Below the pieces are notes generated by a model that saw only the letters and a list, made by a program, of their open reading frames with translations, searched no databases and was not told the DNA's origin. From contig OZ316895.1 in NCBI GenBank assembly GCA_973895155.1, forward strand, positions 2,529,659 to 2,593,658: a stretch of DNA of 64,000 bases. The letters run 5' to 3'. Every line of letters starts with the position of its first letter. The first letter of the stretch is position 1. The translations under genes were made by a program, and so were the position numbers. Origin of the DNA: Marsupella aquatica. Lineage: Eukaryota > Plantae > Marchantiophyta. Of the stretch, positions 1 through 64,000 are shown in pieces.

Positions 1-1614
1 ATGCCAAACCGGGGCAGGCAGGAAGGCAGGCAATCAGAAACGGTCCTTCCAGAGTACAAATGTCCAACGAATGCAAAATTGAAAAGGATGAATCGAGATA
101 CGTACGAATAAAAAAACCCGGCGGCACACCGCACTGAACCAAACACGCGACAGCCAGTCGTCCCAGTGACAGTAGAAAACCGGCGTAGCAGTAAGACGAG
201 ATCGACTTTCACCTCGGCAGCAAAATCGTGGCGATGATTCACAACTCCGCACGAGACAAGAGCAGGGCCCGGTCAGAAACTCGAAGGGAAAACCTGACAC
301 CTCAGGAAGCTGCCTAAACGGGACCGATAGGACGAATCAACGAAGTGAGCAACGATCATTAGCGCTGAAGGGCCCAGCTCCGCAGGGAACAGAAGATAGA
401 ACAAGGAATGCGCATAAGCATATGGACCAATAGAGCGATGGATGATGATCGACGTGCGAAACAATGAGGCAAGGAGCGATCGTGGCGAAGGAACGCAAGG
501 GCTAGAGTAAGAACTTGTCGGTCAGTGGGTTGCTCAGTGCAGAGCTCCTGAGGCCGTGCAGAGATACGTTTGCTCGCAGAGATGGAAGTAGCGCTCGGCA
601 AGCGACACAGGGAGGGAGGGGGCCAGGGGGGGAGGAGGGGGGAGATCGTACGCGAGGTGTGCGGGAGATGCAGCTGGTTTGGAGCTTACTGCCAATGTCA
701 GGCAGACGAGAGAAATGCTCATGCGCGGGAGAGAAAGCCCGCTCTCTCTTTTTCGTCACATCAATCCCTACAGTTCGTACTACTCACTACTACTGGAGCG
801 GACTGCTGTCCTGCATAGCGGCAAGAGCAGGGTAAAAACAGGCTCGGTAGGCGTCGGGAGCGAGGCTTCCAGGCTCGGCGAGAATCATAGGGTACGCTTT
901 CCAGGTTTGGCAGGGGTTTCTAACCTCGGGGGGTTGCTGGCTCGGACCGGTAGACCGCCAACTGTCCCAGGTTTTTCAAAAAATTACCCCCCTTTTTTGG
1001 ATATCGCGTACCACGAGGAGTTTCCAATGAGTTGGTCGTGAGTCGTGACTCAGGTGGCGAGCGACCAGCCGGCCGTGGCTGGGGCTGGGGTGAGGGTGGA
1101 GACTAATCCAAGTGCGGTTTCATACAGTTAGTGTGAATTAGGAACGAATAGTTATCACGCTTCCACCTTTCTCCTGGAGTTAGGGTGGGTGTCCGGGTTT
1201 CCATGTTGCACTAGAGGATCAAACCAGTGGACTCTCCCAGTTTTTCTCTGAGCATTGGAGACCAGTGAAGATTGATCCATGGGAATAATTTGAGGGTCCT
1301 GGTCCCGCCCATCATGCCCTTGTGAGATTCTTCTCCTTAAGTTGTCACTGGCCATCAGGGTTCAAGGAGAACAAGAGAGTGGATATTTTTTACTTGCTTG
1401 AGAAACATTTTGGATTTATTTTAGTACCCTAGATTCACCAGGTTTTGCATGGCGGCTATAGGGGGGTTTAACCTGACTCCTGGCACCTTTTCTGCTCAAA
1501 CTTAACTCCAAACAACTTTTCACCTTTCATACTCCTCCTACACCCACAACTATCAGGCATTGTCATTGCCCTTGGGCTTCGCTAGTGCAAAACTTGAATT
1601 GCAAACAAGCAATC

Positions 1615-1728
1615 CCCAAACAAAACCTGGTGGATCCAGGTTTACAAAAGTAGTCAATAATGCTCCAAAGAAAACTTTTAAGGTACAATACATTATTGTC
1701 ATCCCAAATGTGGTGGTTTAAGTGGCTT
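1615..1728. repeat. Dispersed repeat copy 1 (similar to 57201-57309), probably a degenerate TE fragment
   Basis: CAAAACCTGGTGGATCCAGGTTTACAAAAGTAGTCAATAATGCTCCAAAGAA..TTGTCATCCCAAATGTGGTGG aligns by eye, in the same orientation, with CAAAACCTGGTGGATCAGGTTACCAAAACAAGTCAATAATGTTCCTAAGAA..TTGTCAACCCAAAACCTGGTGG at ~57.2 kb. Confidence 0.65.
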
Positions 1729-4174
1729 TGGTGTGCTTTGAACCTTGGCATGAGCTAGGGCACACACTACAAGGGGTGGCCATTTTCCCACTGCCCTTAG
1801 AACCTTGCTCTGTGGCGTTACATTGCATTTAGGACACACGGGTAACACTCATTGTGCCCCAGCTTGAGGCAAATTGGGAAGAAACCCTTCCTAGATAGGA
1901 GTAGGGGTGGGATTCAAAAGGCCCTAGCTAGTGGTGGCGTTGGGGATGAGGGTGTGGCGCTGGAGCTTTCGCGTAATGACGCCACATGAGTTTCAGATCG
2001 AAAGCACACATAGTGTGATGACCATCATAGTGGACAGGTGTGAAGTCATGGTACGAGAGGATTGAATCTCAACCATCAATTTTAAATATCGAGCATTCTG
2101 ACATATCTGCGGTACATGTTTTATCTTCGTCAGAACGTTACTTAGTTAATGACAAGCTGCCATCCTGTCCGATTGTGCACATGTTTTTATAAGTTGTTCT
2201 CTTTCGCATTTTGTGCCTGAAATAGTTTTCTGTCGGAAAAGCTTAGACCAAGGACTTCCTCTATTTCTTTCTCATATGGCAGTATGGGAAAAATGCTGCT
2301 TTATAATTATGGGGGTGGGGGGACCGTAATTATGCCATTCGCTTGGAATGCTCGTCAAGCTGGACCTTGTGTGTAGGTTAAGGACACAAATGCACCCAGT
2401 AGTATATGAGATACCTTTGTTTTCAACTTTTTATGGAATAACTCTATTGATTGCAGTGATGTTGCTTTTGCATGTTAAAAAGAAAGTGTGTGGGATACAC
2501 CAGTAGGAAAAGGACAGCAAGGAATGAAACTTGGTGGTATGGAATGAAAATCTAACTCGCAAATTGTTACCCCAGCACTCTAACTTTGATGTTTATGCGA
2601 TGGCACAAGTTTCTAGTGAGTTGGAGGTATAACAAGAGATTGTAGATTGACAAGTGTTGCAGGCTTTTATGCATGTCGGGACAATAGTTACTTTCTACTT
2701 CTGGTCAGGATAAGTGCTCGGCTTTGTCCCTTTGAGATTTGGCTTCTGTCTCGTAGTGCCCTTTACTGGTCCGTAACACAAAAAGAAAGAAAATGGAACG
2801 GCCTGAGTTTGGAGGGCCTTCCAAACTCAAGACTTTAGAATCAAGAAAAACATTTTTATATTAATAGGGATCAGGAAATTCGGATGATATTCTAACAGAT
2901 TTATTCAATCAGGAACTCTCCAGCTTTTTGGCTCTTTGGTTTTCCTGGTTTTCCCCTTGTTTTCTTCCCTTTTATTGGGTCTCTTATCTCCCAGTTTGGA
3001 ACATTTGTTCTTTGGCACATTTGTTCTTTGGCAGTGTGTTATAAATTCAAGAGAAAGGAATTGTGTCTGTCCTCCTCGTCTTTTTGGGCTCTGGCCCTTT
3101 GTTCCAGTTCCCCCTGTAGTTTTGCCTGACTCATCTGACAGCTCTGGCGCCCTTCTTTTGGGGTTCTTGCAACAACAACAAGCGAGAGATACAGGAAAAA
3201 AAAAACCCCATGCCATATGGCATCCCCAATTCCCCATCCGTCTACAACAGGTCGTCCCTAGGGCCTCGACCAGTAGCACGGCCTTGTCCTTCAAGCTTGG
3301 TTTCCCTTTTCAGAAAAGAATCATCTAGAAAATAGTTTCCTTTCTTTAGATAATCTCCTTGAACCTCAGACTTCGCTTGAAAAAGATCCCCCTTTCCCTT
3401 CTAGGGTGGTCTGTGTCAACATTCTTTTTAGCTGCCAAAATCAGCCAAATGTTACCTGACTGAAAAGTCTTCACCACTTTTGACCAAAATTCGTCAGGCT
3501 CTTGCCCACCTGGCCACCTCATACACCCCATTACCCAGAATCTGACATTAATCCTTAAATCTAAGGCCATCGAATGGTCAGAAATAAATCTAACTTGATA
3601 AAGATTCGTCTTCGCATCTTCTCCTTGACAGACGGTGGGCACCCCTGGCGAAAAAGAAGTAACCTTCACAATTACTCTGGTCTGTATCCTCTGTTGGGTT
3701 TCACTTACCAGTAAGTTCGTTTTAAAAAAGGGGGGGAGCCTCCTGCAACTGCCAGCACTGTTGTTTGCTAATCGTCAGGTACAAGCACACTTCAAAAAAC
3801 AACCCAGGTTAAACACATTGCAGTACTGTACCAGGCTTGAACGTTTGAACTTTGAACTCTGGCCACTAACCTGTAATAATCAGGAGACGACAGAAGGAAG
3901 GACACAACCCATACAGGTTTTCCAACTGCCTAAAGACCAAGATGGTTTCCCATGCCTGGATTCTTTTTTTGTCTTCAACAGAAATGGGGAGGAAGTACAA
4001 CTAGACTCCCCCACCCCAATGTGACACATTTTCTGTAGGGAACCCAGACCAGGGTGAGTCCCAACTGATCCCACAAGGACCCACACCAGGAAGGAAAGAG
4101 GATTAAATCAGGGCCACAAAATGAGCAACCAATGGCAGAGCAGATAATCAGAACTCCAATCCATTACACACAAA

Positions 4175-4320
4175 ACTTATCCCACCCACACACATATACC
4201 CTCCAAACCCAAGTGTATGGAGGAGGGCTCCACACCCCAGTATGTGGAGGGGGGATTGAACCTTGGACCTCTCACTTCCAGGCTAATCCCCTAGCCAATT
4301 GACCGAAGCAAATTGGTTAG
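4175..4320 (-). mobile_element. Putative tRNA-derived SINE-like element (degenerate)
   Basis: The minus strand reads an A-box-like GGTCAATTGGCTAGG, then a B-box/T-arm-like GAGAGGTCCAAGGTTCAATCCC, then a GT-rich tail. No intact cloverleaf and no clear TSD. Confidence 0.35.
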
Positions 4321-5038
4321 ATGCCTGGATTCCAACACAAAGAGAAGCACACCTGGGATAAGGACCGCTTTGTAACCTGGCTGGTTTTCTAAAATGCATT
4401 TCACTGGACAGTCAGAAATGCATTAGAGCACAAAGAAAAGCCTGGAATTAGGACTCATAGTCCATTAGTTCAAATGTGTTAGTGCTTCTAGTCAAGACAA
4501 ACCATTGTGCAAAAAGTCACTATTTGATTATAAGCTGTTAAGTATAGTCTCTTTCATTTACACAAGAGACTTGCTTAATTATGAGCCTCACCTTTCTCAC
4601 TTAATTCATTTAAAAGTTTTTCCCTCTCATATTCATTTGGATTCTCTTGTTTAGTTCAAAGAATTCCTGAAGCCAACTTATTTAGCGAGAACCTGAGCAA
4701 ACATGTTGATTTCTAAGTGTTGAGATCTTCCATTTATCCAGTGTTTGAGTTATGTAGCCTTGGGCCATCTTGCATTTCTTTACTATGCCTATTTTATTGT
4801 AATATCATGAAGAAACACCAACGACTGAATAATACTCCAAAGGTGCTTTCCAGCTGGGATAAAGTCACCACAGGTCACTCAAATATTCCAACAAAAACTT
4901 GATTGAATTCCCCTTAGGAACCTTGAAGCACAAGTAGTCCTACGTGCTCCATCAAAGCCTCTCCCTCTCCCTTTCACCTCACCCAACATATTCAAGCTTA
5001 CAACCCTCTATTTTGTTACTCCGATAGCACGTCAACTA

Positions 5039-5382
5039 TGTTGAGCATAGACGACATTCGTAACGGCAAGCCCATGAACCATCCAACGCACAATAGTCGA
5101 CACAGAGAAATACGTGGGTCACCTCCTCATCAGGCTACGTCCACAGGAACACACAAGAGCTTTACTGCACTCTAGGCCGACCGACCATACCAAGCATCCA
5201 CAGCACAAGCTCTCCCTATCTCTCAACTAGCTCCATAACAATGAGCCTAAGTTCCACCAGGGTCTGGCATCAGCCCTGGCTATATACCCAACAGCACTAC
5301 CGCTAACATTAGCTAAGTCCTAACCCGAGTTAGACTAACTGTGGTTAGCTCATGAGTCACAAGACTAGAGCAATATCTAACA
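5039..5382 (-). repeat. 3' LTR of Copia-A (344 bp)
   Basis: Direct repeat of 15104-15449 with about 13 substitutions and one 2-nt indel counted by eye (~96% identity). Confidence 0.95.
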
Positions 5383-5589
5383 AACTCCCCCTTGACTCTT
5401 GTCTTGGGGACTGGACTAAATGCTACCATATGGAATCCTCAACGGGAAGTTCTAGACAATCACCAAACCAGGTCTCCCCCTAAAAACCACAAGGGTTAAC
5501 TAGAACTAAACCGTAGACATATAGGAATGAGTAATCCATATACAAATAGTCACACGTTGCTAAAGAACTCTACTTGCATTACAACTGCA

Positions 5590-8270
5590 AAACCTACAAA
5601 GTAGCACGGTGTCTTGAGAAACTCTCCAAAGGAATCACTTTGGTAAAGGCATCAGCAAGATTGAGCTTTCCATCAATCTTGACTAGCTCTAAGTTTTATC
5701 AGACACTGCTTGCCTGATAAAATGGTACCGGATATCAATGTGCTTCACCCTGCTATCCATCACCTGGTTAGCAGCTAAGTGAAGAGCACTCTGACTATCA
5801 CAGTTTAGAGTCATCTTGCCATGCTCTAAACCCATCTCCGCGATCAACTTGTCCAACCAAATTGCTTCCTTTGCTGCTTCTGCTGCTGCAACATACTCTG
5901 CTTCTGTAGTAGACTGAGATATACACTTCTGCAAGGTAGATTTCCAACTGATAGATGTTCCTCCAAGAGTAAATACAAACCCAGTTGTAGACTTCCTTGT
6001 ATCCAGACAGCCTCCATAGTCAAAATCTACATAGCCAACTAACGTTCTACTTGATCCGTTATCAAATAGTAATCCATAGTCCTGTGTTCTCTTCAGATAC
6101 CTGAGAATCCACTTCACAGCTTCCCAATGTACCTTCCCTGGATTTGACATAAATATGCTAACCTTGCCCATCGCTAGGGCCAAGTCAGGCCTAGTACAAG
6201 TCATCAAATACATCAGACTGCCTACTGCCTTCTCATAAGGAATCTTAGCCATCAGACCTTTCTCCACAGCATCCGTAGGAGAGAAAGCCGATGATAACTT
6301 GAAATGTGAAGCTAAATGAATACTCACTGGCTTACAGTTTTCCATGTTGAATCGTGCAAGTACTTTCCTCGCATACTGGCCTTGACTCAAGCACAACTGT
6401 CCAGTATCAGAGTTCCTAAAAATCTCCATCCCTAAGATCCTCTTGGCCTTACCAAGATCCTTCATCCTGAATTCAACACTCATTTTCGCCTTGAGACTGT
6501 CAACCTCAGATTGATCTTTAGCCACAATCAGCATGTCATCCACATAGATCACCAGAATGATGAACCCAAATACATCATTCTTGACTGATTTCGTATACAC
6601 ACAAGGGTCATACACCATCCTTGTAAAACCTTGAGCAAGCATGAAATCATCAAACCGCTTGTTCTATTGTCTGGGAGACTGCTTCAATCCATACAAGGAC
6701 TTGAGCAATCTGCAAACTAAGTTCTCTTGGCTCTTTTTCATAAAGCTTAGTGGCTGTCTCATGAAGATCAACTCTTCCAAGTTGCCATAGAGAAAAGCAG
6801 TAACAACATCCATCTGATCCATCACCAGACCAAAAAACACAACAAGCAGACACAAGATCCAAATTGTGGAATACTTAGCCACCGGTGAAAAGACCTCATT
6901 GTAGTCCACTCCTTTCTCGTGAGTGAACCCCTTGGCAACAAGCCTTGCCTTGTAGATCTTATCTCCACCCTCTAAAGGACTGTCCTTCAACTTGTAAATC
7001 CACTTGCTGTCCACCACTTGCTGACCTCTTGGAAGCTCCACCAGCTCCCATGTCTTGTTGTCACTCAAAGATTGCAACTCCCTCTGCATTGCTGCATTCC
7101 ACTCATGCTTCTGCTCTGAAGCACAAGCCTCACTGTACAAAGAAGGCTCTCCTTCTTCCAAGATCAAAGCCATGTCATCATCATCAGGTGCAATGTCAAT
7201 ATCATCTAACTTAGATGAGTCTGCCCATTGACCATATCTGGTAGGAGCTCTAGTAGATGACTCAGGCTGATCTGCTGCTGCTACTGGCTGAATTTGAGGT
7301 ACCCCAGCAACAATCTTCTCCTCTTGTTCCATCACAGGAACCAGCTCCAAGCCCGGAGCTTCTCCATCTCTCCTGTCATGAATAGCATCATGACTAATCT
7401 CCCTCTCAACCCGGCCCGGGATGGGAGATTTCCCCTTGTCAATATGGGAGTCCTGAGAACTCTCCCCCTCCTTTGATGATCTGGATTCATTAAAGGACAC
7501 ATCTCTACTGACAATTAGTTTACAGGTTACTGGATCCCATAACCTATAACCCTTCACACCTTTCTGATAGCCAAGGAAAATGCACTTCTTCGACTTGGAC
7601 TCCAGCTTGGATCAAAGTTGGGAAGGTGTAAGCACATAAGCATCACATCCAAAACTCCTCAGATGTGAGTAATCTGCTGGACGCCCGTACCTCATTTCAA
7701 ATGGTGTCTTGAATCCAATAGAACTGGATGGAGAAACATTTACCAAATAAGCTGCAGTGTTGACAGCTTCAGCCCAAAACTCATGTGGTAAGCATGATTG
7801 ACTCAACATAGTCCTCGAGCGGTCCAATAGTGTTCGGTTGAGTCTCTCAGAAACACCATTCTGCTGAGGAGTATAACTTGTTGTGAGATGGCGGGTAATC
7901 CCCTGCTCCTTACAATACGTTCCAAATTCACCAGAACTATATTCACCACCGTTATCCGATCATAGATATTTCACCTTATTACCAGTCTGATTCTCAACTT
8001 GGGCTTTCCACTCCTGAAAAGTGGCAAAAACATCAGACTTATTGTGTAGAAAGTATATCCACACATACCTTGAGTAATCATCTATGAACGTGATATAATA
8101 AAACCGTCTAGAATGTGAGGGAGTAGGGGCTGGACCCCACACATCATTATGTACATACTCAAGTACCTCCTTGCTGGTGTGAGCTCCAACTCCGAAGGGT
8201 TTCTTATGCTGCTTCCCAAGCACACAGTGCTCACAAAATTCCAACTTACAAGACTGCAAATTAGAAAAAG
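5590..8270 (-). pseudogene. Copia-A pol (GAG-pre-integrase end, integrase, RT, RNase H), interrupted by stops
   Basis: Motifs CEHCVLGKQ, VHNDVWGP, ITFIDDYSRYVW, WAEAVNTAAYLVN, YKARLVAKGF, SLYGLKQSPRQ, VIYVDDML, STTEAEYVA, CDSQSA and KHIDIRYHF occur in ORFs 7960-8286, 7612-7827, 6664-7557 and 5689-6642, with in-frame stops between them. Confidence 0.95.
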
Positions 8271-9752
8271 TGGTGGAAATCGCCACCCAGCGCCCTCACC
8301 AATCCCAGCACTTGCGCCTAAGTGCCCTTAGTGCTCGAACGCCTCCACGGAATACCTTGAGCAAGCATCCCAGTGCCTCTAGCACTACCTGCGGCCCCTT
8401 CCATATGAAGCCGCACTTGCTCACCTACACGACCGCTACTCAACGGTCCTCACAGTCTGCACAAGCAACCAAGCACCTCGGTAAGTAACCCCTCCGGATC
8501 TAGAACTCGCCAAGTCTAGCCTCCTAACTCAAGCTCAATAGACATTGGTAAATAGGTCAGCGATAGGTCCTCCCGATGCCATAAGCAAGAACCAGAACCC
8601 ACGCCCACTGTCCGTCCAAGACAGCTCCTTCATTGGGCGCAGCTCGGGTTCCCCCTCGTACCTATCCATCATCAACTGACCACCCTGACCTTAAGACATG
8701 CTCATGGCCCAAATAGCGTAGCTTGTCCTAAAGCTTGTCTCAACACGCCGGGACCAGAACGGCCCCGACTCTAACAACCACTCCCGGTTTGCCCCACTGA
8801 TGGTCTAGGGACCGATCGCCCTTGGGACTCAACCTCCATACCTACTTGGCCTTGCCTCCCCAACGCAAGCTCACTTGGGAAGCCGAACGCGGCTTGGCTG
8901 CTGTTCGGCAGGATTTGGCAAGCGGACGAGCTAACACTCACAAACCAGGAGAACCCATGGCACCCCCGGACCCATCTGAGCTTAGGAGGGCGTATCCCTC
9001 ATCAAGAGCTTTCCAACGCACCCAAGAAGTCCTCCAGTGGACTTCCCGTTGGGAAGATATTGCTATTTCTGTTTGGCGGTTTCCTTAGTGTCGCGACCGC
9101 CGCGGCTCACGACTTCGGCTCGGCCTTAGCCCCCAGGGAGACACCACCCCCTCATATATGCTTTTGGAGACTTGCCACCCCCGGACCAGCTTTGGTCCCT
9201 AAACATTTGGCCCCCAACCCAGATCCCATCGCGCATAATGGGCGCGCCACCAATTGGCAACGCCCATAACTTTCTTGATAGGCATCCGTAAACGGAGTGC
9301 CTTAGTCCGTTGTGACTGGACTGACCCAGTGCTCATGCCTAGGCCCTCAGGTCTGATCGCCGCTCGGGGCCCCCGACCGGCCCAACCCGGATCGGGCCAC
9401 AACTTGCGCCCCAAGCGTCCGTTGCCAATGACGTCAACTCCATTGGCCTTGGGCCCAAGAGGAGCTCACTCCCAAGCCCTCAAAACTCAAAGTCCATCCG
9501 ACGGTCCGAACGGCCATCCTTGAGCCCGACCCATTTCCCCTGACCCGACCAGCCATAGGCTAGTCCAAGTCCTTAGTGTGTGTCCCCAGCTTGGCCCCTT
9601 GCCTCGCTAGTGCCACATCTCATTGCCCACAAGTCCCCCCATGCTAAGTCCTCCCCGGATGGCTTATCCGGGTCTGGACCATAAGAGAGCTCGACGTCGA
9701 AGTCAGCGACGCCGGAGCTAAGTGTTAAGGTAGTCGAGTTCTGCGACTTGCA
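8271..9752 (-). repeat. Single surviving 3' LTR of the Gypsy element (~1.48 kb)
   Basis: Starts with TG immediately after the PPT on the minus strand (TGCAAGTCGC) and ends where Copia pol resumes (GCGATTTCCA/CCA), with 8/10 terminal inverted similarity. The left edge is 8271 or 8274. No partner LTR is available to confirm it. Confidence 0.6.
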
Positions 9753-10187
9753 CCCCCCCTTAAAAATGGTCACGTCCGTGTGACCTCAGTAAACGTTCCA
9801 ACACGCCTAGACCACTTTGGGCCTTAAAATTTTTATGAGGTAACAAATGGTTTGCCCATAAGGCTGATGCAAACTAGGTTGGTATGCGCATTCCAAACTT
9901 AGGAAATTCCAACCTATCCCACTTATCCAAGTAGAATGCCAGTCCAAACGGGTAAGCTAACTCCAAACTCGTCGGACCCATTGTCCTCCCCTTGGGGTAC
10001 TCCCCTTTGGTTCGGACCAGCCCGCCCACAGATGTAAGGCAGGGCACCATCAACTTCCACTCGCAAAAAGCAAATCGGCCGCCCAACAACCTCTAGCACC
10101 AACGTGATCTCACTTTATCCTTAAGAGGCTGAGAGGAGTGAAACTAGGATACAACTCACAAAGGTAGCTACAGTTGTCTGTACCAGT

Positions 10188-13009
10188 TCACAACGGCGGT
10201 AGGCCGCTTCGCTTACGATAGCTTCCAAGGATCTCTGAGGCATTACCCAAATTTTCTTCCGGCTCCCAAGTACTCTCGGCCTGGTCGTAGCCAGCCCACT
10301 TCACCAAATACTCTAAGATTTGCCTTCCCAACTTGCGTTTGTAACAGTGGTCCGGAATTGCCTCCACCTCGAACTCCTCCGCATCCTCCACCAGCATGGC
10401 GTCTGGATGCAAGACCTGCTCCCGGTTGGGATCATCGTCTTTGACAAACTTCTTGAGCCGGCTAACATGGTAGCTTTTGCCCACGCCCATTTCCTTGGGT
10501 GTCTCCAACACCACCGAAACCGGATTATCCTTGTGGGCCCATCGTATGATGCGATAGGGCCCCGCATATCTGGGAGCCAGCTTCCTACTTATGTTCGCGT
10601 GGTATTGCTCAGGTCTCAACTGCAACCAGACGCTCTCCCCAATTTCAAAGCTTACCTGGTGTCGATGTTTATCCCCTTGCTCCTTGTACCGACTTTGGGC
10701 AAGGGTCATACCCTTGGTAGCCGCTTCCACAACTAGGCGTCGCTCTCGAATAAAATCGTCCACAGAAGGAACCTTGCTTTCCGTCCGCCAAGCTTCCGGA
10801 TTTATAAACCAGGAGGGCGCCCTTGGCGTCCTCCCTATGGCCAACACAAACGGCGCAAACCCCATCGCCGGATGCTTGGTCGAGTTATACCTAAACTCGG
10901 CCATTGTTAAATGCTTTGCCCAATCCTTCTGATTGGCTGTCACAAGTTGACGCAAGTAGTCCTCCACAATACCATTAACCCGTTCTGTTTGGCCATATGT
11001 CTCATGATGATACGCTGATCCCCTGGTCAGGTCCATTCCGGATAACCGGAACAACACCTTCCAAAAATGGCCCGTGAACTTGGTATCGCGATCGGACAGG
11101 ATATGCAACGGCAATCCCCACTGTCGAAAGACATTGTCAAATACTAGACCGGCAAACCTCTCGGGCCGAAACCATCTTTGTAGTAGGCAAGAAATACGCC
11201 ATCTTGGAAAAATGATCCACGATTGTTAAGATGGAGTTACTGCCGTGGGACTCAGATAATCCAACAATGAAGTCCATGGAGATAGACTCCCATGGAGCCG
11301 CAACTACTAGTAAGGGTTGCAGCAGTCCTCCTTTTGCCCTATAGACCGTTCGGTTCTTTTGGCACGAGTAACAACTTTGCAAGTGTTGAAGGACCGATTG
11401 CTTCATGTCCGGCCAATACACATCTCGCAACATGCTGCGATATGTGGCGGCTTGTCCTCCGTGCCCTCCCCAGGGTGAGTCGTGGTACTTTTGCAGAACC
11501 TCTAACCTTAGAGACTCTGGTATGTACGCACGCCTCTACTTGTATCGCCATAACTGGACATTATGCGTCATATCCAACCCCAACGATACGTGCCTTACCT
11601 TGCCCTGGCTACCCCCATTGCTTTGCCAATCCTTAGCTAACATGTCATCCCCATACGCCGCGGCCAGAACCTTTGGCCACTTGGATTCGAGCATCGTGAT
11701 CCCATTGACACGATGTTGGTCCTTATGTAATAACGCGTCCGCTGCCGTATTTGTCTTCCCTGTAACATGGCGGACTTCAAAATTGAAATCCGCCAAGAAC
11801 ATCTGCCAGGGCTTTTCCTTGGGGTTCAGCCTTGGCTTAGAACTGAAGTACCCGGCCGGCGAGCTATTTGTGTGGATTACCACTTTGGGACCGTTCTTAA
11901 GGTAAATCTCCCACTTCTTCAACGCGTAGATCACAACATACATTTCCCTTTCTGGCGTGATCCAGTGATTTTCCAACTTACATGACTCGAAGGCCACAGG
12001 ACGCCCATCTTGGTGAAGACAGGCGCCATGGCATAATCACTTGCGTCTGTCCAAATCTTGAACGGCTTCCCCATCTCAGGTAACTTTAGAACCGCCGACG
12101 TTATCATTAACCGCTTAAGTTCTAGGAATGCTAACTCACAATCCTGTGTCCACACAAACACTTTGTTTTTCAATGTTAGCGCATTGAGGGGCCTCGCAAT
12201 CCTCGCATAGTCTTTCATGTATCTCCGATAGAACCCCGTAAATCCTAAGAAGGCTCTAACTTGCCTTACATTGGACGGATGCTCCCATTCTTTGATCTCC
12301 TTAAGCTTGTCCTGACTAGGTGTAATCCCTTCCGGGGTAAAGGTATGGCCGAGGAACTGAATCTCGTTCATCGCAAACTCGCACTTGCTAGGTTTAGCAA
12401 AGAGACAAGCCTTACGAAGGTGAGAGAACACTTCTCTGAGCAACAACTCATGCTCCTCCAACGTTTTCGAGTAGATTAGGATGTCGTCAATAAAGACGAC
12501 CACTCCTTGGTCCAACAAGTCATGAAAGATGGTATTATCAATCTATTCATTAAAAGTGAATTATTATTCAATTTATGAACATTTGGGGAACAAAAAGTGT
12601 ACATTTGGCTTTCAAAAAGTGTACAATTGTACAAGAAATAAAGATGTTGGCCATCAGATATACCACCATGTTCATCCTTTGTAAATGAACTAGGATGAGA
12701 CTCCTTATAGTAAAGATAATCTTTGTGCCCTCAAGTTTACAATTGACCATTTAGGTGTAGAGTATTGTACTATAATATACCTTTTGGGGTTAAAAAGTAT
12801 ACATTTAAAGACCAAAAAGTGAACATTTAGAGGCCTGAAAGTGAACAAAATAAAATACACTTTTAATGAATAGGGTGATTATTCATCATCTTCATGAACG
12901 TTGCGGTTGCATTACACAACCCGAACGGCATAACCAAAAACTCCTAGGATCCGAACCTTGTGCGCATCGTGGTCTTATACTTGTCTCCCTTAGCCATGCG
13001 GATTTGGTG
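10188..13009 (-). pseudogene. Gypsy pol: RT (N-truncated), RNase H, integrase, chromodomain; frameshifted
   Basis: ORFs 11931-12518, 11536-11997, 11137-11433 and 10188-11114 are consecutive pol pieces in shifting frames. The RT is split by a MITE. Confidence 0.92.
12537..12879. mobile_element. 343-bp AT-rich MITE with 22-bp TIRs and a 4-bp TSD (TATT)
   Basis: TIRs ATCAATCTATTCATTAAAAGTG and rc ATCACCCTATTCATTAAAAGTG (20/22). Removing the element plus one TATT restores the RT peptide ATFMKMMN-TIFHDLLDQ. Confidence 0.9.
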
Positions 13010-13579
13010 ATCTTGCATCTTGCTCCCTTCCTTGAGCCTGAGGCTCATCAAGAGAGACTTCTTGTGCAGCCGGTCTGACGCATCTTCTCGGTAGTACTTC
13101 TCTCTAAGAGCCTTGAACAGTGATGCGCAATCCGCATAATCATCCAACTGCTTGATGATGTGCGGCTTGAGATATAGCATCACTGTGTTGACAGCAATCA
13201 CCTGCTCTTGTCTCCACTGCTGCACAGAAATCTCCTCCTCTCCATCATACTGCTCTCGTGATGAAAGCAGACGAGCTAAGCCCATGGCCCGTAGAACACC
13301 CTTCACTTGCTTCTCCCATAGCAAGTAATCAGTACGACCATCATACTTCTCCACCTCAAACTTCACTCCTCCGAATCTAGCCATCTCCCTCTTCTTCCCT
13401 ACTACCGATAGTTCTGGTAGTAGTATAGCTTCCTCCACTGCACGCCGCACCGGTGATCGTACCGGTGTTACTTGTTCCTCCTCAAATGGTAGCAGCTCCT
13501 CCTCAGACTCTCTGTCTGACCGTCGCGATCCTGAAGCTCCACCGACGCCAATTCTTCCAGTATCCTCCGAGTCACTCAT
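13010..13579 (-). pseudogene. Copia-A gag, N-terminal part (C-terminally deleted, fused to Gypsy RT)
   Basis: KFEVEKYDGRTDYLLWEKQVKGVL and LLMSLRLKEGSKMQDH are Copia gag (UBN2-type) motifs. The zinc knuckle and protease are absent. Confidence 0.88.
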
Positions 13580-15103
13580 AAGAAACAATCACGAAAAAAC
13601 ATCTTTTTTCGAAACTTTTCATAAAACTCAAAACTCAACACCGCCGCGTAGCCCACGAAGCTAGGAGTCCAATACTGAAAGCCGAAACCAAAATCAAAAT
13701 TCGACAAAAAAGTTATTCAAATTTTGGTCGGAGTGGGTAAAACCTTGGGAAACTCCCCCATTTTGACCACCTCGGAGAATAACTGAATTACCTAGTACAA
13801 CCCATCGTTAGAATTGCGATGTGATCGGTGCGCCGCGTTGCTAACTCCAGTGGCAACGTCCTCACCAAAAAAGAACCAAAAAAGTTATCGTTTGGCAAAC
13901 GGAAACTTTGTCGGACGGCCAAAAAACAGCTCTCTGTTTTTCAGGAATATTCCCGCACAGTCCGACAGGTCTCACAGGGGGTTGTTCCCCCTGTCAGAGC
14001 GGTTAAAATGGAGGGCCGCAGGTCCTGGCACAAGGAGAACAAAGTTGGAAGGGAAAAAGAGTAATAATAGGGTCCTTAAGGGGGTGCAAAGCCCCTTAAA
14101 AGAAATACACCCCGTATGGGGTCGGGGATCCGTAAAGACGTATGGCAGGGCGCATACCCGAGCGACTGCGTATGCAGCCGCATACGCTAAGTGCCGGAGG
14201 GGAGGAACGTCGGGGAACAAAAACAAGGCGAGGGCAGGGCGACCGGCGACAGCCCAATCGCGAGTTAGGTTTAAAGGGGGCCGGGGCGCGGGCGCTAAGG
14301 CAGGGAGTCCCCCTGAAAACGACCGCGATAAAGAGTATGCGGGGATAGGGAAGGCGGGAGGACGTATGTGCGAGAGGAGGGTTCAGAAACGGGATGTGTA
14401 CACTACGTGTGTATACACATGGAAAAAAATAGCCCTAAAGTAACCCAAAAAAATACCGTTTTAAGGGAAAAATGCTGGTTACACACCTTCCGTCCGCCGT
14501 TTTTAGTGAGGAAAGTGAACGCCGCCGACGGGAAAAGTTGCCGAATTGCACCGGCACAGTCTGCAACTCCAGCATAGGAAACAATTTCCGCCGCGTCGTC
14601 TTCACTCCGCGTCAAGTGCCTATCCCGGGCTCAAAATGACCGCCTCACCGCGATCAAACCGTTGAGCCGTGGCACTTTGCGTCTCTTCCACCGAGTCGGA
14701 CGTCACGAAGAGAAACCCAGTTTAGATGAGAACAAGCTCCATAGCTTGTGAAAAAACCTGAACGCCTCCTTCACTCGTCACGACGCACTCGGTAATAACT
14801 CGGCAGCAGCTCAGCTACCAAAATGACCAGCTCGATTCAACCTTCAACGTGAGCTATAATGTGCGATCCCTCCCGCACCGCACGGCTCACACCGTTGAAA
14901 AACGCGAACTCTGGTCTCTCCCCCGAAAAGCCGTCGAACACGAATAAAACCTGAACGATGCAAACTTCGATTCCTCCGCACCACGGATACGGATCAACGA
15001 GTTCTAACCGCGACGAAACTCCAAATGTACCATCGACAGTGAACGCTGGAAAAACCTGTCACGAAAAAACCTGGTCACCTCCCAGGCATGCTTTGATACC
15101 ACT

Positions 15104-15449
15104 TGGTGAGCATAGACGACATTCGTAATGGCAAGCCCACCCGAACCATCCAACGCACAATAGTCGTCACAGAGAAATACGTGGTTCACCTCCACATGAG
15201 GCTACGTCCACGGGAACACACAAGAGCTTTACTGCACTCTAGGTCGACCGACCATACCAAGCATCCACAGCACAAGCTCTCCCTATCTCTCAACTAGCTC
15301 CGTAACAATGAGCCTAAGTTCCACCAGGGTCTGGCATCAGCCCTGGCTATATACACAAAAGCACTACTGCTAACATTAGCTAAGTCCTAACCCGAGTTAG
15401 ACTAACTGTGGTTAGCTCATGAGTCACAAGACTAGAGCAATATCTAACA
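15104..15449 (-). repeat. 5' LTR of Copia-A (346 bp)
   Basis: Direct repeat of 5039-5382, with the PBS on its internal side and the TSD AACTA on its external side. Confidence 0.95.
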
Positions 15450-17079
15450 AACTATGCTCCAAGAATTGCAGCACCCTTCTTGGCATTAGTCTACATCTCC
15501 TTTGAAGCTATTTGTGAGACTGAGCGCAATAGCAAAAAATTATCAGTAGTGGAATTTTCATTATTGGCATTAATATCCAAAGGAGGAACTTCATAATTAA
15601 GTGAGCAGTTTTGGGGGTAGGTTACTACAAAATGGTAAAGGCAGGACAAGTACAATCTTCCACCTGTGGAACCTATCTGACTTAAATAATCCAAGAAGGT
15701 CCATTGATATCACTCCAAAGGCTATCAGAAGGTTCTATACTCTCAGCATCACACCTTTCCATTCGCCCCCTTTTCCACCCTTACCCTTGTTCGTGGAGAG
15801 GGGATGCTGCTTAGGAGGGGCGCAGTTCCAGCACCTCACCCTTTTTGAAAACAAACCTAGTCCTAACCTATTGCCTTACATAAGAGGGGAGGGGCCTTAG
15901 TCCACTCGGAGGCCATGAAAATATTGGATAATGATATGGTGGGAAGCTAATGTTGGAAACACCGCCTCTCACTAATCTGAGACCACGTTTCTATAAGTTT
16001 GCTTTAAAATTCTTGTGCATTTCTGAAATTTTTGGGATAGAAGGCCAAGATGTAGATGAGATACGTACTTTAGTCCCAGAAATTCCCTAAATAACCTCAT
16101 TTTGTTAGTAGATAGAGTACATATAAATAGGATAATCACTAGTCTCTAGAGTGACATGTGACCTTGACCTAAAAAAAACTTAACTTGTCCAGCCAAACAC
16201 CACATATCTGGTTAGGGGAAGAAAACTTCCACCTAAAAACGAGGGGGAGTTAGCAAGAACCTAAAAAATAATAATAAGGTACTTCACATGAAATTCTGAG
16301 TTCAGGAAGATTGGGTTCCTTATCCATTTGTGACAACAAAACGTTTAAAGCTGCTTTTAAGTCTCAAATTTTCCAACACCATTGTCACTACCCCTCGTTT
16401 CTCATATCTTTCCATGTCAATCATGCAGAAAGTTTTAAAGTGCCTGTGTGTGCACCAATTCAATTTCCATTATTCTGATGGCGTCGTTCCTGATAAAAAG
16501 TACTTTTCTCATCATTTGCATAGCATGCAAACTTGGAAGGTGAAGGAGTGGAGCATATATATTGGCTCAATATTAAATTCAATTCAATGATACTTTCACA
16601 AGGACAGATGGGGAATCAGTTTCAACATGCAGAAGGGGAAGACAAGACCATGCAAAGGCTTGAGAAGAGACGTGAAGAAGAATGATGACGAGATCAATCA
16701 TCTCTGCTGCATTGCCCACAAAAGCAACTGACCCACCAGACTCACTTTGCTGAGACTGATTGTGGACGACTTCAAACATTTTCATCAATCTGAAGGCCCT
16801 TTAACAGCCCAACATGGAGGAGCATAATTTTTCGCAGCTGAATGAACACACATCAAGACCCTAGTCCAGTCTTTCAAATGTTTTTCCTGACTTTCAAATC
16901 GCCACATTTTTATTGTGTTCCCGATCCAATACATTCTGTAAGTAGGGGGATGACCCTTCGTCTAGAGATAGTAAAGAGCAGGAGAGGTTGAGAGAAGCAC
17001 AAAACAAGACTGGTCGATGGACAGAAATCGGATCTCTTAATCTCAGCCGCCTGTCTGAGCTATCTCAAAACGAAGTGTT

Positions 17080-19913
17080 CTAGTAGTCACACAAAAGTGT
17101 CTCCCGTGTAGCATTTCCAGTGACTGGATTTACCCTGCAAAACAATCCCACGAATTACAACTTCATAGAGTCAATCTCATCTAAGGGAATAAAAGCTTTG
17201 CAACTGATTGCTTGAAAGATGATGGGGACGAGGGTACGCACCCGTCTGCTCTGTCACACAACTGCAACCGTTGATCATCCCTCCACAGGACGTCTGTAAA
17301 GTCTGGTATTTGCAAGTGGGCACGTAAACCAAGGAGAGAGTTCAGAATAACGAAGCCATCAAATCTGGAATGAGCAAGAATCCTGAAGTTGTCAAGGGCA
17401 AATGAACACCCGAAAGATGTAAAATTTTAGATTCAAGATTCAAACACTGAAGTGAAGGAAATGTGGTTCAAAGAGATACTGCCGGTGGGAAACTCCTCCA
17501 ATCGAGACTTCACAAGACGATAGGGCTCTTACCTGCACCAGTAATGATTGCACCCTTGAAAGATGTGTTGCCAGTCACAAGGGCACCCTCCAAGTTAGCA
17601 TTAGTCAAGTTAGCCTGCAGCAGAGAAGATCTACCTCATCAGTGACAGTACAACAATAATTGGATTTGCAAAATCAACAAAAATAGTTTTGATTCGAACA
17701 CTTAACAGGGATTCTTGCCTTTGCTACATTTGCCAAAGAGAAGTCTGCCCCACGGAGATCAGCATCAGTAAGATCGGCACCTGCACATCGATGTCCACGC
17801 CAGGGTTCATCTACTTTTGTCTCTGCATCGTTAAACTGCATTGCCAATCCCGCAGAAGTTGTCCAATGTTGATGTTTGTAATTTCTGTCATGGTCTGTGT
17901 GAACTATGACTTTACTCCGGTTGTCCCTGGTAAGACCTAAATCGCAGGCAGGCAAGAGTAGAGAAACATACGGTGAAAATTTCAAAAATCGGCATCTACT
18001 CGCAATACTGATAGTGCACTAGAAGTGCCAGGAATACCAACCTGTGAGGTCTGAATCGAAAAAACTCGCTCCAAACAGCTTTGCTCCTTTGAAGTTGACT
18101 TGTCGCAGGATTGACTGCCACCACCATAGATTCATCAGCAGCAAGTTTCTAGAAAGCGAACGTAGGATAGTGGTAGCAGAGTCTCAAAATTGCACACACA
18201 AGCCCCTTCACTATTACTAAAGTGCATCAAAATCTCAAGAAGAGGGACTTGGTTTGTATGCCCCCAACAAACAAACCAACTGGTACCGTTTTGAAATCCT
18301 GCTTTATGAGAGTTCTTCCACTAAAATCCTTTCCACTAAGGTCCTGACCGCGGGTGACTTCCATGCCATATGGTCCCCCGCCCTGTTTCACAATCACATG
18401 TGCACCTTAATAAGCGTCAAAACGTCATAAAACAAAAACGCCAAAACCCCTTTGTGGCGTGACCTAGCTGAAAATTCATTCGCAATAGTCTGTTATCCAG
18501 ACATTAAAGTCAACGCAATTGCTGACGATGTGAGGATATATTTCAGCATAGAAGCATCCTTCCTCTGCAAAGATACAACTCTGAACTGCATTGCTGAGGC
18601 ATTCAGATGTAGGAAAAATGGCAGTTCACAGTTGTATCTGACAAATACAAACAGGGGTGTAACCGACAAACGTCAAGAAGAGAACTGACCCTGTAAGCAA
18701 GCGCTGGATACGTGTAGCAAAGTGCAGCAGCGGCAAGACCCACCAGGCCCAATCTCGCACATACAGTTGCAAAACAGAACTCCGAGTTCTCCTCTCCTGC
18801 ATTGGCCTTGAAACCAAATATAAATGAAAAGAAAAATAGTCAATTTGACGACGGAGCCAATGACCAACAGTACAAAAAATCAAATTGAGTTGCAGTTGGA
18901 CCCTAGCCTGAGAATTACTTGCTGAACCTCATTTGCCAACGCTGAGCAGCTATACTTTAGAGTAAACTATCAGACTCAATTTCTTTCTGATTTGAAGTTC
19001 TGCTGCCTCTAGAGAAGAAACCCTGGACAATTAAGAAACGCGAGCAGGATTCTCGGTTCCAAAATAGCAGATCTCCAATGCGATCCAATGTGTTTTGCAT
19101 CTGATTCCAATTTCAATGAGATAACCCCCTGTAATTGGTGCTCAACTGAAAGAGCTCTGGTTTTGGTCCCTGGGGGTGAAGACGGCATATCTTTATAATC
19201 CACGATTCTCAGCAAACGAAAATCTCCATTTGCAAGAGGTGGATTCTTAAGTTCAAACAGGTGACAATGTCGCGACTAGAATGAATTCGAATGCCTGCTC
19301 GTTGGCACCTTCACACCTAGACTTTTCACTTTACCTGGATACGTCTCTAATTAGGATTGCACGAGTAGTACCACTTATTTGTTTCTACGTCTCAAAAGAG
19401 CCGCGCGCTGGAGCTGCAAGGGAATGAATGCCCAAGCTGCCCGGTTCCAACCCGCAGGAGGTCGAAGTAAGAACCGCGAATGCCTGGGACAGTGGAGAAA
19501 TCAACAGCTAAATTGGGCCAATTTTGAAAGCCTCACGGCAAATGAGTTCCTCACACAACTAGAATTCCAATACCGCCATGTAAGGAAATTGTCCCTTGTA
19601 AAAAACCCGAGTTTGGGGATGATCGTCAATACGCAGTAATACCTTCACCTTGGTCATGAGAAAAGTACAACTCGAAAAATGCAGAATTGAGTATAAACCT
19701 CTGTATTGAACCGGACCAGTAGCTCACCCGTGAGTCAACTCCCGAGGTGGTGGTCGTCAAGGGGCCTCCTTCTCCGGACAAAGAGCGGCCAACTAAGCGC
19801 ACAGTCGTTGGCCGGTTAGAACTTTCACATTGCTGTTGTCTTTGCGGGGCAGAAGACGCGCTACAGGCGGCGGTGGCTCTGCCTCGAACCAAGCTCAGTG
19901 GCATCGTTGCCAT
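17080..19913 (-). CDS. TL15: Thylakoid lumenal 15 kDa pentapeptide-repeat protein (At2g44920-like)
   Basis: Exons approx. 19913-19728, 18806-18690, 18382-18287, 18114-18042, 17780-17719, 17614-17533, 17302-17242, 17134-17080. They give a transit peptide plus A-L-A lumenal cleavage site, then YRGGGPYGMEVTRGQDLSGKDFSGRTLIKQDFKTSILRQVNFKGAKLFGASFFDSDLTGADLTDADLRGADFSLAN...GVNPVTGNATRETLLCDY*. The N-terminal exon structure is less certain. Confidence 0.9.
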
Positions 19914-20593
19914 GGCTCGTGGTGATTAACAACACAGCATCAAACGCCTGCCACCCTTTCAGCCAATTCCAATTCCTGCGGTCGGATGGCTTCGAGAAGT
20001 CGAGCTGCTTTCGATCTTTCCTGCGCCAATTTTCTGTCTATCTCTCACGCGGAGTGCACAGAGAATCTTCGGATCAGGTTCAAACAAACTTGGTTTTTCG
20101 CTCCCGCAATTCAGCGAGCCTGGCTGGGCTGATGATGATGACCACGTCTCTCATCTCTCTTTGTCCAACAAGCTAGCGCTAGCTAGCTGGCTGGCTTCCT
20201 TGGGTCCTGATTGTCTCTTGGCACTGGAGGAGGTGGGGTCCATTGCCAACTTATCCACAAACCACTCTCTCTTTTTCCATCCAGGTGATCACTTTACTCA
20301 GCGATGAAGGCATGGTGACTGGAGCCAGGTACTGTAGTAAGGTGCTGAATGCTAGGCATAGCTGGCGAGTTCTAATGCATTCCTTTTCTAACCACCTTCC
20401 TGGCTCCCTTCGACCTCCGCGTATTCGAGAAGGGCAGATTACTCACACGAAGGTAAAGTATCGGTTGCGAATTGAAATCGGTTCGCCAAACTTAGGAGTG
20501 GGCGATGGAGCTCGAATCATGAACTCTCAGCAAATCGATATAGCGAGACGTGCGCTTCGCGAATTGTCGAACTCATTTACTCAATTTAAAATA

Positions 20594-20980
20594 CAGTCGA
20601 ATCTCGATTTGTCCCCAAATAGGGCCATTTGGGGCGACAAATGACATATGTCGCCCTGGATGACCCACCCACCCCTCCCAGCCCCGACCCTAAACCTGGG
20701 GCCGGCTCAGTTAACCGGGGGAGTCTGGGACCGGATTGGGAGACTTCAGGAGACTTTGCGACCGGGCCGGGAGGGTTGGGGGAGTCCAGGGCCGGGAAGG
20801 ATTGGGAAAGTCTGTGACCCGGCCGGGAAGGGTCGGGAGAGTTCCGGACCAGGCCAGAGGATGATTTGGAAATTTCTGGTCCCCATAAGGGAATATAAAA
20901 GAATATTGGATAAATAGGTCATTTTTGAACTGACAAATTGTCATTTGTCATGTTGGACAAGTAGACATCTTATCCGACAG
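20594..20980. mobile_element. Possible degenerate Tc1/mariner(pogo)-like non-autonomous element with a G-rich internal repeat
   Basis: TA|CAGTCGAATCTCGAT left end, an 11-bp inverted repeat GACAAATGACA (20636) / TGTCATTTGTC (20939), and internal imperfect repeats of GGCCGGGAAGG.T.GGGA.AGT. The right TIR is poorly conserved. Confidence 0.35.
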
Positions 20981-21966
20981 TGAAAATCGGGTCATTAAGC
21001 TGAGTAAAGTCCTGTATTTCTTGGGTAATTATAGATTTACTGGCTAAGTAGAGCATTGCAGCTCCTAAAATAGCTTGGTTAAAATGCAAACACTTGGCCA
21101 CAATGGGCACCAACCCAAGGATGATTCTGAGTCCAAACATCTGACTCGACAGTGGGCACCAACACGAGGGTAATTGTAAGTGAAGACACCTCACTCTACA
21201 AGATTGTAGCAGATTTAAACCCAATATATTTTTAAACAATTGATTTCTAATTTCTGTATAGGAATGCAGGTTACAGGTGTGTGACCATTCACTGAGGTCC
21301 TACCTATTCTCATAATCTATTGCCCCAAGTATTTTTTCCATACAATAATTACATACTATGAAAGAGGTGTTGGGCAAGGGTTCTAGCCTGAACCCTGTTC
21401 CCGAACAGCTTAGAAAAAGCTTTGTGGCTGCTGTCGGTCAGAGTCTTCTCACTTTCTGGTTCTTTGCTGTATGTTATGAAATGTGCAGAACACGTGCATG
21501 CATGATTTCTGTGATAATCATGCATAATAACAAATAGAAGGCAAAAATATTCAAACTGGTTTGAGTATGGCATACTTTTGGGACTCATGGCTATGGCATC
21601 AGTAGTTTGCCAGCAATAATCCTAATGCTAAGGTATTGTGGGGGAGAGGGCCTCCCAGAGCCAATTAATGTTAGTATCGCTGCCCAACCCAATTGGCGGA
21701 GAAAGCTTTGATGATATGTAATCTTATTTCCTCTAATTTAGAGTCATAGTTTGGCCCACTCTACAATGAGATAGATCCTGATTCCTTAAAAATTGCTAGA
21801 TGATAGTCCCTTCCATGCATAGATGGCATCACGCCTTCCATATTCCCAAAAATGTAGCTGCCCTCAAAATTTGCCAGAGCTGGGTGGTGCATTCGAGTGC
21901 TCGGGTACAGTTCTGGAGATCCCAAGAGAGCCTGATTGGCAATCAAAGTAAATCTGAGTCATGTGA

Positions 21967-22550
21967 GATGGAGAAAATAAGTGACAACAAAAGTGTATAG
22001 TGTAAATCCGTTTCAAGAGGGCACTGTCTTAGATAAACCCTGGCTGCCGGAGGTCCTTTTCCAGTGACGACGTCCCTGGGAAAGGGATTTATGGTGCTTG
22101 GAGCCTGACCTAGATTTCTCTTATTTTTGGTACGATTGGTAGCTGAAAACCTGCCCAAGGCATTCATTCACTCATGTTTGATGGAGAAAATGTGGGAAGA
22201 CAAAAGTGTGTAGTATGGCCGTCTCAAGAGGGCACTGTCTTGGATCGTCCTTGTCAAAGGGATTTATGGTGCTTGGAGCTTGACTTAGATTCTCTTAAAT
22301 TTGGTACGATTGGTAGCAGAAAAACCTGCCCCCAAGGCATTCATTCACTCATGCTCGATGGATGGAGAAAATGTGTGAAGACAAAAGTGTATAGTATGGC
22401 CGTCTCAAGAGGCCACTATCTTGGATAAAGACTGAGGGTAGGGCTGCACGAGGTCCTTTTCCCGGGACATTATACTCATGAAAGGGCTTTAGGGTGCTTG
22501 GAGCTGACTTAGATTTCTCTTATTTTTGGAATGTCTGGTAGTTGAAAATG
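21967..22550. repeat. Three diverged tandem copies of a ~180-210 bp unit
   Basis: Anchors GATGGAGAAAAT..ACAAAAGTGT, CAAGAGG.CACT.TCTT, GGTGCTTGGAGC and TAGATT..CTCTT recur in units starting ~21967, ~22180 and ~22361. Confidence 0.9.
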
Positions 22551-22852
22551 TATTCACACTTATACCCAGGACGTCCAGATGTATTCCCAGATCTTCGCCC
22601 ACAGGATGCTCACATAGATTCCCAGATCCCCCAGCTCAGAAGAAATGTTTACTATCAACCCAGATAACTCCACTGCAAAGTACAATCCGGAAAACCCAGG
22701 GAGGGCTTTGAAATTTATTTCACAAACTACTCTCTTGGTCGGTGGATTGCCAGAAGGAGTTTTGCTTTCTTTGGACGTGTGGACTCTAGAATGGAGTAGA
22801 TTGTTCTGCACGGTTGACTGATAAGTACCGAGTACACTACTTCATAACCAGA

Positions 22853-23154
22853 TGATAAGATTTAGAGAAAGAACTTAATACAAGTCACCCGTAGGCCCCT
22901 GGATAAATACTAGAGGGGAAGGGAGGGTGAGCCGCCCAAGAGCCACACAGGGCTAATCCAATAGATAAGCAGAAACGACACCTAGAAGCTACAAGTTAAA
23001 GAACAAGGGCCCCATGCCGATAGTTATGGGATTACCAAGGGATAAGCAGGATCCTGATAATGTACAGCTAATGTAATCGCCACACAATAGTAAACAGCTA
23101 AGATCAAGTTGCCACAGGGAGTGGCATAAAGTCTGGTTGACCATATATTCAACA
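22853..23154 (-). repeat. 3' LTR of Copia-B (302 bp)
   Basis: Direct repeat of 28346-28642, roughly 94-95% identical by eye, with small indels. Confidence 0.95.
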
Positions 23155-23218
23155 CCCTCTCTTCAACCAGATACCATAAGTCAGAGTGGAAAGGAAAGCG
23201 CAGTCCAGCTGGAGGAGA

Positions 23219-23710
23219 ATGGCGGAGTCCAATGAATCGTTGTGGAATGCAGTAGGAGAGTGCTGTTGGGCAAACTGGACAGTACTGTGATTGGCAACTA
23301 TTCGAATATGTCGATTGGTAAGACCAGCAGCCGGCAGTGAAGGGGCAGCGGTGGAGCGGGCGCCGATACATGGGGAGCATGAAGAGCAGGTGGTCGAAGC
23401 AGCAGATCGTGAGGAGCAAGCACAAGGGCTAGTGGCGAGAATGGTAATGGAGAGGGAAATAGTGACACAGGAGCGACCGACGGTAAGGGCAAGAGGTTTG
23501 CCACGTTATTATGCAATTGCTATCGGGAGGAAGCCAGGGATTTATGTGTCATGGGAAGCAGCAAGCAGGCAGGTAACAGGATTTCGAAACAATCGACATG
23601 AGATGTTCAAGTTACGTGCGGAAGTGGAGCAGTACCTAAGGAAGGAGTTAAATGTTGGGGCAATGTCAACTGAAAACAGAGAGCGACTGAGACAAGTAGT
23701 AACATGGTAG
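23219..23710 (+). pseudogene. Antisense ORF in Copia-B encoding an RNase H1 N-terminal hybrid-binding / caulimovirus viroplasmin (Cauli_VI-like) domain; one internal TGA
   Basis: RYYAIAIGRKPGIYVSWEAASRQVTGFRNNRHEMFKLRAEVEQYL matches the family pattern YYAVxxGRxPGIYxxWxExxxQVxGFxxxxYKxFxTxxEAxxYL. The ATG at 23219 is in frame with the listed ORF 23291-23710, separated only by TGA at 23288-23290. Confidence 0.8.
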
Positions 23711-23743
23711 TAAAAAGGTAGAACAGTGAGACGACCATGTAGG

Positions 23744-26700
23744 CTAGTCATTACCCGGGATGAGGGATAATGATCTTAGCCCAATAGAACGTCGATGTTT
23801 CTCAAATAGTTGGCGGCCAACAGCTTTGGTGAAGATGTCGGCATGTTGTTCATCAGAAGCAATGAATCTGAGTGCAATTTCTTTTTCGAGAATACGTTCA
23901 CGTACAAAATGATGCTTGGCTTCAATATGTTTGGTTCGTGCATGGAAGATTGGGTTGAGTGCCAAATTTGATTGAGCCTTGGTTGTCGCAATTGAGATGA
24001 ATGTCTTGTAGAGTTGGAGTAGAAGCATGTGCGAGGTCGGAGTTGATGTAATGATTCTGGCAACCAAGTTCCACAGACTTTGTAGGTGGAGGAAGAACGT
24101 TAAGTTCAAGCAGCATGCGTCTGAGATAAACAACTTCCTTGGTAGCTTCACTGAGTGCCTTGTACTCAGCTTTGGTGGTGCTATCGGATACAGTAGACTG
24201 GCGTTTACTGGACCAAGAAACTGCTCCATCAGCAAGATTGAAGACATAGCCGCCAGTGGATCTTCTAGTCTCGATGCAACCCAAGTAATCAGCATCGGTA
24301 TAACCAGAAAGGGTAATCTGAGATCCCAGCTTGAAGAAAATGCCATAGTCAACAGTTTTCTTAATGTAGCGGAGGATGTGTTTCATTGCATCCATGTGTT
24401 GTTGTTGGGGCTAGGACATAAATCTCGCCACCATACCGACAGCATACGAGAGATCAGGTCGAGTATTAGTAAGGAACAACAACTTTCCTACAATTTGACG
24501 ATACTCAATAATGTCAACAACTCCAGTACCAGTATTAGACTGAGTCACAAACCCATCAGGTAGTGGGGTGTGCTCAATTCAACAGTCTGCCATGTGTAGA
24601 TCCTCAAGAATAGGTTGAGCATAGTCATGTTGATGCATTAGGAGACCCTGATCAGATCATATAAACTGGACGCCAAGATACTTGGTGATCGTACCAAGGT
24701 CCTTCATCTCATATTTTTGCTGAAGTTGCTGCTTAACTTCAGACATTTTTGTTGGACTATTGCCTGTGACAATCAGATCATCAACATAGAGAAGGAGTAG
24801 AACAATTGTTGGGCCATCATGTAGGAAATAAAGATTAGGGTCCGCTTGACTCCGAATCCAACCCTGGGACCTTAAATATAAATCTATTTCATGATACCAA
24901 GCACGTGGAGATTGTTTTAAACCGTATAGAGACTTTCCGAGCTTACAAACCAAATGTTCACTACCCTTGACCTCAAAGCCTTGCGGTTGAAGCATGTAAA
25001 TAACCTCTTCAAGATTTCCATTGAGGGAAAGCAGTCACAACGTCCATATGTGAGATGGGCCAACCAAGAGCTGCAGCAATAGCTATGATGGTCCGAAGAG
25101 TTGACCAGCGCACAACAGGTGCAAAGGTTTCGTTGTAGTCGATACCGTATTGTTGCTCAAAGCCACGAGCAACCAATCTTGCCTTTAATCGAGTCCTTAC
25201 TGCAGAAGTTCCATTGTTAATGGGTTTAGCTTTGTAAACCCATTTAGTTGAGAGAGCGTGCAGGCCAGGAGGGAGTTCAGCTAGTTCCCATGTTTCCTTT
25301 TTGATTAAGGAATCAAATTCTTCCACCATAGCTGCATTCAAGCCTGGATCAGAATAAGCCTTGTCAAAGGTAAGTGAATCAGTTACTGGATCTCCTGTTT
25401 CAACCACAAACAAATCAACATTGTCAGGTAGATATAGTTCATGATCGTGAAATTTACTTGGAAGTTTCCCACGAGTTGATCTGATCGAGGCCCTTGTAGC
25501 TCGTCTAGTAGGAGGTGGTGACTCATGAGCAACTGGAATTAAATCCAATCTTTCTTCTGCATTATCAACATCGGGTTGAATTGGATCTTGAGCTCGGTCT
25601 TCAGGAGCAGCATCGTAAGTAGCATCATCAGCAGCATTACCATTATTGTGAGCAACATCATCAGTAGCATGTAAAACCGGGTCTTGAGCTCGTGCTTGAT
25701 CCCTCTCTGGCTCGTGTGGAGCCACTGACGAGTCAAGGACAGGTAGTAGATGATCAAAGAAGGAAGGATCAGGTGCGGGAGAGTTAAAGGAGCCAGGGGA
25801 ATCCTCTATACAGGCAACATTGGGGCTAATAAGAATTTTTCGACTAACAGGGTCAAAGCAGCGATAGCAATTAGTCTGAGAATCATAGCCAACAAAGACT
25901 GTTGGAATAGCTTTGGCTTGCAATTTTGTAGGAAATTTGTCAGGAATATGAACAAAGGCAGTGCAGCCAAGAACTCGTAGATGAGAAAGATCGGGCTTGA
26001 CACCGGTTAGTGCTTGAAACGGTGTAGAGAGATGGAGTGCACGAGTGGGGCAACGGTTGAGAACATAGGCGGCTGCACTGAGTGATTCCATCTAGAGAAA
26101 GCTGGGGAATTTTGAATCAATAAACGTGGAGCGAGCTGCTTCTAGCAAGGTATGGTTTTTACGTTCAGCAACACCATTTTGGTGTGGAGTGCTAGGGGCA
26201 GTGAGTTGACGCCTAATGCCATGAGTTTGGCAATAAGTACTAAATTCTTGGGAGAGATATTCACCGCCTCGATTTGTCCGAAGAGCAAAAATTTTGGTAG
26301 AGAACTGTTTCTCAACCATCATTCTAAACTCTTTGAATTTAGTGAAAGCTTCACTTTTGTGAGTAAGAAAATATACCCAAGTAAACCGGGAATAATCATC
26401 AATGAACGTAAGTAAATACTTGTGACTAGATGAGGTGTTCACCTGTCCACATAAATCAGAGTGGATGAGTTGAAATGCGGCATTAGAGCAAGTACGAGAT
26501 TTCTTGGGAGCTCGTTTGCTGTGATGCTTAGCCACTATACAGGAGGAACATTTTCTTTTGCATAGAGGAAGAGTTGGAATGCCGGTTGCTAGATTGTGCT
26601 TGGTCATGTGATATGCTGACTGAAAATTGATGTGGCTTAGACGTCTATGCCAGAGATCAACAAGATCAGTGGACACTTGAGTGATCTCGAGTGCATGTAA

Positions 26701-28199
26701 AACATCCGGTGAAGCAGCAACCAAGGGGGCAACCGGTTGGCGCTGTTGAGTTGCGGTCAAGTGTTGGAGATGCCGAGAGAACCGAGAAATCTGCTCGCCA
26801 GGTAAAGTAGTTGATAGTCGATAAAGTCCATTTCGTGGATTTCGAGAAGCTTTGAGAGCCACAAGCTGTGGGTTGTCTCGATCAAAGACGTCACACTCTT
26901 TGGAGTCAAAAAGAACAAGATAACCAGAGTCGGTTAGCTTTCCAACAGACATGAGATTCTTGTGTACACCTGGCACGTAAAGAACATTGCTCATTGCTTT
27001 ATTATCAACCTTAACTGTGCCCTTTCCCAAAATCGGGAGTTTAGAGCCAGCGGCTGTAGTGACAGCAGGACCATACGAGGTGCTAGGGACAAACTCAGAT
27101 AATCCTTCTTGAGCTCCAGCAATGTGATTGCTAGCGCCAGAGTCTAGGTACCATTTTGGTCCTAGTTCGGTAAGATTGGCAGTAATTTCTCTTGAGGTCG
27201 GGTCAGAGAAATCTACATGGTCATGAACGTTGGCGTCAACTGTCTCGGTGAGGTGGGCCTGTGGTTTGAAACGACGTAGGCCAGATGCACGGAGCTGGAG
27301 CTGAGCAATCTGATCATCCACTTTCTTCAGGTCACAGTCTACTTCCCAATGGCCTGGCTTGTTGCAGAGTTGCATGCTCCGACCCGGCCCCTGCCACGAT
27401 CAGCTCTCCGGTCAGTTTGGTGGTGGAAATGTGGGCGCTGGTTCTGAGCACGAAAGCCACGACCCCTTCCATATGAAGGATTACGGAAGCGAGTCATGAC
27501 CAAGGCTTGTTCTTGGGTATCATCCTGATACCCACGGCGCCAGTATTCTTCGGCCTGGAGTCTTTCCGTCAGGTTGGCATAAGTTGGTTGAGGATGCCTA
27601 GAAAGATCAGAGCCAAACACAGAAATAAAGGGACCCCAACTCTTTGGAAGTCCGCGAAGTACAACATACATCAGCCTGGTCTTATCAACAGGTGCATTCA
27701 TGATCGAAAGTTGATTGGTGAGGTCCTCAATCTCTTTTAAGAAATTTTCGACGTTAGTGCCTTCAAGCATACGGACAGACTGCAACTTGTTTTTGATTAG
27801 CAGCCTTCGTTGGATCAGATCGCCTCCAAACCGTTGTTTGAGATGATTCCATCCCGCAACTGGATCATTTGAGTAGGTCAGAATCGTGGGCAGGAACTGG
27901 TCCTGCACAGTCGCCATCAAGATTGACTTTGCCTTTACCTTGAGTTGGCGGATCTGCTGAGGGGTTCGTTGAGGATGTTGGACCCGGGGAACGTTGTCGC
28001 CTTCTTGATCAGCATCGTCCTTCTCAACGTCACCTGCAGGAGAGATCAAGTTATTAGCATCGGTATCTTCTCCTGCAAAGTTGAGCTCATCCCAGACTTC
28101 ATCGCGTTCTAGTAAAGTCTGCACACGGGCACTCCAACTAATGTAATTCTTGGACCCTTCGAGCTTAGCATTGTCATTGAACAAGCGGGCTAACTCCAT
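23744..28199 (-). pseudogene. Copia-B gag-pol polyprotein (gag, CCHC knuckle, protease, integrase, RT, RNase H) with frameshifts and a stop
   Basis: KLEGSKNYISW; C/QLCNKPGHWEVDC (knuckle broken by a 1-nt deletion); WYLDSGASNHI; LWHRRLSHIN; IHSDLCG; PHQNGVAERKN; KARLVARGF; SLYGLKQSPRAW; LLYVDDL; GYTDAD; CDNQG; ADIFTKA. Confidence 0.95.
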
Positions 28200-28345
28200 C
28201 GCTATTTACTCTAGCTACTGAGGGAGAGCTTCTGGCTGATATCCACGGCAGACAGACTCTTTAGCTAGCTAGACGCTTAGAGACTTCGCTTCTAAGCGGA
28301 CTTCTCCTCTAACTCTCTAGGACCATATCTGGAGCTCTGATTCCA

Positions 28346-28642
28346 TGATAAGATTTAGAGATAGAACTTAATACAAATCACCTGTAAGCCCCTGGATAAA
28401 TACTAGAGGGGAAGGGAGGGTGAGCCGCCCAAGAGCCACAAAAGGCTAATCCAATAGATAAGCAGAAACGACACCTAGAAGCTACAAGTTAACAAAGGGC
28501 CCCATGCGGATAGTTATGGGATTACCAAGGGATAAGCAGGATCCTGATGATCCTGATAATGTAATCGCCACACGATAGTAAACAGCTAAGATCAAGTTGC
28601 CACAGGGAGTGGCGTAAAGTCTGGTTGACCATATATTCAACA
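28346..28642 (-). repeat. 5' LTR of Copia-B (297 bp)
   Basis: Direct repeat of 22853-23154, abutting the PBS on one side and the TSD on the other. Confidence 0.95.
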
Positions 28643-28871
28643 CCAGAATGTAACCTGTTAGAGAATTTCGTACAGATGTGAACACGCCCCAACTAGAGAT
28701 GAGACTTTTACACCTCAGTGAACCGAATATGAGAAAACGTGTTTGCTCATGTTGTAGCTCTGTAGATTTGAGATACAGTTATAACCTCAACGACGGAAAT
28801 GTGATGCGCGAGAATAGAATTGAGTGCATCCTTTACCTACAGTATGTATGAATCGTGAAGACAGCTCGGTG

Positions 28872-29066
28872 TGAACAAGAAATTTCTAAACATGTACTCT
28901 TTCTATTCAAGTCAGTGTCAGCATTGGAAGGTACTGCAATGGTTGGCTAATTGTCTTGTAAGCAATGAAGTTGTGAACAAGAAAGTTCTGAACATATTGT
29001 CGTTTTTCTGAAAGTGATTCGAACGTAGTCCAATGGTTCGTTCATTGCCTTCTAAGCAAGAGTTGT
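28872..29066. repeat. Old tandem duplication of ~100 bp
   Basis: GTGAACAAGAAA.TTCT.AACAT ... CAATGGTT.G.T.ATTG.CTT.TAAGCAA..AGTTGT occurs twice in tandem. Confidence 0.65.
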
Positions 29067-30250
29067 TAGCAATGTGACCAAATCGGGGTGGGGTGATTGA
29101 CTCTTATTGAGGCACAGATTCTCTCTAAATCTGCAGTTCTGTTTCTACAAGAATGACAGTATAGGGTTTAGGGTTTAATTCAATTTCACGGCATTGCCTC
29201 GAGATCTCTGCCTCAAGCTCTCAGACAAAATCAAGTGCCTAAAGATCTCTGCCTGGATTCTTCAACCACGAGTCACTGTGTCCATGTTACGGTCTTTTTC
29301 CGGGCTAACCTTAAGATCTCTCCTTCAAGATTTCCACCGTGAGTCACTGTCGCGCGATGCCATGATTGTTCTTTTTTCGGGATAACAACAGAGATCACCC
29401 TTCGTTTCACCCAGGTTTAATTGCAGAGGTCATATCTTGCTACCGTGGTCGCCTCACTGTCCAGGAACAGCAGATATTGCCAGGGGGAGGAGAGATAGAG
29501 TCTGACCTGCAGACCCGGAGTTCGTTTCTAGCTATCCCAACATTGTAGCAACGATCGCTATGAAGGAGAGGTTGGCACATTCTGCATTCGATGCGTGAGT
29601 TACGGCATTCTTATCTGCCGTCCAAATTTCGGGGCACGGTGGTCCACGGCTTTGAAGCGACCAGACGCGAATCAATTGCTGACATCTAGATAAGTCAGGT
29701 GTAAATAAATTGGTCTCGATCCGGAAGAATCCCGTCAAAGATATTATTGTACAGCCACATCAAGGAATGGAGGAGCAGTTATCTGCAGAACGAAATGGCC
29801 AAATTCTCCCCGAGTAAGATGTGTTGCCGAGGTATTCCTGCAGCGAACTGATTTGGTTTCGGCAGTGTACGTTTTATGCATAGTCGTGTCATAGTCAATC
29901 GCAAAAGTCGCAACAAGCACGGTGAGGGTGCCTTTCTTCAGGCAGGCCAAGGCAAGCCATAGGAGAAATGTTTTTGAATAGCTTTTATCTTACTATAACT
30001 CAAAAACACAAGACACTACATTCTGGCGCACTCCACAAGCTTAAGATTACCGGCAAATCTTTCCTAGTCCGAGCCGAATTCCAAATTGATGAGTAACTTC
30101 CTTCCGTTACATGAACTGTCTAGATGTACAAAAAAGAGTTTTGTGATGTGACGAGCAACTAGTCTACAATTAACATACGATCCTACGACAAGTCCTGCGC
30201 GCGGTTAGCGCTGGTGAGTTTCAGGAATTGCATGTCTGAAGCATTTCTGA

Positions 30251-31290
30251 CTACTTAAAGAAGCCGTGTTGTTTGCGAGAATCGGGATGTGCGGCAGCGT
30301 CCTCTTTGCGCTCGGTGGACACCTGATGGTGCTCGTAAACGGCATAGCCTCCTGCGCCTAGAGCTGCTACTCCTGCAACTGACTCTTCAATGCGGTGTCG
30401 TTGTGCATTCTGAGGGTCCACCTTCACCTGGTGCTGCTCATACTGTAACGGAACAATCAAACAATGTCAAAATCCAGGAAAATGCTCACCTAAGGCTCAC
30501 CCATGGAGGCACAAAAGAAATTCGTGCCTGCCAGTAGATCATGAGCGATAATTTGAAGGGACAAGATCGGGAAAAGACAGGACAAAATTGAAAATGCTGA
30601 TAATTGACAACAATGCCGCGTCTCGATTAGTGCCTGAGCGTGTCCATCTAGGCTACTGAGCAAGTGCATCTTTGAAGCAACCAGCAGAGAAACTGAGGTT
30701 GCATTTTATTCACTTGTCAACAATCGAGGCAGAGTGGAAAAGGCTCTTACCAAGGCAAAGGCGCCGGACGCGAGAGCTCCAACCTCTGCAAGATGTTCGT
30801 TTCTCTTCTGAGATTTCTCTAGAGCGGCGCGTTTCTCTGCTTCCGCTCTGCTGTCTTGAACGAGTGTCGTCGTCGACGAAGCATACTGAGCCGGATACCC
30901 AGCCGGACCTCCGGGTTGTGCGTAGCCGCCTTGTTGTGGATAGCCAGGTTGTGCGTAGCCGCCTTGTTGTGGATAGCCAGGTTGTGCGTAACCGCCTTGT
31001 TGTGGATAGCCAGGTTGTGCGTAGCCACCGCCGTAAGGCGGTTGAGATCCGTAAGGCGGTTGAGCTCCGTAAGACCCAGCATACCCCGCTGGTGGACCTC
31101 CAGACTGCTCATAGCCGGCTTGGTAGCCAGCTTCGTAGCCGCCGCCGTGAGACGGAGGAGATCCATAAGACCCCCGGTTATATTCCTGGTCGTGATGATG
31201 GTGCTTCTCCTCCTTGTGATGGTGCTTCTCCTCCTTGTAGTGGTGTTTCTCCTCGTCATGCTTGTGGTGCTTATCATGGTGGTCCGACAT
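30251..31290 (-). CDS. ASR: ASR (abscisic acid-stress-ripening) / ABA_WDS domain protein with His-rich N-terminus and G/Y/P/Q-rich repeats
   Basis: Exons 31290-30751 and 30442-30251 (GT-AG, phase 0). [16 protein letters not shown]|[39 protein letters not shown] matches the ABA/WDS consensus, with the intron at the position typical for ASR genes. Confidence 0.88.
30913..31031 (-). repeat. Coding 33-bp tandem repeat ([11 protein letters not shown] x ~3.5)
   Basis: Near-identical GGTTGTGCGTAGCCGCCTTGTTGTGGATAGCCA units. Confidence 0.95.
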
Positions 31291-32486
31291 CCTGTCAAAT
31301 TTGAATACTCTTTCTCCCTCCTTGGCCTCGACTCTAGCTCTCAATTACAGCAGTATCAGAAACTCCCTTCAGGTCGATCGATCACACAAAGTAATCTGCA
31401 GCTCTCGTAACCTTATAACGATCCAGCAAGCCACCGGTGATCTCAATCAACAGGCCTCACAATCTACGGAGCATGCACTACCTGCTGCACTTTAAGCTTG
31501 GACTAACGCTCGTCTCTGTCAACGTGCAAGCATTTCACAGCTGGTGATATTCGGGGGTCAAGTGACACAAACACCGGCCATCTGGAGGATTTGTAGCTTT
31601 AATTCACCGTGTGATGGAACTTTCGAGCCTGCAACCTTCACACATCAACCAGTTGAGGAGATTTACTTGCACAGACAATGTGCGCTAGGTGCCGTCGGAA
31701 ACTCGTACCCGGTCAAGTCACACAAAGAGAGGACTCGTCCAGATAATGCCGGCCGGGCCCCAATGCAGCCTCTGCACTTTGAATTTTCCCGTCCGTCGAG
31801 CTCTACCTCCCCGCACCGGCCTCACGGGCTCACGGCCCGGTGTACTTCGGAATTCGATTGGACGGATGATGCCAACATCATTATTATCTTCAGCAGCTGA
31901 CACAATCATACACCGACGCCGAAATGGCGAAATCCAAATCTCACGCAGAGCAGTCACCGCGTGCAGATCCAAATAAAATATCCCTTTCCATTTCCGGATC
32001 CCCGTGTCGTGCGTCCGGATTGTCGCCTGCACATGTGAAGCACAGATTTGCAATCAGAGTCGGTCTAGGCACATCTGCTTCTAGTCTTCGACAATGTTTT
32101 CAGTCACCACCTTTACTGGGTTTAGCTATTTCGGAAACCACTACCTGGGAAGGCACCGTGTCGATTTTGAAGGTAAGCGAGGGGAAAGGACACATTCGTC
32201 TGTCCTGATTCGTCATTCCAGGACGTGTTTCGGGAATGGGTTACCATCTTGCTCGGTGGGCTTCAGCGCCACCGACTTCGCATCGAGGAGCTGAACATTG
32301 GGCGGAGATTGCGCATTGGCTGGACGAGCATGTATTGTTGTTGTATTCAGCACGACTCACACACGCTCTCCCTTAGTGCTGAAGTTATGAGTGTACTGTG
32401 GAGTTGGATCGGGTTCCATCACACCCTCAGCCCCACTAGCCTAGGGCCCTCGAAACATTCCTCAGAAACTGTACGTGAGACAGTAA

Positions 32487-32805
32487 GGCAAGGTTCCATG
32501 GGGCTGGGAGTGAGGAGTGCACATGCCTCTCAACATGTTTTGAGCCAACAATAAAAAAATCACAACTTTTCCAGGGAATGAGAAATGTACAAATACCATA
32601 AAATAGGGAGTATGATTTTCCCTCACACTCCCTCTTAAACTCTAGAGACACCCCTTGCCTTGTATAGTGATAGTCCAGTTGACTCTAAAGTCAAAATTCA
32701 TACCTTTAAAATACTGTGTACACATTGGTATATGGTGTATTTTGGGCCTAGCGGGTGTCAGAGGGAGTGATTGTACTCCCTGACCCTGGCCCATGGAACC
32801 TAACC
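32487..32805. mobile_element. Tourist-like (PIF/Harbinger) MITE, 319 bp
   Basis: TAA TSD (32484-32486, 32806-32808). TIRs GGCAAGGTTCCATGGG and rc GGTTAGGTTCCATGGG (14/16), extending imperfectly to ~45 bp. No coding capacity. Confidence 0.85.
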
Positions 32806-35494
32806 TAATAGGGTGAAGATATAGTCCGGCCTAGTTAGAAATATCAAGGATATTCCTTATTTATCATTGAACTAGTTTGCCTTTTGAAGCAAAAAATAAA
32901 AATTAGTGATAGACTCTTGAAATGATAACTTCTGCTAATAGGATATAATACTATTATTCAGGATAACCTTAACTCAAGCATAAGTTAGATTTGAGAGTCT
33001 CTAAAATTATCCGATACTAAATAGTTCCCACTAATAGCGGGAAAGCCCAACCAGGGATGACTTTTGCATGACGGCTCCGGGGACAGGTTATGCTAAGTAT
33101 CCGCTTTGAGCCTTGCAAAGGTGTCTCCCGCATGCCAACATTGGCAAGTTTGGGCCCAGGAATCGCCACACATTGTGGATGGCACAGATCGACCTGTTGA
33201 GAGACATATGTGTGTATGGAAATGACAGAAGACCATTGCAGATCATTGCATGTTCCAAATTGGGTGGGGATGCTAACCGGGTATAGCCCGCTACTTACGA
33301 GCTGGCCCGCCATTAAACTTGCTACTCACATATATTACCCTAGTTGCAAATGGCACAACTAATGGGAATGCTCTAAGGCCTTTATTCCATCAGCCCACAA
33401 GCTAGCGTAACCCTCTTCTGGGTGAAGGAAGTAAAGTGGATAGCCCAACGGTCCACCTACTCTCAATTTAAAGTAGAGGGTCACCCTGAACCCCAAAGCG
33501 GCTGTGATCAGAGTTTGGAGATGGACAGGTGACACCCGGGGACCCTACTTGAAGGGGGTGGTGGAATACAGGCTCAATCCTTCATGGTTACCCTCTCATG
33601 AAAGAGTCTGCACAATGACCCATGCCAGGCTGCCCATCATTTTTTGACACCCCCACATGTTATAGCTGATGGAAGATGGGCTAGCCTGCCGCTTACGTGG
33701 CTATCCTTGCCCTCACTTGACTGCAAGAGGAACCACCTGCCCTTGTAGTAGACAGTAGGGGCAAGCTGGCACAAAAAGTGGAATTGTCAAAACTTTTGAG
33801 GCTTGAAACTGTCTCTAGTCATCTTAGAGTACTTGTGGTGAACCCTAGGGTGGGTGGTCCCAGCGTACCACTTCCGCAACACGTCAATGTGGCTATCATT
33901 GCTACCCGTGCAATTGACTATAGCTTGAGATCTGTAGATGATCTCAAGGAGCTAGTGGATGCATTGCAACGCGGGTGATGACGACTGCCAAGGGGGAATG
34001 AAAAGCTGGGTCCTAGCATAGGGTCAAGACACTACATCTATGACTCTTCCTTGTGATCCAACATGCTACTACATTGAGCATCCACGTTGTCATTGGGTGT
34101 AGTTGATAGAGGAATTCATTCAGCAACCTAGAGGCTATTGAGACATTTCTATGCCATAAGGAAGCCCATCAGTGTCACTCTTTCAAGTGGTAGACATTTA
34201 CTTTTAAGTCTAGGGTTACAACTGTAACCGTAGTTAGGGCTGACCTTAGTTGCAGATGTGATTAGGATTAGTCATTCTACATACTATATCTAAAGCAGTG
34301 TTTTCTTGGATAGGAGGAACTTGGGCTCATTGTTAGCCAGTCCGAGGAGTGAATCTTTGGAAATGATATTCACTTTTTGTGAGGGATTCTATGAGGAGTT
34401 TTGGCATGAGCAGTGAATTACCGCTATTGGGAGTAACACTCACTTTTGTGAAGGACATTTTGAGTTGTTTGGGTATGAGTGGCAAATTCCCAGTTTGGGA
34501 AAGACCTGAGTAGTTTGGCATGAAGAGCCACTTACCAAGGTTAACTAATTGAAATCGGCTGCATGGTTAGAGCCTATTTACAGGTCATAGTTCAGTCAAA
34601 ACTATGAAAGGTGCTATCGGAGGATTTTGACATTGTGTGCCTGCCCATTTACAGGTCAATCAAAACTATGAAAGGTACTACGGCCTCATAGCTTTGGAAA
34701 CCAGTCCAGGCTTCACCAAACCCTTTCGTCCATCCTGAAGTTTCTTCAAAATATGCAACAAATTGAAAAGGTTCTCTCCTGGTTTCCCTTCTCTAGTGTA
34801 TCTATGGGTACGTTTGCCTTTCCCTCCTACCCTTCTGTACGTAAGTACTAGTGCATTCCTGTACTGTCCTTTATTTGGAACCTTCCTTGCTTTTCTCCAA
34901 TTTTAAAGCATCCAAGGCTCTTTGCAATGAAGGATCATGCTATTTGAGTTTATCCCCAAATTTTCTACTTATAAAATATGCAACATCTGAGCGCAGATGG
35001 AGATAGGTACTTTCCCTGTGCTGTCCTTGATTCTAACACTCTTCCAAGGCAGAACTATGCTGTTTGAGTTTAGCCAATTTTTTCCTCTCACCAATATGCA
35101 GCTTATGAGCATTTGAAAGGGGCAGTTATCACCTTGACTCTCACACGAGCCAAGGACAACCGCACTTCAATTTCCATCATTTTTTCTAACTGAAGTTTCT
35201 GAGATTTTACACATTTTTGAAGGTCTCCAATTAGTCCTGCAATAAGTGAGCATGTTGTTGAACGTGACCAAGCTCTCCTGTTTGGAGTTGCATGTCAGTA
35301 ATAATGGAATGAACGTGGTCAGTTCTCTCTAATTGCAAAACCTGGATAACTTAGGACAGTGATATTTTTGGGCTCTCACATTTGAGAGGGGTCAATGAAA
35401 TGTGTGAAAATCACAAAATGAATCAATGAATACACTGAAATAGAGTATTCAATTCAGTATTTTTCTCATAAGAGTCTGCCTTAAGTTTCAGTCA

Positions 35495-35540
35495 CAATTC
35501 CCGGGCCTCCAATTCCTGGGCCTCCAATTCCTGGGCCTCA
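35495..35540. repeat. 15-bp minisatellite (CAATTCCYGGGCCTC x3)
   Basis: Three consecutive near-perfect units. Confidence 0.85.
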
Positions 35541-35949
35541 CATTCTGTGCCTGACCAGTCTTACATTCAGTGCCTGACCAATAGTTCCCACTGCCCAGGG
35601 TCACAACACTCCCGGACAAGATCAAGAGCGAAAAGTCACTGGATTTGAGACATCCTAGTGCTATGCGTATAAATATTTATGAGCGCCACTACCCTGAGTA
35701 GAATCGAGAGTTTGTTTGTTGGCACCCTTTTTGGGGTTCTGCACAAGCTTGAAGCACCCAGAACCAAGAGGAAATGTGTCTGTGGAAGTCATAGCAATCA
35801 TCACAAAGATTATGGTTAGCCACAGCGAAGGAATTCGTCACGCAAAATCTAATAATTTCACACATGCACGCAGCTCCGTAGAGGTCGGCGGAGAACAAAA
35901 CCGACAGTCTACGAATGGCGTAGATAATCTAGACGGGTTGAGGCTACTG

Positions 35950-37160
35950 TCTACGTGCGTATAATGAATTGAATTGATTTCGCACATATCGCCTTGGACT
36001 ACAGATCTACATCGCCTTGCTCACCCACACGTCTACCCGCCAGCTGCCTCGCTCTCTGTAAGTCCAGGCATGACGATGGCTATTTCAGCAGAACCTCGTT
36101 TCTAATTGCGCAATGTTTCTCGAAGAAAAGGTGAATTAGGACATTCATCGTCGTGGAAGTTAGTAATTTAAAAGCTGAAGCAGTTCGCAAAACTTAATTG
36201 TATATATTTGGACCGACCGCAAGCTGAATTAACCGACATTGTATATGGCTTCTCTCGTATGTGCAGAAAGGCTCCGATCGATGAAATCACCATAATTTTA
36301 TTATATGTCTCGCGTAAGTGCGGGAGTGCGCAGTAGGTCATGGTGGCAAAGTCCGCAGAAATCTGTGTCCTGTCCTTACTCCGTCCATTGCCAGACTCGA
36401 GAAACAACAACTGATCAGAATAATCAGACGACAATCAAAGAATTATAATTAATTATTCAGTTGATCGTTACTGCGAACTGCTTGTGTAGTAGTGTGAGAA
36501 AGAAGAAGTAGTTAGTACACGTTGTCCGCGTTGTTGACAAGGTGATACACCCCATGCATTCAGTTTACACCCACTTAATCATTCCATCCATATACCGCAC
36601 GCACCACGAAGTTGAAAGGATTCAGATGACAAAGATTGTGAGAGAATCCATATGGCCGCTGTAAGTTGATTCATTGAACCCCAGAACTTACAGCCGCCAT
36701 ATCTCCGATGGCGGCGTCAATCTTCCAGTAATCCAGTGAGGTGACGTCCCCGACGACGGCCTGAGCGTCAAACACGCACATACTGACGGCGTGTTCAGCC
36801 ACGGCCTCCAGCTGCCCGTTGCACCGAGCCAGCAGCACCAGTCGCGAGCCCTTCTTTCGCGTACTGCTACCGTGCTACGCGATGTGCTGCCATCATTATT
36901 ACGACAACTACCAAAGACGACCATCAAAATCGGGACTCGTCGACGGTCGGATGGGGGCTCGCTGGAGCGCAAATTAATCTTGTCCCGGCTTCACTCAGAA
37001 TGCTGTTGGGGAAGTTGTGAGTTCACGTACTGTCAAAATGAAGGAAACTGACTCATGATACTTACTTCGATTCTATGGTACTAGTAGTACCTACAACAGT
37101 ACAGTACTTAATTACCTCTCCGGACCAATTCGCGAAGACTCATCACGGAACTGACCGCAC
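35950..37160 (-). pseudogene. Decayed 11-beta-hydroxysteroid dehydrogenase-like / steroleosin SDR pseudogene
   Basis: Ordered minus-strand remnants SSRIG..E|gt, HIA*..QYAK/KGSRLVLLAR.NGQLEAVAEHA..VVGDVT, YHLVNNA, TYCALPHLRETYNKIMVISSIGAFL and FFE/ETLRN*..IAIVMPGLTESE follow the plant HSD1 motif order, with stops and frameshifts. Boundaries are approximate. Confidence 0.7.
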
Positions 37161-39068
37161 ACCTCGAGGCCGAACAACGCCACAAACCATTTGAACTGTC
37201 TTCCCAATGGACAGTGCCGGTACTATGAACAGCAATGCCACAGTCGCTGCATGATATCGCATTAACCGCCAACGATACTAATTATAATCGTATCACAAGA
37301 TCATAGCATCAATCATTAAATGGACGATGCCGCTTGAAAGCATCAACACTGTCCAATTCCGTGGACGATCAACAATCTACACAATCATAAAGAAATTAGA
37401 TTCTGGCATCACGGGAAAGATTGATGAATCAAACTGCGGAACCACAAGATTCAGGAGGAATTCCATGGGAGCCATAAATCTGCATAAATCTGCAGATTGT
37501 TGCATTCACCAATCACAACGCAGCCCTGCCTGCGAATTCTGTCCAAGCGAAACGTAGCTACATTATGCCCTCTAACTCTGTACGTTCATTCCCTCATATG
37601 CACTGCACTACGCAATGCATATATTTGATCGAAACACAGCTGAGCAGACGAGGAGATAGTAAACCCGTGGGAGTTTGTTGATGATCGATTGCATGAGTGA
37701 AGAAGGGTAATTCAGGAACTGAACATATACTTCGGGCAATCAGGGCGAAGTCTTGACATATTGCATGGCTTTCGCCATTTGGCAGCAAACATGGATTTGC
37801 CTATTTTAAAGATTGTTTCGACCGGCATTCTGTATATCACATTGGCATTGAACAAAAAGCACTAGCCTGGTGGAAACAATCTATATATCACGTTGGCAAA
37901 GAACAAAAAGCACTAGCGTGGTGGAGACAGGACACGCATATAAGAGAGAAAACCAGGAACCAACGACCCAAATGCTCGAGAGTCGTAGACAGGCGACGCG
38001 TAAACAGAGAAAACCAGGGACCAACGACCTAAATACTCCAGAGTCCCAACAACGGCAAAAGAATTACTGAATTGAAAAAATAATAATGAATTCTTCATTC
38101 CACTAAACCCCTTTTGGCTTACTTGTGAAGTACAGCATCGTCAGGATGGCAGTAAGACCCTCTCGAGTGCCATCTCTAGGATTAGATGCGTAAGCTCTCA
38201 ATTGATGTGTATCCTAATTGATATTTTGCAATGGGAAGGTTAGGGCAACTGCACTTGGTTTCAGAGCCAGCGAGAGTCAGATACAAGTCACGGCCAAACG
38301 CAGCGAATTTTTTTTTCTTCCTGCCAAAACTAGAAAGCCCAGTTGATATCCTGCCACTGGAAGAATGAAAACAAATTCTGACCGTTCAAAGGCATCGGAC
38401 CCGGGAAATAGATGATTTGTCATGCATCAAAAGGCCATGTACCAAATGGCGCTTGCTAGCATCCATTATACAAATTAAATTTCAAAAACTGTGTGCTAAC
38501 CGGATGTCCTCTTGATGAGCTTTTATATAATCCTTCAATTTCAACGTTAAATGGCAATATTTTAAAGTTCCCGAGGAAATATGGCGAGATGCCATCCTCT
38601 TATTTGTAAAACTCAATGGTCTCGAAATAATAAACGTTCCACCAGCAGCTCTAGTCCACAGACCAATTACGAGCCCACAGGTCAGGAGTCTGCTGTTCTC
38701 ATTCAACCTTGGAATTGGGTTGAAAACTGAATTGTCTCAATTGCGTAAATCCAATAACTTATTATGCAAAGCTAGTATTAATTGAAGGGGAAAAAATTTC
38801 ACCGCATTTTGCGGCAAGTGGAGGACTGCTGCTGCAGCCTAGGCCATCAAACCACAAAACCCTTCGGCTGCTATCAAATCACAGCAGTTGAATTGTTCCG
38901 AGACAATGTAGCTGACTACGTAAACATCGTCACTGCTTCAAAAATTAACAGAACTGTAGCAGAATCTTCTGCCTCAGGAAAAACAGCTAAGCCCGCTTTT
39001 GCAGCTCAGTTGAAACCAGATGATACACTTCTTACTCATTGTGGTCATTGAGGTCGACTACGGAAACA

Positions 39069-42000
39069 TCACCACCTCTTCAAATGTTGCAGCAACAAAA
39101 CAGCAGCAGAATCTTTTGCTTTCTTGACGCTCGGCATTGGCTCTCCTACACGTTCTTCAGTCCATCCACTTTCCGTCGTATGAACACGTACAGAATATGT
39201 GAACCGTTTTGCGTGTGCAGGACCACCTTCAGTAACACACCTGGAAAATGGGAGACCCATACTATTAGTTAACCCAAAGGCAGCATCAAGAGCATGCAAG
39301 GTCTTGTCAGATACATCGTGCGTCAAGTGACTACGCATCAATTCAAATTTAGGAAATACAGCTCACGACAAACCGGTTTCCTCTAACTCGACCAGCCATA
39401 ACAATATGTGCATCAGAAGTATTAGGCAATTACTTGTATTGTGGCATTGGCCATTGTCGTTTCAAGCATATGTCATTGAGGGTTTGCCGAGTGAATGGAG
39501 TCGTCTTCGTCAATGCCTTTCCAACCACCTCCCCATTCTCCAGAGCAGCTGCTTTGGCTGCAGCCTCCTTACTTGACTCTTTCTCTTTCAATATAACCAG
39601 GGCATTTCGGGCAGCCAATTTCTGAGCCATTTTTTTCTGCGGATTCTGTGCAGAACCAATTTGCACACCATCCACATAGACTTCAACAAAAGCAAGATTC
39701 CCCTGCCGAGAAGATTTGTATTCGAGCCCCTCTGCAAGCTGCTGGCAGCGTTCTTGTAGCTCCCGCACAGGATGCATTGGTAGCGTCTCTGGAGTCACCA
39801 TGGGTTGGAGCAAAGGCTCAAAAATCTGCACCAATAGTTATATTCAGAAAGAATTACAGCTCAAGATTAGAACATGAAACAGACTGTTATCGGTCATCTG
39901 ATGACAGTACCAGAACTAATCACTTTGATTCTGATATTGGTGTACAGGGCTATGCCTCACGATACTAATGTGGACACGACTGCTTTACTGAGACATTATC
40001 AAGCAATTAATTGGTCAAAACCATGGTCAAAACTAGATCGAGTGATTCCCAGAGTAACCGTCAAGAAGATATGAAAGAACTGACCTTCCAAACTTGATCT
40101 GTGTTCAGAGCTGTGTCCAAAAATGCGGCACCCGCTATAGACTCGAGAATATCTCCAAGTACCTTAGGAGCCTTGAAATCTCCGAGCCCGAAGGAGTTCA
40201 CACCAGGCTTATCTAACTCCGTCTGAATGTCCTTGACAAAATCATGGATCTGCAGATGACAAAACCACCTTAGGAATCACATGGCTCGTACTGACCGGAA
40301 AAATAACACTTGCAGACAAAGACCGATACATAACATCTGCATTTGTTGAAAATCTTGACAAGATCAGTAGAAAACAAAGACGACCATTTCAAGAATCAAT
40401 AGATAAAGGCATACCTGTGTTTCAAGAGCACTTGAGCCATGACGCAGATGTAAATGAAACTTATGTTTTACTGCCACTCGAGCAAAGTTTTCATTATTTA
40501 CAGCAGCTGCCCTCAGATCAGTCAAGCGACCCGGCGGCAAATCTGTGTAGCTAAAAAATAAGTGGCGGGTGATTAGGTGGTCAAGGACGGCATCACCCAC
40601 AAATTCCAGGCGCTGATAACAAGGGACACCTGAAGAGGGACGTGAAGCATGAGTAATGGCCTCAACTAACAAACTACGCTCGTTGAACTTGTGTCCAATA
40701 GCCCCCTCCACACCATCAAAATCAATACTCCTCAACACACTCTCAGGTACTGTGGAGCCTACTCTGGCCTGAAGACCATCAGCAGGATCAAACTCCACAG
40801 GAATACCAATCCAATTCATCAAATGTGTGGCAGCCTTTTGTCCACCTTCCACATAATAAACTCCAATGAGAGCCTCTACGACATCCGCCAGAGTCTTGCT
40901 AGAGAGAACCCTGTAAGCACTTGAGTCTCCTTCAATTTCTCCATCTTCCATATAATCATCTTCTATAATCTCGTCAACAACTGTTTGTACAGGTTTGCCA
41001 TTTGCATCCTTCCCGTTAGAATCCATCCCGTTAGCATCCTTCCCGTTAGCATCCTTCCCGCTGGCATTTTTCCCGTTAGCATCCTTCCCATTTGCATCCT
41101 CCTTGACAGGGTCGTCTACTTTAGTTTCTGTCGCTTCAGCTTCATCTGGATCCTTAGTTTCTTCATCAAACACAGGCGGAACCCCTGGGGCTGCCCATCT
41201 CGATGGAGCAAAGCGATCTGCTTGTATGTAGCTTTGCAAGCCCTTCTCCAATGCATATTGGTAAAGCACCGAGTTGCTGACAGTTTGTTGTCTCATGCGA
41301 GTCAGTTGGCCCTCATGTTTGCTGGGATATGTAAGAAAAAGCCTCCTACTCACAACCCATTTCAAATACGCATCTCCCAGTAATTCAGCGCGTTCATAGC
41401 AGAACGTTTCTTGACATGATGCTGCAGTCAAAGCCTCCAACACCTGCAAATGAACAAATATGAGAAACAAAGATTCAGTCACATCTTGAGAATAGACTCT
41501 TATTGATCCAGGTAGAAGTACACAAGATTGGACAGACCTCCAGTCACGACGCCCATGGTTTAGAATCTTATGTCAACAAGATGTATTCGACAAGAAACGA
41601 CACAAAAAATTTACTAAGAATGTTCAAGCTTTCATAAAGCCAGACTTCTAGACAACGAAGCCTTCCATCAATCCTAAAATCTGAAACTTGGCACAGAATT
41701 AGCGTTATCGAACCTTAGAGGCAGGAATTGTGTATGCAATTTGATGCTTCAGCTGCACTGCCAACAGCATACTCTCCACCCGCCTCATCACAGATGGAAG
41801 GCGCTGTGCGCCTCGGACTAACGGCCCTGGAAGTGGATGCACCAAGCACAGCTCTGGGGGAAGCATAACATAGTATGTCTTGTCCAGTGGCTCTTCTGAA
41901 TTCCCTGCAGTACCTGAGGAAACATGACTTGTGTCAAAAATTGCAGCCGAAGTCTTAAGAACCACATAATAACAACGAATGTCAAGCTAGGCAGGTAGAC

Positions 42001-45000
42001 TCCAATTCAAGCGCAGGAAAAAAGATCTCCTCGTTATGCTAATACTACCATCAGATGACTCGAATCGAGGAGACAGTAGATTTTTGCAGTGCGATACTCC
42101 TCGGCCCCTGATAAGTGCTTGCTTCTTACAAACAAGGTCCACTCCATACCTGTTGGCATTGCCAAAATGTAAAGAATTTCAGATAAATAAATGCTATAAA
42201 TAATGTGTCTTCCAGACTAGTGACCAATGAGCCACTCTGACTATCATCCACGCGAGTTTAGGATCCAGAAACAAGCATCATTGACAGATGCACAGAAATG
42301 ACTTCTTGTAGTAATTCTTACTTCTGTTTGTAATAATCTGCATATGACGTGTACTCCAGCGGACCAAGATAGCCATCCTTTCGAGGAAATGAACTCTCGC
42401 AATTCATCTCAAACCGCACCGATTCCACATAAAACCGTTTTCCTGAATGAGCTGCGGTGACAACTCTACCTACCAATCCATCTATATCCATCAATCCGTC
42501 AGCCATGAGCAATTTCCCTTCCACAGGCTCCTGCTCTTGTATAATCTCCACTATCTCACGTGAAGGGACAAGACCGGAAGCTTTGACTGTATCAAATGGA
42601 GCAACCGCTCCTCTGATTCCATACGTGGGATGGGCTTTGAGACCAAAAGCCTGTCCGTATCGCAGTTTCCCAAAACCATATTCTCTACGGTCACCTCCAA
42701 GTGCCCGCTCATCTGTCCCAAGATAAACATCTGGCCTTGCTCGCTGCAGAGGGTTATTCCAGGCTTCAGTGGTCAAGGTATTGTCAACAAGTGTCCAGTT
42801 CACCAAAGCTGCTGGTTCTACATCAGCTTTGTCCTCTATTGGAACAAAAAGATATGCTTTTACTGGATCCCAAGGAGTTGTAGCAGGTTCCACGTCCACA
42901 TCAAGAACAATGCTCATAAGCCTCACATGGAAGCTTTTCAACTTTGTCAGCTGCAGACACCACGACATTCAAGATAAGCAATTCTTCAATGAATCCCTCC
43001 AACATGCATACTTATGGCCTCCCTTTCAAGTTTTAATTTGGACCAAACTCTTCCGAGTCAAAAACACCAGCGCTAACGTAAGTATCCCTGACATACCTGA
43101 GTTATGGTCAATTCAATGGAATTGCAGAAGAGGAGCGAAGCTTTTGTTGTCATAGTACGAGCAACAAATAGGTCCATTGTCATGGTCAGCACCTGCACGA
43201 TGTTTCGGAACAAAACACTTTAAGATCACAAACCATGCAGGAAATCTCAGAAGATAGTCAAAAATCTATATGCCCTGACGCCCATACAGCACACTTCTAT
43301 CCTCTAAAGGATAGATCCTGTACCAACACATCCTCATGAGGCTGGAGACCAACCTCCAACACCTTCCATAAGACTCTCGTACCAAAATACATTTAAATCA
43401 AAGATCCATGAACTTGAAAGGCATGAAGAAATTCACAACTATTCTGTGGCATGGAACTCAAAGCGGGAAGCTACGTGCCATGCTGGAACAACATCAAAAG
43501 CATTTTCGCTTTAGAAATTACCTCGGGATCTAACTCTCTTCCAAAGAATAGTGCAAAGTCTGAGGTTTCCGTCAAAAGAGTATCTTTCGAAAACCCTATA
43601 TTTTCACACACAACTTTGTACATGAAAAGTGAGACTGTTCTCTCATTAGCGTCAACGTCTGCAGTTTCCTTGATCCAGTCACCCTGTAGACATACCGGTG
43701 ACAACAGCAAAAACGAAACAACGCATGAATATGAAAAATAAATATCACAGCGAATTTGGTAATTTGACACCCCTTGCTGAGATGTGTATATGCCAAGCTT
43801 ACAATATGCCAAGCTGCTATGAACAAACGTGCAAACTGAGAGGGGCTTATGAACGATGATTGTAACTCCTGTGGACAACAGGGGTTTATCAGCTATTCGA
43901 AATTCAAGGGCAATCAAATATAGTTTTGTTTTACTTATGACAAAGCTCATGATAGCGTGACCAGTTCCTCACAGCACCACCATTTTTCATCTTGCCACTA
44001 CGAGAGCTGCACTCTAACCCATCACTCCACAACTAGTGCTTGGCCAGCTTCAGTGGATCCATATAATCAACCTTATGTAAACAAAGGCTCCCTGCTTTCG
44101 AGATTGAAAATCATCGAGTCTTTGTTCCCATATACCTCAAGAGTCCAAATTATACACTTAGTGCCAAATTTGTGCTGTGATGGAGGACAGACAAGCTGGA
44201 AACTGTGTGAACAGCCAGCCAAGGACTAATCCTTTGACGGCCCAACAACACCGACTGTACCGAACTTCATAATCAACGCAGTTGAATGTTCTCTGCTGCA
44301 AAGTTCCATACAATAAAATCAACTGCATCGAAACTGAAGATAGCCAACATTGTTGACATATCCCAATTCTGCTGCACCCAATTTTGTTGTGAGCAACCTT
44401 ATAGTGAGTAGAAGCATCAGGTGAGACCTGGATGGTCCGTATAGTTCATCACAGAGTCTCTGACATATATAGTTACAAGAAACAACACTTCACAAAGTTA
44501 TGGTTCCCATCAGATAATTACATGCGAGCCATAAATTATCAAACACTGTTCTCACCTGGAGTACTTCAGCGATCCCTTCAGGATAGTATTCTCTATGGCG
44601 AGCAGTTCCTGGAATAGGCTCACCCTCATCACTGTCTTCAAGTTTCTCAGTTTCTTCTCCAGTTCCCTTATCTGGTAAAAGCATATCCGTAAAAGCACCC
44701 ATCTCATGAAGCTTCTTGCATGCCTCGAGGCAGACAGCCTGTGCCAACACAAGTCACTCTGGTCAAATGGAAAAGTTCCACACAGATCACTGCCGGTCAA
44801 CAAAACAGAGAATTATGAGTAAAGTCAGCGTATCAGACACTCCAACAGAAAGCCCAACCCCATAAAAACTAAAACACTTAATTGAGAGGTTGGTCAGAGC
44901 AACCTGTTGTGCGCCTCTGATGGAAGAACACAAAGGGCCCTCCACAGTTTCGATTGGGGCATTGCATGGAAGCTGCAGCTTGCAAGAATACTTTGCAGTA

Positions 45001-48000
45001 CCACCATCTTTATCATGCTGGCTCATGATGAATTCAGGTCTTAGTATAGAATACCTGTGAAGGGTTCATTTTGGAAAACTTAGATTGCAATTTCAAAACC
45101 AACACCTGCATAAAACTGGCATCCAATAGCAGCGGGAAAAGTGTAATATAATCAGACTGAGACTAGTTCAGAGTTCATTCAAGAAGGCAACTTTTCAAAC
45201 CACTAGAAGCTAAGACGCAGCGAGGAATTAGACATCATTGCCTGATGATAAGAGACAGTTACTGTGGATTGAACTCTGAGGTATAAGAGAGCCATCAATT
45301 GTGTTTAACATGTTTGCTCAAGTTCATGTTGCCGTTAAGTGTCCCATTTGTGTTCATTGGAAAACGTAAGTCTGAGCGTGGCAAGAAAGAAGACCCCCTA
45401 GACACTTTGTGCAATGCACCACGTTGTGTTCATTGGAAAACCTGAATCTGAGTGTCGCAAGAAAGAAGACCCCGTAGACAAAGTGCAATGCACCACGAAG
45501 GAGGGTGAACAAGAGAGAATTCGAGGTCCATTGAAAACACAGATGAAGTCATGACGGGATTTATCCCAGACGATAACAGCATCATTTTGTTTGGCCTTTG
45601 ACCGCAAGACCTTCGACGTGGCCTATCAACCACCATACTAGATATTTTAACATAAGGAATAGCGCATGCATCTGCTCATTCGAAGGTAGGTGGAGAATAC
45701 CTGTCCGTGGGCAGCTGAGAGCAGTAGAAATGGATGAGACCCACTGCAGAGTTCAAGCTCACCATGGCACCAGTAGATGGCACCTGATACACCTCTCCAT
45801 CAACAGTCTCAAGCGAGGCCAATAGTGCAGCCTCTTTAACAACACTTAGTTCAGTTCTCTCAATGGCTTCTCGTCGAAGTGTTTCCTCACTATTCCTAGC
45901 ATTCCGAAGAAATGCCTCGTGAGTGGTATTGCCCCTGAACAGTACACCGGTTTCCCACATTAGTCATGAGGAGGTGTGAAACATCCATCACCGGGCATAC
46001 CAAGATACCAAGATAGGAAAGAATAGTTCCCTGAACTCGCAGCAGACTTACCGCTCAAGCATCAGCACATAATCTGAACCAGGCTTACGCGCTCGACCTC
46101 TTGACTGGATATAAGCCAAAACGGTCTTGGCAAGATCAAACCGAATAACTACATTGCATTGTCGAATATCCAATCCTTCCTCGGCAACACTAGTTGCCAC
46201 CAACAAGGTAACCTGAGCCATCAACACCCCCAGTTTCAGGACAAAGACCCAGAGACAAGAATATATCAAGTATACACTGACGGTAAACTAAGTTACTCAG
46301 GAAATGGAGATGCAAAATTAATAATTGCCAACTTAATATACCCGGCCATCTCGGAACTTGGCGATTGTGTCCTGCATTTGCCGAGTACGCATGTCCTGAT
46401 TATTGTTGTGACCAATCAAACTCGCACACTTCACGAACTTCAGTGAAGGTAGCTCCGCAAATACCTTCACAAACAATACATTCAATAACCCATATATGAC
46501 ACCATTAGCGTGAGGTTATGATATGCTGTCTTCTTTGCATCAGTCCCCTCATGGCAAATTTGGAGACCTGTGTCAAAGGAAACCCAAAAACTCCTCCGTT
46601 CTGAATTGTAGGAGCCTACAGCTTCTACAAGTCCTCTTATTCAGGCCGAGAATGGAACTACCATCTCAAAGAGACATCATCTTTTCTGCTTTCAACCTAT
46701 CACAATCCTTATCTTTCAACCACGTTTTCAATCACCTTAGGTAAAATCAAAGCAGCCACCACCCGTTCGACAAATATAATTGCTCTAAAGTCGTCAGTGT
46801 GTTGATACCCAAGGAGAATCTTTATTAAAGACTGGACTTTGGGGGTAACTTTGCCATCTGCAACAGCTGCTCCAAGAACCTCGTCCACATGCTCACCCCC
46901 AGAAACCACTGCAACAGACGGGAAAGCAACGTCACATTTACCTACCGAACAAAAGCAAGCAGAGATTATAGATTCTGAGGCATTAACATCACAAAAAACT
47001 TCCAACTGTTGTTTGCATCTCAGGACGAAAACGTCACAGACCAACAAAGGACGAGGTCGTAGCTCTCAGCAATCTGACATATTCTTCAGATTCTTACATG
47101 ATTCTGGTGGGAATGTAATCTCCAGCTTGCAGAAATGTATATGCCCTCAAAAATACTTGCAACCTCTCAACACATTCTCCGAACCAGAACAAGACATAAG
47201 GGGTGCTTACCTTGTGTGTCCGGAAGCTCCCCTTCCTCTACTTCTTCTGGCACCTTCTCTTCCTTGTTGTCCCCTTCTGCATCAGACTCCCCATCGCCAT
47301 CTTTTGAGCCCACAGCTCCCTCTGCCAATCGACATTTTAAAAGGGCCACTACTTGCTTCAAATAAGATTCTTGGAACTTGACGTCTAATTGATGATTGGC
47401 TCTTTCATCATTCCGCAAGCTTGTGAGGAAAGTTGACGCCACCTGCGAGAATAATAAGCACATAAAACCCACTTGATTTACTGCCGGCTTCAGGGGCATG
47501 GCTTAACGTCGCCAACCACTATCATGGCCATTACACTCGCCTGAAATGTTATGTCATTGTTTATAACAAGAGAAAGCATTCGCCAAGTACACATCATAGT
47601 TGCACATTTGAGTCCATGCCTGTAATGTCAGAGTTCTGCTTAGAGCCTACAGAACAGGCTAACATGCTGTAACTTCCGTGGGTGAAAGACGAGAAAAAAA
47701 ATCTAGGAAAGAGTTGCAATTCAAGAGTCTGGTTTCTAACTCCTTTGAGAGGCTGGTGGACTCCAGGTTGAATGAGACAGATTGTTATTTTCTATCCACA
47801 ACAACGTGGACGGTATAAGTTGGTTTAACCACAACATCTATAACCCAAGGACGACAAAGCCAACGAAGACAAAGCCGAGAGATTGCGAAGCGAGTGATCC
47901 AACCTTGAAGGCACACCACTGACCAAGCTCATCCAGTGCATAAATGACAGCCCGTAACTTCTGTCCTAGACTTGCAGCTCCATCACTTTCTGTTCTCTCA

Positions 48001-51000
48001 GACACACCATAGACAAGTCGTAGTTCTTCTTTAGCCCCGGCATGTTGAGCACCCATAAACCGCCACTTACTGCGCTTCGAACTTGCATTTGCTGCTTCTT
48101 CCACTTGTGCTTCCATTCGCTTTATTTGCTCCCGCAGAGACCACAATGTTGCAGCTTTATCATACTCGACGAGGCTCTCTGACGGGGTGGGCACATGCAA
48201 CTCCAGTTCTTTGCGATCTTTGATCGTACAGACAATGGAGTCGAGCTTGCTTTCAAGATTTCGAATCTTAATGGCACAATCCTCCTGGTTAGAAACTCCT
48301 GTCAAATGTGCAGTCCAGATAGGTGAACTGTCAACCGCCTAGGTCATGCAAACTGAATCCAAGTCCTCTTGTCAACATTTAACCTTAATGAATAACAACA
48401 ATAATAACGACGATAACGACTCTCCCACTGTCTAGAGGAGAAGACAAAGCGTACTATTGACAACTGCATCGACAATTACGTGGGGAACTAATATCACCGC
48501 ACAAGCAAAAGATAACAATATAGTAAGCCACAAATGGAACAATATAGAATTTCTTCGGTGTCAATCTTACTGTCGTACATTTCTAATCCAACATTATAAA
48601 CTTCTGCAGAATTCATTTCCTACCCTTTAAATTGACTGGAGACGCTGTCATTCCAAAAACAGCTGGTCTGCTCTCCTTTGCAGTGATGTGGTAAAATTCT
48701 GACATCACCAATGAGTATGGATGCTTCTTCACGGCATGATGGCACTCGTCCAGAATAAGGAGGTGGATGGCATCCATCCGTACAATGCTATGCCTCAAAA
48801 TGTTAAGCAGAATTTGTGCTGTCATCACAAGGACCTGTAGCCCCACCAAAGTTACAATCAAGAGAACCACCAGTCGCTACTACAACATCCAAATTCGGGT
48901 ACAAGAACCGTCGCTTCACCAATTCAACATATAGCATAGCGTTGGTCTCGCACAATTTGCACGGCAGTAAGATTCAGTACCTTATGATCTCGAATAGCAT
49001 CAAAGGAGCATAAAATTTCAGGAAAGCCATGTTTAACCCAATGTATTGATAATTCCCAAGTGTAAAGATTATACTCGGCGCATGCTTCACGGCCCTTTGA
49101 AGAGAGCAAATTAAGCAGATGGAAGCTCTGCAGTTTTGGAGCTCACAAATTGCAGAGTTTTCATTTGTTTGACTTGTTCTCTCAGAGGCACCAATGGCAT
49201 CGGGATCCCAGAAGTCAATTTCTAAGGTCAACTCCGAAAAGCACAAATTTGCATTGCAGTAACAAAAACGTCAAAGTCAACATTCAAGACTAACTTACAT
49301 CCTTCGTTTCAAACTCACGTTGCCATCTTCGGGCATCCCAGAAGTCTTGACCCATCTCTCCACAGTAGTGACCCACATGAAAGCCAGTCCCGTCACGGAT
49401 CACCTCTGCTTGCTGCAGACGTTAAAAACATTCATCAGAATCTCAGCTGAGTATGAGAAACCAGCGTGTACATAGAGATGTGGAGTATGCAAGGTATTGA
49501 TGAACAAGAGGTCTCCATGCAATGCTTCAAGTGAGTGCTCGACCGGTGCTTGACGACCTCTCCCTTGGTGCTATGTATTAAGAGGATTGGTGATTCAGCT
49601 GACAGATAAGTTCAAAAGTCACTACACTGAACTCACCTCCGCCTTGGCGCTACATATTAATAGGATTGATAATTCAGCTGAGAGATCAATTCAATAGTCA
49701 CTACACGAAACCGAACCGATCAGTATTGAATCAAGTATAACCCTAGCATTGAACGAGAGGAGCTCATGTATATACAATGCTTCAAGTTAATGCTGAACAC
49801 GTGCTTGACTACCTCTCGCTTGGCGCTACATATTCAGAGGTTTGGTGATTCAGCTGACCACTAAGTTCAATAGTCACACACTACACTGAACGGATCAGCA
49901 TTGAATCACGAATAACCCTAGCATTATAAGAATTCCCATTTGGCTTTCTTTTCGTGTTTAATTAAATCAGTAAGGTCAAGTCTAAAGGGAAGCAGGAATC
50001 CGAAAATCGTACAGATAGTTGTACCTGATACACAAGAGGAACCTTGGGAACAAGGAAAACAGCCAGCATCTTTTTCCGCTCCTTGCGCATCAATTCATAC
50101 TTGCTCTTCATGAGCAAGACTGCAATAAGAGTCTTGCCGGCTCCGGTTTCCAAAAATGCAATTGTATTCTTTTCTTTCGCTTGATCCAGTACTTCGAGCT
50201 GATATTTGCGAGCTCGTTCCTCTCCAGCTCGTTCCTTCGGCGGCCCAGACGGTTTAGCAGCCCTTTGGGCGCTGCTCTCTCCGCCATTCCTCTCCCTCAA
50301 TCTAGCTCGTTCTCGCTCTCTCTCCGCCTCACGCATTCTGGACCTATACACAATTCTCCCACTGCCGTCTCTGTCATATGGGAGCCTACAGTCTCTCTCC
50401 CTTTCTCTCCGCATGACTCTATCATCTCTTCCCCTCCCACCGCCTCGTCGTTCATCCCTTCGAGAGGCGTCAATAGCTTCGAGTCTTCTGTCCTCCCTGA
50501 GATTTCTCTCGCGAATGGACTCGATGTCTTCCGGCCGCCGGTCATCCCCGTGGTCCCTATCCCGAGAGTCGAGCATGACATCAACTCGTCGATCATCCCT
50601 CGGCAGCGGCCTGTCTCGAGATGGCTCGATAGGATCAACTCTCCTGTCATCTCTACCTCTGCTTGCGGGATCAACTCGACGATCTCGTGAGGTCTCAGCA
50701 AGATCAATTTTATTATCATCCTTCGGCCTCTCTCTGCCGTCCCAACCGGATTCGAACGGGACGACTCCCTTATCATCCCTCGCCCTCTCCCGCGGATCTT
50801 CTTTCAATCTATCTCGCTGTACAAGCTGGTCGACTCTGCTGCGCTCACTAACAATCCTGTCTCGAGGAGAGACGATAGCTTGATCTCTAGACTTGGACTT
50901 ATCGACATCGTCATCATCTCTAATCCTTTTCCTTCGATCATCTCTGTCATAGTGACCGGCAACTGAACTCAGTCTAGCTCCTTTCCCGGGGAATTCCTCC

Positions 51001-51056
51001 TCCATCGTCTTCGGATCCTCCCTTGGCCGCTCTCTTCCCACTCCGTTCCCGTTCAT
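39069..51056 (-). CDS. DCL1: Dicer-like 1 endoribonuclease (DExH helicase, DUF283, PAZ, 2x RNase III, 2x dsRBD); 20 coding exons
   Basis: GT-AG exons approx. 51056-50025, 49412-49299, 48834-48624, 48298-47904, 47442-47211, 46908-46736, 46464-46342, 46212-46052, 45934-45701, 45054-44904, 44738-44556, 43683-43522, 43192-43097, 42950-42322, 42149-42049, 41904(or 41913)-41714, 41443-40415, 40249-40085, 39825-39434, 39240-39069. Motifs [53 protein letters not shown], plus the DCL1-specific [28 protein letters not shown]. The start codon (MNGNG) is inferred. Confidence 0.97.
40994..41098 (-). repeat. Coding 15-bp tandem repeat x7 (DANGK) inside the DCL1 RNase IIIa insertion loop
   Basis: [35 protein letters not shown]. 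Confidence 0.95.
45348..45497. repeat. 76-bp tandem duplication in DCL1 intron 9
   Basis: TTGTGTTCATTGGAAAAC...GCAAGAAAGAAGACCCC.TAGACA..GTGCAATGCACCACG occurs twice. Confidence 0.92.
49496..49926. repeat. Compound tandem repeat in DCL1 intron 1 (three ~75-100 bp units, fold-back capable)
   Basis: CTTGG.GCTA..TATT.A.AGG.TTG.T.ATTCAGCTGA..A.TTCAA.AGTCAC at ~49564, ~49643 and ~49819. GATCAG.ATTGAATCA..ATAACCCTAGCATT and CAATGCTTCAAGT each occur twice. Confidence 0.85.
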
Positions 51057-51271
51057 ACACGCACCTGTTCGAAGATATAGCGGTGGAGCACGAGAAACAA
51101 GGTCATGAACCCCCCTTAATTGTGGGTCGAGAGCGGCAGCTTCTATGATCACAACTCTTCGTTCACGTTCACGAAGGCTGCCACTACACAATTCACAGAA
51201 TTTAAACTCGGTGACTGCTCTGAGATCACATGAGGAACCTCTGTGCTAAAGAGGCATGTCTTTGAAGAAGA

Positions 51272-51385
51272 GCTAGCCTGCAGAGGTTGGAGATTTGTGA
51301 CATCGAGATAGAAGAGTAGAGGCGCTAGCCTGCAGAGTTTGGAGGTATGTGACATGGAGCTAGAAGAGTGGAGGGCTGGCCAGCT
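51272..51385. repeat. 52-bp tandem repeat (2+ copies) upstream of the DCL1 start codon
   Basis: GCTAGCCTGCAGAG.TTGGAG.T.TGTGACAT.GAG.TAGAAGAGT.GAGG at 51272 and 51324. Confidence 0.88.
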
Positions 51386-52119
51386 CCAGCAGTACAGTAC
51401 TGTAGGTCTCTCTTTTGTGAGGGAGGAGGACATGTTTCTTTGTGATGAAATTATATGTGAGGAATCCTCGTGGCGGAAGAGGGTGCCTTGTCTTTTAAAC
51501 CACACTTCCCCTTTTGTCCACATTCAGGACACGTTTCTCTTCTAGCGTGTCAGTTTGCTTCGCTATTTAGGGAGAACTTACTTTTAATTAATGATAAGTA
51601 CAGTTTGCTCTACTATTTCTCCATTCTTTCAGGAAAATTTTACTTTTAATTTGACTTTTAATGGTAACTACAGGTAGCCCAGAGCTTTTAGGGGGCAATT
51701 GTGATATAATAAAGTTTGATTAAGAATGCTTCATTGTAAAGCAAAGTCAAGCAACACTTTGACCCACCCAAAAGGAAAAGTCAAGCAACACATTGACCAC
51801 TGCACATTTCACGCTAGCACTTTTATCACAAAGGTCCCATGTGTTACAAGAACTAGATTGAAATGTGTTGTGCACAAGTTTCTTGTTGGTGCACGTGTTG
51901 CTGCATCTTTGTCACATACTTGCAAAGTGTGCTTTTTTTAAGCTGCTATATGGCCAACACCTTCTACCCTATTTTGTCTTATTAGAAGAATAAGTTCTGA
52001 ATTTTCTTTAAAATCTAGCCTAGTCTATCATTTCACTTTATATTGGTTTGAATTCATCAATTTTTCTAACCTCTTTAATTATTTCAAGTCCGTGATTTTC
52101 ATTTGATATGTTAGGTTTT

Positions 52120-52805
52120 TTGTTTTTTGTTTTTTTCAATGAAACGAGGGCGTAGGGCCCCATCAAATACCACATGAAGGGACAAAAGCCACCCCAGCAA
52201 AGGAAACAACGGTGCCCAACACCATGGGAGCAACCCGCCTAAACCAACGAAACAACTAATCAGGCCATGCCTTTCTAAACAACGATTGCATCATGGAGCC
52301 CTTCGGTTCCCAATGTTGTCTATGTCTATAAATCATAATGCTACTTTGGAGCCTGCTCTTGGTCAGTAGCAAAGTGTCTCTTCCTTCCACCCTTGAGTAT
52401 TTTATCCGTCAACATCATCATTGTTAAATGCAATTGGGGTTTCCTCAGTCTACCAAGGTTTGAGAACAACCTGGAGTTGTTCAATGGCGGTTCTAAGTTG
52501 TTTACCTTTCCTAGCAGAGTGGCAACAATCCAACATTGATTTCATATGAGTTTCAGTTTGGAGCAAAACCACCCATCCAGGCAGTCTCCCAAGGAATTGA
52601 GAGTAACTGGCAGCATTTCTTTCCTTCCAGATGCTACTACACATCTCTCCATGACCAGAACCAAGGGACCAGGCCTTCGCTTGTGCGAGAGTGGCCGAAG
52701 TGATGGCTTGGTGCAGACGACCCTGTGCAACCTGCAGAGTGGTTGAGTGTTGGAGCAGACGGTATATCTCTCTCCATCTCCCAACAACCGTACGACAGCT
52801 AAAGA
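52120..52805 (-). mobile_element. 5'-truncated L1-type LINE fragment
   Basis: 14-bp TSD ATATGTTAGGTTTT (52106-52119, 52806-52819), an A-rich (A6C)n tail on the minus strand, and the peptide SSIWKERNAASY typical of the plant L1 ORF2 C-terminus. Confidence 0.82.
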
Positions 52806-54868
52806 ATATGTTAGGTTTTACTATGATAGCTTATCATGTATTTGATGAGACTTTTATTCTGTCATTCCTTCTCTATGGCATGGCAAGGTTAGGCTCACCA
52901 GGATGCACTGGTACAAAAACCAGTGATGCCCTGTAGGTTATATCTCCATTGGTGAAAATTTTTCCAACCCTTATGGTTTAGAGGTTGACAGGTGTCACCT
53001 AAATAGTGAATCTCACAATAAGGGCCTAAAAGTAGAATACAAAGCTAGAGTACAAAACTAGCATACTTCTCTATCAACCACAAAGTACTATACCACTAAG
53101 GTACTTTGACTTATAAATTATTTACTTGTCTTTCACCTAAAAAGTAGGGTAGTTTTTTCACTTTAAAGGTGTGCAGCATTTTTATTCCATTTATTTCTTT
53201 GAATCACTATTTTAATACAATGCTATAGCTGCTATTTGATAAACTATTTAAATTAATTGGTAGTTTACGTAGGGTAAAATTGACATTATTGTCAATAAGT
53301 TAAAATAGTTGTGTCTTAGAACTAACATGCTATAATCACATACTTGCAAAGTGTGCTTTGGGATGCAAAGTTTTGGGTATGCATTTGGACTATGGATTTG
53401 TTATATAGTAACTTTAGATTAAGCAAAAGTAAGTTTTGTTTTTACTCAAAAAACTACTTTATGACAAAGATAAAGAACCGCAAAGCGCGAAAGCAATATT
53501 GACAAGCTATACGCTGTAATGCTGTTTCTAGCATGGTACGGGATGAGTTTTCTGTACTTCCCCTGTTCCTCGCCTAGTCCCGCGTATGTGGGCCCGGGAC
53601 CCTGGAAACCCTATTACTGCTCTTAAAGACTATTACGTACCTACATGATATTTTTAGGACCTTTTTGTAATGCCTTCCCGTGAGCATTCTCTCAGGAGTG
53701 GATCCTCGTCGATGCTCGTGTAGTATGCGTTGGGGGATTGCGTATGTGATTAGTACATCTTCGAATGTTCGGAGTTGTCGGGATGTGATGATTCATGTTG
53801 GTCGCAGTGCCGACCAAGTCAATACGGAATGTTGGACACGGAGGACTTTAAATGTTTATTTAGTGTATTTAATTTAATTTTAATACTAAAAACCGTAAAG
53901 ATACCGGAAGAGTCAAGTCAACTTGTCTGGCGGTGAACTGCGACTGCGAACTCATTTGGAGTCCACGAGCAAAATTTCCTCCGATTTGACACGTGCCCTA
54001 AAATATCGCAAAGGTGGTTGGAGAGTTTGATGACGCAACCACAACTACCACATGCACTAAAATATTGAGGACAATTTTACGTGCCACAAAAGTATGCATG
54101 TCTCTGACAAAGAAAATTTAATAGAGTAAATCTTACATGGGGTTATGGGATATAGTGCCCCCAACATGAGCTCTTGAATTCAAATGTGATAGCATATTAT
54201 GGCCCCCAAAAGTAGAAGTGCAATATACTTAAAGCCTTGAGTGATGTTTCTGCCAAAGGAAAAAATAAATCCTTGAAATTAAGGTCACACAATTATGCGT
54301 CCACAAAAAAGAGGAATTGGATTTTAAGCCATGAAAAGATTTGCTGGCAAAATCAAGTGTTGTGGTATTTTACTTCTTCTTTACATGGTGAAGTTTCTGT
54401 GCTTTCAATTCCATATGCCAAGATTGAAGGGTCAATGCGTAATTCTCTCCTGGACTAAAGGTGTGTGCTGTAGGAATACAAAACAAAAATCATAAAGCTA
54501 TGCACGATCAAAATAAGAATACCTCTAACAAAGCAAAAGTGGTGTGCCACTTGCTCTTGTCTAGTTTCCCCTTTGACCTGGCCATCAGGTTCAAGTAGGA
54601 CAAATGCACTTTTTTACTTTTGTAACAACATGATGGACTAATTTTGGTAACCTTGATACACCAGGTTATGCTTTGGAGAGAGTGGGGGCACTTAATGAAA
54701 CAAAGAGTGGTAAGTGATTTCATTACCTGCTACTCCAAGGGTGCTGGCTTATTTTCATGCAACCCATCACGAGCAAACAAATTTAGTATTTTTCATTGGG
54801 TTCAGTGAAAGACTTGTAAATATGTGTGAGAGATCATTAGGGCTGTTCATCTAATTTTGAGCATTTTT

Positions 54869-54931
54869 TCCAAATAGATAATGGAAATAGAGTTTTAAAT
54901 TCCAAATAGATAGTGGGAATAGAGTTTTAAA
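54869..54931. repeat. 32-bp tandem duplication
   Basis: TCCAAATAGATA.TGG.AATAGAGTTTTAAA occurs twice. Confidence 0.85.
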
Positions 54932-55095
54932 ACCTCTTGTTTGGGGTGTTTATAACCCAAACGTGCGCACTATAGGGTCCCACTAGAGTGAGATCCCCAG
55001 CATGACTATGGAAAGTGCACAATAAATACCATGTGTTCTCAACAGATTGATGGTTTCAATGAGAAGCCAAGCATGGCTCAACTTGCTCAAAACCT

Positions 55096-55167
55096 GGTTT
55101 AAGAATCTCTTAGATAACCATGCTAATTAAATTTGGAACCCATGGTTATTTAAGAGATTCATAAACC
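55096..55167. repeat. 27-bp inverted repeat with an 18-nt spacer
   Basis: GGTTTAAGAATCTCTTAGATAACCATG / CATGGTTATTTAAGAGATTCATAAACC, 25/27 Watson-Crick pairs. Confidence 0.92.
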
Positions 55168-57200
55168 CATGCTAATTACATTTGAGGAATTCGTCTAGCT
55201 CTAAAGTTAGCCAACACTTGAATCCACTACTAAAGTTGGCAAAATTGTGTCCATATGTGATTCAGAGAGGTTATATGCTTGATGGGACCCCTGCCAAAAG
55301 AAATTTAGGTGATACTCCCTTGTGAAGCTTTTGTTACAAACTAGGCCCATGTGACACTTTTGTGTCAAGTGTTCTTATAACGTTCCTATAAAGAGTTTTA
55401 GTTTAATATTATCACCAATAAGAACTACTGTAAATTTTAGAGTCAAACAATGTTGAATGACAGACTACATCCTTGGGGGAACCGCAGTCTACTAGCAACT
55501 GTTGCACAAATTGCAAGTTCCTAAGTGAAGACAATATGGTTCATGTCTTTAGGTTGCTTCATGAAACCCATGCACAGGGTTTGCATGATGTTTTGACGTT
55601 TCTTTTTGTTATTTTGTCTAAGTATGCAAGGAATCCTCTACTTTTGGCCATTGGTCCATACTACACTGTTTAAAAATTGTCCAAGTGTGGAACAAAGACA
55701 ACATGGATGTTGTCTTCTCACATCTAGACCCCAAATTTGTCTAAGTATGGAAGGAATCAAGGATTTTTTACTCTTGACTATTTTCCCTTGTTTCAACTTT
55801 CAAAATTTGTATAAGTGTGAAACAAAGACACCAGGGAGTCATAATGGGAAAATTTTGCTAGCGTGCAAGAACTAGACTAAATATTTAGACTAAGTGTTGT
55901 CTTAACCCACCATCCTGTAATGGTGAACAGGTGGATGCCTTTAAACTCTATAATCATGTGAAGACATAATCCATTATGTATTTAAGTATAGACGTACTCT
56001 ATAATAATGTGAAGACATAGTGTAGTATGTCTTCAAGCATAGACATACGCAAGGTGGACTAGGACAGAGTGTGTGATGGATTGCAATGGAAAATATACGG
56101 TTGACCATGCATTTAGGCACCACATAAGAACCATGTGTACGGAACCTACATAGGGGGCCTAGTTGGCAACAACATTTTTGTGGGGGCCTAGTTTGTAACA
56201 AAGGTTTAGTAGGGGCCTGTCACGTAATTTTATTTTGGCAAGGGTCCCATCAAACATATACCTCATGCTTCAGATCCCCAATCAAGTGTTTCTAACAAAG
56301 ATATAAAACTCTGTAGTATTGTAAATGGACTGTGGGTCTCCAAATTTGGTGATGTTTGTCAATTCTCCATTGTCTAAATAGGACCAAAATTGTCATCTAC
56401 ATAAGGTTGTTTGCTACAATTTACCCCCCAAAAAGTTACAAAACCAAGAATCCAGGGTCTAAAGTTAAAACTACTTTTCCTCATAAAAGCTTGTTCTTAT
56501 TAAGTTACCGTATGGTGAGAGTGAATTGCAGAAAAACTCACTACTGTCCCGATTTGAATGAATTGCGGGAACTATGGGTGGTTTAGAAGATGTGAAGAGG
56601 GCATTGCTTCTTTCTATTCCTCTCCAAGGTTATATATGGACCATATAATGAGTGGAAAAGGCTATAGCTGGCTTCACAAGAACTCAAGGCCCAATCAAGT
56701 ACGGTCTTTACCAATCATACATGGCAAACAGTGTACCCAAGTAAGTCCTGATGTGAAGTGTTTATTTTGTCTAGGATTTTAGACCCCATCTAAAGGTTGT
56801 AAAAAAGTTTGTTTACTTTGGATCCCTCAATTGAAAGTGCATTAATGGTATTTTCAGGCGATCTGCACCTGCTGCTTGTTGGTTGCTGCCCAAGATATTT
56901 GAACATGACATAGATATAAATACTAAGAATGAGTCAATTGATTTGTCCAATAGGCTATGGGTACTTGATAGACCAGTGGGGAGACATAGGTGCTGTGATT
57001 GAAACTCCCTTGAGGCACATACCTTTCTACACAAATCCCACCCAAAAGTGGGGTTCAGAGTATGCTCTTCATATGTAGACAAATTGACATAATTTCAGTT
57101 TGTGTGCAGGCAGCAGTTGGACAACGGAGAGTCCAAATGTAATATATGCAGTTACGGGGATTTGATTCCTTGAATGTAAAGCCGCTTAAACGGTCATTGT

Positions 57201-57309
57201 CCCAAATCCAAAACCTGGTGGATCAGGTTACCAAAACAAGTCAATAATGTTCCTAAGAATATAAAAAGTCTAAATGTTTTGTCAACCCAAAACCTGGTGG
57301 ACAGTGGCA
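57201..57309. repeat. Dispersed repeat copy 2 (similar to 1615-1728)
   Basis: Aligns by eye with 1615-1728 in the same orientation. Confidence 0.65.
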
Positions 57310-59730
57310 ATTTAAGAAGCAGACACATCCACGTCATAAATGCATCAAACTTCCTTTTTCAGTGTGGTTTGTAATTTTCCTTGCAATGACAATAAAGGTC
57401 ACCCACTTTTTGTAAAAGAGGAAACCCAAAGCGAGCTTTTTCCTCATAATGGGGCCCCAAGGGAAAGGGTAAAAGGTAACCATTTGCACATGTCTACATT
57501 ATGCAATTATGGTTCACACACAACATGCAGAACTAGCCTTACTGCACATTCTTGAAAGTAAAATAGTTCCCAGGAAAAGGCACAACACAAGCCTCCTCCT
57601 TTAGGCAGGCAGCCCTAGCGGTGGCGTGGCCTGGTACATAGGCAGCCGTGGCAACTTTGGTCCCACTAGTAAGGTCGACAACAACCACATCCTCAAGGGC
57701 CCAAACACCCCCACAAGAGAAGACTAGATCAACACGAGTCAATCTAGAACCCCATCCTGGGGGGCCGCACATGTTGTTGGTCCAAAATGATATGGCACCC
57801 AGAATCTGGGGCATGGCAGTCACCACACCCGGGTGTCACCGTGAGTTGCGGGCCTCTCATATTATGAACACTTGTAAGAAACTGGACTCCCTCCCCATGC
57901 AGGGACTCCCCACAAACACACATGAGTAGACCCTGGAGGCACAGGTGAGGCAGACGAAGCCGGAGGCGCCTGGACATGGTGAAGATGAAAGAACTCATCC
58001 AGAAAATGGCCCAAAATGGGCTAGCCAAAAGCCTAACCCCCCCAACCAGTGACCAAATTGGATGAAAGACGTGCACAAACCAGGTTCAAAAGGTGCCTCA
58101 AAAGAGTATGCTAGAAAGGGCATGTTGTTGTATGTGGTCGGAAATCAGTCTGGACTGTCCAGTATAACCCCCTCAAAGGCAGGGATGGCACTTTGCATAT
58201 CCTCAGGCAAGAGGGACAATGCATGACAAAACTGGCACTCAAACGGGTGAGCTCCATTATATTCTCCACTCGTATGACATAATCGAAGAGGATAGGTCGA
58301 AAGGACACAATGACTCAAATACTTCTTGAAGCAAAGCTGCCAATAGATTATACACTCTCTGAATGAGAGGGATGGCAAAAGTTAAGGTGAGAGGAAGGAA
58401 ACGTGAATAATATTTTCCAATGATGAGAGTTTGTATGAGCAATAAGAACACACCTTTGACAAAAAGTAAGCATACGGACAGGGCATTGGACCATGGGTAA
58501 ACTATTGATAGTGGGAAGAAATATGGCTAACGGTATGGAGAGGAGAGAACTGAAAAGTTGTAACTTATGGAGGGGAAAATTCAATTACACTACAGGCTGA
58601 CTTAGAAAAGGGATGCCCCTTATATGCAAGCTGGCAATGCAGAGTCAAGGTGTGAGAAAGACATATTTATGGAGTACCAAACAATAGGCCATGGAGGAGG
58701 TGCAAGCAGTATGTACGAGCAAAACTAAGTACTGCAATATGGCCAGGATTGCATTCCCTTCATCCATTCTTTGGACAAATAAAACTTGACTGGATCTCAC
58801 GTTTGGGCAAATTGAGGGCCTCTTCAACCACTACAAGGAACCGATCACCAGAGAGTGGAGATATGAAGGGACTCGTTCAAGGGTGGAAGGGCAGATATGC
58901 TGGCTTTTAGCAATGTTCATTTCTCGGAGAGTTTCTTCATTCCGAGGTTTGCTTCATTCGGAGGGTCTAATAACAATGCAATTTTTTCGGACGAGACAAG
59001 TGGAAATTGTGCTTTCTGGAGTCATGTGGTTGAAATGCTTAAGGAATCCCTGATTAGCGAAGCTGTGGGCATGTCCTGCGATTGAGATTCCAAGGATTTA
59101 AAGGCAGGGCAATCAACCTAAATGCACTAAATCTGGGAAGCTGTGGGCATGTCCTGCGGTTGGGCGTTGTTTTTGTGGTTCCTCTACTCGTTGCAAGTCC
59201 TTGTGAGGTGTTTTTGGTCGGTTTATCCCTGGGACATGCCGGACACCTGGGAGGTAGACCTGACTCTCTTGCTCTTGGGGACATTCACTTCTTGGCTTCT
59301 TTTACATGCCCTTTCCGTGTTGAAACGTTTTCTGTCCATTGCGCCATTGCCATCACTGGATCCCAACGCTCTTGCTTGTGGGTATGAGCTGTGGCCAAAT
59401 TAACCCAGCAGTTTCCTTTGGTTTTTATGGATACTCTGGGGATCTTGTATGTCACAGTATCTCCCTGGAGTGAATTTGTAGGTTAGAGCTCGAGAATCCG
59501 GTGCAAGCCAGCCAACGACCCTTTGTTCCCTCTTAGAGCCTCTACTCTATCAGGTTGCTTTAGGGTTTTTTAACATTGTCTAGACTACCTTGAAGCTTCA
59601 CAGAACGACTGGTGTGCGAGACTCGTGAATTCGGTGGTACGCTTTCATGATGGGATGAGCTGTGTACAACAGGCTTTACTGGAGGTACGAACTCAGGTTC
59701 CTGCTTTCAGAAATCGTTACGATTTTCCTC

Positions 59731-59752
59731 AAACCCTAGAGATTTAGGGTTA
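59731..59752. promoter_or_regulatory. Telo-box (AAACCCTA) with an inverted partner upstream of RUS4
   Basis: AAACCCTAGAGATTTAGGGTT lies about 0.9 kb upstream of the RUS4 ATG. Telo-boxes are common near plant transcription starts; function is not shown here. Confidence 0.35.
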
Positions 59753-60385
59753 GCGTAACCTGCGGAACAACGCTCTCCCGCCGGAAATCTTTCATACTTG
59801 GCTGACAGGATTATTTTGACATGATTGGCCTAGAAAATGGGATTTTGGGTGTGAAACAAATTCATGATGGCGGACTTACACAAATTCATCGTCGCCATGC
59901 TGAGCTTTTCGAAGACCCACTTTAGCTCAACAGAGCAATGATGAATTATTGTAAATCGACGGATCAGGGCAGTAATGACGTATTTGTGTGATTTTATTGT
60001 TCAGTATTGGAATAATGAATTCACAGACCTAAAGATAGCGACGACGAATGTGTAGAAGCCGCCCATTGATCCCGCGTTGCAGATCAAACGACGAACTCTG
60101 TGGTTCTGTTGCCTCTGAGGGGATCGAACTTGCAGTGAAATGAATTTCAATTACCTACGCTTTCGAGGGAATGATAATTGATAGTTGAATCCTGGGATTC
60201 CTTTTCACATGGCTCGAACTGGCAACTGATTTTGTGATTCAACTCCGTGCGTTGTTATTATATTTTAGAGTTGATACAACCAGCTTCTTACAGATTATAG
60301 TTTCTGAAGCTGTGTTTAATGCTCTAATTTTGGGAATGTGCAGATATACCAGGGTTCCTACCATTTCTGTCGCTATGCCTTTGGT

Positions 60386-60902
60386 ATAGATTTCAGGTCT
60401 AAGCTGGGCGTGCTCAGGAGCTCGATTCCTTGCCATGTTATCAGAGCAGTGCTTGTTGTCGATACTCCATGGCCCGTAGGTCGATACCAGCAGCACATCG
60501 GGCAAGTGATCTCTTATCCGCAACGAGGATGCCAAGCCACTGCAGGTGCGGATGGTTACAGTAGAAAAAAGATTCAATTGAGGGAATTGCAAGACTGACA
60601 TCTTTTTTGCGGACTTTCTTTCCGGGATATTGAAGCCCGATAGATTTCAGGCCTATGCAGGACGTTCTGAGGAGCTTGTCTCCATGCCACGTTATCAGAG
60701 CATTGCATGTTGTCGATACTCCATGCCCCGTGGGCCGATACCAGAAGAGAATCGGGCAAGTGAAATTTGAAATCCCGAACCAGAAACGAGGATGTCAAGC
60801 CACTGCAGATGCGGATGGCCAGAGTAGAAAACATCCGATTGAGGGAGTTGTCGAGACTGGAATCTTTTCTGCGGACTTCCTTTCCAGGATATTGAATCCC
60901 CA
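60386..60902 (+). repeat. ~254-bp tandem duplication of the RUS4 5' end (upstream copy has lost the ATG)
   Basis: ATAGATTTCAGG at 60386 and 60640, with shared GTTATCAGAGCA, GTTGTCGATACTCCATG, ATCGGGCAAGTGA, CAAGCCACTGCAG and GGATATTGAA. Copy 1 has AAG in place of ATG and reaches a stop at 60598. Confidence 0.9.
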
Positions 60903-63773
60903 GTCAGTCAACTCAAACCTAGAAAAGCTACCTGTGTTCTTTCAGAGGGACGGCCAAAGGTTGCAGTATGGTTGGGATGGGAAAATGTTACTTATTGTCC
61001 CTGTCGAAGAAAAGGAGGAAAAGCTCAGATATGGACTCCAAAGGCATGGGCAGGTGCCCAAACAGGTCCAGGCTACCGTTGACAGAATCGGGAGGGCGAT
61101 GTACAGGACGTTTGTTCCAGAGCACGTGCGGACACACTACCTAGCCTATGTGAAGTGGAAATTTTTACATCGGATGGCCAGTTCAATTATTCAAGTTCAA
61201 GGCACGCAGGTCACTTCCCTGTCATGCTCGGATACAACCTCTCTAAGATTTATAGTAGAGTTCTCTCCAAGGAACAGTCTCAGTTCCTTGCCTCGGCGGT
61301 GATTAGTGATTAGTGATCATGGAAATGGGAATTTTATACTCATTTCGTGCCGAGAATCGTAAATTGGGGTACATGCTTGTCAGGGACTTCTCTTGATGTA
61401 AAATTCAGTGATTTAAAAGTATGGAATATTGCCAAGGTGTACTTTTCTATGACATGTTTCGGGCTGTAAGCCACATAACGATTGCTGAAGCCACCTGTTT
61501 GATCCTGATATCTGGAAGCCTGTTAAAAGTGGAGGCAGGCAATGCTGCAGGCCATTGGAGTAGGAGCTAGGCGGGGCCTGCCAGCTGCAGCTGGGTTAAA
61601 CTGGGTTTTGAAAGATGGGCTTGGTCGCCTCGGCCGATTTGCATTCTCGGGCTTACTTGGATCTACATTTGATTCAAATCTTAAGGTCAAAGCACAATTT
61701 GTTTTCTATTTACTTCCGTAGGATCTCCCTTGATGCTTTTAAGGCTTGAGGTTGACAACAACTTCCATTTATTCGTTCCTGGTTTTAAATTGCTACTAAT
61801 CATTCCCTGATTAATCTGGATTCTTTTTGTCTTGCACTATCTTGCCACTGAAATGTAGATGGGTTGGTTTAGGTGAGTAGTAATCGCATTTTGTTCTGTT
61901 TGTGTCTTAACAGAAAGTGAGGTTTGCAACTTCTGTATTATTTACCTTGAGCTTGGGACTGGAGATGCTTACACCAATTTTCCCTAATTATTTCCTGTTG
62001 TTTGCCACTATGGCAAATATAGGCAAATCAATTGCCCTCGCTGCTTACCTCGCCACAAGTGTATGTTCTTTGAAACCCGGATGTGGATATTTTGGTACGA
62101 ATAGTAGATGATTGACTTTGATGAGACTGCAGAACTCATCTCATGGTTAGAAGCGATTGTAGCGCTAGTCGGCAAGTCACTTTTACTTCAGAAATGCTCA
62201 ACTGCGTTCAGTTCGTCGCCATGGACCTCGAGTGTACCAACTTCTTGGAAATTCTAGGCTGTATCAAAATTGCATATTATGGAGAGAATTTGTCACTCTG
62301 AGGGACAGAGGGCTGCATACAAAGGTCTCATTCCTGTTATCGCTTTCCTTCACAGTCAGCCATACACAAGAGTTTTGCAGTTGGAGACAATCTTGCAGAT
62401 ATTGCTGCCAAAGGACAGGTATTGATTATGAGACACTAACCGCACATAAATTGTCTTTGTTGTCCTCCGTGTAATTGTAGCGAACATGTACGTAATTGAG
62501 CTGTACTACTGATTTTGCTGATTGGTATTCAAAGGTCATTTTGTACTGTGTTACGATGAGGTCACCTCCGTTCTTGACCGAGTCGAGGGACTGCTTTTAT
62601 TGAATGCAGGTACAGACAGTTGTTGCTGATAACCTCGGCCTCGCTATTGCTGTGGCACTTGATAGCTCCGTGAGATCGAACAAGATGTAAGTTTGAGATC
62701 GTAACAAAATTATCGAAAATTGGTTTGGGAAATAGAAGTTTCTGGTTCTCCTTACACCTTCGAATAAAAGAGCTGAGATCTCCGGAAATGTTGTTAGAGC
62801 TACGTTTTTGGTTTGTGATATTCTTGACAGGGTTGGGCAGCTATTGCTGCTGGCACTTTTCCCGATCCTAGCGAGTCTGGATTTGTATGCGATTTACAGA
62901 GAACTCCAATCTGTCCATCTGCAAACCTTGAACAAGGTTAGCCAACTATTCGAGTGATGCTACTAAGATTCGGATTTCTCAGGTTCGCTCCGGGTAGTCC
63001 GCTGATTAGATTCCAGAAAGGATAAGTATTTTCTTCAGGTTTCTGGTATTTGTAATGGTTCCTGATTTTTTTCAGGTATGAAACTATCTTCAGATATTGG
63101 GAAGTTTTGAAGAGATAATCATTGGTTCCGAATTCCGCTGCAGGCCAGACTGGAGATAATAGTTGATAGATGGCTCCACACAGGGGTAGTACCTACTGCT
63201 GAGAATGTGAGCCAAGTGGAGTGCCGACAATTTGTTCAGATTGCTGGTATTTTTCTTTCACAGTTCGACTTCAAGTTGGTCGCTTTCATTAAGATTGATA
63301 TTAAATCTTTAATGTGGGCATTAGTCTTGGAGGGGGGCTTGAAAGTGGAGAACAAGAAGGCGACCACGGAGATAACTTGCGTCTTGGGTTAACTGTATTC
63401 ACGTTTTGGAGTTGGCTTCAGCTCAGAGAACTCTGCCATTGAGAATTGGGGCCCTCAACCCCAGAGGTTGGACACTTGAAGACATCATGCGAGCATTCCA
63501 ATGTCAGGCTGGGCAGTCGTATGCAATTTTTGAAGAGCTCCGAGGGTTTATCCCTTTTCCTTCTCAGGTAATTGTCTGCCTAAAACTAGATAAATATTTG
63601 TCATCAACGTGGTTATTTTAATCACAAACTACTCAAATATAGTGGTGATATTTACGCACCTTTATAAATTGAGTCAGATTATGATCATGATGATGTGGAT
63701 TCTTCAGCGGGGTTTACTTCTGTGGCTTCATGATGGATTTACATCAAAGGATGTTATCACGGCCCTATTACAG
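60655..63773 (+). CDS. RUS4: ROOT UVB SENSITIVE 4-like (DUF647) protein; 3' end lies outside the window
   Basis: Exons approx. 60655-61209, 61539-61685, 61914-62060, 62356-62418, 62610-62686, 62831-62936, 63144-63246, 63422-63567, 63708-63773. YLAYVKWKFLHR, LNWVLKDGLGRLGR, FDSNLKKVRFATSVLF, IHKSFAVGDNLADIAAKGQ and VHLQTLNKARL match the RUS4 clade. Confidence 0.9.
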
Positions 63774-64000
63774 GTAGGTTTGCGAAGCTTTGTTACGAGG
63801 ATAGCGTGTGTTGTTCCTGATTGCTTGGCTGGCAGCAGTAAGTTCTCGAGGATTTGGCTCTTTGGACTTCGTTAAATCAACAGATTGTTTTGAGATCAGA
63901 GCAGATTCTTAAATTAGCAGGTTGTTTTGAGATCATAGCAGACTCGAGATATGGCGGTGCCATTGTATTTTATGAGGGGTCCTTTTCTGCTAGTTTGAGG

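Follow-up and report, generated by a model that had tools for sequence, protein, structure and literature searches.

Structure of the Copia element

The stretch of DNA analysed here, 64 kb in length and referred to as the window, contains a 5.8-kb Ty1/copia retrotransposon on the minus strand (22853-28642). Both long terminal repeats (LTRs) have TG..CA ends, and the element is flanked by a 5-bp target-site duplication, CCAGA, at 22848-22852 on the left and 28643-28647 on the right. Sequence comparison placed a 3' LTR of 302 nt at 22853-23154 and a 5' LTR of 297 nt at 28346-28642, differing by 15 substitutions per 297 aligned bases (K2P 0.052). A polypurine tract (PPT) adjoins the 3' LTR at 23155-23166, and a primer-binding site (PBS) with one mismatch, which we take to be of the tRNA-Met 3'-end type, lies at 28334-28345. 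The ORF list and Pfam identified gag (PF14223 and PF13961) in a stop-to-stop frame at 27339-28205 and pol (protease, integrase, RT and RNase H region), split into several frames, at 23744-27399; LTRs, PPT, PBS, gag and pol are all on the minus strand. Over these broken frames Pfam recovered the Copia domain order gag-PR-IN-RT with an RVT_2-type RT. The C-terminal RNase H pieces of pol gave no significant Pfam match and resembled those of a second Copia in the window. The gag-pol is broken and this copy is dead. Its size, 5-bp target-site duplication and tRNA-Met PBS are compatible with several REXdb plant Copia lineages.

The second Copia lies at 5039-15453, with LTRs of ~350 nt that are 95.7% identical, and a chromodomain-bearing Gypsy element is nested in it at ~10191-12542. 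A degenerate tandem repeat with units of ~175-225 nt (21967-22548) adjoins the left side of the 5.8-kb element. On the other side, an ABA/WDS-like gene with His-rich and other repeats lies at 30709-31344 on the minus strand; its Pfam match was weak and below the cut-off. Pieces of a Dicer-like gene, with helicase, PAZ and two RNase III domains, are spread over 40367-51245 on the minus strand, and the clusters nearest to them were mostly from Streptophyta, which points to a land plant as the probable host. These pieces begin ~12 kb from the element, a proximity that is probably due to chance.

An antisense frame between pol and the 3' LTR

An antisense frame of 163 codons and a stop, interrupted in this copy, runs along the plus strand at 23219-23710, between pol and the 3' LTR. 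It occupies 492 of the 577 nt (85%) between the PPT and the pol stop. The minus-strand pol frame ends at 23744, so that 33 nt separate the convergent stops, and the end of the 3' LTR at 23154 is 64 nt ahead of the antisense ATG. This ATG is preceded by A at -3 and followed by G at +4, and no other ATG occurs upstream of it within 23072-23218. A TATA-like site facing the antisense gene lies ~70 nt before the ATG (23143-23149, plus strand) and may act as its promoter. Translation revealed one internal stop, a TGA at codon 24 (23288-23290). The frame within a Copia element bounded by target-site duplications, the spacing of the stops, the distance from ATG to LTR and the position of the TGA were all as given in the preliminary description, on the evidence of translation and coordinates.

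The translation has four main parts, all on the plus strand. Codons 1-38 (23219-23332) form a conserved N-terminal segment, predicted from hydropathy and the structural model to be an amphipathic helix. It is followed by an acidic linker at codons 39-84 (23333-23470), which is fast-evolving judged by identity and predicted by the model to be disordered. A PF01693 domain, the RNase H1 N-terminal or hybrid-binding domain (HBD), lies at 23504-23635, and a conserved, predicted C-terminal helix (ELN..MSTENRERL..TW) at 23636-23707 closes the protein. The N-terminus had been described as partly hydrophobic; it is a predicted amphipathic helix. We rejected a transmembrane N-terminus since the best 19-residue hydropathy was only 1.0-1.1.

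PF01693 matched over its full length (profile positions 1-44 of 44), scoring 48 bits where the cut-off is 21 (E=1.5e-12), and the YYAIAIGRKPGIYVSWEAASRQVTGF motif is present in the translation. The domain is net basic, with nine K+R and four D+E residues. The frame ends 24 codons past PF01693 and contains no catalytic RNase H domain, and it is therefore not an RNase H1 enzyme. PF01693 was not found by Pfam in the pol pieces of the element. By contrast with the domain match, the length of the frame carries no weight as coding evidence, since, when the interval was resampled 2000 times with a Markov model, 419 resamples had a stop-free run of at least 139 codons in some frame. It is thus the domain match and not the open-frame length that is significant against chance. 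RNA structure as a cause of DNA conservation was also unsupported, since the genomic strand at the ORF showed no unusual fold (z=-0.5).

Relatives of the antisense frame and its family copies

Protein searches returned the relatives P0001, P0002 and P0003 (three of 75 candidates), P0006 and P0007 (among 13 matches of 3484 candidates) and P0163, all from Logan assemblies. Cluster look-ups added two relatives whose frames are uninterrupted: P0004, 62% identical and 161 aa long, and P0164, 49% identical and 162 aa long. Each shares its starting Met and its tail with the window frame, P0004 ending at the frame's final residue and P0164 four residues further. PF01693 is the only Pfam domain of P0004 (53.4 bits against a cut-off of 21). 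Both proteins presumably come from within Copia elements.

Copies of the family were checked by aligning contigs of four sequencing runs, from two studies, to the stretch with the frame. The ORF was present and conserved across family copies in all four runs and both studies. Contigs with another base in the codon-24 stop accounted for 191.5 of 265.9, 101.6 of 125.8, 54 of 148.4 and 45.7 of 45.7 depth units in the respective runs; the premature stop is thus not family-wide. Contigs differing from the window span the junction of the ORF end and the pol end, and at least six diverged variants of the antisense gene were found.

The order of LTR end, PPT region and ORF is kept in one diverged contig, which is ~84% identical and was seen in four of four runs. 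This contig differs from the window by 64 substitutions, with no gap in 391 aligned ORF bases compared with 14 gap letters upstream, and a swap of 88 for 82 nt in the linker keeps the frame. Similarity to the window ends at the ORF stop codon, and the ~900 nt beyond showed no similarity to pol at 80% among the matches listed. Two of the differences in the listed subset would make the TATA-like site canonical, which is a hint at most. Close copies carry frameshifting indels, either a 4-nt insertion or deletions of 1 and 20 nt. In a related copy, deletions of 1 nt and 20 nt lie 23 nt apart in the N-terminal helix (23235-23278), removing a net 21 nt and regaining the frame. Together, relatives P0001-P0004 and P0164 and the diverged contigs in all four runs support the earlier proposal that the frame is common to a family and not a one-off.

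Within the window, tblastn gave a single match, to the antisense frame itself, and none in the second Copia, where no antisense frame precedes the 3' LTR (longest plus-strand run 55 codons). Metagenome scans with P0004 and alignment A2 produced 477 and 48 pattern matches, none confirmed, and scans of viral contigs, using A2, P0169 and a piece of the RT, produced 16, 3 and 5 matches, again with none confirmed. Six records of a phage collection matched the domain alone. Longer fused forms were sought among 7989 scored candidates, and the only two matches were both fungal RNase H proteins, which speaks weakly against a pol fusion.

A separate group, the P0169 cluster (12 members from JGI/IMG, on contigs of up to 14,963 nt), shares with P0009 the same build as the antisense gene: a hydrophobic W-rich N-terminal segment, a charged linker and a C-terminal PF01693 domain. 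Their N-termini are unrelated, and P0169 has a canonical basic site in its domain. Its occurrence on many contigs suggests a repeat, and the cluster could represent another element family that carries a gene of this kind.

Apparent selection on the antisense protein

Identity between the window frame and P0004 was 23/37 in the N-terminal helix, 7/44 in the linker, 8/11 in the next segment, 42/44 in the domain and 20/24 in the tail. For P0164 the same segments gave 18/37, 7/39, 5/11, 27/44 and 18/24. The C-terminal half was far more conserved than the linker in both comparisons (p=5e-16 for P0004 and 4e-6 for P0164). All six pairs among four members shared this pattern, with p values of 2e-5 to 7e-3 for N-terminus versus linker and 5e-16 to 4e-6 for C-terminal half versus linker. 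The domain and linker differ six-fold in identity, a contrast that could arise partly from segment replacement.

A codon test was applied to 29 of the 64 differences of the diverged contig, drawn from 40 of 71 variant rows and leaving out the row of the internal stop. In its C-terminal half, 10 of 16 listed differences were third-position synonymous (p=0.016), five changed a residue and one reads as a stop. The N-terminal half showed no third-position bias (5 of 13 listed differences) and neither did 10 differences from close copies. Given the listed stop change, the diverged copy may also be dead.

Judged by the segment contrasts and the synonymous bias in the C-terminal half, the antisense gene looks to be under selection as a protein. 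Intact relatives, patterned conservation, a layout shared by other copies and a stop that is not family-wide together point to a likely selected accessory gene rather than a one-off capture. We conclude that the antisense frame is probably a selected, element-borne gene.

Predicted fold and binding surface

A model of P0004 built on a 51-sequence alignment contained a helix at residues 2-34, a low-confidence linker, a three-strand, two-helix domain and a tail helix, with pLDDT 92-96 across the domain. The modelled domain matched the human HBD (3BSU) with an rmsd of 0.6 Å, a target TM of 0.92 and E=1.5e-3, where the alignment behind the model included many other PF01693 domains. P0004 is thus predicted to have the three-strand, two-helix fold of the HBD. 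A model from four sequences had a pLDDT of 45.6 and a mis-folded domain. The best viral fold matches of the P0004 model were caulimovirus P6/TAV proteins, via the shared small domain only (query TM ~0.3, large rmsd). With that restricted match and a length of 161-162 aa, the antisense proteins do not belong to the P6/TAV family. Full-length PF01693, alignment to human RNase H1 and the fold match to 3BSU all uphold the initial identification of an HBD/P6-like domain.

Y29 and F58 of the RNase H1 HBD have roles in hybrid binding. When the antisense frame was aligned to human RNase H1, the equivalents of W43, R57 and Y29 were kept, and human F58-K59-K60 was replaced by H-E-M in the window frame. 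The K59/K60 equivalents are E/M in four of five distinct members and K/M in P0164, and F58 is replaced by H in all five. A complete basic K59/K60 pair is absent from all five. Lack of a basic residue at both the K59 and K60 sites is uncommon elsewhere, occurring in just 34 of the 373 outside domains that came from 155 search matches, and M at the K60 site occurred in one of 374 domains. According to the accessible text of PMC10639055, W43A and KK59/60AA both compromise hybrid binding by the human HBD. The canonical hybrid binding implied by the preliminary description is accordingly weakened. The model points to a domain that keeps its fold with a remodelled, still net basic surface.

A domain tree was computed from 362 distinct domains over 46 columns, after dropping duplicates and domains with at least six gaps; P0003, P0006, P0007 and P0163 were outside the test of the family clade. 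It recovered a family clade of four with support 0.957. A phylogeny against other HBDs had been suggested, and the tree provides the family clade but no resolved sister group among its domains, which contained no P6.

Possible roles of the antisense protein

The reading we tentatively put first is that the antisense protein, of ~161 residues with an HBD fold and no nuclease, is a helper that grips the RNA:DNA hybrids of the element in replication; we consider it a serious possibility rather than a probable one. Transcription would start at the inner edge of the 3' LTR. The N-terminal helix would dock the protein on a partner, be it Gag, RT or itself, with the acidic linker as a flexible tether. 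The domain would then provide in trans the substrate grip that is found in cellular RNase H1 and missing from the pol of the element. Its substrates would be reverse-transcription intermediates, or possibly R-loops at the element. Full-length PF01693, the kept W43, R57 and Y29 equivalents, the net basic domain and the lack of PF01693 in pol are consistent with such a helper. Against it would count the loss of the basic K59/K60 pair in four of five members, as well as the listed stop change in the diverged contig and the frameshifts in close copies. The helper reading also leaves unexplained how a separately translated protein would enter the particle.

Alternatively, the gene may be a selected accessory gene whose domain has turned into a protein-binding module, as in caulimovirus P6, tuning translation or host signalling for the element. 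The basic pair is lost throughout the family whilst the domain is otherwise 95% conserved, and P6/TAV proteins were the top viral fold matches. The P6 dsR domain binds TOR, eL18 and eL13, as described in the available part of PMC5902531. However, the P6 match is confined to the shared small domain, the surface is net basic with the W43 and R57 equivalents kept, and the K59 equivalent is kept in P0164. Nor did the domain tree, which held no P6, resolve a sister group that would link the two. We regard this conversion as rather unlikely.

This Copia family might instead have captured once, and carried along passively, a gene selected elsewhere, whether from the host or from another mobile element, in which case the conservation pattern would be that of the donor locus. 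P0004 and P0164 come from short contigs of 4204 and 1630 nt, stand-alone PF01693 proteins are common in eukaryotes, and decay is seen in the window copy as well as in close copies. A Pleurotus Helitron bears PF01693 as a captured gene (PMC4289320, accessible portion). Yet the ~84% identical contig links the LTR end, PPT region and ORF, with the frame kept and a synonymous bias, indicating that selection acted while the gene was LTR-linked. The at least six diverged variants are as expected for a transposon family, and host genes picked up by transduction usually lie in the sense direction (PMC7264820, in the text accessible). We regard passive carriage as unlikely.

The preliminary description put forward an anti-silencing factor. 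In this reading the protein would bind dsRNA made from the element, duplexes that arise by convergent transcription among them, and protect it from Dicer. With 33 nt between them, the two convergent genes would yield overlapping transcripts, an idea also found in the accessible text of PMC7264820, and the P6 motif binds hybrids and dsRNA in vitro (PMC5902531, same limitation to the accessible text). On the other hand, according to the available sections of PMC5902531 and PMC3836500, the PF01693-matching domain of P6 binds TOR and ribosomal proteins; the former describes it as dispensable for RNAi suppression, and the latter reports that a miniTAV deletion retained suppressor activity. The basic K59/K60 pair is also changed here, and a single small domain per chain binds weakly unless oligomerised, the signal of 1xHBD-GFP being diffuse (accessible part of PMC10639055). 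The anti-silencing claim is weakened by these results and we consider it quite unlikely.

A chance open frame or neutral relic would fit the frame length, reached in 419 of 2000 resamples, and the stop in the window copy, but it is very improbable and largely refuted by the PF01693 match (E=1.5e-12), intact relatives of equal length and the six-fold identity contrast between domain and linker.

Beside the hybrid-gripping helper stands a broader evolutionary view. Plant reverse-transcribing elements may repeatedly have recruited the RNase H1 HBD as a separate accessory protein, in caulimovirus P6 and in this Copia family, and the Copia protein would then act in trans in the manner of P6, its binding surface remodelled. 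We offer this view as conceivable and somewhat speculative. If it is true, this antisense gene of an LTR retrotransposon has a biochemical activity that is structurally defined and can be tested directly.

Comparison with known systems

Antisense ORFs between pol and the 3' LTR (aORF-3R) are described, in the accessible text of PMC7264820 and PMC11963269, for maize Grande gene23, rice RIRE2, Silene Retand, PvRetro13 and Botrytis Boty. The gene reported here resembles them in position, orientation, presence across family copies, a function without assignment and a proposed accessory role. The Retand and Ogre cases belong to Gypsy lineages, whose regions of 3-6 kb encode TRP28, plant-mobile or SMC domains, whereas here a compact 5.8-kb Copia carries PF01693. 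The same 2020 review, in its available sections, stated that the functions of antisense extra genes were unknown, with no clear database similarity beyond SMC and transposase-28 domains (PMC7264820). The antisense accessory gene of this Copia family, which is real and likely to be selected, has a domain with a solved structure, standard assays and intact natural versions, making this old question of function testable.

The REXdb survey counted extra ORFs from 250 codons up, as its accessible text specifies (PMC6317226), and a 161-codon gene would therefore escape it. In the part of its tables available, 3'R ORFs in 1% of SIRE are the only clearly placed Copia value, the Bianca and Ikeros rows having shifted columns, and pfam01693 is not among the domains found in at least five elements. 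No Copia antisense gene with PF01693 was found in the full-text literature covered, a scope that excludes subscription papers and Repbase, and the accessible portions of PMC10377300 and 10.1101/572842 contain no Copia-borne PF01693 domain. Within the partial texts of that literature, then, a Copia antisense ORF with an HBD is uncatalogued, as had been supposed. Our results extend antisense extra genes to Copia and to a length under the 250 codons that the main survey required, and more such genes may have been missed.

The HBD of RNase H1 (PF01693; human 3BSU, yeast 1QHK) shares with the antisense protein its sequence profile, a predicted fold (0.6 Å) and the W43, R57 and Y29 equivalents. RNase H1 however has a catalytic RNase H domain and F58-K59-K60, whilst the antisense protein has no nuclease, H-E-M in most members, and an N-terminal and a C-terminal helix of its own. 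The dsR domain of caulimovirus P6/TAV belongs to the same Pfam domain, is likewise non-catalytic, and also has its own gene in a plant element that replicates by reverse transcription (PMC5902531, from the text accessible). P6 differs in being a multi-domain protein of ~520 aa (available part of PMC3836500) against 161-162 aa here; similarity is limited to ~45 residues, and, in the sections accessible, its silencing suppression maps outside the PF01693-matching domain. In the Pleurotus Helitron, capE is a cargo gene with PF01693 (accessible text of PMC4289320) and thus also a non-catalytic form of the domain on a mobile element, although one of another class. Together with P6 and this fungal transposon cargo, the Copia antisense gene hints that mobile elements reuse the PF01693 domain as a helper.
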